Source: Candidatus Hermodarchaeota archaeon
GTDB taxonomy: Archaea > Asgardarchaeota > Heimdallarchaeia > Hodarchaeales > Hodarchaeaceae
Assembly: GCA_048886185.1 (NCBI GenBank)
Contig: JBHLKY010000027.1
Location: 1-32,000 of the forward strand
DNA length: 32,000 nt
Direction of reading: 5' to 3'
Under the pieces are notes generated by a model. It searched no databases. It was not told the origin of the DNA and saw only the letters and a list, made by a program, of their open reading frames with translations. The translations under genes and the position numbers were made by a program. This document shows, piece by piece, positions 1 through 32,000 of this stretch; positions within the stretch are counted from its first letter, which is position 1, and every line of letters starts with the position of its first letter.

Positions 1-660
1 AAGCCATTGATACAGGCAAAACAATGACAGCATCTGAAGTCGCGCGCCTCGAAGCCATTGACACTGGCAAAACAATGGCAGCATCCGAAGTCGCGCGTCT
101 CCAAGCGATTGATCCTGGGAAGCTGGAAGCGGCTTCCGAGGTAGCACGCCTCGAAGCGATCGATCCTGGGAAGCTGGAAGCAGCCTCAGAAGTCGCACGA
201 CTGGAAGATATTGATACAGGCAAAACAATGGCAGCATCTGAAGTCGCGCGCCTCGAAGCCATTGACACTGGCAAAACAATGACAGCATCTGAAGTCGCGC
301 GTCTCCAAGTGATTGATCCTGGGAAGCTGGAAGCAGCTTCTGAGGTATCGAGACTTCAGGATGGTGACACTGGCAAGACAATGGCAGCATCCGAAGTCGC
401 TCGACTCCAAGATGTTGATAGTGAGAAAATAAAGTCAGCTTCCGAAGAAGCTCGCCTCCAAGCTATCAAAACTAGGAAGATGAAAGCAGCCTCCGAAGTC
501 GGCCGACTCCAACATATCGACCGTGGTAAAACGAAATCAGCTTCAGATGATATTCAAGTAAAAACGATTGACTATGGAAAAACTAAAGCAGCCTCTGCGG
601 GAAGTAAATTGCATGAGAAGAATAATGGTAAGACCAAAACAATTTCCGATGCTAGAAAAT
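1..660 (+). repeat. Coding tandem repeat, 51-bp unit, about 13 copies decaying toward the 3' end
   Basis: Units start at about 0, 51, 102, 153, 204, 255, 306, 357, 408 and onward (e.g. gaagccattgacactggcaaaacaatg at 51 and 255). There are no spacers between units. Confidence 0.95.
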
Positions 661-749
661 TCCAAGAAATCGTAAGTGCAAGAATGAAAGCATTTTTCAA
701 CGGAGTTCGTTTTCAGGACTGCAGGAGGTTAAAACAAATTTGGTTTTAA
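3..749 (+). CDS. Tandem 17-aa repeat protein of unknown function, 5'-truncated by the window edge
   Basis: ORF track 24..749. The frame is open back to position 3 (AIDTGKT), so the ATG at 24 is probably internal. Units such as MAASEVARLEAIDTGKT and EAASEVARLEAIDPGKL. Confidence 0.75.
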   Translation, partial: AIDTGKTMTASEVARLEAIDTGKTMAASEVARLQAIDPGKLEAASEVARLEAIDPGKLEAASEVARLEDIDTGKTMAASEVARLEAIDTGKTMTASEVARLQVIDPGKLEAASEVSRLQDGDTGKTMAASEVARLQDVDSEKIKSASEEARLQAIKTRKMKAASEVGRLQHIDRGKTKSASDDIQVKTIDYGKTKAASAGSKLHEKNNGKTKTISDARKFQEIVSARMKAFFNGVRFQDCRRLKQIWF

Positions 750-1105
750 TGGATAAATATCTCTACTAAATTTCACCTTTTCCTTTCTTCTTTTTTTATT
801 GTAAATCTCCCTTCAAACTACACTTATGAAAGAAGCCATTGAATTAGCTACTTCAATAGATTTATTCTCTTTCGTATTGGATTCATTATATGCTTCTAGT
901 GTATAAATGATTAATTCTCCCTCTGATGTCAAAATGGATTACTCTTTCTATCATCTATAACTTGTCGTAATCATGTATCTATTTACTAATAGACATCAAT
1001 CTTCTTCTCTTGATTTTTCATATAATTCCAACCAACGTGAAAAGAGATTGTTATATCTGCCCTTTAAATTCTTCATTAAGAGAAAAAACAGATTCAGGTT
1101 ATAGA

Positions 1106-1136
1106 CTGACATTCCGTTATGTCAGATTTTAAATAA
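1106..1136. promoter_or_regulatory. Inverted repeat (possible operator) beside a TATA-like element upstream of the Yip1-like gene
   Basis: CTGACAT-N6-ATGTCAG at 1106-1125, then TTTTAAATA at about 1127-1135, with the ATG at 1168. Confidence 0.3.
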
Positions 1137-1167
1137 TCTTTTTTTATATTGTACACGGAAAATCTGA

Positions 1168-1944
1168 ATGGATGAGGTTGAAGTGAATTTTCTAAAAGAT
1201 TTTTTAAGCATTCTAACTTTTAATAAACAAGGTTTACATGAAATATCGTTAAATGATCGTTCTACAATACACGCAATAATAGTAATTACAATCTTAGCAA
1301 TTCTTGAAACTGTATTTGGTCTATTTTATACAGTTTTAAACTCAAACAATATACATTCAGAATTAACGATTCATGGAATAATATCAACATTCTCTATTTT
1401 CGAACCCATTTGTAAAGGACTATTTACGTACTTATACGCTGAACAGTTACATGTTGAAACAACTATTAGTTTGATTATTTCTAGCTTCTTAATGTTCTAC
1501 ATAGTTATAATTTTATTTACATACATATTAACATTTTTTATTAATAAACTAGGAGGGGAAATCAAGCCAGTAAACTGTTTCAGGATTATTGGTTTATCTT
1601 TTATATTTGAAATAGGTTTACTGATCTTGATTGATCCAATTCGGTTGAGTACGGATGGAACTTCAAGACCATGGGAGATTTTTATCTTTATTTCATTAAT
1701 ACTCCAATTTATGGTCATTTTTTTAGGAATCATGGCAGTATCAGAATTAACTTGGTGGAAAATAAGTATTAGTATAACAATAACCTATTTTATCTCAATT
1801 ATTCTAGGATTCATAATGGCAGGTGTAGTAATCAGGGGTATCATCAATGACTTGTACATTTATAAACCGGGATTGGGTATTATTGGTTTTAACTATTGGT
1901 TGATAAAGAATTTCTGGTTTCATCGAACTACCTTTTTTTATTAA
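1168..1944 (+). CDS. YIP1-family multi-pass membrane protein
   Basis: Several hydrophobic segments. The N-terminal 'FL..ILTFNK.GL.EI' and central 'F.INKLGGEIK....FRIIGLSF' patterns resemble prokaryotic Yip1-domain proteins. Confidence 0.6.
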   Translation: MDEVEVNFLKDFLSILTFNKQGLHEISLNDRSTIHAIIVITILAILETVFGLFYTVLNSNNIHSELTIHGIISTFSIFEPICKGLFTYLYAEQLHVETTISLIISSFLMFYIVIILFTYILTFFINKLGGEIKPVNCFRIIGLSFIFEIGLLILIDPIRLSTDGTSRPWEIFIFISLILQFMVIFLGIMAVSELTWWKISISITITYFISIILGFIMAGVVIRGIINDLYIYKPGLGIIGFNYWLIKNFWFHRTTFFY

Positions 1945-2198
1945 GATCAATGGGTAAATTAAAATTTTAGTGTGTTATTATTGAAAGGAAAGGAATTTAA
2001 TCCTTTTTTTAATGTCTTTAATCAAAATAGAAAAGGATTTACTTATCATTAAAACTATTAAGGAATCTGATATCAAGCTAGCGGCCATAAAATAATTATT
2101 CTAATTTAATGTCTGTTATCCTTACAATCCTTTTTGGCATTCAACTAGACGGAAACAAACAAGTTCTACAAATATGGAATCCGTTTTAGGGATAACTT

Positions 2199-3782
2199 AT
2201 GGATCGTAATGAGAAGAAATTTATCTCAGAAATGAATGAATATTCATATCAGAGGCTTCAAAAAACCGAAAAGGTAGGATATGGAAGAAATGGCTATGTA
2301 GAAAAAAACAATCATATAATAGAATTATCTATTTCTAATTTAAAACTAGAATATGTCCCAGAAAGCATAGAAAATTTAAAGGATTTAAATATTCTTTATA
2401 TGGGAGGAAATTCTCTTATTAAAATACCAGATTCAATCTTGACACTAAGGAATTTAGAAGTTCTAGAAGCTTGGCAAAACAGAATTGAATCAATCCCCAA
2501 AGATATTGGGATTCTAGATAAAGTCTGGCGATTACATCTTGCAGGGAATAAAATTACTAGCCTTCCTGAAAGTATCGGTAATCTGCCAATGAAGAAACTG
2601 TATCTTAAACATAATAATGTTAGTTATGTTCCTAAAAGTATTGGAAACTGGACACGTCTCGATGTTTTTGGTTTACCTCTTAACAACCTTCGATCACTAC
2701 CAGATACAATAAATGGCTGGAAAAATGTGCGAGTAATCTCGGTCTGGCAGAATAAGTTGAAAGAGTTACCAAATGTTCGCCTTAACGTTAAAGAATTACG
2801 CCTAAATAATAATTTTTTTACGGAAGTCCCTCCTCGGGTGTACGAGATTCAACAATTAAAGAAGCTGTGGTTGAATAGTAATCAATTAACAGAATTTCCT
2901 GAAATTCCTAAGGGAAATCTTCAAAATCTATGGTTTCTAAATTTACAGAACAACCTCCTCTCTTCATTACCAAAATCAATTCAAGGGTTACCTAATCTTC
3001 GGGACTTGAGACTCTCAGGTAATCTATTTAAGTCGTATCCAAACTGGTTAGATTCTCTGAAAGGTTGTAAAATAGATAAATCGGTTCATAAACAGCAGCA
3101 ACAACAGCCCGATTATATTGGAGTCAAGAAATATGTGAAATATCTCGAAGATAATCATTTACCAATGGAACACCTAGTAGAGATTAAACACTTTCAGAGA
3201 TACCTCGAAAATGAGAAAGGTTTCTCCAGAATTGTGAAAGCGAAAGCAAATGATATTAGAGATTATATTACAGATACAAAAATTACCGCCTTTGCCTTGA
3301 GATCCTTGTATCTATATTTCTCTTGGCTTCAGGATTACCCACTACGTCGAATTATCAAAGAAGAATTAGAAAATTACGCTCATTTAATGAGTATCAATCT
3401 TCAAGATGTCAAAAGGCTTATAGAGGAATCGCTTGCTGTTACTTCATTATTGGCATTGGATAGACCAGAAGAAAAATCGCCCCCCATTGTTATCCGACCA
3501 AAATCACTTGAACAGAAAACGGAAGGAGACGAATGGGAATCTTTCATGACAAAACTAGATCAGATTTCCTTAAACACTTTAAAAATCTTATTAAAATCTT
3601 CAAAACCTAAAATTGCTCTTGAAAAATATGCTAACAGTCAAAACAGACTTCCAGAAACCCTTCTTGAGTCCATTAACGAGATATCTTTAGAATCCATTGG
3701 TGACATAATTCTTGATCAAGAGACCTGTCAGATAACAGAAACTAATTATAAAGAAAAATTAAGTAAAATCTTATTTACGTGA
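2199..3782 (+). CDS. Leucine-rich-repeat protein with a central helical (integrase core-binding-like) domain and a C-terminal TerB_C-like domain
   Basis: About 11 LxxLxLxxNxL/I-xxLP repeats (~2340-3050) and a QQQQQP linker. The C-terminus DEWESF..KL...LPETLLESINEISLESIGDIILD (3528-3779) aligns with the C-terminus of the next ORF. Confidence 0.85.
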   Translation: MDRNEKKFISEMNEYSYQRLQKTEKVGYGRNGYVEKNNHIIELSISNLKLEYVPESIENLKDLNILYMGGNSLIKIPDSILTLRNLEVLEAWQNRIESIPKDIGILDKVWRLHLAGNKITSLPESIGNLPMKKLYLKHNNVSYVPKSIGNWTRLDVFGLPLNNLRSLPDTINGWKNVRVISVWQNKLKELPNVRLNVKELRLNNNFFTEVPPRVYEIQQLKKLWLNSNQLTEFPEIPKGNLQNLWFLNLQNNLLSSLPKSIQGLPNLRDLRLSGNLFKSYPNWLDSLKGCKIDKSVHKQQQQQPDYIGVKKYVKYLEDNHLPMEHLVEIKHFQRYLENEKGFSRIVKAKANDIRDYITDTKITAFALRSLYLYFSWLQDYPLRRIIKEELENYAHLMSINLQDVKRLIEESLAVTSLLALDRPEEKSPPIVIRPKSLEQKTEGDEWESFMTKLDQISLNTLKILLKSSKPKIALEKYANSQNRLPETLLESINEISLESIGDIILDQETCQITETNYKEKLSKILFT

Positions 3783-4078
3783 GGGAAATTCGAATAATCT
3801 TTAAGTATAATTATCTCATCTTATGAGTATGTTATAAACTAATATAAATGACTTCTCATCCAAAATTTAATCATGAATGCCAATTAACAACTGTTTTCAA
3901 ATTCTAGATACTGTTTGAAGTCATTCTGATATTGACTAAGGTGTGTAATAAAATTATAAACACTCAATTGTACTATCATCTTATTGGATAAATCATCTCT
4001 CTCTGAACCTGAACAACTTAAATAAACGAGTTGAGAGGATATGAATAGTCTGATGAGTTTTACAGAAGGCATCGTTCG

Positions 4079-7000
4079 ATGTCAACAATAATAAGAATCG
4101 TTGCAATGGATAGCAGGTATAATAACCAAATACTAGAAGAATTTTCCCTAGCTATACCAAAAAGGTTTGCAAATATTTCCCCTGTAGGGATGAAAACGGT
4201 AATTATTGCTTGTCAAGGAAGTTACACCCCCAAAATCGGAGATTATATTACTTTTAAGCTTTCTTCTGAAAGCTCTTTACTCTATAGTGAATCTCCAGCT
4301 GATTTGTATGCTCAGATTAATAGAACCCTATCATCAGAGAGGTTATTATCAACTGATATTACACAAGAAGAACTAAAATCAATCCTCCAAGGATCTCCAA
4401 AAGAAATTGATTATTGGGTAGTAGCATCAGTTCTGGGTTTCACTATTCCAGGACGAAAAAAGATTTTGATACCGGAAGGCTCTCTCTTAGGAAATCTAGG
4501 GAAGATCCCTAATCCTGAATCCATTATAATTTTCCTAAACCAATATATGGAATCTCTATTTTACACATTCCCCCTTAAACTAATAAATTATCTGGTTTAT
4601 AACTCGATTCAAGGGAGTAAGTTTTGTCAAAGTGGGAATATCCAGATATTAGAAAAAATTTTACCAAATATCCTGAAAAACGTCAATCAGCACTTTTTAA
4701 AGGTTGAAAATAAAGGACTTCTTGAAATATTTTCACCACAAATGAATTTCAGCATTACAGATTATACTGCGAATATTGATGATATTAAACAGGAATATAT
4801 TGATTGGCTTGCTTCAAATGAGCCACTTGTGGATTTAGTATCAGATATACTGAAATATACTGAAAAAAAATTAAGTTTAATCTTGAAGTATCATGGGAAA
4901 GTAGAAATTAATCCAAGACCACTTTCAGGTCATATCAAGAATATAGTACAAACAGAACTACAGAGATATGAAGGGGAATTACAACCAAAAAGGGAGGTGA
5001 TGCGAAAAAAACCAGCTTTTGCAGAATTTGAAATAAGTTTCACCACTAAAAAATACATCAAAACATCAATCAAAGACCAAGAAGTAATACCTAAGATTAG
5101 GGATAGAAAACAAATTTTCACTAAAGCAAATATAAGTCATGAAAATATCACTGAGCTTGAGTCCAGAATGAAGCTCGCTGCTCAATCTCTGGATTTTAAG
5201 AAAGCATCAATAATTCGGGGGAAAATTGAGGAGTTAAAGAGAAATCGGAACAATAGAAAAGCCAATAAGTATTTTTCGGAGTTTAAAACAGCCCCAGCTG
5301 AGAAACTTCCTAAAATCCCTAAGTTTGTATCATTTGATCAATATTGGCCTACCTTGGACACACTGAATGAGGATCAAAGAAAATGGTATGATTATTGGGT
5401 TTCAGAAATCGAGAATGGACATTATTATCCCACCGATTTGTCATATATTTTCCTATATATCTATCAAGCACTTGATTATGAAGATAAGGAAAAAGGTTAT
5501 CGTATATTACGAGATTTATGGATCCATTATCGAAGAGAACATCCTAGACTTGATCGTTACTTAATTGATTGGTTAACAGACTATATCCTCCTTCACAATT
5601 GTCATTATGATCAAAGGACTATAAATAGGGAATTATTCAAATTTCACTCACAATACACACTTGAATGTCTAGATTCAATACTAACATTGTTTCCTCCCCG
5701 CTCGTTTAGAGAAATGCCAATAGAATGGATCAATATTCTCGCAAATAATAGCATAATAAGTAGTTCATTTTATTCATCGAAATCATCCGTCATAAATGAA
5801 ATAATTCCTGAAGTGCTGGATGCAATCGATAGATATTATCATGAGAATGAAAGCATTAGCTTATTAGAGAAATTTAAACCCGATAAAGTTGGACGATTCG
5901 TTTTTAATCGTGCCCTCAAAAATGAAAGTTATCTTACAAAGACTATTGAAGTTTTCCCTTACACGAAATCTCTACCTCTTCTAATTTTCATTTCTGAGGT
6001 TGTAAACACAACAGAAAATAAATTACGTAAGTATTTTCGATTTCCAGCCCTTCCGCATATCAGCATACTTGAAAGAGAAATTGAAAATGTCATTGAAATG
6101 ACATTTACGAAATTTATCAGTGAGTTAAGCCTATCAGAACAAGAAATAGATTTACCATTCATTGATGCAGCGCAAAAATATGTCAATAGGGTAGAAGATG
6201 AAGCTAAACCTGTTCCTCTATACCAATTTCAACCAAATTACCAAGATATGACAAAAGCTCAATTACAGTGGTACTTTTATTGGCGTAACCAGGTTAGGAG
6301 GGGAAATTTTCTCTCAGCTCAGATTGGGTATGTTATGTTGTATATCTATGAAATTATTAATGACATAGGAATCGAAAATCATCAGGAGGGATATAAACGA
6401 TTATTGGCTATCTGGGAATATTACCGTATTGAGAATCCCGAATTGGATGAATATTTACCTGAATGGATTGTGGAATATGCAATTCTAAAAGAGATATCAA
6501 TTGATGGTATAGAAGAACTCTATCGTAATATCTTGAAACGATTAGATGGAAGAGAACAGAGAGACCTTCGATATGAATTAACTGAACTTCTAATTTCTCA
6601 GTATCATCATGAAGCTTTTAACAAAATCCCAATCAAAATGATTTATGAGCTCGTGAGATATTTAAGTTTTCCTCCCTATACCCGATTAAATGACTCTGTT
6701 CGAACCACAATGGATCAACACGTTAGTATTATTTTAAATGAAGTGAACACATACTATTTACAAAAATATAGCAAATCATTACTAGAATTCCATCATCCCT
6801 CTAAAAAAAGGAGAATCCCCTTTGTCCTTGCTCGCTATTTCGGTGAGGTCGATATATTAGAGGTAAAAAGTTATTCACGGCAGTTCTTAAATTTTCTAGA
6901 TAATACAATAAAATATATTCACAATCGTTTTCGTGATATCGAGTTAGATACAACTAAAACCCGATTAAAGGCTGAAATTCCTGATCCTGAAGTTGAAGCA

Positions 7001-7528
7001 ATAATTGATTATTATTTCATCGACAACTTAAATGCCACAAACATCACCCCTAAATATTCTAAACTAGCTTTACAGGTACAAAGTGGTAATCTAGGTGTAG
7101 ATCAAACTAAAATAAAAATATTAACCAAAGAATCTGATGAAATTCAAACACTGCTAACAAATTCGGATATATATAAATTTGAATTGGAAGAATCAATAGG
7201 AGATTTAGAAGAGGATCGAGGAGAAATTGAAGTAAACATTAATCAAGAATCTGCTCAAGAAGAAACAATCGAATTAGATGAGTGGGAGTTATTCAAATCA
7301 AAACTGAATGATATTCAACTGAAGTTTTTAAAGTCACTATTATTCAGTGAAAATCCTAAAGAACAATTAGATCAGATTGCTGAACAAACAGGGACCTTAC
7401 CAGAAACAATCATAGAGTCTATTAATGAAATTGCGATCGAGGTCATTGACGATATAATTATTGATAGTGAATTGCTTAACGTTATTGACGAATATCTAGA
7501 TAAAATCAAGTCAATTCTTAAGATATGA
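4079..7528 (+). CDS. Large TerB_N/TerB_C-domain protein (unknown N-terminus, UVR motif, two TerB_N, acidic linker, TerB_C)
   Basis: TerB_N-type motifs FDQYWPTLDTLNEDQRKWYDYW...SYIFLYIYQ (from 5333) and YQFQPNYQDMTKAQLQWYFYWR...GYVMLYIYEIIN (from 6218). TerB_C-type motif DEWELF...LPETIIESINEIAIEVIDDIIID (from 7277). UvrB/C-type motif LESRMKLAAQSLDFKKASIIRGKIEEL (5147-5239). Confidence 0.85.
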   Translation: MSTIIRIVAMDSRYNNQILEEFSLAIPKRFANISPVGMKTVIIACQGSYTPKIGDYITFKLSSESSLLYSESPADLYAQINRTLSSERLLSTDITQEELKSILQGSPKEIDYWVVASVLGFTIPGRKKILIPEGSLLGNLGKIPNPESIIIFLNQYMESLFYTFPLKLINYLVYNSIQGSKFCQSGNIQILEKILPNILKNVNQHFLKVENKGLLEIFSPQMNFSITDYTANIDDIKQEYIDWLASNEPLVDLVSDILKYTEKKLSLILKYHGKVEINPRPLSGHIKNIVQTELQRYEGELQPKREVMRKKPAFAEFEISFTTKKYIKTSIKDQEVIPKIRDRKQIFTKANISHENITELESRMKLAAQSLDFKKASIIRGKIEELKRNRNNRKANKYFSEFKTAPAEKLPKIPKFVSFDQYWPTLDTLNEDQRKWYDYWVSEIENGHYYPTDLSYIFLYIYQALDYEDKEKGYRILRDLWIHYRREHPRLDRYLIDWLTDYILLHNCHYDQRTINRELFKFHSQYTLECLDSILTLFPPRSFREMPIEWINILANNSIISSSFYSSKSSVINEIIPEVLDAIDRYYHENESISLLEKFKPDKVGRFVFNRALKNESYLTKTIEVFPYTKSLPLLIFISEVVNTTENKLRKYFRFPALPHISILEREIENVIEMTFTKFISELSLSEQEIDLPFIDAAQKYVNRVEDEAKPVPLYQFQPNYQDMTKAQLQWYFYWRNQVRRGNFLSAQIGYVMLYIYEIINDIGIENHQEGYKRLLAIWEYYRIENPELDEYLPEWIVEYAILKEISIDGIEELYRNILKRLDGREQRDLRYELTELLISQYHHEAFNKIPIKMIYELVRYLSFPPYTRLNDSVRTTMDQHVSIILNEVNTYYLQKYSKSLLEFHHPSKKRRIPFVLARYFGEVDILEVKSYSRQFLNFLDNTIKYIHNRFRDIELDTTKTRLKAEIPDPEVEAIIDYYFIDNLNATNITPKYSKLALQVQSGNLGVDQTKIKILTKESDEIQTLLTNSDIYKFELEESIGDLEEDRGEIEVNINQESAQEETIELDEWELFKSKLNDIQLKFLKSLLFSENPKEQLDQIAEQTGTLPETIIESINEIAIEVIDDIIIDSELLNVIDEYLDKIKSILKI

Positions 7529-8889
7529 TTGTAGATGAGATACTAGGACGAAACAGAAGAATGTCAAAGAGAAGAATCCCTCAACGTGTTTCAGCAATAA
7601 TACTAAAATCTTTGAATGCTGGAGTGGTACCTCGTATAGGTTTAGAACACATAGCTGTAGGCCGAAAAGAGGAAATAGAATCATTATTAGAAGATCTGGA
7701 AAACATTGAAGTTGGTAGTGCAGCTTTTAGGTTTTTTATTGGACGATACGGATCTGGCAAAAGTTTCCTGATTCAACTTCTAAGAAATTATGCCATGGAT
7801 CGTGATTTCGTGGTGGCTGATGTAGATTTATCCCCCGCAAGACGATTCATTGGGAGTGGAAGTAAAGGAGTCGCAACATATCGTGAACTCATCACAAATA
7901 TGTCCACAAAAACACGACCTAGTGGGGGAGCATTAACAGCAATTTTAGAAAAATGGATCTCCAAAATTCAATCCATGGTGATTACTGAAAAAGGAATCAA
8001 ACCTGGTGATCCTGTTTTTGTTGATCTGGTGGAAACAGAGATAATCAATGCGGTTAACAACATAAAAGATCTTGTTCATGGTTTTGACTTTGCTATCGTT
8101 ATCTCAACGTACTGGCGGGGCCATAAACTAGGTGAGGAAGAGACAAAAGAAAATGCCCTTAGATGGTTACGAGGGGAATATACAACAAAAACAGAGGCAC
8201 GAAATGCCTTAGGTGTCAATATCATTGTTGATGATGACTCTTGGTATGATTATATCAAATTACTAGCACGATTTGTCACAGAAATTGGATATAAAGGACT
8301 TTTAGTCTTTTTTGATGAAGCAGTCAATTTGTATAAAATCACTCATACTCAATCGAGGACTAATAATTATGAAAAATTGTTGACAATGTATAATGATACC
8401 ATGCAAGGAAAGGCAGAGTATCTCGGAATTTTCGTAGGTGGTACTCCTCAATTTCTCGAAGATAGACGAAGAGGCCTCTATAGTTATGAGGCACTTCATT
8501 CCCGACTTGTTGGAAGTCGATTTACTAAAAATGGATTGCGTGACATATCAGGTCCTATTATCAAACTTGAACGGTTGACTCTGGAAGAGATTTTTGTTTT
8601 ATTAACTCGTGTTATGAATATTCATGCTCTTCACTACAAGTACAACCCTTTTTTGTCAAATGATGAACTTCAAGAATTTATTAAAGTAATAGTTAGTCGT
8701 ATTGGAGCTGATAAACTCCTTACTCCTCGAGAATTTGTTCGAGAGTTCATTATCCTATTGAATATCTTACGGAAAAATCCTGAACAATCTTTCTTAGGAA
8801 TAATTCAAGGAGAAGACTTCAAACCACAAGCCCCGAGTCAAATAGATGAATCAGTAAAAGGAACGGAGTTTGAGGAATTTAAATTATGA
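7525..8889 (+). CDS. DUF2791 / BrxD-type P-loop (AAA+) ATPase
   Basis: N-terminal SLNAGVVPRIGLEHIAVGRKEE, Walker A GRYGSGKS, Walker B LLVFFDEA, and 'LRWLRGE' and 'TPREF' motifs typical of the family. ATGA overlap with the upstream gene; an alternative ATG lies at 7561. Confidence 0.9.
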   Translation: MIVDEILGRNRRMSKRRIPQRVSAIILKSLNAGVVPRIGLEHIAVGRKEEIESLLEDLENIEVGSAAFRFFIGRYGSGKSFLIQLLRNYAMDRDFVVADVDLSPARRFIGSGSKGVATYRELITNMSTKTRPSGGALTAILEKWISKIQSMVITEKGIKPGDPVFVDLVETEIINAVNNIKDLVHGFDFAIVISTYWRGHKLGEEETKENALRWLRGEYTTKTEARNALGVNIIVDDDSWYDYIKLLARFVTEIGYKGLLVFFDEAVNLYKITHTQSRTNNYEKLLTMYNDTMQGKAEYLGIFVGGTPQFLEDRRRGLYSYEALHSRLVGSRFTKNGLRDISGPIIKLERLTLEEIFVLLTRVMNIHALHYKYNPFLSNDELQEFIKVIVSRIGADKLLTPREFVREFIILLNILRKNPEQSFLGIIQGEDFKPQAPSQIDESVKGTEFEEFKL

Positions 8890-11120
8890 GTGATACGATT
8901 TTTAACCGTTTTCCTGCATTCATTCAAGAATGGATTTACTCTCATGGGTGGGAAGAATTACGTGATATTCAAATAGCTTCTGCTCAAGCCATATTTAATA
9001 CAACAGCACATATCCTATTAGCAACTGGTACTGCTAGTGGAAAGACTGAAGCAGCTTTCTTACCTGCTTTGACACTAATTCATGAAGATCCCCCCGCGAG
9101 TATTGGAATACTTTACATCTCACCTTTAAAAGCTCTCATTAACGACCAATTTAATAGGATAGAAGAATTGCTAGAGGAGGCAGAGATCTCAGCTTGGCCA
9201 TGGCATGGTGATATTCCTCGAAATCTTAAAAGAAAATTAATAGAAAATCCTAGTGGTGTTCTTCAAATAACGCCCGAATCTATGGAAAGCTTGTTGATTA
9301 ATAGACACCAAGAATTACGTAGGATGTTTGGTGATCTTCGATTTGTGATCATAGACGAAGTACATGTCTTCATGAATGAAGAGCGGGGAACTCAAATCTT
9401 ATGTCAATTAGAACGTCTTGGAACAATCATTGGATTTCATCCCCGTCGCATCGGTCTTTCGGCAACTTTGAGCGATTATAGCTCAGCAGAAAAATGGTTA
9501 AGTTCAGGAACAAACCTTCCAGTGATTACTCCAAAAGTACAAGGATTAATCAAACGAATAAGATTAGCTGTTGAGAATTTCATCAATCCCAATCCTAATC
9601 CTTCTGGAATAATGCAATATGGTGAGGGTGGTGAATTAGTTGCTCCTACTTCAGAACCCTCCTCTGAACCTTATCCCTCAAGTCAGTACTTATTTGATCA
9701 AACACTGAATCGGCAATGTTTGATTTTTACTAATACTCGGGAAAGAGCTGAAAGTACAATTAATAGCCTAAGAGCAATAGCTAATCAGAAAGGATACCCA
9801 AATCGGTACTATGTTCATCATGGAAGTATTTCTGCGACCCTTAGAGAAGAAGCAGAGACAATCATGAAAACAGGAGACATTCCTTCAGTAACTGCATGTT
9901 CAGTTACTTTAGAATTAGGTATTGATATTGGATCATTGGAAAGGATTATCCAAATTGGTTCTCCACGAACTGTATCTTCGTTTCTCCAAAGATTAGGAAG
10001 ATCCGGTAGAAAAGAAGCAGATGTCTCTGAAATTCTTTTTATTCATTCTGAAGAAGAACCATCAGATAATAAACCACTTCCCTATCTTATCCCTTGGGAA
10101 TTAATACAATCTATTGCAATCATTAATTTATACTTAGAAGAACGTTGGATTGAACCAATCCAAGAATTAAAATCCCCATTTAGTTTGTTATATCACCAAA
10201 CAATGTCCTCTCTAGCTTCAGCGGGTGAACTCTCTCCACAGACTCTAGCCCAGCGCGTATTATCCTTAACACCATTTAAACACGTTACTCAAGATGATTA
10301 TCGGATTCTTATTCAATATCTTATTGAATTAAACCATATCGAGCAGATTGAAGATGGTGGACTGATAATTGGTTTAGATGGTGAACGAGTTGTACGCAAC
10401 TATCGGTTCTATGCTGTTTTTCCTGATGTCGTAGAGTGGACGGTAAAGGAAACAGAAGAATTTGATGAAATAGGTAAAATTGGGCAATTATTTCTTCCTG
10501 GTGATCGGTTTCCCTTAGCTGGTTATACTTGGGAAGTTAAAGAGATTTATCCAGAACAGAAAATAATTATAGCTTCAAAAGTGGGCGGTCGAACGCGCTA
10601 CTTCTGGCCAGGAGGTATCGCCCCTGTGCATACTAAAGTCCTTCAACATATGCGAAAAATCCTATTTGAAGACAAATTTTATCCTTATTTACAACCAGGT
10701 GCCATTGAACGAATTCAACAGGTTAGAATGCTTGCTTCTGAAGTAGAGATGGATAAGAGAGCTCTGTTTCAACTTGCTGGACATAAATTTGTTCTTCTCC
10801 CTTGGGCTGGATCGACTTCATTTCGTACAATTAGAAGAATTCTAGAATTACATTCTGAAGAATTAGGAATAAGAAATATAAGTGAACAGGCTCCATATTT
10901 TTTCTTATTTGAAGCTGAAGATCAATCAAGAGAGAGTCTTGAATCAGAGATTAAGAACTTATGTGAAAGTATTAGATCATCCGCTGAGCTCATCAAAGAG
11001 GATGAGATCTTCCTTTGGCGGAAATTTGATCAATATATTCCTACAAAACTCCAGCAAAAGACGTTAATGGATGATTATTTGGATTTGGAAGAGTTAAGAG
11101 AAATTATTAAGAGCTGGTGA
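8886..11120 (+). CDS. Lhr-like SF2 DEAH-box helicase (BrxHI-type), copy 1
   Basis: Motif I TASGKT, Ia SPLKALINDQ, II DEVH, III SAT, V TLELGIDIG, VI QRLGRSGR, plus a winged-helix region. ATGA overlap at 8886-8889. Confidence 0.93.
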   Translation: MSDTIFNRFPAFIQEWIYSHGWEELRDIQIASAQAIFNTTAHILLATGTASGKTEAAFLPALTLIHEDPPASIGILYISPLKALINDQFNRIEELLEEAEISAWPWHGDIPRNLKRKLIENPSGVLQITPESMESLLINRHQELRRMFGDLRFVIIDEVHVFMNEERGTQILCQLERLGTIIGFHPRRIGLSATLSDYSSAEKWLSSGTNLPVITPKVQGLIKRIRLAVENFINPNPNPSGIMQYGEGGELVAPTSEPSSEPYPSSQYLFDQTLNRQCLIFTNTRERAESTINSLRAIANQKGYPNRYYVHHGSISATLREEAETIMKTGDIPSVTACSVTLELGIDIGSLERIIQIGSPRTVSSFLQRLGRSGRKEADVSEILFIHSEEEPSDNKPLPYLIPWELIQSIAIINLYLEERWIEPIQELKSPFSLLYHQTMSSLASAGELSPQTLAQRVLSLTPFKHVTQDDYRILIQYLIELNHIEQIEDGGLIIGLDGERVVRNYRFYAVFPDVVEWTVKETEEFDEIGKIGQLFLPGDRFPLAGYTWEVKEIYPEQKIIIASKVGGRTRYFWPGGIAPVHTKVLQHMRKILFEDKFYPYLQPGAIERIQQVRMLASEVEMDKRALFQLAGHKFVLLPWAGSTSFRTIRRILELHSEELGIRNISEQAPYFFLFEAEDQSRESLESEIKNLCESIRSSAELIKEDEIFLWRKFDQYIPTKLQQKTLMDDYLDLEELREIIKSW

Positions 11121-13399
11121 GGGGTTTGGCCTCAGATCAATTCTATCGACTTGCTCCATGGATTCAGGAGTGGATTTATCGACAACAATGGGAGGAATTT
11201 AGACCAGTTCAAGAAGAAGCGTGTAAAGTTATTTTCGATACTCCTCACCATCTCCTATTGGCAACTGGGACAGCTAGTGGGAAAACCGAGGCTGCATTAT
11301 TTCCAATCTTGACTTTATTAGATGAAAATCCTTCTATGAGTGTAGGTGTTTTATATATTGGACCACTAAAAGCGCTTATCAATGATCAGTTCCAGCGAGT
11401 GGAGGATCTTCTCCAAGAGGCAGATATCCATGTTTGGCGATGGCACGGAGATGTTCCTCAGAGTCATAAGGCCAAATTAGTACGTAATCCAAGTGGGATA
11501 CTGCAAATCACCCCGGAATCGTTAGAGAGCCTCTTGATCAATCGGACGACTGATTTAAGCAAGCTCTTTGGTGATTTACGATTTATAATTATTGATGAAG
11601 TTCATGCATTTATGCCTCAATTTTCTGATAGAGGGAGGCAAGTTATTTGTCAACTTGAACGTCTACAAGGCTACATAAATAAAATTCCACGAAGAGTGGG
11701 CCTGTCTGCTACGCTTGGAGACTACTCATACGCAGAACAGTGGCTTGCTTCAGGCACTAATTTTCCTGTTGTAACTCCGATTATAGAGGAACCAACGAAA
11801 AAACTTAGGCTTGGTATTGAACATTTTACTGAAACAACATGGCATCGAGCAAAGATGAAAGGGCAACCTCCAGCACGTGGACTAGACCTACCATCACATA
11901 GATGGATCTTTGATTTGACATTAGGAAGGAAATGTATAATATTCCAGAATGATAGAGAAAGAACTGAGCTCGTGACTCATGGGTTAAGAGAAATTGCTAA
12001 ATCGAAAGGTTTACCAGATGTGTATCATTCTCACCATTCATGTATTGCAGGACTCCTTAGAGAGGATGCAGAGGAGTTTTTGAAAGAAAAGAATGGAGAT
12101 CCCCATATTGTCGCTGCAACAATGACACTAGAATTAGGTATTGATATTTCTGATGTTGAACGAATTATTCATATTGATAGCCCACATGCTGTATCAACTT
12201 TTGTGCAACGATTGGGAAGATCAGGGAGGATAAATAACGCCTCCGAGATGTTCTTTGCTATTTCAGAGAATCCTAAAACCGCTCACACCCCCCTTGCATA
12301 TCAACTTCCTTGGCGATTGTTACAGGCTATAGGTCTTGTCCAACTCTATCTTGATGAGCGGTGGATTGAACCTGCTCTTCCACTTAAGAAACCATTCTCG
12401 ATTTTATTCCATCAAACTATGTCAATTCTAGCTTCAGCTGGTGAACTCTCTCCTCAAGCGCTAGCCAAAAGAGTGTTGTCTCTGAGTCCATTTAAGAATA
12501 TTTCTATGTATGAGTTTCGTGCCTTACTCAATCACCTGATCAAAAATGAATTCATCGAGCAGATTCAAGAGGGTGGGTTAATTATTGGACTTGCAGGTGA
12601 GAAAATTGTCCGTAACTACCGGTTTTTCGCAGTCTTTCGCGATTACGCTGTTGATTACTCCATTAAGGAGGGAACCCTTGAAATTGGACATATTGACCAA
12701 CTTCTAGAACCAGGTGATCAATTATTAATTGGGGGGTATCCCTATCGTATAACTCAAGTTTACCCCAAACAAAAGGTTATGCAAGCTGAAAAAATAGCTG
12801 AAAAACCATTTTATGTGTGGCCAGGGAGATTGGCTCCCGTTCATACCAGAGTTCTTCAACGAATGCGGCGCTCTCTCTTTGAAGATCAAAGCTATTCATT
12901 TCTTCAGAGGGATGCCCGAATTCGACTTGAGGAGGGACGCTTATTTGCAAAAGCACAGCAATTAGACAAAAAGGTCTTATTGCAAGAGTCAAGAAACAGA
13001 TATAGTTTACTACCGTGGATGGGATCCACATCATTCAGAACACTTGTGCGTATATTGAAATTTCTGGGTTCCGACACTTTAGGTATCAATTGGTTACAGC
13101 CTGAACCTGTTACGACAACTGAACCCCACCTTCCAGTCCATGTAATCCAATTTGAAACTAATAGTTATAATAACGTTAATTCTCTTTATATGGATTTGTA
13201 CAATCTCGTAGAAAGTGTTACTGAGAAAGACTTACATCAACTCTATGAGCAAACTGAAAAGTTCATTTATGAACGCTACCATCATTTACTTCCTATAGAA
13301 TTGCAACGGGAGGTTTTAGTTCATAACTATCTAGACCTCAAGGAGGTTAAACACATTATTCGTACGTGGGAGGATTACTCCGTTTATTGGCAAAATTGA
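11117..13399 (+). CDS. Lhr-like SF2 DEAH-box helicase (BrxHI-type), copy 2
   Basis: Same motifs (TASGKT, PLKALINDQ, DEVH, SAT, TLELGIDI, QRLGRSGR) and collinear with copy 1 over its full length. GTG start overlaps the TGA of copy 1 (GTGA 11117-11120). Confidence 0.92.
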   Translation: MRGLASDQFYRLAPWIQEWIYRQQWEEFRPVQEEACKVIFDTPHHLLLATGTASGKTEAALFPILTLLDENPSMSVGVLYIGPLKALINDQFQRVEDLLQEADIHVWRWHGDVPQSHKAKLVRNPSGILQITPESLESLLINRTTDLSKLFGDLRFIIIDEVHAFMPQFSDRGRQVICQLERLQGYINKIPRRVGLSATLGDYSYAEQWLASGTNFPVVTPIIEEPTKKLRLGIEHFTETTWHRAKMKGQPPARGLDLPSHRWIFDLTLGRKCIIFQNDRERTELVTHGLREIAKSKGLPDVYHSHHSCIAGLLREDAEEFLKEKNGDPHIVAATMTLELGIDISDVERIIHIDSPHAVSTFVQRLGRSGRINNASEMFFAISENPKTAHTPLAYQLPWRLLQAIGLVQLYLDERWIEPALPLKKPFSILFHQTMSILASAGELSPQALAKRVLSLSPFKNISMYEFRALLNHLIKNEFIEQIQEGGLIIGLAGEKIVRNYRFFAVFRDYAVDYSIKEGTLEIGHIDQLLEPGDQLLIGGYPYRITQVYPKQKVMQAEKIAEKPFYVWPGRLAPVHTRVLQRMRRSLFEDQSYSFLQRDARIRLEEGRLFAKAQQLDKKVLLQESRNRYSLLPWMGSTSFRTLVRILKFLGSDTLGINWLQPEPVTTTEPHLPVHVIQFETNSYNNVNSLYMDLYNLVESVTEKDLHQLYEQTEKFIYERYHHLLPIELQREVLVHNYLDLKEVKHIIRTWEDYSVYWQN

Positions 13400-13415
13400 T
13401 AGTTGATTTTATGTG

Positions 13416-14420
13416 ATGAAAACAAAAGCAGTAATCAATAAATTATTGGCTTCAAAGGATCCAGCCATTCAATTAAAGGTGCATCTACGCTTATTAGGAA
13501 ATGATTATAAGAGTCGTGAAGTTCAAAAAATTGCATCAATAATCAAGGAAAGGTCACCTGTAGTATCAGGATTATTTAATGCCCTCTCAGCTCAAGAAAA
13601 GTTATTTAAAATTAGAAAAGTTGGAGAGGGTCGTGTTTATAAAAAATGGGAGGGAATTCATTGGGTTTTGGCGGACTTGGCGGATATCGGTTATCCCCCA
13701 GGAGATCAAACATTACTAACAAGCATAAAGCTTGAGTTAAATTGGTTATTAAGTAAGAAGCGTTGGGCAAGCAAGAAAACAATTAATAATCGCAGAAGAT
13801 TCTGTGCTTCTCAAGAAGGAAATGGATTATTTTCAATTATTTCATTAGGACTTGCCGAATATGTATGGGAGGCATGTACAACACTCGCAGATCGTTTAAT
13901 TACCTATCAATGGGAAGATGGAGGATGGAATTGCGATGTACGGCCTGAGGCAATAAATTCATCTTATCATGAAAGTGCTATTCCACTAAGAGCATTGAAT
14001 ATCTTTGAAAGAAAAACAAACGATCAAGTAGCAAGAAAAGCAATTGATCAGGCGTCAGAATTGTTTCTCAAAAGACAATTCTATAAAAGAAGGAGTACCA
14101 ACAAAATTATTGATAAACAATGGACAAAATTATCATATCCTTCATATTGGATGTATAATATTTTATTTGGATTAAAAGTGATTGCTGAATGTGGGAAAGT
14201 TAAAGATCACCGTTGTAAAGAAGCGTTAAAATTACTTGAATCCAAAGAACTCACCGAGGGGGGATTTCCAGCAGAAAAAAGGAATTTTTTTAGAAATAAG
14301 AGGTCTCGTTATTCTCCAGTCGATTGGGGAGAGGTGAATAAAAAGAAAATGAATGAATGGGTTACAATTGACGCGTTATACATCTTAAAAGAAGCAAATA
14401 GGATAGATGTGGAAATATAA
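13416..14420 (+). CDS. Uncharacterised alpha/alpha-toroid (prenyltransferase/squalene-cyclase-repeat-like) protein
   Basis: QW-like repeats (YQWEDGGWNC, KELTEGGFPAE) and 'YKKW.G.HWVLA.LADIGYPPGD'. The ATG at 13416 is preferred over the GTG at 13413. Confidence 0.6.
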   Translation: MKTKAVINKLLASKDPAIQLKVHLRLLGNDYKSREVQKIASIIKERSPVVSGLFNALSAQEKLFKIRKVGEGRVYKKWEGIHWVLADLADIGYPPGDQTLLTSIKLELNWLLSKKRWASKKTINNRRRFCASQEGNGLFSIISLGLAEYVWEACTTLADRLITYQWEDGGWNCDVRPEAINSSYHESAIPLRALNIFERKTNDQVARKAIDQASELFLKRQFYKRRSTNKIIDKQWTKLSYPSYWMYNILFGLKVIAECGKVKDHRCKEALKLLESKELTEGGFPAEKRNFFRNKRSRYSPVDWGEVNKKKMNEWVTIDALYILKEANRIDVEI

Positions 14421-14442
14421 ATCTATATTTTACTCAGAAAAA

Positions 14443-15717
14443 TCATGTTATTCTTTTAAGTTTTTCTAATACTATATTATATGCGTTTCTTTCTAACTCT
14501 TCAAGTAAAGTGCTTTTCTCATTTAGGAAAATATCAATGATATAGGGATGAGCGGCTTGAGGAATGTTAAGTGCCCTAAATTTGCTTTTATCTAGTTTAA
14601 AAACATCTTGTGGATGTTGTTCAAGAAAACTCACTGCTTTGTTTAATTGATATGTTTCACTGGAGGATTGCTCACGAATAATGCATGACTTAATGTAGGC
14701 AGCCCTAAGCAATATTTCAGCAAGTCGGAGATTATTCTCAACCCGTCCAAGAGGGATATATCGTTTTGATGCATATGGAAGATTGAGTTCATGGTTATAT
14801 TTGAACGCTTTTATCTCTGGATAGATAAGATTGAGCTTTTTTAACTGAAAGTGATCTAATGTTCCATATTTATTGTTGTTTCCATATAATTGTCGATATT
14901 TAGATAAAAGATGAGGATAATGTTTTTGGATTGTACGGAAAAAACTTACTTTATTTCTACCAGGTTTGAGGGTTAATGACCAAACATACACAAATTCAGC
15001 ATCTACTTCTTTAGCTTTTTGAAAGATAGCTTTCATATTTTCGTCTGTATCGCCAATAAATGGCAAAGGGGGGTAAAAATATATCCCTGAATGAATTCCT
15101 TCTTCTCTTAGTTTCTTTATTGCGTATAAACGCTCTGATGTTGGACTGGCTCGGGGTTCAAAGATTTGTTGAGCTTGTTCATCCATTAAAGTAATACTGA
15201 AGTTTACTGCAACAAAATTACTCTCATTTATCTTTTTTAATATATCTAAATCTCTTAAAACAAGGGTACTCTTTGTTAATATTTGTATAGGAACATTATA
15301 CATCTGGGCAAGGTGTAATAATGTACGAGTCATTTTAACCTGTTTCTCTGCTGGTTGGTAAACATCACATACTCCCCCTCCAATAAATAGAATGAATTTG
15401 GGTTTGGGGTACTTTTTTGATCCTCTTAATTGTAAATGGGAGTCTAATGTAGAAGAGTGATAAGTTGAATATAATCCCTGCTTTTTCAAAAATCGTTCAA
15501 GCAAGTGGGGGGCATTCTTTTTGACACGAATTCGATCACCAAAATCCTCATGCATATGATAAACTTCAGATTTTCCATCACAATACTGACAATCGTGATA
15601 GCATCCTTGATAAGGATTGAGGTAGTGTTCAGACCAAGAAAAGAGTGATGGTGAGCTCTTCCGCATCAAACTTTTGGCATTATACTCTTCTATGATCATA
15701 TAGCACTCACGTGTCAA
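14443..15717 (-). CDS. Radical SAM protein, SplB/spore-photoproduct-lyase-like family, with a C-terminal helical extension
   Basis: LNPYQGCYHDCQYC (CxxxCxxC), DVYQPAE, ILTKS..VLRDLD and FEPRA...ER motifs. The true start may be the second Met (MIIEE). Confidence 0.85.
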   Translation of the reverse strand: MTRECYMIIEEYNAKSLMRKSSPSLFSWSEHYLNPYQGCYHDCQYCDGKSEVYHMHEDFGDRIRVKKNAPHLLERFLKKQGLYSTYHSSTLDSHLQLRGSKKYPKPKFILFIGGGVCDVYQPAEKQVKMTRTLLHLAQMYNVPIQILTKSTLVLRDLDILKKINESNFVAVNFSITLMDEQAQQIFEPRASPTSERLYAIKKLREEGIHSGIYFYPPLPFIGDTDENMKAIFQKAKEVDAEFVYVWSLTLKPGRNKVSFFRTIQKHYPHLLSKYRQLYGNNNKYGTLDHFQLKKLNLIYPEIKAFKYNHELNLPYASKRYIPLGRVENNLRLAEILLRAAYIKSCIIREQSSSETYQLNKAVSFLEQHPQDVFKLDKSKFRALNIPQAAHPYIIDIFLNEKSTLLEELERNAYNIVLEKLKRIT

Positions 15718-15763
15718 TTAATTATAGTCAACGAGAATCAAAATCTTGAGTATTTCTATACTT

Positions 15764-16456
15764 TTAACTCCAGATCAAAATTTCAGAGAGAGATTTTCTT
15801 TTTATATCTGGTACTTCAACATTTTCCTTGGGATATCCAACAGGCATAATTACAAATGCTTTCTCGTTTTCAGGCCGACCTAAGAGATCTCGTAGAAAAT
15901 TCATGCTGATGGGGGTATGTGTTAATGTTGCCAAGCCTGCGTTATGGATGGCTAGAATTAGCATTCCGACAGCAATTCCAACGCTTTTTATTACATAATA
16001 ATTCTTTCTTTTTTTATTATTTTCATCAAGATGGTATTTTTGCTGAAAAACTACAATCAAATAAGGAGCTATTTCGAGAAATGGTTTTTCCCAACTAGTA
16101 CCTAAAGGAACCAAGTCTTGACGCCATTCATCTGAAATTTTGTGTTCATAAAACTCCTTTTCTTCTAATTCTGCAGCTAATCGGATCTTACGTTTCAGAT
16201 CAGAGTTACTTACAATCACAAATGTCCAAGGTTGCTTATTGGCACCTGATGGAGCTGTCCCAGCAGTTCTAATAATATATTCAATTATAATTCGAGGAAT
16301 AGGCTTATCAGAAAAGTTTCGTATTGATCTTCGAGAATTGACAAAATCATACATTTCAATAGATCTTTTAATCATTTCATCTTCAGTATAAGTGTGAAGG
16401 TGAAAAGGAATAGAGGCATACTTTTTTACCATTGAACTCAACTTTGCTTGATACAA
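15764..16456 (-). CDS. iyd: Nitroreductase superfamily, iodotyrosine deiodinase (IYD)-like
   Basis: RRSIRNF, TAPSGANKQPW, lid region AAELEEKEFY...W..DL..LGT.WEKPFLE.AP, AGLATLTHTP, PVGYP. Confidence 0.8.
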   Translation of the reverse strand: MYQAKLSSMVKKYASIPFHLHTYTEDEMIKRSIEMYDFVNSRRSIRNFSDKPIPRIIIEYIIRTAGTAPSGANKQPWTFVIVSNSDLKRKIRLAAELEEKEFYEHKISDEWRQDLVPLGTSWEKPFLEIAPYLIVVFQQKYHLDENNKKRKNYYVIKSVGIAVGMLILAIHNAGLATLTHTPISMNFLRDLLGRPENEKAFVIMPVGYPKENVEVPDIKRKSLSEILIWS

Positions 16457-16549
16457 GCTGTATATATTTAAGATTAAAGAAATATTCCGAATTTATAAAT
16501 AATCTGTCGCATAGAAGTGTGATTAACGCAAATACTCGAACTATGAGAT

Positions 16550-17272
16550 GTGTACCTGCTTTTATATGTGTTTACAGTGAAGGTAGATAAGTCTGCTAGT
16601 ACTCTCACTAGCATGTTTAACTCATTAGCAAGGTACTATGACCTCATGAACGATGTAATGACCTTTTTTACTCATAGACATACAAAAGAAATTGCAGCAC
16701 AACTATCTGGCTTCAAAGTAAATGAACGGGCTTTAGATCTTGCAACTGGTACAGGAGATCTAGCATTATTATTACGTAAAAAGTCTCAGGGGACTGTTAT
16801 TGGAACTGATCTATCTGAAAAAATGTTGTCAATTGCAATTAAAAAATCACAAACCATAGAAAAAGAAATATCATTTGCTCTAGCAGATATTAATAATCTA
16901 CCATTCTCAGATGAAACTTTCGATGTGTGCATGATTGGTTTTGGGATTCGTAACGTCCACAACCCATTAAACACCATGAAAGAAGTGGCCCGTATCACAA
17001 AAAATAGAGGCCGATTTGTGATCCTAGAAGCCACTCCTCCTACCAATTGTTATGTGAGATTTCTTGGTTTATTCTATTTCAGAAAATTAGCTCCACTATT
17101 AGCAAAAGCATTTTTATTAAATTCAAAAGCCTATAATTACCTGGCAGAGAGTATTTCACAATTCCCAAAAGCTTCAGATTTCTCGAAAATAATTAAACAG
17201 GCCGGTTGGAAAAGAGTTTATTATTATCCATTATATTTAGGACTCGTTACGATTTTCTTAGCTATCAAATGA
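16550..17272 (+). CDS. ubiE: UbiE/MenG-family SAM-dependent (demethylmenaquinone) methyltransferase
   Basis: YDLMNDVMTF, SAM motif LDLATGTGDLA, DLSEKML, LPFSDETFD, FGIRNV, AYNYLAESI..FP. The start codon is uncertain (GTG). Confidence 0.85.
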   Translation: MYLLLYVFTVKVDKSASTLTSMFNSLARYYDLMNDVMTFFTHRHTKEIAAQLSGFKVNERALDLATGTGDLALLLRKKSQGTVIGTDLSEKMLSIAIKKSQTIEKEISFALADINNLPFSDETFDVCMIGFGIRNVHNPLNTMKEVARITKNRGRFVILEATPPTNCYVRFLGLFYFRKLAPLLAKAFLLNSKAYNYLAESISQFPKASDFSKIIKQAGWKRVYYYPLYLGLVTIFLAIK

Positions 17273-17291
17273 AAATGCATACCAGGGATAG

Positions 17292-17990
17292 CTACAATCC
17301 AGAAATTTGTTGTTTCAGAAGAGAAAAAAGTTCATCAAATAGTTCATGAAATCGGGGGTTGATTCCATTGATTAATTTTAGAAAATCGTATAATACACCT
17401 AGATTGAGGTTTTCTTCAACAATTAATTCTTCATGTTCTACTAACCAGTTACCCAATACTTTATAGTAGTGTTGTTTAGTTTCTAGCAGTTTTTGTGGGA
17501 GCTCGGAATAATCTCTGGGCAAAGAAATATCTAATAAGCCTGCAAGTTTTTTAAATTCATCAAACCGTTCATTATATTCAGATATACTAACTTCCTCACT
17601 TGAAACGAATAGATTTCGTGCCACTCTTCCGAAGTACTTTACTTTATTTCTCCCATAACGCCCTTTCTGCAGTGCTGTAACAATTTTGATAAATCCCATT
17701 TCTTGCAGGGAATCCAAGTGGAAATAAAGATTCGTAGGACTCATAATAATATCTTTTCTTTGCCTCAACAAATCTTTGATTTCTTGCACATTGAGAGCAT
17801 GTCGTACCGTAGATCTCCCGTCTGGAGACTTATCTTCTATCCCTTCTCTGAGAAGTTTTACAATTTCCCTTTTCACAGGGTGAGAATAGTACTTATCTTT
17901 GGAAACATCAAGATATTTGGAGGAAGGGATCTCATGCCAATGATCAAATAAAACTTGTCGATTTTCAGCCATATTATTATCACTTATCAA
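17292..17990 (-). CDS. Winged helix-turn-helix (ArsR-like) transcriptional regulator
   Basis: HPVKREIVKLL...LNVQEIKDLL...TNLYFHLDSLQEMGFIKIV...KYFGRVA. Confidence 0.75.
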   Translation of the reverse strand: MISDNNMAENRQVLFDHWHEIPSSKYLDVSKDKYYSHPVKREIVKLLREGIEDKSPDGRSTVRHALNVQEIKDLLRQRKDIIMSPTNLYFHLDSLQEMGFIKIVTALQKGRYGRNKVKYFGRVARNLFVSSEEVSISEYNERFDEFKKLAGLLDISLPRDYSELPQKLLETKQHYYKVLGNWLVEHEELIVEENLNLGVLYDFLKLINGINPRFHELFDELFSLLKQQISGL

Positions 17991-18164
17991 TTATTTTTAT
18001 TCTAAAGTTATATTAAGTTCCTTATTTGTATAATATAATTTGATGTTCGCCACAATCGAAAACTATAAATCAATTTTTACTTTTCTAATATTCCTTGAAA
18101 CGATACTTTAATTTTCAAGAATTATTTGAAACGTCAGGAAAAAAGTGTTTAGGAGAATTATCAT

Positions 18165-19124
18165 ATGTTAAACGCAACCTTTTCCATTAGAGATTATCAT
18201 GAAGAGGATGAAAAGGATCAAGCTGATATTTTTAACAAAGTAATGATCGAAATCGATCCAAATATACTTCCAACTACACCAGAAGAGATAAGAATAAGAA
18301 ATCCCATATATGGAAGTCTCAGAATTGGATATGAGTATGGATCTGAAAATACTAAATTTCTGGAACATTCACAAAAGGGAATTGTTGGCTATGCTGAATG
18401 TTACGGTCGATTAGGATCGTACAATCTTCATTATCCATTAATTCTTAGGAAATATCGGTCAGAGGAAACATTGAATTTACTTTTTAAAGCAAATTATGAT
18501 TTAGCAAGATCAAAGAACGCAAACAGGATCCATTCAACTTATAACAGCAAATATGAGGAAATTCATGAGTTCCTAAGGAATCAAAAAACTGCTCCAATAA
18601 AATCAATTAATGAAAACAGGCGTTTAGTCATTCAAACTGACAGACTAAACTACCAACTTACAGGTTTTAAGTTTGTATCTTTCACACCTAATAAAATTGG
18701 AGAACTTATAGATTTTAGATACTCCAAAGAGGGTATTGTTGGTCGAGATCTATCTAAAGAGGAATTGTATCTAGGATTCGAGTCAGGTAAATATTCTCCA
18801 GAAAATTCAACCTTAGTTTATAAAAATGATACATTATTAGCTTGGTGGAGCGTAGGTATTAATAATCCTCCATACGATTATGATAAATTGCTGAAATATT
18901 CCATTGGAGTATTAAACGAGTTAGCAATTGATACTAATTATGAAAATCTGACAGAATTGCGTAAAGCAACATTTAAAGCTGGATATAAATTCCTTAAAAC
19001 AAAAGAAATCCCAGAATTTCGTATATGGGCTTCTTGTGAAGGACAGTTTTACAAAGAGTCGGAGAAGTATGGGTTTTCTCCTACTGGAGAAGGGGAATTT
19101 GAGTATATATATGAAGATAATTAG
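18165..19124 (+). CDS. Probable tandem GNAT-fold protein
   Basis: N-terminal 'SIRDYHEED..DQADIFN', 'IVGYAEC' strand, and a second half ending 'YE.YGFSP.GE'. The acetyl-CoA glycine motif is not evident. Confidence 0.45.
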   Translation: MLNATFSIRDYHEEDEKDQADIFNKVMIEIDPNILPTTPEEIRIRNPIYGSLRIGYEYGSENTKFLEHSQKGIVGYAECYGRLGSYNLHYPLILRKYRSEETLNLLFKANYDLARSKNANRIHSTYNSKYEEIHEFLRNQKTAPIKSINENRRLVIQTDRLNYQLTGFKFVSFTPNKIGELIDFRYSKEGIVGRDLSKEELYLGFESGKYSPENSTLVYKNDTLLAWWSVGINNPPYDYDKLLKYSIGVLNELAIDTNYENLTELRKATFKAGYKFLKTKEIPEFRIWASCEGQFYKESEKYGFSPTGEGEFEYIYEDN

Positions 19125-19145
19125 GAATGGAACAATCAGAGGTTA

Positions 19146-20141
19146 TTGAAATTGTACAAAAGAAAGTTTGGTAAGAGTAACATTACAGTTAGTGCCATTG
19201 GAATGGGTTGTTTTGCCATCGGAGGCCCATTTAAAGGTAAAAATGGAAATTTCTTCGCATATGGTTCTGTAGATGATGAAGAATCAAAAAGAGTAATTCA
19301 TAAAGCAATTGAGTTAGGAGTGAATTTTTTCGATACTGCTGATATATATGGATTTGGACGCTCAGAACGAATCTTAGGATCAGTTCTCTCTGAATACAAT
19401 CGCAATGATATGGTGATTGCAACAAAATTTGCCAACGAATTCGATGAAGTTAAAAAAATTTCCATTGGAAAGAATGTTGATCCTGATTACATCCGTAAAG
19501 CGCTAGAGGCAAGTTGTAAAAGATTGCAAACTGACTTTATTGATCTATATCAGCTCCATGACAGTGATCATGATATTGAAAACGCAAAGAATGTTATGAA
19601 TACACTTGAGGATTTAGTTGCAGAGGGTCGAATAGGGGGTTATGGATGGAGTACCGATGACGTTGAGCGAGCTAAGGTTTTTGCAGAGGGAAAGAATTGT
19701 ACAGCTATTCAATACGCCATTCATATCACCCGAAACAATCCCAAAATGATTGAATTATGTGAAAAATATAATTTAGTCGGTGTCATCCGATCTCCACTAG
19801 GGAGTGGGACGTTAACAGGTAAGTACTCCAAAGAATATATGCAAAATTTAGACAAGAATCATATGTGGTATGGACGAGAATTTATCGCTGAAGAATGGTT
19901 TATTAAAAGACAGAAGAAACTAGAAGAGTTAAGTGAACTACTCAGTGGAGAGGATTTGACGTTAATTCAGGCGTTGTTGAGTTATTTATGGAGTACAAGT
20001 GAAACAACAGTTCCTATTCCAGGTGCTAAAACACTATCCCAAATCAAGGAAAATGCTGCAATACTAGAACTTGGTCCTTTAAAATCGGATTTATTACAGT
20101 CTATGACCAATATTTTTGAAGAAATTAGGACTTATGTTTAA
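19146..20141 (+). CDS. Aldo/keto reductase (copy 1)
   Basis: IGMGC, FDTADIYG, IATKF, IDLYQLH, SPLGSGTLTGKY, PIPGAK. TTG start (19146 or 19152). Confidence 0.93.
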   Translation: MKLYKRKFGKSNITVSAIGMGCFAIGGPFKGKNGNFFAYGSVDDEESKRVIHKAIELGVNFFDTADIYGFGRSERILGSVLSEYNRNDMVIATKFANEFDEVKKISIGKNVDPDYIRKALEASCKRLQTDFIDLYQLHDSDHDIENAKNVMNTLEDLVAEGRIGGYGWSTDDVERAKVFAEGKNCTAIQYAIHITRNNPKMIELCEKYNLVGVIRSPLGSGTLTGKYSKEYMQNLDKNHMWYGREFIAEEWFIKRQKKLEELSELLSGEDLTLIQALLSYLWSTSETTVPIPGAKTLSQIKENAAILELGPLKSDLLQSMTNIFEEIRTYV

Positions 20142-20190
20142 TCAGTGAAAACTAGACAATTAAACTCACTTTGAAAGGATAGATATTTAG

Positions 20191-21273
20191 ATGAAGTTTC
20201 GAAAATTAGGAAAAAGCGGAATGCACGTTTCCATAATTAGTTTTGGTACAATGGCTTATGGAGGAGCGCAATATAAATTCACAGAAAATCCTGTTTCTAA
20301 AACAGATGGTTTAAAATGCCTTGAAAAGGCAGTAGACCTAGGTGTCAACTATATTGACTGTGCTGATATATATGGAGCATTTGGGGAAGCTGAAAGAATC
20401 ATTGGTGAATTCATTCAAGAATATGATCGTTCAAACTTTATTATCAGTAGTAAAGTCATGTTTCCGATGAGTAAGAATGCAAACGACCGAGGACTTAGTA
20501 AAAAGCATATCCATGAATCAATAAATAAAACTCTAAAACGGCTTAATACTGACTATCTTGATCTATACTACTGTCATCGATATGATTTTGCAACACCTAT
20601 TGAAGAAACTGTAAATGCAATGAATGATTTAATCGAACAAGGGAAAATACTTCATTGGGCAACATCAAATTGGAGAGCAGTTCAATTAGAACGCACTTTT
20701 GGTATCACGAATAGATTAGGATTAAGAGCTCCTGTATGTGATCAAACTAAGTATAATATGTTTCAGAGGTATGCAGTGGAAGTTGAATTACCTTATACTG
20801 CTGATTATCATAGCTTGGGTATTGTTGCTTACCGTGTACTAGCTGAAAAATTGTTAACAGGAAAATATAGTTCTTTAGATCTTGAAGATCTTCCCGTAGA
20901 AGACAAGAAAAATTTTTCCAGCTACATAGAGAAAGATTCTCAAATAATGGAAAAAACCAAGAAACTCTCTGAATTAGCCCAAGAACTAGACATTTCCCTA
21001 CCTCAACTTGTTCTCGCTTGGACGATGCAAATTCCCCTTGTTGACACAGTTTTAATGAGTACAAGGAATCCTGATCGTGTTGAGGAAAACATTCAATCAA
21101 TAGACATCAAATTAGATTCTGAAATTTGTGAAAAAATTGAATCTTTCTTAAATAATCGACCTATACCAATTAGAAGAGGTGTAACCGAATCATATGTTGA
21201 TTTTATCAATTTTGTTCGTCAAAATCCTTTAGCAGAAGTTGGTAAATTCCCTCCAGACCCACATGAATTTTAA
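20191..21273 (+). CDS. Aldo/keto reductase (copy 2, Kv-beta/Tas-like subgroup)
   Basis: MKFRKLGKSG, IDCADIYG, GLSKKHI, DYLDLYYCHRYD..TPIEET. Confidence 0.92.
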   Translation: MKFRKLGKSGMHVSIISFGTMAYGGAQYKFTENPVSKTDGLKCLEKAVDLGVNYIDCADIYGAFGEAERIIGEFIQEYDRSNFIISSKVMFPMSKNANDRGLSKKHIHESINKTLKRLNTDYLDLYYCHRYDFATPIEETVNAMNDLIEQGKILHWATSNWRAVQLERTFGITNRLGLRAPVCDQTKYNMFQRYAVEVELPYTADYHSLGIVAYRVLAEKLLTGKYSSLDLEDLPVEDKKNFSSYIEKDSQIMEKTKKLSELAQELDISLPQLVLAWTMQIPLVDTVLMSTRNPDRVEENIQSIDIKLDSEICEKIESFLNNRPIPIRRGVTESYVDFINFVRQNPLAEVGKFPPDPHEF

Positions 21274-21295
21274 TTATTGTTATGAAGGTTTTCAA

Positions 21296-22297
21296 ATGAA
21301 ATATAGAAAAATGGGAAAACATGGAATAAAACTCTCAGAAATCAGCATTGGCACGATGTATCATGGCTCATACATCAAGAAAGAAGCAGCCATGGCATGT
21401 TTAACCGAAGCATTGAATCAAGGTATTAATTTCATCGATTGTGCTGACAGATATGGTATTATGGATTCAGAACTCCCCATTGATCAACGTACAAGAGCTG
21501 AAATAATACTGGGAGAATTCTTGCTAGATCAAAACCGAGACGATTTAGTAATTAGCACTAAAGTATTCAAACAACTACGTGAAAGCCCAAATAGTGGAGG
21601 CCTGTCACGTAAACATATTAAAGAATCAATTCACGACTCATTGAAGTATTTACAAACAGATTATGTTGATATCTACTTTTGTCACCGACCCGATCGTGGT
21701 ACTCCTTTAGAAGAAACGATTCTGACAATGACCAATCTAATAGAAGAAGGATCTGTTCATTATTGGGGAACTAGTTGGTGGCCTCCATTTCTTGTGGAGA
21801 GAACGATTGGAATCGCAAAAGAAAGTGGATTAATACCTCCTGCGGTTGAAGAACCTCCTTATCACATGAATGCCCGCTTCATAGAAGTTGAGCTTTTGGA
21901 TGTAGCCAAGTATCATGGTTTAGGAATTACGGCTTTTGAAGCTCTTTCTGGTGGATTATATACTGGAAAGTATTTGAATGGATTTCCAAGGGACAGTCGT
22001 TTTTCCATTGATGCTATAAAGAAAGATCTTCCAAAGAATTTGTTTGAAAAACGTAGAATTCAGCTATTGAAGTTACTAGAAGTAGCTGGATCCATCGATA
22101 TACCTTTGAGTCAATTAGCACTAGCTTGGGTTCTCCGAAAACCTGAGATTACTTCAACTATTATGGGAGCTACCAAACCTGAACAAGTGATTGAAAATGC
22201 TGCTGCAAGTGAGGTAAAGCTTAATGAAGAAAAATTAGAGATGATTGAAAAGATCCTAGATAACAAACCAACTACTCCTTTTAGACAATGGGGTTGA
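21296..22297 (+). CDS. Aldo/keto reductase (copy 3, Kv-beta/Tas-like subgroup)
   Basis: MKYRKMGKHG start at 21296 (the track's 21239 start is an upstream extension), IDCADRYG, GLSRKHI, YFCHRPD..TPLEET, QLALAWVL. Confidence 0.92.
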   Translation: MKYRKMGKHGIKLSEISIGTMYHGSYIKKEAAMACLTEALNQGINFIDCADRYGIMDSELPIDQRTRAEIILGEFLLDQNRDDLVISTKVFKQLRESPNSGGLSRKHIKESIHDSLKYLQTDYVDIYFCHRPDRGTPLEETILTMTNLIEEGSVHYWGTSWWPPFLVERTIGIAKESGLIPPAVEEPPYHMNARFIEVELLDVAKYHGLGITAFEALSGGLYTGKYLNGFPRDSRFSIDAIKKDLPKNLFEKRRIQLLKLLEVAGSIDIPLSQLALAWVLRKPEITSTIMGATKPEQVIENAAASEVKLNEEKLEMIEKILDNKPTTPFRQWG

Positions 22298-22325
22298 TAT
22301 TTTAGATTAGTAATGTTGAGGTATT

Positions 22326-22697
22326 ATGATGTTAGAAATCGCCATGAATCAAATCAATGTCTCCAATCTTGAGGAGGCAATCACTTGGTATACTGAAATA
22401 TTAGGATTTGAAGTTTCAAAAGATCATTATTACCCTCCACAAGCTGTGGATTTAGTTCAAAAGGGTAGGATTCGTTTATTATTATATAAAGTTGATAAAA
22501 CAACAGAAATTGACTATCCTAATGAAGCTCAATCGGTTATTATCTTCAAAACGAATGATTTAAACAAAATAATGAAAGATTATAGAAAAAAAGGGGTTAA
22601 ATTTATCTATCCCGAAGCAATAGAATTCCCTGCAGGCATTTTTAATGCTTTTAAAGATCCTTATGGGAATGTACATGAAATTGTACAATTTCGCTAA
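22326..22697 (+). CDS. VOC / glyoxalase-bleomycin resistance family protein
   Basis: INVSNLEEAITWYTEILGFEV...FKDPYGNVHEIVQ. GAGGT Shine-Dalgarno-like motif upstream. Confidence 0.9.
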   Translation: MMLEIAMNQINVSNLEEAITWYTEILGFEVSKDHYYPPQAVDLVQKGRIRLLLYKVDKTTEIDYPNEAQSVIIFKTNDLNKIMKDYRKKGVKFIYPEAIEFPAGIFNAFKDPYGNVHEIVQFR

Positions 22698-22880
22698 TCT
22701 TTCTTTTTATTATACTACTCTTTAAACATGTTATTCACATTCCTTTGAAACGCCATATTTTGTTGATTCTTTCAATAATATTAGAGTACTCTCTTCAAGA
22801 AAGCCGTTAATGGTAATCCGTGAGCTCTCAACTAAAGAAAACAAAAAATAGACAGAGATATCAAGGATTTTTGATAGTTT

Positions 22881-24083
22881 ATGAAGCATAATAATAATAT
22901 GTTAATCTATCTTGGAACTGCTTTTCTTGCTCTTGGACAATCTTTCTCCCGAGGGAATTTTCCCTCCTATGTTGAAGTCTTGGGAGGAACTATTGTCAAT
23001 TATGGTTTCATTCAATCAATGCAAATGTTCTCTAATCTCTTATTTCTTTTTCCAGCTGCATTTCTAGCTGATAGGTTAGGTCATAGACGATTGGTGCTAA
23101 GTGGTACTATTATTTACGCGTTATCCTATTTCATTATTGCTTTTACCCCTCAGTGGGAATATTTATTATTAGGAGGATTTGGTGTTGGACTTGGTCAAGG
23201 AATGATCGAGCCATCTCAAATCGCGATTCTCGCTCATAATAATCCAACTGATAGGATTAAAGTATTCACTAAGAATGAAACCATGCGATGGGGTAGCTTA
23301 GCTGTGGGGTATTTTTTATCTTCTTTTTTCTTTATTCTGTTCCAAAATGAATTTTCTCACGCAAACCTCCAATTGACAATGATCGTGACTTTCCTTGTTA
23401 CTACTGTAGCAATTATTCCTTTCATTTTATTAGTAAATGCTGAAGAGTGGAGAAATAATGTTGAATCTCAACCCAAAGTTGATCTAAAAATGATGATTAG
23501 AAGTCCTGAAGGAATGTATATTGTTGGCTTTCTCGTCATATCTCTTATGATTGGATTTGGAGCTGGATTTCTAGTTCCCTTTACTCAACCTTATTTCGTT
23601 AAACGATTTCTCCTTGGTCCATCCGAAGTTAACTTTATTATGGGAACAGCTCAAATTCTAACTGCAATATTTATGGGGATGGTTCCATTATTATCAATTA
23701 AATTAGGCAGTAATGCTAAGGTGATTTATTTAACACAGGGAATATCCATCCCTCTAATACTAATTCTAGCCTATAGTTCATTTCTACCATTGTCATTATT
23801 TGCATTTTTGTTTAGAATTGTACTTATGAACATGAGTAGTCCAGCTCAAACAACAATCGTACAAGAATATATTCCAGAAGCATTTCGTGCACGTATTCAA
23901 TCGTTAATGCGAGTTACTGACAGGGTGGGACGAGGTTTTAGTCCTTCGATAAGTGCGGTCATGATTGATGAAACAAATGACTTCTATTTCTCATTCACAA
24001 TAACTGCTGTAATGTACACAGCTGCGGTATCAACACTCTTCTTATTAACAAGAAACCTTAAGAAAAAACTACAATTAAATTGA
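22881..24083 (+). CDS. MFS transporter
   Basis: About 12 hydrophobic segments and MFS motif A-like 'AAFLADRLGHRR'. Confidence 0.9.
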   Translation: MKHNNNMLIYLGTAFLALGQSFSRGNFPSYVEVLGGTIVNYGFIQSMQMFSNLLFLFPAAFLADRLGHRRLVLSGTIIYALSYFIIAFTPQWEYLLLGGFGVGLGQGMIEPSQIAILAHNNPTDRIKVFTKNETMRWGSLAVGYFLSSFFFILFQNEFSHANLQLTMIVTFLVTTVAIIPFILLVNAEEWRNNVESQPKVDLKMMIRSPEGMYIVGFLVISLMIGFGAGFLVPFTQPYFVKRFLLGPSEVNFIMGTAQILTAIFMGMVPLLSIKLGSNAKVIYLTQGISIPLILILAYSSFLPLSLFAFLFRIVLMNMSSPAQTTIVQEYIPEAFRARIQSLMRVTDRVGRGFSPSISAVMIDETNDFYFSFTITAVMYTAAVSTLFLLTRNLKKKLQLN

Positions 24084-24156
24084 TCTATTGATACTTGTCG
24101 CCAAAAATTATACTTAAGGGAAAATTAATTGATTTAGTACGGGTATGAGCTGAAAT

Positions 24157-24717
24157 ATGATGGTTCGATCTTTCATATGTGTAGAAATTAATGACAATGA
24201 AATTGTTCACCAAATAGAAGAAATACTCACAAGAATTAGATTTAGTGGAGTTCGTTCGGTTAAATCTTCTCAATTACATCTTACATTAAAATTTTTAGGA
24301 GAAGTTCAAGAATCTCGTGTTGAATCGATAAAAGAAGCGATTCAAACTATTAAAATTCCTCCTTTCGAGATTACATTACGAGGAATTGGCTGTTTTCCCA
24401 ACCTTAATTACATCCGTGTTGTATGGATTGGAATAAAAGAAGGGAGTGATAATCTTAGGCAGCTTGCCCAGATGATTGAGGAAAAATTGAATCAGATAGG
24501 ATTCCCACGAGAAAAAAGAGGTTTTTCTCCTCATCTAACCTTAGCTCGTGTTAAAAAGTTGTCAAACACAGATAAACGGAAGTTAACAGAAATAATTCAA
24601 AATTCGAGTGAATTATCCATCGGTATTCAAACGATAGAAAAATTTATTCTCAAAAAAAGCACATTAACACCAAAAGGTCCAATCTATGAAAATTTATCTG
24701 TTATCCCGATGGAGTAA
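24157..24717 (+). CDS. thpR: RNA 2',3'-cyclic phosphodiesterase (2H family, 2'-5' RNA ligase-like)
   Basis: Two HxT motifs (HLTLKFLGEV, FSPHLTLARVK), GCFPN...RVVWIG and STLTPKGPIYE. Confidence 0.93.
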   Translation: MMVRSFICVEINDNEIVHQIEEILTRIRFSGVRSVKSSQLHLTLKFLGEVQESRVESIKEAIQTIKIPPFEITLRGIGCFPNLNYIRVVWIGIKEGSDNLRQLAQMIEEKLNQIGFPREKRGFSPHLTLARVKKLSNTDKRKLTEIIQNSSELSIGIQTIEKFILKKSTLTPKGPIYENLSVIPME

Positions 24718-24847
24718 TAGTTCTTGATAAGGGCTGCTTTCATAGGAAGATTTTTATTATCTTTTAATTTAATAAGGAAGACAACAAGTATATGGGGAAT
24801 TTTCCACATATAGCCCTTCTACTCATGACATTACATGGGATCGAAAA

Positions 24848-25804
24848 ATGGCTTCAGACATCTCTAATTTAAAATACGGAGCCATAAGAAAAGCAGTTCA
24901 GTTTTCCGCACTTTTTGGTTATCGGTTGATCATTGAAGGAAAGGAAAAACTAATTGATAACATCAATGATCTTCGAGAGGGTGTTATCTTTGCTGGAAAT
25001 CATGAAAGTGTAATTGATGCTTTTCTGATGGGATTAACAGTACCATCGGAAATGAAAGAGAAAAGAATTTATTTTCTAGGTAGAAAAAGTGCACTTTGGC
25101 GTAATCGTTTTTGGGGTACAATGATGGACTACTTTGGAGTCATTCCAGTGATGAAGAGAGGTAACCAAGAAGCGATTAGAAGAGGAATTGATGTTCTGCA
25201 ACACAATCAAGCATTAGGTATTTTTCCCGAGGGACATATCCGATATTCCCAAAAAGAACTAGAGGGGAAAGTAGGGGTTGCCCGCTTTGCATTTGAGACT
25301 GATTCACCTGTTGTACCTGTAGGAATAATTGGAACAGATGGAATTTTACCTTATGGAGGAAATTGGCCCTCTCCTGGTAAAAAAGTCACCTTAAGAATTG
25401 GAAATCCAATCTTTCTCCATACTTATAGTCAAAAAGATGTATTCAATCCTTATGCCCTTCGAGCTGCAACTGATGTTATTATGCATGAAATTCGTGAGTT
25501 ATCGCAGGGCTATGGAATTCCTCCAAACGAGGCTCATAATTTACGATGTATGGAAGGAATTACTGAGATGATAACTCCTCCCAAGTGGCTTTTAAAAAAG
25601 AAAAAAATAGTGAGCGAATGGACCGAGAGAAGAAAAAGGAAAAAAATTATTGATTCCTTTGAGGACTGGCTAAATAGCGTTCCCCAACCAAAACAGAAGA
25701 AAAAACGAGTGAAGATCCAGAAAGAAAAGATCTTATCACAGGAATTGGATTATGAATCAACTCCAACGGACCAATTTTTAAAATGGTTGGATGAACAGTT
25801 ATAG
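24848..25804 (+). CDS. plsC: Lysophospholipid acyltransferase (PlsC / 1-acyl-sn-glycerol-3-phosphate acyltransferase family)
   Basis: NHESVID (HX4D), GIFPEGH, PVVPVGIIGT, and a basic C-terminal extension. Confidence 0.85.
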   Translation: MASDISNLKYGAIRKAVQFSALFGYRLIIEGKEKLIDNINDLREGVIFAGNHESVIDAFLMGLTVPSEMKEKRIYFLGRKSALWRNRFWGTMMDYFGVIPVMKRGNQEAIRRGIDVLQHNQALGIFPEGHIRYSQKELEGKVGVARFAFETDSPVVPVGIIGTDGILPYGGNWPSPGKKVTLRIGNPIFLHTYSQKDVFNPYALRAATDVIMHEIRELSQGYGIPPNEAHNLRCMEGITEMITPPKWLLKKKKIVSEWTERRKRKKIIDSFEDWLNSVPQPKQKKKRVKIQKEKILSQELDYESTPTDQFLKWLDEQL

Positions 25805-26028
25805 CTCAATTGTTTGAAACTCTCCTTTTCAGCTTAATTGAAGGGTGGAAGTTAGTAGAATTTCGTTTCATCATATATGGAAATTTCTCTTTTGGATTAG
25901 TTGGATTAATCAGTGTATTCATTGCTTTACGATGGACTTTTTTCCCAACTCTAATTTTTGCAGTTATAGTAAAGCCTACAGATTATTCAGCCTGTCTTGC
26001 TTCTTTTGTTATAGTAATTAAAAACTTT

Positions 26029-27048
26029 TCAGGTTTCAGGATTCCAAAGAAATTTCAATGGTTTCGATTGTAAAAAATTTAAAATGTCCTCTGTAATCAT
26101 ATCTGTTTGGTGACGAACTACATCTACAGTATTTCCTCCAAAATGTGGCATTACAGTCACATTATCAAATTCTAGGAATCGATTGTCTGAATCAACAGGT
26201 TCTTCATCGAAAACATCAAGGCCAGCACCAGCTATTCGTTTCTCTTTGATAGCATCATAAAGGGCATCTTCATCAATACAAAATGACCGAGCTAGATTGA
26301 AGAACTGAGCTGTGGGTTTCATTAATGAAAAAAGCTTTGCGTTAATTAGCTCCTCAGTCTCTTCCACAGGAGGGGTGTGAATTGTAACCATATCAGATTC
26401 TTTCATTAATGTTTCAAGGGAAACGCTTTTCGCTCTAGTTTCAAGTACAACTTTGTCATCTTCAGGAACATAAGGGTCAAAATAAAGAATTTTAGACCCA
26501 AAACCTTTGCTTAGTCTATATGCTACCCTCGAACCAATTGCTCCAAATCCAATTATTCCTATAATTAAACCACCTAGTTCCACACCCCGATAACGATTAA
26601 AAAACTCTGCAAAATCTTCCTCATTTTCAAGCTCCGCAGTATTGAATTTACCACCTTTAAGAAGACGATCAATCTCAATCATTTTACGTGCTTGGGTAAA
26701 CATCATTGCTACTGTGAGATCTGCCACAGCATCAGCATTCCGATGAGGTGTATAGATAACAGGAATATTTTTTTCCTTAGCGGCTTCCTCATCAACATTT
26801 ACTGGAGTACCTCTAGTTGATGCGATAAGTTTTAAATTTGTTTTGTCAATAACCCAAGCATCTACCTCATCTGTCTCTGTTATGAAGATATCCACTATAT
26901 TGTCGTTTAATTTTTTAATGAGTTCATCTTCATCGAAATAGATCTTTCCTGTATCTCTCCAGCTCTCATAAATGACTTCGCAGTGTTCCTGCAGCTTTTT
27001 TATCCCACTTTCGTGGAATGGGGCAGTAATTAGGATTTTCACAAACAA
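26029..27048 (-). CDS. D-isomer-specific 2-hydroxyacid dehydrogenase (SerA/YoaD-like)
   Basis: Rossmann IIGFGAIG, NLARS, GLDVFDEEP, MPHFGG, and HRNADAVADL. Confidence 0.9.
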   Translation of the reverse strand: MFVKILITAPFHESGIKKLQEHCEVIYESWRDTGKIYFDEDELIKKLNDNIVDIFITETDEVDAWVIDKTNLKLIASTRGTPVNVDEEAAKEKNIPVIYTPHRNADAVADLTVAMMFTQARKMIEIDRLLKGGKFNTAELENEEDFAEFFNRYRGVELGGLIIGIIGFGAIGSRVAYRLSKGFGSKILYFDPYVPEDDKVVLETRAKSVSLETLMKESDMVTIHTPPVEETEELINAKLFSLMKPTAQFFNLARSFCIDEDALYDAIKEKRIAGAGLDVFDEEPVDSDNRFLEFDNVTVMPHFGGNTVDVVRHQTDMITEDILNFLQSKPLKFLWNPET

Positions 27049-27067
27049 TTCCTCTTAATAGAAAGCT

Positions 27068-28576
27068 TCAATCTTCTTCTCTTGATTTGTTATACAATTC
27101 CAACCATTGTGAAAAAAGAATATCATATTCAGCCTGATAATCTTGATTAGGAGAAAAAATAGTTTTCTCTTTAATTAACTGGGAAACTGCTTCATTTACG
27201 GTATTAAAGCGTCCAGTACCAATCATGCATGAAATAAATCCAGCTACGGAAGCTCCCTCTGGCACAAAAACGTGAATATCAGTTTGAACTACATCTGCTA
27301 GGACTTGACAAAAAGCCTTCGATCGAGCTAACCCTCCAACAACATAAATAGTCTCCAAGGAAGAGTCTGTTACATTAAGAATCTGTTCCATATTTGCTCG
27401 AACAGAGAAAGAAAGATTCTCTACCACAGCTCTCGCAAAGGCACCAACATCCAGATTATCTTCTAACATATATGCTATTGGAGAAAAAATAAATCCTCCT
27501 GTTGGAATTCGTAACATATCCTGAGCATTAAATATTTGAGGCCCAATATCTGCCTGAACTCCTCCTGCTCCAGGCGCTTGAGAAAAAACAAGCTCTTCAA
27601 ATTTCTCATAAGGATTTTTTACACCTAACTTTACCAAAAAAGATTCCACAAACCACTGATGAGCATCTCCCGCAGATCCAGCATTTGATTCAATCACCCA
27701 ATTTCCCAAGAAAGGATTTGTCCAGACACGTCTTTCAGAATCTAAAATAGGGTGTGACAAAACAAAATAAATGGGCATTGTAGAACCTGCAACTACTCCT
27801 AAAGATCCAGGAGCTATTGCTCCGCATCCAATAAGGGATGCTTGACTATCAGCACACCCCATATAAACAGGTGTTTGTGATTGTAGGTTTAATCTCTTGA
27901 CAATGCTAGGGAGGATAGGCCCGATTAGTTCTCCATACTCTAAAATTTTCGGTAGAATCTCATGGGAAATTTTAAAAGCTTCAAGAATCTTTTTCGACCA
28001 ATTTTTCTTCGTAATATCATAGAGGAGAGTTTCACATGCCCCTGTCTCATCAATTGTATATTGATTTGTTAAACGGAAATTAACCCATCCGTCAATTGTC
28101 AAGAGATGCTTGATTTGTTCATATATTTCTGACTCATTTTCTTGAAACCACAGTAATCTAGCTAATGGAAAAATGAAGGGAAGACCTCTACCAGTAATAT
28201 CATAAATTTCATCATTTTCCATGTATTCTTCAGTATCAACTTCTAATCCCCGGACATCCCGATTTGGGCCTGCATAAAGCTCCTTCCCATCTTTATCGAG
28301 AAAAACACACCCTTGCCTTTGAGATGTGGCTGAAATAGCCTTGATGTTTCTCGGATCGATATGGGCTTGACTAATAGCATCTTGAATGGTTTTGATGATA
28401 ATATTCCAGAATTTTTCTGGATCAAACTCATGTCCATATGGCGCTAAATCTTCCGGAATCTGATATAAGTGACTCCATTTGGTTTTTGCAAAACCAACGA
28501 TTTTGCCATTCTCATCTCCAATAACAGCTTTTCCTCCACTTGTCCCCGCATCTATCGTTAAATAATAATCTGTCAT
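27068..28576 (-). CDS. FGGY-family carbohydrate kinase (YoaC/LsrK-like)
   Basis: IDAGTSGGKA, TSQRQG...GPNRD.R, DSQASLIG, AGS, VVGGLARS. Confidence 0.9.
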   Translation of the reverse strand: MTDYYLTIDAGTSGGKAVIGDENGKIVGFAKTKWSHLYQIPEDLAPYGHEFDPEKFWNIIIKTIQDAISQAHIDPRNIKAISATSQRQGCVFLDKDGKELYAGPNRDVRGLEVDTEEYMENDEIYDITGRGLPFIFPLARLLWFQENESEIYEQIKHLLTIDGWVNFRLTNQYTIDETGACETLLYDITKKNWSKKILEAFKISHEILPKILEYGELIGPILPSIVKRLNLQSQTPVYMGCADSQASLIGCGAIAPGSLGVVAGSTMPIYFVLSHPILDSERRVWTNPFLGNWVIESNAGSAGDAHQWFVESFLVKLGVKNPYEKFEELVFSQAPGAGGVQADIGPQIFNAQDMLRIPTGGFIFSPIAYMLEDNLDVGAFARAVVENLSFSVRANMEQILNVTDSSLETIYVVGGLARSKAFCQVLADVVQTDIHVFVPEGASVAGFISCMIGTGRFNTVNEAVSQLIKEKTIFSPNQDYQAEYDILFSQWLELYNKSREED

Positions 28577-28590
28577 ATAAATACCAATTT

Positions 28591-29208
28591 TTAATCAAAT
28601 CCAGGAAATTTCCGCAATTCCCTACCAAATTGTTGAGCATTTAGATAAAGTCGTAAATATTCCTCCAGTGCACGAGTCTTAATTGCAGCCTCCTCAAATG
28701 TTTCTCCCACAGCAACGACCCCATGATTTTCAAGAATCACTATACTAGCATCCCATAGCTTGTCAGCTACTGCTTCTCCAAGATCTTCTGACCCCGATTG
28801 CTCATAAGGCACTATTATAATTTCAGGAACCAGAAAACCTAATTCAGCAGTTAAGGGAGGAAATTCTGGAGGATTCTTAAGAACAGAAAGAGCAGTTGCA
28901 AGGGGAGCATGGCTATGGATAATTACTTTGAAATCTTCATCTTCTTTAAAGATACGTAGATGCATTGGCCACTCAATAGAAGGATTCATATCAGAATCAG
29001 ACGATACTTCTCCCTCCATTGACATCTTAATTAAATGCTTAGGTTCAACAATGTTTTTTTTCAATCCAGAAGGAGTAATCCAGAAAAATTCATCATTTTC
29101 TTCTGACCGAAAACTTAAATTCCCTCCTACATCTGTAAGAATTCGCTCCTTATATAATTCTTTCATAGTTTGACATAACTCAACTTTAATTTTTTCATCA
29201 ATAGTCAT
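28591..29208 (-). CDS. Class II aldolase/adducin family (FucA-like)
   Basis: GGNLS, ITPSG, PSIEWPMH (FucA-type catalytic Glu position), HSH, and NHG zinc ligands. Confidence 0.9.
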   Translation of the reverse strand: MTIDEKIKVELCQTMKELYKERILTDVGGNLSFRSEENDEFFWITPSGLKKNIVEPKHLIKMSMEGEVSSDSDMNPSIEWPMHLRIFKEDEDFKVIIHSHAPLATALSVLKNPPEFPPLTAELGFLVPEIIIVPYEQSGSEDLGEAVADKLWDASIVILENHGVVAVGETFEEAAIKTRALEEYLRLYLNAQQFGRELRKFPGFD

Positions 29209-29302
29209 TTCATGACATCCATTAGATGAATAATTAAGAATAAAAGAATAATTTGAAGTACTTAATTCTGATTTTTGAAAATGAAGACATGTAAACTTAT
29301 CA

Positions 29303-29641
29303 TTATTTCATTAATTTTTGCAGTTTCAGAAGATCGGGCATACTACCTTTTACTTTCAGCTTTTTACTGGTGTAGGCTTTCATTCCACCAATTTCACCAG
29401 CCATAATGCCTTTCCAAGTTACAGCATCAGTTGTAATTTTCACATGGACTTTACCTTCGGGAACCCCTTCTATTACATCACTGGGCACACCATTTTCAAT
29501 GTTTGTAAAGAAAGTTTTTCCTAAATCAGTGAATTCGAAAGCCATGGTTTTTGACCACTTTCGGAAAGTCTTTTGGGCATTTTCCGTGTTAAAATTCTCC
29601 AGCATCTTGTTTATTGAATCAATTGCATCCTGTTCTGACAT
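29303..29641 (-). CDS. SCP2 sterol/lipid-binding domain protein
   Basis: G......T..W..I..GE.....AY...KLKVKG.M..LLKL pattern of SCP2. Confidence 0.85.
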   Translation of the reverse strand: MSEQDAIDSINKMLENFNTENAQKTFRKWSKTMAFEFTDLGKTFFTNIENGVPSDVIEGVPEGKVHVKITTDAVTWKGIMAGEIGGMKAYTSKKLKVKGSMPDLLKLQKLMK

Positions 29642-29716
29642 TATTACTCACATAAGTACGTTGTTTAAGCAAGATTCGATTTTTCATCATTATCTAAAAG
29701 GATTTTCTTAATTCAA

Positions 29717-31654
29717 TTAAATTTCTATAATAAATTCTTCCAATCCTAAATCCTTCAAATGGTTACTATCTGGAATAGTAGTATATATATCCCATCTCAA
29801 AGCCTTTAGGAACTTCTCGAGGATTTTATCTTCTTCTTCAACTAAAGACACGTCTTGATTGGGGCCATCCTCCGCTTTTTCCATTATTCTTCGAGGTAGT
29901 TCAAATTCCAATGGATTAATCCCTTCACGAAGATTAAATAGGTGTTTTAATGTTAAAATCCTTTCTCCTGTTGTAATAAAATCTTCAATAGATAGATTCA
30001 ACCCTGTTACTAAGTTAACAAACTCTAGGACTGGGAAATTTCCAGTTAATAATCCAAATTGACATAATCCAACTGAAGAGATCGCTTGATGATAACAATA
30101 GAAATCTGGAATTCGGTTCTTTTTGTTTAAGGAAGGATACATCTTATGGAATTTAGATAAATCAATCATAACTTCTCCGAATGGTGTATGACGACCAGGA
30201 CAAGGATCAAGCTTATAGGGAATCAAATATGCTTTAGAAAAACGCGGATCATGCGCGGGGAGAGCTTGATTGTTAATATGAATTGCAAATTCCTCCACAC
30301 CAAATTCTTTAGCTACTTTACCTATTCCATTTGCTAATAGATCTCCTATACCCTCACGATTTGCAATTTTTTTAATCAATGGGAGAAGATCGTCAGAATT
30401 ACCCCAAGAAATATCTAGTCCATCTAAGTCAGTAATAATTCTTTTTTCTGTAGCTTCCATTAATAATCCAAGGAGAGAACCAACAGCAATGGTGTCTAAT
30501 CCTTGACGATTACAATAATCATTCATAGCATAAATTGATCCTAAATCGTCATTAAGTAAATTGGGGCCAAGCATCGCTAATGTTTCATATTCTGGTTTTT
30601 GTGTTTCTGACACATTAAAGCGTTCGTCTTTATATTCCATTATTCCTCCACAGGCCATGGGACATCTTTTACATCCATACTTTCGAACCCGATACTTTGT
30701 AACGTTATCAGTTGCTAATTTTGAGCTTTTTCTAAGCGGGAAGTCTTTATGACTCCCTTTCCAATTCTTTATAGGTGCATCTCCAGTCTCAACACATACT
30801 GCTGTTCCTGCTGCTGTTCCCCATCGCTTGTATGATTCAATCACCATGCTACTAGTACTCATTGACTCATAATTCTTAATCTTGAATCGACGAAGCCAAG
30901 GAGCAAATGTGGTTGATAATTTTAGACTAGGTTTTAAAAGAAAGTTTAAACTCTTCGATATCCACTTATTAACTGTAGTACGGAGCTCAAGAAGTCCATT
31001 AGGATCGAATTCGGGAATATCTTTTGTTCCTCTTACAACTACTGCCTTAAGATTCTTTGAACCCATTACAGCACCAAGACCACTTCTTGCTGCAACTCTA
31101 GCTTTATCTGTCACTATACCAGTGATCAAAACAATATTCTCCCCAGCTAACCCAATACTAGCTACCTGAACTTTTGATCCATACTTCTGTTTTAGTTCCT
31201 CCTCGGTTTCAACACAATCTAATCCTTTCAAATTTGGAGATGGAACTATCTCAATAGACTCATCAGTAATGTATAAAATAGAAAGATCTCTTGCTTTCCC
31301 TTTAATGAGCAGTAAATCAAATCCAGCTTGACGTAATTCAGGACCAAATCGCCCCCCTGAATTTGATTCCCCCCAAGTACCAGTTAATGGTGATTTTCCA
31401 GCAACAATATACCTTCCAGAGAAAGGTACTTTAGTTCCACTAAGAACACCAGTAATGAAACATAAAATGTTCTCAGGTCCTAATGGATCTGTATTAGAAG
31501 GCATATTTCGGAGAATATAATCAGTAGCAAACCCCTCACCTCCTAAGTACTTTTTGAATATTTCATCCTTGAATGAATGGGACTCCATGGTTACCGTAGA
31601 CTTTGATAGGTCTACGAGACCCACACAAATCGAATTATTGAAGTTGAAGTTCAA
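29717..31654 (-). CDS. aor: Tungsten-type aldehyde:ferredoxin oxidoreductase (AOR family)
   Basis: YLGGEG, KSPLTG, AARSGLGAVMGSKNLKAV, CKRCPMAC [4Fe-4S] motif, PEYET, GLDTI, GLCQF. TTG start preceded by a GGTGAG Shine-Dalgarno-like motif. Confidence 0.93.
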   Translation of the reverse strand: MNFNFNNSICVGLVDLSKSTVTMESHSFKDEIFKKYLGGEGFATDYILRNMPSNTDPLGPENILCFITGVLSGTKVPFSGRYIVAGKSPLTGTWGESNSGGRFGPELRQAGFDLLLIKGKARDLSILYITDESIEIVPSPNLKGLDCVETEEELKQKYGSKVQVASIGLAGENIVLITGIVTDKARVAARSGLGAVMGSKNLKAVVVRGTKDIPEFDPNGLLELRTTVNKWISKSLNFLLKPSLKLSTTFAPWLRRFKIKNYESMSTSSMVIESYKRWGTAAGTAVCVETGDAPIKNWKGSHKDFPLRKSSKLATDNVTKYRVRKYGCKRCPMACGGIMEYKDERFNVSETQKPEYETLAMLGPNLLNDDLGSIYAMNDYCNRQGLDTIAVGSLLGLLMEATEKRIITDLDGLDISWGNSDDLLPLIKKIANREGIGDLLANGIGKVAKEFGVEEFAIHINNQALPAHDPRFSKAYLIPYKLDPCPGRHTPFGEVMIDLSKFHKMYPSLNKKNRIPDFYCYHQAISSVGLCQFGLLTGNFPVLEFVNLVTGLNLSIEDFITTGERILTLKHLFNLREGINPLEFELPRRIMEKAEDGPNQDVSLVEEEDKILEKFLKALRWDIYTTIPDSNHLKDLGLEEFIIEI

Positions 31655-31790
31655 GTTCTCACCAGTTTCTTTAACATTAAGAATTATTCATTCTTAAAAG
31701 CAATTTATTAACTCTCCTTTTATATCAATCCTCTTTAATACGAGAAATGAAACAAGACAAAATATCACTCAATAGGTAGTTGGTACATTA

Positions 31791-32000
31791 ATGCTATCAT
31801 TAAAACTCATAGAAAAGTGTGCTGAAGAAAATCTTGAAAAATCTCTCGATGATTTATTTAAGCTTACAAGAATTCCTACCGTAACTGCAAAAGGAGGAGA
31901 ACATTCCTCAGATGCTTTAGTAGAATTACAGAGGATTTGTAATCAATTAGGCTTTAAATGCTCTATAATTAATACGAAAGGTGAACCCATTTTTATTGCG
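31791..32000 (+). CDS. 5' part of a probable M20/M25/M40 metallo-hydrolase (runs off the window; not in the ORF track)
   Basis: Read by hand: MLSLKLIEKCAEENLEKSLDDLFKLTRIPTVTAKGG...LGFKCSIINTKGEPIFIA, matching the 'L..L.RIP(S/T)V' N-terminus of M20 enzymes. Confidence 0.6.
   Translation, partial: MLSLKLIEKCAEENLEKSLDDLFKLTRIPTVTAKGGEHSSDALVELQRICNQLGFKCSIINTKGEPIFIA

Follow-up and report, generated by a model that had tools for sequence, protein, structure and literature searches.

Five plus-strand ORFs, with the domain content given in Table 1, were confirmed in the window (i.e. the 32,000 nt stretch of contig analysed here) by means of the ORF list and Pfam searches. These results agree with the first-pass annotation, which had described a five-gene elaboration of a core consisting of TerB_N/TerB_C protein, DUF2791 ATPase and Lhr-like helicase, and the Asgard host that it had considered is corroborated by homologues named Heimdallarchaeota, Hodarchaeales or Hodarchaeota. 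The SngA, SngB and two SngC ORFs (4079-13399) follow one another in A-B-C order on the same strand, either directly adjoining or with overlaps, and a gap of 296 nt lies between the LRR gene and SngA. Start/stop overlaps are present in the window sequence at 7525 (ATGA), 8886 (ATGA) and 11117 (GTGA), the latter two being kept in orthologous loci. The SngB profile and several orthologues start 13 codons downstream of 7525, at the methionine codon ATG 7561, which is probably the real start of SngB; SngA and SngB may in that case be separated by a gap of 33 nt instead of the overlap at 7525.

Across six orthologous loci, dN/dS values of 0.035-0.35 (at a dS of about 1) were obtained for all five genes, and this purifying selection identifies them as genuine genes, as opposed to ORFs that arose by chance. 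As had been proposed from the first reading, searches of the five genes with Pfam, PADLOC and NCBIfam detected no PglZ, nuclease or methyltransferase domain. The sole methyltransferase among the scanned window ORFs, at 16550-17272, is of the UbiE/COQ5 type, which acts on small molecules. The locus is surrounded by metabolic genes, with no defence island, and has a Rv2578c/PA0069-family radical-SAM gene as a conserved convergent neighbour.

Table 1. Genes of the locus and modules of the two TerB_C proteins (positions are those of the window)
Feature	Position (nt)	Strand	Residues	Description
LRR-TerB_C protein (gene 1)	2199..3782	+	527 aa	accessory SngA paralogue
LRR protein, about 11 LRRs	2199-3083	+	1-295	Pfam LRR_4/LRR_8/LRR_14
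LRR protein, helical middle	3123-3386	+	309-396	
LRR protein, SngA-type TerB_C module	3408-3779	+	404-527	Pfam TerB_C 3.3e-07
Long SngA (gene 2)	4079..7528	+	1149 aa	PADLOC SngA
SngA N-terminal stretch		+	1-133	no module assigned
SngA M1	4478-4969	+	134-297	
SngA UVR	5144-5242	+	356-388	Pfam
SngA TerB_N-1	5279-5638	+	401-520	Pfam about 412-512
SngA M2	5705-6136	+	about 543-686	
SngA TerB_N-2	6149-6523	+	691-815	Pfam about 694-811
SngA M3	6524-7048	+	816-990	
SngA TerB_C	7049-7525	+	991-1149	Pfam 993-1143
SngB (gene 3)	7525..8889	+	454 aa	BrxD-like DUF2791 AAA+ ATPase; PADLOC SngB
SngC1 (gene 4)	8886..11120	+	744 aa	Lhr-like DExH helicase; PADLOC SngC
SngC2 (gene 5)	11117..13399	+	760 aa	second Lhr-like DExH helicase; PADLOC SngC
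ORF6	13413..14420	+	335 aa	alpha/alpha-toroid protein, prenyltransferase / terpene cyclase-like

Identity of the core genes

PADLOC searches matched the SngA profile to residues 694-1147 of gene 2 (5.3e-89), the SngB profile to gene 3 (1.8e-187, compared with 1.2e-50 for BrxD) and the SngC profile to both SngC1 (8.7e-226) and SngC2 (9.4e-211), for which BrxHI scored far lower (1e-114). The deduced proteins also exhibit the domains by which the three components are recognized: TerB_N (Pfam, 1.3e-40) together with TerB_C (1.9e-09) in SngA, PF10923 (BrxC_BrxD/DUF2791; 7.5e-165) with Walker A and B in SngB, and two copies of a DEAD/DEAH Lhr-like helicase whose motifs are intact. By these profile matches, the core of the locus is Shango (SngA/B/C), a catalogued and validated system, rather than the novel defence system that had been suggested in the first-pass annotation. 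Shango, which is widespread, corresponds to the operon of TerB_N/TerB_C, AAA+ ATPase and SF2 helicase genes that Anantharaman, Iyer and Aravind reportedly predicted in 2012. The anti-phage activity of Shango was validated in E. coli and P. aeruginosa (Millman 2022, Johnson 2022/2023; 10.1101/2022.05.11.491447, 10.1101/2022.11.11.516204), protection on expression having been demonstrated solely for the systems of these two bacteria, and Shango is over-represented in Asgard genomes (PMC11291487). For its mechanism, the literature draws an analogy with TerB and speaks just of 'membrane surveillance'. The actual TerB domain (PF05099) was not detected in either TerB_C protein at E values up to 0.01-0.05, at which TerB_N (PF13208) and TerB_C (PF15615) were the only matches of this kind, and identity with a tellurite-resistance TerB protein was thus ruled out.

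The Shango systems of E. coli and P. aeruginosa PA14 are composed of the same three families in the same order, and likewise have no nuclease or methylase. However, bacterial Shango contains one SngC and an SngA of about 450-530 aa, whereas the Asgard locus, in an archaeal host, encodes two SngC paralogues in tandem, an SngA of 1149 aa that carries a UVR motif and in which the TerB_N and middle modules are duplicated, and a separate LRR-TerB_C subunit. Two SngC genes or a second TerB_C protein were found in none of the 80 bacterial SngB loci sampled.

The previously proposed BrxD/BrxHI pair of type 2 (Pgl-type) BREX holds as regards homology, SngB being homologous to BrxD and SngC to BrxHI, but not as the closer identity, in view of the far better matches to the Sng profiles. 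BREX type 2 has no TerB_N/TerB_C partner, whereas the present locus does; PglZ, the PglX methyltransferase, PglW and BrxA-C were all absent from the scanned window ORFs, and BREX type 2 was ruled out on the basis of the missing PglZ and DNA methyltransferase and the far higher Sng scores.

In SngB, Walker A (GSGKS; G76-S77-G78-K79) and Walker B (D264-E265) are invariant among 29 homologues, and a dN/dS of 0.035 was obtained across the six orthologous loci. Its AF2 model (pLDDT 85) displayed weak matches to AAA+ and STAND folds (TM 0.24-0.38), and the AAA_16 match (0.0011, 19.9 bits) was under the cut-off of 32.6 bits. Based on the AAA+ fold, SngB is probably oligomeric.

The system was identified in 8 of the 22 genomes of the genus and in 12 of 400 Asgard genomes, indicative of an accessory distribution. 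SngB is about 92% identical among carrier genomes, within which the locus looks to be vertically inherited. This distribution also bears on the quite unlikely alternative that the module is not antiviral, and represents a DNA/RNA-processing stress or repair system that the LRR protein tethers to a cellular partner. Such a role would be consistent with the repair function of Lhr helicases (relatives of PDB 5v9x and 7lhl; PMC10953399), with the UVR motif of SngA, which is common to UvrB and UvrC, with the metabolic and radical-SAM neighbours, and with the very slow evolution of SngB and SngC. Against it stand, besides the accessory distribution, SngB and SngC profile matches far above any repair family, scores well under the cut-offs for all NCBIfam repair models, and the anti-phage phenotypes of homologous bacterial systems.

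Duplication in SngA and the tandem helicases

Comparison of the SngA modules by hhalign connected M1, M2 and M3 with one another (97-98%), and likewise TerB_N-1 with TerB_N-2 (99.9%). As judged from these alignments, SngA has doubled in length because its own TerB_N and 'middle' modules were duplicated within the protein, and a UVR coiled-coil motif was added. Among 1.84 billion representatives, the N-terminal 400 aa have just 12 relatives, and every one of the 10 that were scanned with Pfam is a TerB_N/TerB_C protein. For the TerB_C parts and for the N-terminal parts of SngA, dN/dS values of 0.18-0.28 were calculated.

SngC1 and SngC2 are 49% identical, and each encompasses the Pfam domains DEAD, Helicase_C and WH_Lhr with SF2 motifs I, Ia, II, III, V and VI intact; dN/dS is about 0.05 for each copy. 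SngC1 matches the PDB structure of Lhr (5v9x) at 1.1e-32, and the RecA1, RecA2, winged-helix and domain-4 core with its conserved motifs is shared with Lhr-core helicases (Mycobacterium smegmatis Lhr, 5v9x, 7lhl). SngC differs from these by a distinct C-terminal region of about 200 aa, its location in a defence operon and its duplication in the Asgard locus. In the phylogenetic tree, all 12 Asgard SngC copies formed one clade (SH-aLRT 99), within which the second-position helicases also grouped together (SH-aLRT 100), with SngC1 being nearer to the single bacterial SngC. Furthermore, all named SngC2 orthologues at 55% identity or above are Asgard. In this phylogeny SngC2 belongs to an Asgard-only paralogue clade, and the tandem arrangement traces to one duplication common to at least five Asgard lineages. 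Tandem SngC genes were also observed in G006, G282, GCA_048938655 and GCA_016840025, in which no LRR gene was present where the DNA was readable. Two-helicase systems thus occur without the LRR gene, which means that the second helicase and the additional sensor do not go together as a pair. Taken as Shango, the locus shows how a defence system known elsewhere from bacteria has evolved in an Asgard-specific way, with helicases in tandem and an SngA built of modules, and adds detail to surveys that merely count Shango in Asgard genomes.

The LRR-TerB_C protein and its predicted docking on SngB

The C-terminus of the LRR protein is related to the TerB_C of SngA (hhalign probability 99.4%; 51% identity over 57 aa), and the PADLOC SngA profile matched its residues 312-523 (2.5e-13). 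The Asgard variant separates the parts of the system: the second subunit keeps the TerB_C tail only, the rest being swapped for LRRs. This architecture was the same in all 15 homologue clusters, and the protein is restricted to one Hodarchaeales lineage. The LRR-TerB_C gene was located within 6 kb of the operon in each of the eight readable contexts, so that the co-occurrence with the ATPase operon expected in the first-pass annotation holds wherever it can be read. The five-gene order was repeated in G010, G008, G017 (cut by the contig end) and L123, and a second TerB_C ORF was seen only in loci with the LRR gene. In G003/L124, a three-gene insertion of about 6 kb displaces the LRR gene from the operon.

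The LRR region, a cytoplasmic solenoid (pLDDT 80-94 in the AF2 model), produced Foldseek matches to Leptospira LRR proteins, SHOC2 and Roco LRRs. It is conserved at 82% identity, with dN/dS values of 0.11 for the LRR part and 0.25 for the TerB_C tail. Being conserved rather than diversifying, it is more in keeping with the binding of a fixed ligand or a partner from the host than with sensing in an arms race, and a function as a pattern-recognition subunit is rather doubtful.

The TerB_C module was disordered when modelled alone (pLDDT below 50) and became confident in complex with SngB. Co-folding of SngB with residues 296-527 of the LRR protein resulted in an ipSAE of 0.67 (0.71, 0.67 and 0.67 in individual runs), compared with 0.01 for the best control, with a contact agreement of at least 66% and a partner pLDDT of at least 73; of 80 solved complexes, 58 attained this mark, as did 2 of 110 mismatched pairs. 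No solved relatives of SngA or SngB were found by sequence, so the passing score is unlikely to reflect a memorized structure. In the predicted interface, a conserved TerB_C helix (residues 482-494; L-P-E-T-L-L-E-S-I-N-E in the LRR protein) contacts an SngB helix (A-I-L-E-K-W-I, residues 138-149); these helices represent the most conserved stretches of the two families, and the same TerB_C segment is carried by SngA. The model supports docking of the LRR protein C-terminus on SngB.

These data argue against the LRR gene being a mere neighbour, i.e. a chance or relic TerB_C-like tail with no functional tie to the operon. The gap of 296 nt and the three unrelated genes intervening in G003/L124 would be compatible with that explanation, which is nevertheless very improbable given the strong TerB_C homology, the purifying selection on the tail, the constant architecture, the proximity of the operon in every context read, a co-fold that passes its controls and the confinement of second TerB_C ORFs to these loci.

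We consider the locus to be an expanded Shango anti-virus system of a Hodarchaeales (Asgard) archaeon, in which TerB_C docks on SngB and the N-terminal parts are exchangeable sensors (probability of roughly 0.6). SngB, the BrxD-like AAA+ ATPase, would serve as docking hub and TerB_C as the adaptor that brings a sensor subunit onto it; the part ahead of TerB_C would be an exchangeable input, consisting of TerB_N arrays in SngA and of LRRs in the accessory protein, which would provide a second input to the same ATPase-helicase engine. A TerB_C protein is found beside SngB in 85 of 89 loci, irrespective of its N-terminal domain, and in a Calothrix locus SngB is accompanied by a coiled-coil TerB_C protein without TerB_N. 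ATP-dependent switching of SngB may load or release the two 3'-5' translocases of the Lhr type on an invader's DNA or on RNA:DNA intermediates, by which replication or transcription could be blocked without a dedicated nuclease. SngC1 and SngC2 would probably share out the labour, for instance according to strand or substrate, or by forming a heterodimer. The ligand of the LRRs would most likely be a conserved protein, viral or host, and could reveal what Shango senses. The proposed architecture, running from sensor through TerB_C adaptor and SngB hub to SngC motors, is concrete and testable.

Alternatively, the LRR-TerB_C protein could act as a negative regulator or decoy on the SngB docking site, keeping the engine off or sequestered until it is displaced or the LRR loses a host ligand (guard-type logic). 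The predicted use of a helix also present in SngA would imply competition, the strong LRR conservation is as expected for host-protein binding, and SHOC2/Roco-type LRR folds are typical of host-signalling scaffolds. Such a role is nonetheless unlikely: a probably oligomeric SngB could bind both subunits together, and the other Asgard two-helicase systems as well as all sampled bacterial Shango systems operate without an LRR-TerB_C protein.

Comparison with LRR receptors and the adjacent ORF6

LRRs are the sensor type of eukaryotic NLRs. The exchangeable-sensor Shango proposed above resembles NLR/STAND receptors (eukaryotic NLRs, Avs and bNACHT) in its logic of repeat sensor, P-loop switch ATPase and effector. 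However, the NTPase of NLR/STAND receptors is fused to the repeat sensor, whereas sensor and ATPase are separate polypeptides in this locus, with a helicase pair as effector. Membership of this class was rejected: no NTPase domain is present in the LRR protein, SngB is a DUF2791/BrxD protein and not NACHT or NB-ARC, and the Foldseek TM to CED-4 was 0.26. The suggested link to eukaryote-like immune architecture is not supported, given the same feature of SngB and the generic SHOC2/Roco/Leptospira type of the LRRs. The likeness gives no evidence of common descent, nor is the locus evidence for the ancestry of eukaryotic LRR immunity. If true, the reading of TerB_C proteins as plug-in sensors would place an analogue of LRR and switch-ATPase receptors among the prokaryotes that are most closely related to eukaryotes. 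A bolder version remains doubtful, namely that TerB_C is a universal SngB docking tag, that multi-TerB_N SngA and LRR sensors act on one ATPase in Asgard archaea with SngC1/SngC2 as an obligate heteropair, and that the LRR recognizes a conserved Asgard-virus or host protein, the whole forming a split, trans-acting analogue of such receptors.

ORF6, which starts 14 nt past the SngC2 stop codon, had no match in Pfam, PADLOC or NCBIfam. It was missing from G003 and G008 and was found in the window, G010, G014 and probably L123; its presence varies, and it is probably not a component of the system. Its predicted fold matches prenyltransferase / squalene-hopene-cyclase type clusters of the ESM Atlas with a TM of 0.8-0.9.

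Identity and distribution of the five-gene locus

All five open reading frames expected from the first-pass annotation were found at the predicted positions on the + strand (see table). The start/stop overlaps that had been claimed to join the last four genes (ATGA at 7525, ATGA at 8886 and GTGA at 11117) are all present in the sequence, and those at 8886 and 11117 are kept in orthologous loci; the overlap at 7525, however, hinges on the choice of start codon, with the SngB profile and several orthologues starting at the Met encoded at 7561, past the overlap.

Features of the operon and the open reading frame downstream of it
Feature	Position	Strand	Length (aa)	Pfam families
Gene 1, LRR-TerB_C	2199-3782	+	527	LRR families, TerB_C
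Gene 2, SngA	4079-7528	+	1149	UVR motif, two TerB_N, TerB_C
Gene 3, SngB	7525-8889	+	454	BrxC_BrxD (DUF2791)
Gene 4, SngC1	8886-11120	+	744	DEAD, Helicase_C, WH_Lhr
Gene 5, SngC2	11117-13399	+	760	DEAD, Helicase_C, WH_Lhr
ORF6	13413-14420	+	335	

Comparison with PADLOC profiles showed matches to SngA (5.3e-89, residues 694-1147 of gene 2), SngB (1.8e-187, gene 3) and SngC (8.7e-226 for SngC1 and 9.4e-211 for SngC2), with BrxD (1.2e-50) and BrxHI (1e-114) as the clear second-best profiles. The locus is very probably a Shango-family module: it displays every sequence-level hallmark of Shango, but not those of BREX type 2, being without PglZ or PglX, nor those of NLR/STAND receptors. Anti-phage activity of Shango has been reported for E. 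coli (10.1101/2022.05.11.491447) and for P. aeruginosa PA14 (10.1101/2022.11.11.516204). Given these reports and the PADLOC matches, the core is already catalogued and standard tools would label the locus Shango, so that the earlier proposal of a novel defence system was not sustained. In the literature searched, no account of the Shango mechanism was found, and a 'membrane surveillance' idea is repeated in reviews; with anti-phage activity reported from two hosts, a repair or stress role of the module instead of an antiviral one is considered quite unlikely.

The host genome comprises 4.84 Mb in 75 contigs, the window being derived from contig 27. Homologues bear the names Candidatus Heimdallarchaeota, Hodarchaeales, Hodarchaeota or Promethearchaeota, and the DNA runs containing the locus were sediment metagenomes only. 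Of the 22 genomes in the genus, 8 encode SngB, as do 12 of 400 sampled Asgard genomes. Among members of the genus without the system, the match to the flanking radical-SAM gene was 37-46% identical, these genomes being too divergent for an empty-site comparison, or the match a paralogue. A scan of the locus for promoters and terminators, which is not applicable to archaea, returned matches at chance level. The G+C content climbs steadily along the operon (window 2001-13000), starting at 0.32 in the LRR gene and SngA and reaching 0.41 in SngC2, and returns to 0.32-0.36 downstream.

The LRR-TerB_C protein and its predicted docking on SngB

We assign a probability of roughly 0.6 to a reading in which the LRR protein truly belongs to the system as a subunit: it would dock on SngB through TerB_C and provide a further input, SngB would in turn link sensing to the two Lhr-type translocases, and these may hinder invader nucleic acids with no need for a dedicated nuclease.

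The co-occurrence of LRR-TerB_C genes with the ATPase operon, anticipated in the first-pass annotation, was borne out, since the order LRR-TerB_C, long SngA, SngB, SngC1 and SngC2 recurs in the Asgard genomes G010, G008, G017 (where the contig is cut) and GCA_048883125 (locus L123). Three genes on the opposite strand (encoding SBP_bac_5, an HTH protein and a beta-propeller protein) separate the LRR gene from SngA in another genome, G003, and in L124, its metagenomic counterpart, and the most divergent LRR-TerB_C homologue, on a short contig, has a long + strand gene directly downstream. The 'single-contig' 3.2-Mb genome G015 proved to be a concatenated scaffold with 100-N spacers every few kb; gene order across these gaps is thus not evidence, and its locus is uninformative on the LRR gene and SngC2. 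A word-based search for LRR-TerB_C homologues yielded only 15 clusters, of 513-532 aa, 66-100% identity and a single architecture, carrying Asgard names wherever named. Set beside this recurring layout, interrupted in G003 and L124, it appears highly improbable that the LRR gene has no relation to the operon beside it.

With regard to the flanks (window 14443-16456, - strand), the radical-SAM gene (Rv2578c/PA0069 family) was always convergent with the operon end, in the window as well as in loci L014, L031, L123 and L124. In the window a nitroreductase gene lies downstream of it; in the other loci that gene is instead located upstream of the LRR gene, this shifted position indicating that the operon has been rearranged relative to its flanks.

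In the AlphaFold2 (AF2) model of the LRR protein, about 11 repeats form a confidently predicted solenoid (residues 1-295, pLDDT 80-94); next come a helical region (309-396) and a TerB_C tail that is of low confidence when modelled alone. The solenoid resembles Leptospira LRR proteins, SHOC2 and Roco LRRs, which are cytoplasmic protein-binding scaffolds. The tail was matched to the TerB_C region of SngA with a probability of 99.4% (hhalign) and 51% identity over 57 residues.

When SngB was co-folded with the C-terminal part of the LRR protein (residues 296-527), from alignments of 29 and 15 rows, respectively, the ipSAE values were 0.71, 0.67 and 0.67, compared with 0.00, 0.00 and 0.01 for three controls, with a contact agreement of at least 66% and a partner pLDDT of at least 73. 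Among 80 solved complexes, 58 attained the mark applied, as did 2 of 110 mismatched pairs; these counts apply only approximately here, since own alignments were used. Neither SngA nor SngB has a sequence relative in the PDB, and the score is therefore unlikely to reflect a memorised structure. On the LRR protein, the predicted interface encompasses residues 390-420 and 475-508, including a helix common to SngA that represents the best-conserved TerB_C stretch among 63 family members; on SngB it encompasses residues 138-149, a peptide nearly invariant in 29 homologues and conserved enough to be used as the family's search pattern.

A TerB_C-bearing open reading frame was located beside SngB in 85 of 89 loci, two such frames being present only in the five LRR-bearing loci, and in Calothrix a coiled-coil TerB_C protein without TerB_N precedes SngB with no helicase nearby. 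Together, models and co-occurrence support a role for TerB_C as the module that would tie a variable N-terminal part to SngB. It is considered unlikely that the LRR protein acts instead as a decoy or regulator. The AF2 model of SngB (pLDDT 85) displayed only weak structural matches (TM 0.24-0.38) to HslU, the RADAR ATPase RdrA, BrxC, ORC/Cdc6, TnsC and CED-4, which fit an oligomerising AAA+ switch and lend no support to NACHT or NB-ARC membership.

Among six orthologous loci (dS about 1), dN/dS was lowest in the motors, at 0.035 for SngB and about 0.05 for each of SngC1 and SngC2, intermediate in the LRR region (0.11) and the TerB_N and middle modules of SngA (0.08-0.11), and highest in the TerB_C of SngA (0.18), the corresponding tail of the LRR protein (0.25) and the SngA N-terminus (0.28). 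All parts of the five genes are coding sequence under selection. Conservation of the LRR surface points to a fixed ligand more than to recognition in an arms race.

Long SngA and tandem SngC helicases

At 1149 aa, SngA is far longer than the canonical protein of about 450-530 aa found in bacterial loci (profile length 528). Profile-profile comparison by hhalign revealed three copies of a 'middle' domain (134-297, about 543-686 and 816-990; pairwise probability 97-98%) and two TerB_N domains (401-520 and 691-815; 99.9%), with the UVR motif at residues 356-388, showing that the extra length was built from SngA's own modules. A hidden effector, such as a nuclease or other enzyme, within residues 1-400 was rejected, as residues 134-297 represent a third middle-domain copy and the scanned relatives of this region are TerB_N/TerB_C proteins; residues 1-133 carry no assigned module. 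An exhaustive HMMER search of 1.84 billion cluster representatives retrieved only 12 relatives, and all 10 that were Pfam-scanned were TerB_N/TerB_C proteins, matching mostly between TerB_N and TerB_C. For the same region, Pfam provided nothing but a sub-threshold BRCT_2 hint, and ESM Atlas no usable match. The TerB domain proper was not matched in SngA or the LRR-TerB_C protein.

Duplication of the helicase predates the LRR gene and is more widely distributed. Two SngC genes in tandem also follow SngB in G006 (same genus, SngB 73% identical), in G282 (another Asgard family), in the Promethearchaeota MAG GCA_048938655 (locus L122) and in GCA_016840025, with its first helicase in two pieces. 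No LRR-TerB_C orthologue was detected in the G006 and G282 genomes, and none precedes SngA in L122; in GCA_016840025 the contig starts inside the operon and carries no information on the LRR gene. The split copy in the latter (L121:800-3004) consists of 317 and 415 aa frames ahead of an intact second SngC, and reflects either gene decay or a misassembly. In L122 (7205-9652), a 205-aa gene and an M3-family oligopeptidase gene lie between SngA and SngB, a layout repeated on the independent Logan contig L120.

In a maximum-likelihood tree of 43 SngC proteins, obtained by a quick search and with some long branches, the 12 Asgard copies formed one clade (SH-aLRT 99), as did the second-position copies (SH-aLRT 100), with the single SngC of Nostocales as the sister group. 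SngC1 and SngC2 share 49% identity, and the named orthologues nearer to SngC2 than SngC1 is were all Asgard. Motifs I, Ia, II (DEVH), III, V and VI are kept in all 12 Asgard copies, and the best reading of these sequences is a single duplication after which two putatively active motors were retained. Two SngC genes were found in none of the best 80 of more than 558 bacterial SngB loci (from Cyanobacteria, Lentisphaerota, Bacillota and Actinomycetota); within the samples compared, tandem-helicase Shango was confined to Asgard genomes.

The literature searched, with few subscription journals covered, yielded no description of the tandem-helicase form, the internally duplicated SngA or a trans-acting LRR-TerB_C subunit. 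The locus is of value mainly as a handle on Shango architecture, and provides no evidence on how eukaryotic LRR immunity originated.

Neighbouring genes and related loci

ORF6, which starts 14 nt past the SngC2 stop codon, was rejected as a sixth component and treated as a neighbour: only part of the orthologous loci contain it (two do not), and it has a prenyltransferase/terpene-cyclase-like fold. Pfam, PADLOC and NCBIfam returned no match, and ESM Atlas grouped it with alpha/alpha-toroid proteins such as prenyltransferases, terpene cyclases and SQHop_cyclase (TM 0.8-0.9). Further downstream (19146-22297, + strand), three consecutive aldo/keto-reductase paralogues are followed by a glyoxalase-family gene and an MFS transporter gene.

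SngB without SngC within 10 kb was observed in locus L042 (Calothrix sp. NIES-2100) as well as in some 40 further Nostocales loci among L039-L105. In L042 (6999-11329), genes for a DUF815 AAA ATPase, the coiled-coil TerB_C protein and SngB form a unit that resembles a helicase-less module, perhaps a distinct and undescribed one. SngC is likewise absent from locus L030 of the Asgard genome G129, where a 578-aa TerB_C protein and SngB (50% identical) are encoded (6851-17617) and followed by opposite-strand genes for a Mu transposase C-terminus-like protein, a 704-aa protein of no known family and a 1136-aa SNF2/DUF3670 helicase.

Follow-up and report, generated by a model that had tools for sequence, protein, structure and literature searches.

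A leucine-rich repeat protein with an SngA-like TerB_C tail beside a predicted Shango defence operon in one Asgard genus

Gene content of the locus

We examined a stretch of 32,000 nucleotides from an Asgard archaeon (hereafter the window) and identified four genes, sngA, sngB and two copies of sngC, that lie adjacent to one another on one strand with 4-bp overlaps at positions 7525, 8886 and 11117 (Table 1). By its Pfam and PADLOC matches this block is a Shango defence system. The sequence-only reading of the same DNA, made without database searches, had described its members as a defence scaffold, an ATPase and a DUF2791 operon, and all of these correspond to the named system. [quoted passage not shown] 2022, 10.1101/2022.05.11.491447; Johnson et al. 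2023, PMC10250203). The system is widespread and was reported to be over-represented in Asgard archaea (PMC11291487).

The two helicase copies were 49% identical to each other (375/759, BLASTP), and SngB showed a weak likeness to AAA_16 according to Pfam. Residues 1-400 of SngA (window 4079-5300) received no family assignment apart from the UVR motif at residues 356-388, with a sub-threshold hint of BRCT_2 in the N-terminal 400 residues or so (E 0.0093); many representatives, at 1100-1280 aa, have the long form of SngA as well. The second helicase is immediately followed by a 335-aa ORF (window 13413-14420) with no Pfam or PADLOC match, whose presence after Shango was inconsistent among the related loci. 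The gene that precedes sngA encodes the protein of interest here, P0001, which joins a leucine-rich repeat (LRR) array to a TerB_C domain.

Table 1. Genes and features at the locus, in window coordinates, with the basis of each assignment. Residue numbers are those of the protein concerned.
Feature	Coordinates	Strand	Basis or remark
Yip1-like membrane protein gene	1168-1944	+	
P0001 gene, 527 aa: LRR, helical middle domain and TerB_C, no TerB_N	2199..3782	+	ORF, Pfam
LRR array of P0001, 11 repeats, residues about 41-292	2319..3074	+	Repeat starts, per-column entropy
Helical middle domain of P0001, residues about 301-400	3099..3398	+	AF2 pLDDT about 90
Long helix of P0001, residues 390-420, TerB_C block 1, first half of predicted SngB interface	3366..3458	+	Co-fold; aligns to SngA 1008-1027
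TerB_C core of P0001, residues 438-527, winged-helix-like	3510..3779	+	AF2 model; second half of predicted interface
Intergenic region, 296 nt	3783..4078	+	Moves with sngA; probably own promoter or leader
sngA, 1149 aa: UVR motif, two TerB_N, TerB_C (residues 993-1143)	4079..7528	+	Pfam; PADLOC SngA, E 5.3e-89
sngB, 454-aa PF10923 (BrxC_BrxD, formerly DUF2791) ATPase	7525..8889	+	Pfam, E 7.5e-165; PADLOC SngB, E 1.8e-187
sngC copy 1, Lhr-like DEAD/DEAH helicase, 744 aa	8886..11120	+	PADLOC SngC, E 8.7e-226
sngC copy 2, 760 aa	11117..13399	+	PADLOC SngC, E 1e-210

Domain architecture of P0001

The N-terminal half of P0001 matched the LRR_4, LRR_8 and LRR_14 Pfam domains (E 6e-19, 7.1e-19 and 2.1e-18, respectively). 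About 11 repeats with aromatic residues at the beta-strand positions had been proposed from the sequence alone, and we recovered that same number, each of 20-24 residues, from ten motif starts plus one repeat ahead of them at residue 40, and the array spans about residues 40-290. At the exposed x positions of the LxxLxLxxN motif, Trp, Tyr or His is conserved (Y67, W92, W110, H113, Y135, H138, W183, W224 and W245), and the concave face of the array was conserved and rich in aromatic residues.

The tail of P0001 had been read as the same domain that ends SngA, and this was confirmed. The two starting points given for the common stretch were exact (D444 of P0001 is encoded from nucleotide 3528 and D1067 of SngA from nucleotide 7277), and from there the two proteins aligned without gaps over 65 residues, with 35/65 identical and 44/65 positive positions, a score that was reached by 0 of 100,000 shuffles. 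BLASTP of the whole proteins returned 29/57 identical residues (E 5e-11). The TerB_C Pfam profile, PF15615, matched residues 396-517 of P0001 through its positions 16-143 of 148 with 31.1 bits, above the cut-off of 26.3 (E 3.3e-7). In a 106-sequence alignment of TerB_C, residues W446 (the Trp that opens the core), I492-N493 and A496 (the I-N-x-x-A motif) and G501-D502 of P0001 fell in invariant or near-invariant columns, and the TerB_C core carries W446, N493 and G501-D502 as family-wide conserved residues.

Profile comparisons placed the start of the similarity further upstream. A profile of the P0001 orthologs and one of the orthologs of the neighbouring SngA paired residues 400-526 of P0001 with 1008-1147 of SngA (probability 98.4, E 6.9e-15, 124 columns), and the PADLOC SngA profile, in its positions 317-525 of 528, matched residues 312-523 of P0001 (E 2.5e-13). 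When a profile of 15 P0001 orthologs was compared with one of 15 canonical SngA proteins from bacteria, each about 500 aa long, hhalign paired residues 363-527 with SngA 327-527 (probability 99.5, E 3.4e-23). Judged from these alignments, the module common to P0001 and SngA is about 165 residues long, more than the sequence-only reading had seen, and it consists of the end of the helical domain, the long helix and the winged-helix-like TerB_C core. Pfam gave no TerB_N match in P0001 at E <= 0.01, the N-terminal half being LRR; because TerB_N is absent, P0001 is SngA-like in its tail only and is not a member of the SngA family. The most fitting description is an SngA with an LRR in place of the TerB_N part. 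A P-loop domain was not found in P0001 by Pfam either.

Predicted fold of the C-terminal half

Single-sequence AF2 modelling of the whole of P0001 was unusable (mean pLDDT 35.6), and the structure model covers residues 296-527, was built on the 106-row alignment and had a mean pLDDT of 84. It shows a long helix at residues 380-418, followed by a disordered linker. We treated the fold assignments of this model as leads, because VIA-align Z values under about 13 can arise from common helical bundles or arrangements: the nine best rows for the middle domain were all N-terminal core-binding (SAM-like) domains of tyrosine recombinases (Z 6.9-9.4), among them 5vfz, 5hxy, 3nrw and 1a0p (Z 9.1-9.4, rmsd 2.1-2.6 A over 81-88 residues), and the TerB_C core matched the winged-helix domains of ArsR-type repressors, ORC/Cdc6 and NLR/STAND proteins at Z 6-6.9. 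The middle domain also gave a weak Pfam match to Phage_int_SAM_1 (E 0.08). The catalytic domain of tyrosine recombinases had no counterpart in P0001 by Pfam (no Phage_integrase match), the C-terminus being TerB_C instead. Foldseek of the C-terminal model against the PDB returned nothing at E <= 0.001 and only weak winged-helix rows.

Distribution and gene order

The TerB_C profile search recovered 256 proteins among 1.84 billion representatives, and the LRR and TerB_C combination was represented by one single 50%-identity cluster in the same set. We detected no LRR in other TerB_C proteins among the best 149 representatives, and a word-index search for longer TerB_C proteins returned 23 proteins and no new architecture. 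By word-index search P0001 had 15 orthologs at 74-81% identity, with the next-best matches at 38%. Across 83 genomes of the class, full-length orthologs were present in 7 out of 22 species of one Asgard genus and nowhere else. SngB was present in the same 7 species and in one further genome, G050, which has a diverged copy (73% identical), and all 7 ortholog-bearing species carry this Shango lineage (7/7). A search of the whole genome from which the window comes found two TerB_C domains only, both at the Shango locus.

We compared eight loci, the window and seven relatives. In 7 out of the 8 the LRR-TerB_C gene precedes sngA in the same orientation, at a spacing of 0.28-0.55 kb or with a reverse-strand cassette of 1.5-6 kb inserted between the two genes, and the genes further upstream of the LRR-TerB_C gene differ between loci. 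The sequence-only reading knew of no such fusion and had left room for the architecture being common and unlinked to operons of this kind; what we found is a rare fusion tied to the Shango operon, restricted to one genus with full co-occurrence and near-complete synteny, in genomes that are all close kin, so that these counts overstate independence and common ancestry may account for part of the synteny and co-occurrence. As for the inserted cassettes, those at L001 11926-12555 and L003 12178-16786 contained an SBP_bac_5 solute-binding protein, an SBBP-repeat protein and small ORFs.

At the eighth locus the LRR-TerB_C gene is intact and lies 260 kb from a decayed Shango (L010 9027-13278, in G001/G058 on contig 1, about 721 kb). 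Of SngA, a 222-aa ORF is left there, the last 178 residues of which are 71% identical to SngA 972-1148, and it is followed by an intact SngB and a single SngC. Given this unlinked intact copy, the LRR-TerB_C protein may work without a full SngA, or independently of Shango.

The diverged Shango of G050, a species of the same genus (L017 2622-14357, on contig 58), comprises an SngA of 1048 aa, the diverged SngB and two SngC, and has no LRR partner. About 870 bp upstream of it we found a divergently transcribed gene for a 646-aa TPR protein, in which no TerB_C was detected. We also considered whether the second helicase copy goes together with the LRR partner; this was rejected, since G050 has two helicases and no such partner.

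Selection, upstream regions and origin of the TerB_C tails

The P0001 gene is under purifying selection, with a dN/dS of 0.16 overall, and 0.10, 0.16 and 0.26 for the LRR, the middle domain and TerB_C, respectively. The unlinked copy, 260 kb from its Shango, gave values of 0.13-0.19. The LRR also had the lowest mean entropy among the regions (0.38). Diversifying selection was therefore rejected for the LRR, by its dN/dS as well as by its entropy, and P0001 differs in this from many immune receptors. Its LRR is the most constrained part of the protein, which speaks for a conserved ligand rather than for a surface shaped by an arms race.

The 296-bp gap between the LRR gene and sngA, which had raised the possibility that the two genes are transcribed separately, was confirmed. 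The 300 nt upstream of sngA were conserved at 82-87% column identity across six loci (the window, L001, L003, L011, L012 and L013), and this region stays with sngA in the two loci where a reverse-strand cassette is inserted. The region upstream of the LRR-TerB_C gene was not conserved (53% column identity). Because the upstream region of sngA is conserved and that of the LRR gene is not, the two genes probably have separate promoters, and separate transcription, as had been suspected, is likely on this comparative evidence; the conserved region is probably a promoter or an operator. An RNA fold of the region had no covariation support (1 out of 40 pairs compensatory), and a promoter and terminator scan with bacterial models, uninformative for an archaeal host, returned 10 sites against 10.2 expected. 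Two further observations concern the conserved region upstream of sngA: its identity is higher than would be expected from the 70-75% identity of the SngA proteins, and it contains an invariant AT-rich near-palindrome around 3940-3962.

A tree built from 167 TerB_C domains did not make the LRR clade (93/100) the sister of the clade of the neighbouring SngA, although each of the two was well supported; the SngA clade joined (95/71) the diverged SngA of G050, and the backbone was unsupported. Forcing the LRR and SngA clades together cost 8.2 lnL and was not rejected (AU p 0.375). The suggestion that the two TerB_C copies of the locus are sisters, having arisen by local duplication, therefore fares unevenly: the tree does not pair them, and the AU test leaves the pairing acceptable.

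Predicted docking on SngB and TerB_C in other contexts

We co-folded the C-terminal half of P0001 with SngB. The ipSAE values were 0.69, 0.69 and 0.68, compared to 0.00 for the best of 3 controls. As a reference, 58/80 solved complexes and 2/110 mismatched pairs reached that mark, counts that hold roughly here, as our own alignments were used; the partner pLDDT was at least 74 and the contact agreement at least 62%. P0001 is thereby predicted to bind the ATPase, in agreement with what had been proposed for its tail. The predicted interface consists of residues 390-420 and 479-508 of P0001, that is, the conserved TerB_C blocks common to SngA, and includes the family-wide conserved N493 and G501-D502. 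A PDB sequence search found no solved relative of TerB_C or of SngB, so the co-fold is unlikely to reproduce a memorised structure.

The genomic surroundings of other TerB_C proteins point in the same direction. About half of the TerB_C representatives have no TerB_N, and many of them carry coiled-coil N-termini instead. In other taxa, 4 out of 5 readable contexts of such proteins directly adjoin a PF10923 ATPase: the gene of P0129 overlaps that of the ATPase, P0229 lies beside an ATPase and also a helicase, and the cyanobacterial P0278 and P0249 lie beside an ATPase with no helicase. The fifth, P0143, had no ATPase neighbour in its locus. The coupling of TerB_C to PF10923 ATPases across taxa thus appears strong, not absolute, and its presence in unrelated taxa suggests that the docking interface is general. 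Together with the modelled interface, these neighbourhoods support in silico the earlier proposal that TerB_C is a shared docking module for the ATPase. Since SepT, a septal protein of the cyanobacterium Anabaena, also carries TerB-C (PMC10653889), the domain is not exclusive to PF10923 ATPases.

Two loci of the cyanobacterial type (L020 5334-10116 and L018 613-3504) contained a 441-aa TerB_C protein without TerB_N and a PF10923 ATPase, with no helicase; in L020 a DUF815/KAP-like ATPase lies upstream of the pair. These loci may represent a helicase-less relative of Shango.

Proposed role of P0001

We consider it somewhat more probable than an even chance that P0001 is an accessory, SngA-like adaptor, which attaches to SngB by way of TerB_C and supplies Shango with an LRR binding surface. 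In such an arrangement, the TerB_C-containing tail of about 165 residues would dock on the SngB ATPase, and the ATPase-helicase engine would be engaged by two input subunits, the TerB_N-type SngA and the LRR-type P0001. The LRR would bind a conserved protein ligand, and the event would be passed to SngB and SngC. We favour a sensor over a brake for this subunit; this preference, the kind of ligand and any anti-viral effect of P0001 are what we infer from the evidence above.

As a competitive brake, the second role that the sequence-only reading had offered, P0001 would compete with SngA for its site on SngB and would hold off or titrate the engine until the LRR is occupied or P0001 is degraded. 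We regard this as rather unlikely, even though the blocks that form the predicted interface are just those that P0001 has in common with SngA, so that both tails probably claim the same SngB surface; the separate promoter region of the LRR gene would allow independent dosage, and the conserved LRR (dN/dS 0.10) would fit a conserved ligand, possibly of the host. However, SngB may offer more than one site, and ATPases of this kind are often oligomeric, which would allow mixed assemblies. Moreover, purifying selection on the gene persists in the genome with a truncated SngA and one helicase, which would be unexpected if it did nothing but restrain a system in decay.

It is improbable that P0001 is a neighbour without a functional link to Shango, namely an Asgard LRR protein with an acquired TerB_C tail that stands next to sngA through gene order inherited within one genus. 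In favour of this, LRR proteins are numerous in the genus, cassettes of 1.5-6 kb have inserted between the two genes, which are 260 kb apart in one genome, and TerB_C is present in SepT, a non-defence protein (PMC10653889). Yet the only two TerB_C domains of the window's genome are both at the Shango locus, the presence or absence of P0001 over 22 species follows this Shango lineage (7/7), the more distant upstream genes being variable, and the co-fold with SngB, a prediction, passed with clean controls.

Very improbable is a one-component transcription regulator, in which the LRR senses a ligand and the core-binding domain and the winged helix bind DNA such as the 300 nt upstream of sngA: the fold matches to the N-terminal domains of tyrosine recombinases (Z 9.1-9.4) and to winged-helix repressors such as CzrA and SmtB (Z 6.5-6.9), the separately transcribed gene upstream of the operon and a leader conserved at 82-87%, above non-coding expectation, would agree with it. 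Against it, those Z values are within the range of common helical arrangements, and the Foldseek search had no match at E <= 0.001. The module also forms the C-terminus of SngA and of other TerB_C proteins whose translation is coupled to that of the ATPase, a position more in keeping with a subunit interface than with a domain that binds an operator, and the co-fold would bury the region of the recognition helix against SngB.

Read as an adaptor, P0001 possibly shows how Shango takes its input. The predicted interface between the TerB_C tail and SngB is concrete and offers a testable handle on the system, and a natural LRR attached to a TerB_C tail is a possible bait for the Shango trigger. 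For prokaryotic immunity, P0001 would be a further example of modular sensors acting in trans. In a wider version of the adaptor reading, which we hold to be quite doubtful, TerB_C would be a general PF10923 docking module into which interchangeable sensors of the TerB_N or LRR type plug in trans, amounting to a split NLR-like receptor. If true, an LRR sensor, a winged helix and a P-loop ATPase would form such a split receptor in the closest prokaryotic relatives of eukaryotes.

Comparison with known systems

NLR and STAND immune receptors combine an LRR or TPR sensor, a P-loop NTPase and a winged helix. P0001 and SngB resemble them, including bacterial ones such as Avs, in that an LRR module and a winged-helix-like domain would be joined functionally to a P-loop ATPase; they differ in that the ATPase here is a separate polypeptide of family PF10923, with no NACHT or NB-ARC domain. 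The two are alike in their logic and do not belong to one family. As for BREX, SngB and SngC matched the PADLOC models of BrxD (E 1.2e-50) and BrxHI (E 1e-114), but there are no other BREX genes at the locus and the matches to the Shango models are far stronger.

Other TerB_C proteins without TerB_N, SepT included, are like P0001 in placing TerB_C on a different N-terminal module, either coiled-coil or unassigned. In those loci, such a protein is the sole TerB_C protein and replaces SngA, whereas P0001 adds to a complete SngA. Anantharaman, Iyer and Aravind reportedly predicted, in 2012, neighbourhoods of TerB-N/TerB-C proteins with a DUF2791 ATPase and an Lhr-like helicase, which are the same domain families arranged in the same operon logic as at this locus; we know of no LRR and TerB_C architecture among them.

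The closest system is Shango itself: sngA, sngB and sngC are all present, and the tail of P0001 is a homologue of SngA's C-terminal half. The described system has three genes and one TerB_C protein, whereas here there is a second TerB_C protein, with LRR and without TerB_N. In addition, SngA is twice the usual length and has two TerB_N domains, the helicase is present as two paralogs, and the host is an Asgard archaeon. The locus is the known Shango system with an extra LRR partner, and the partner is the new part.
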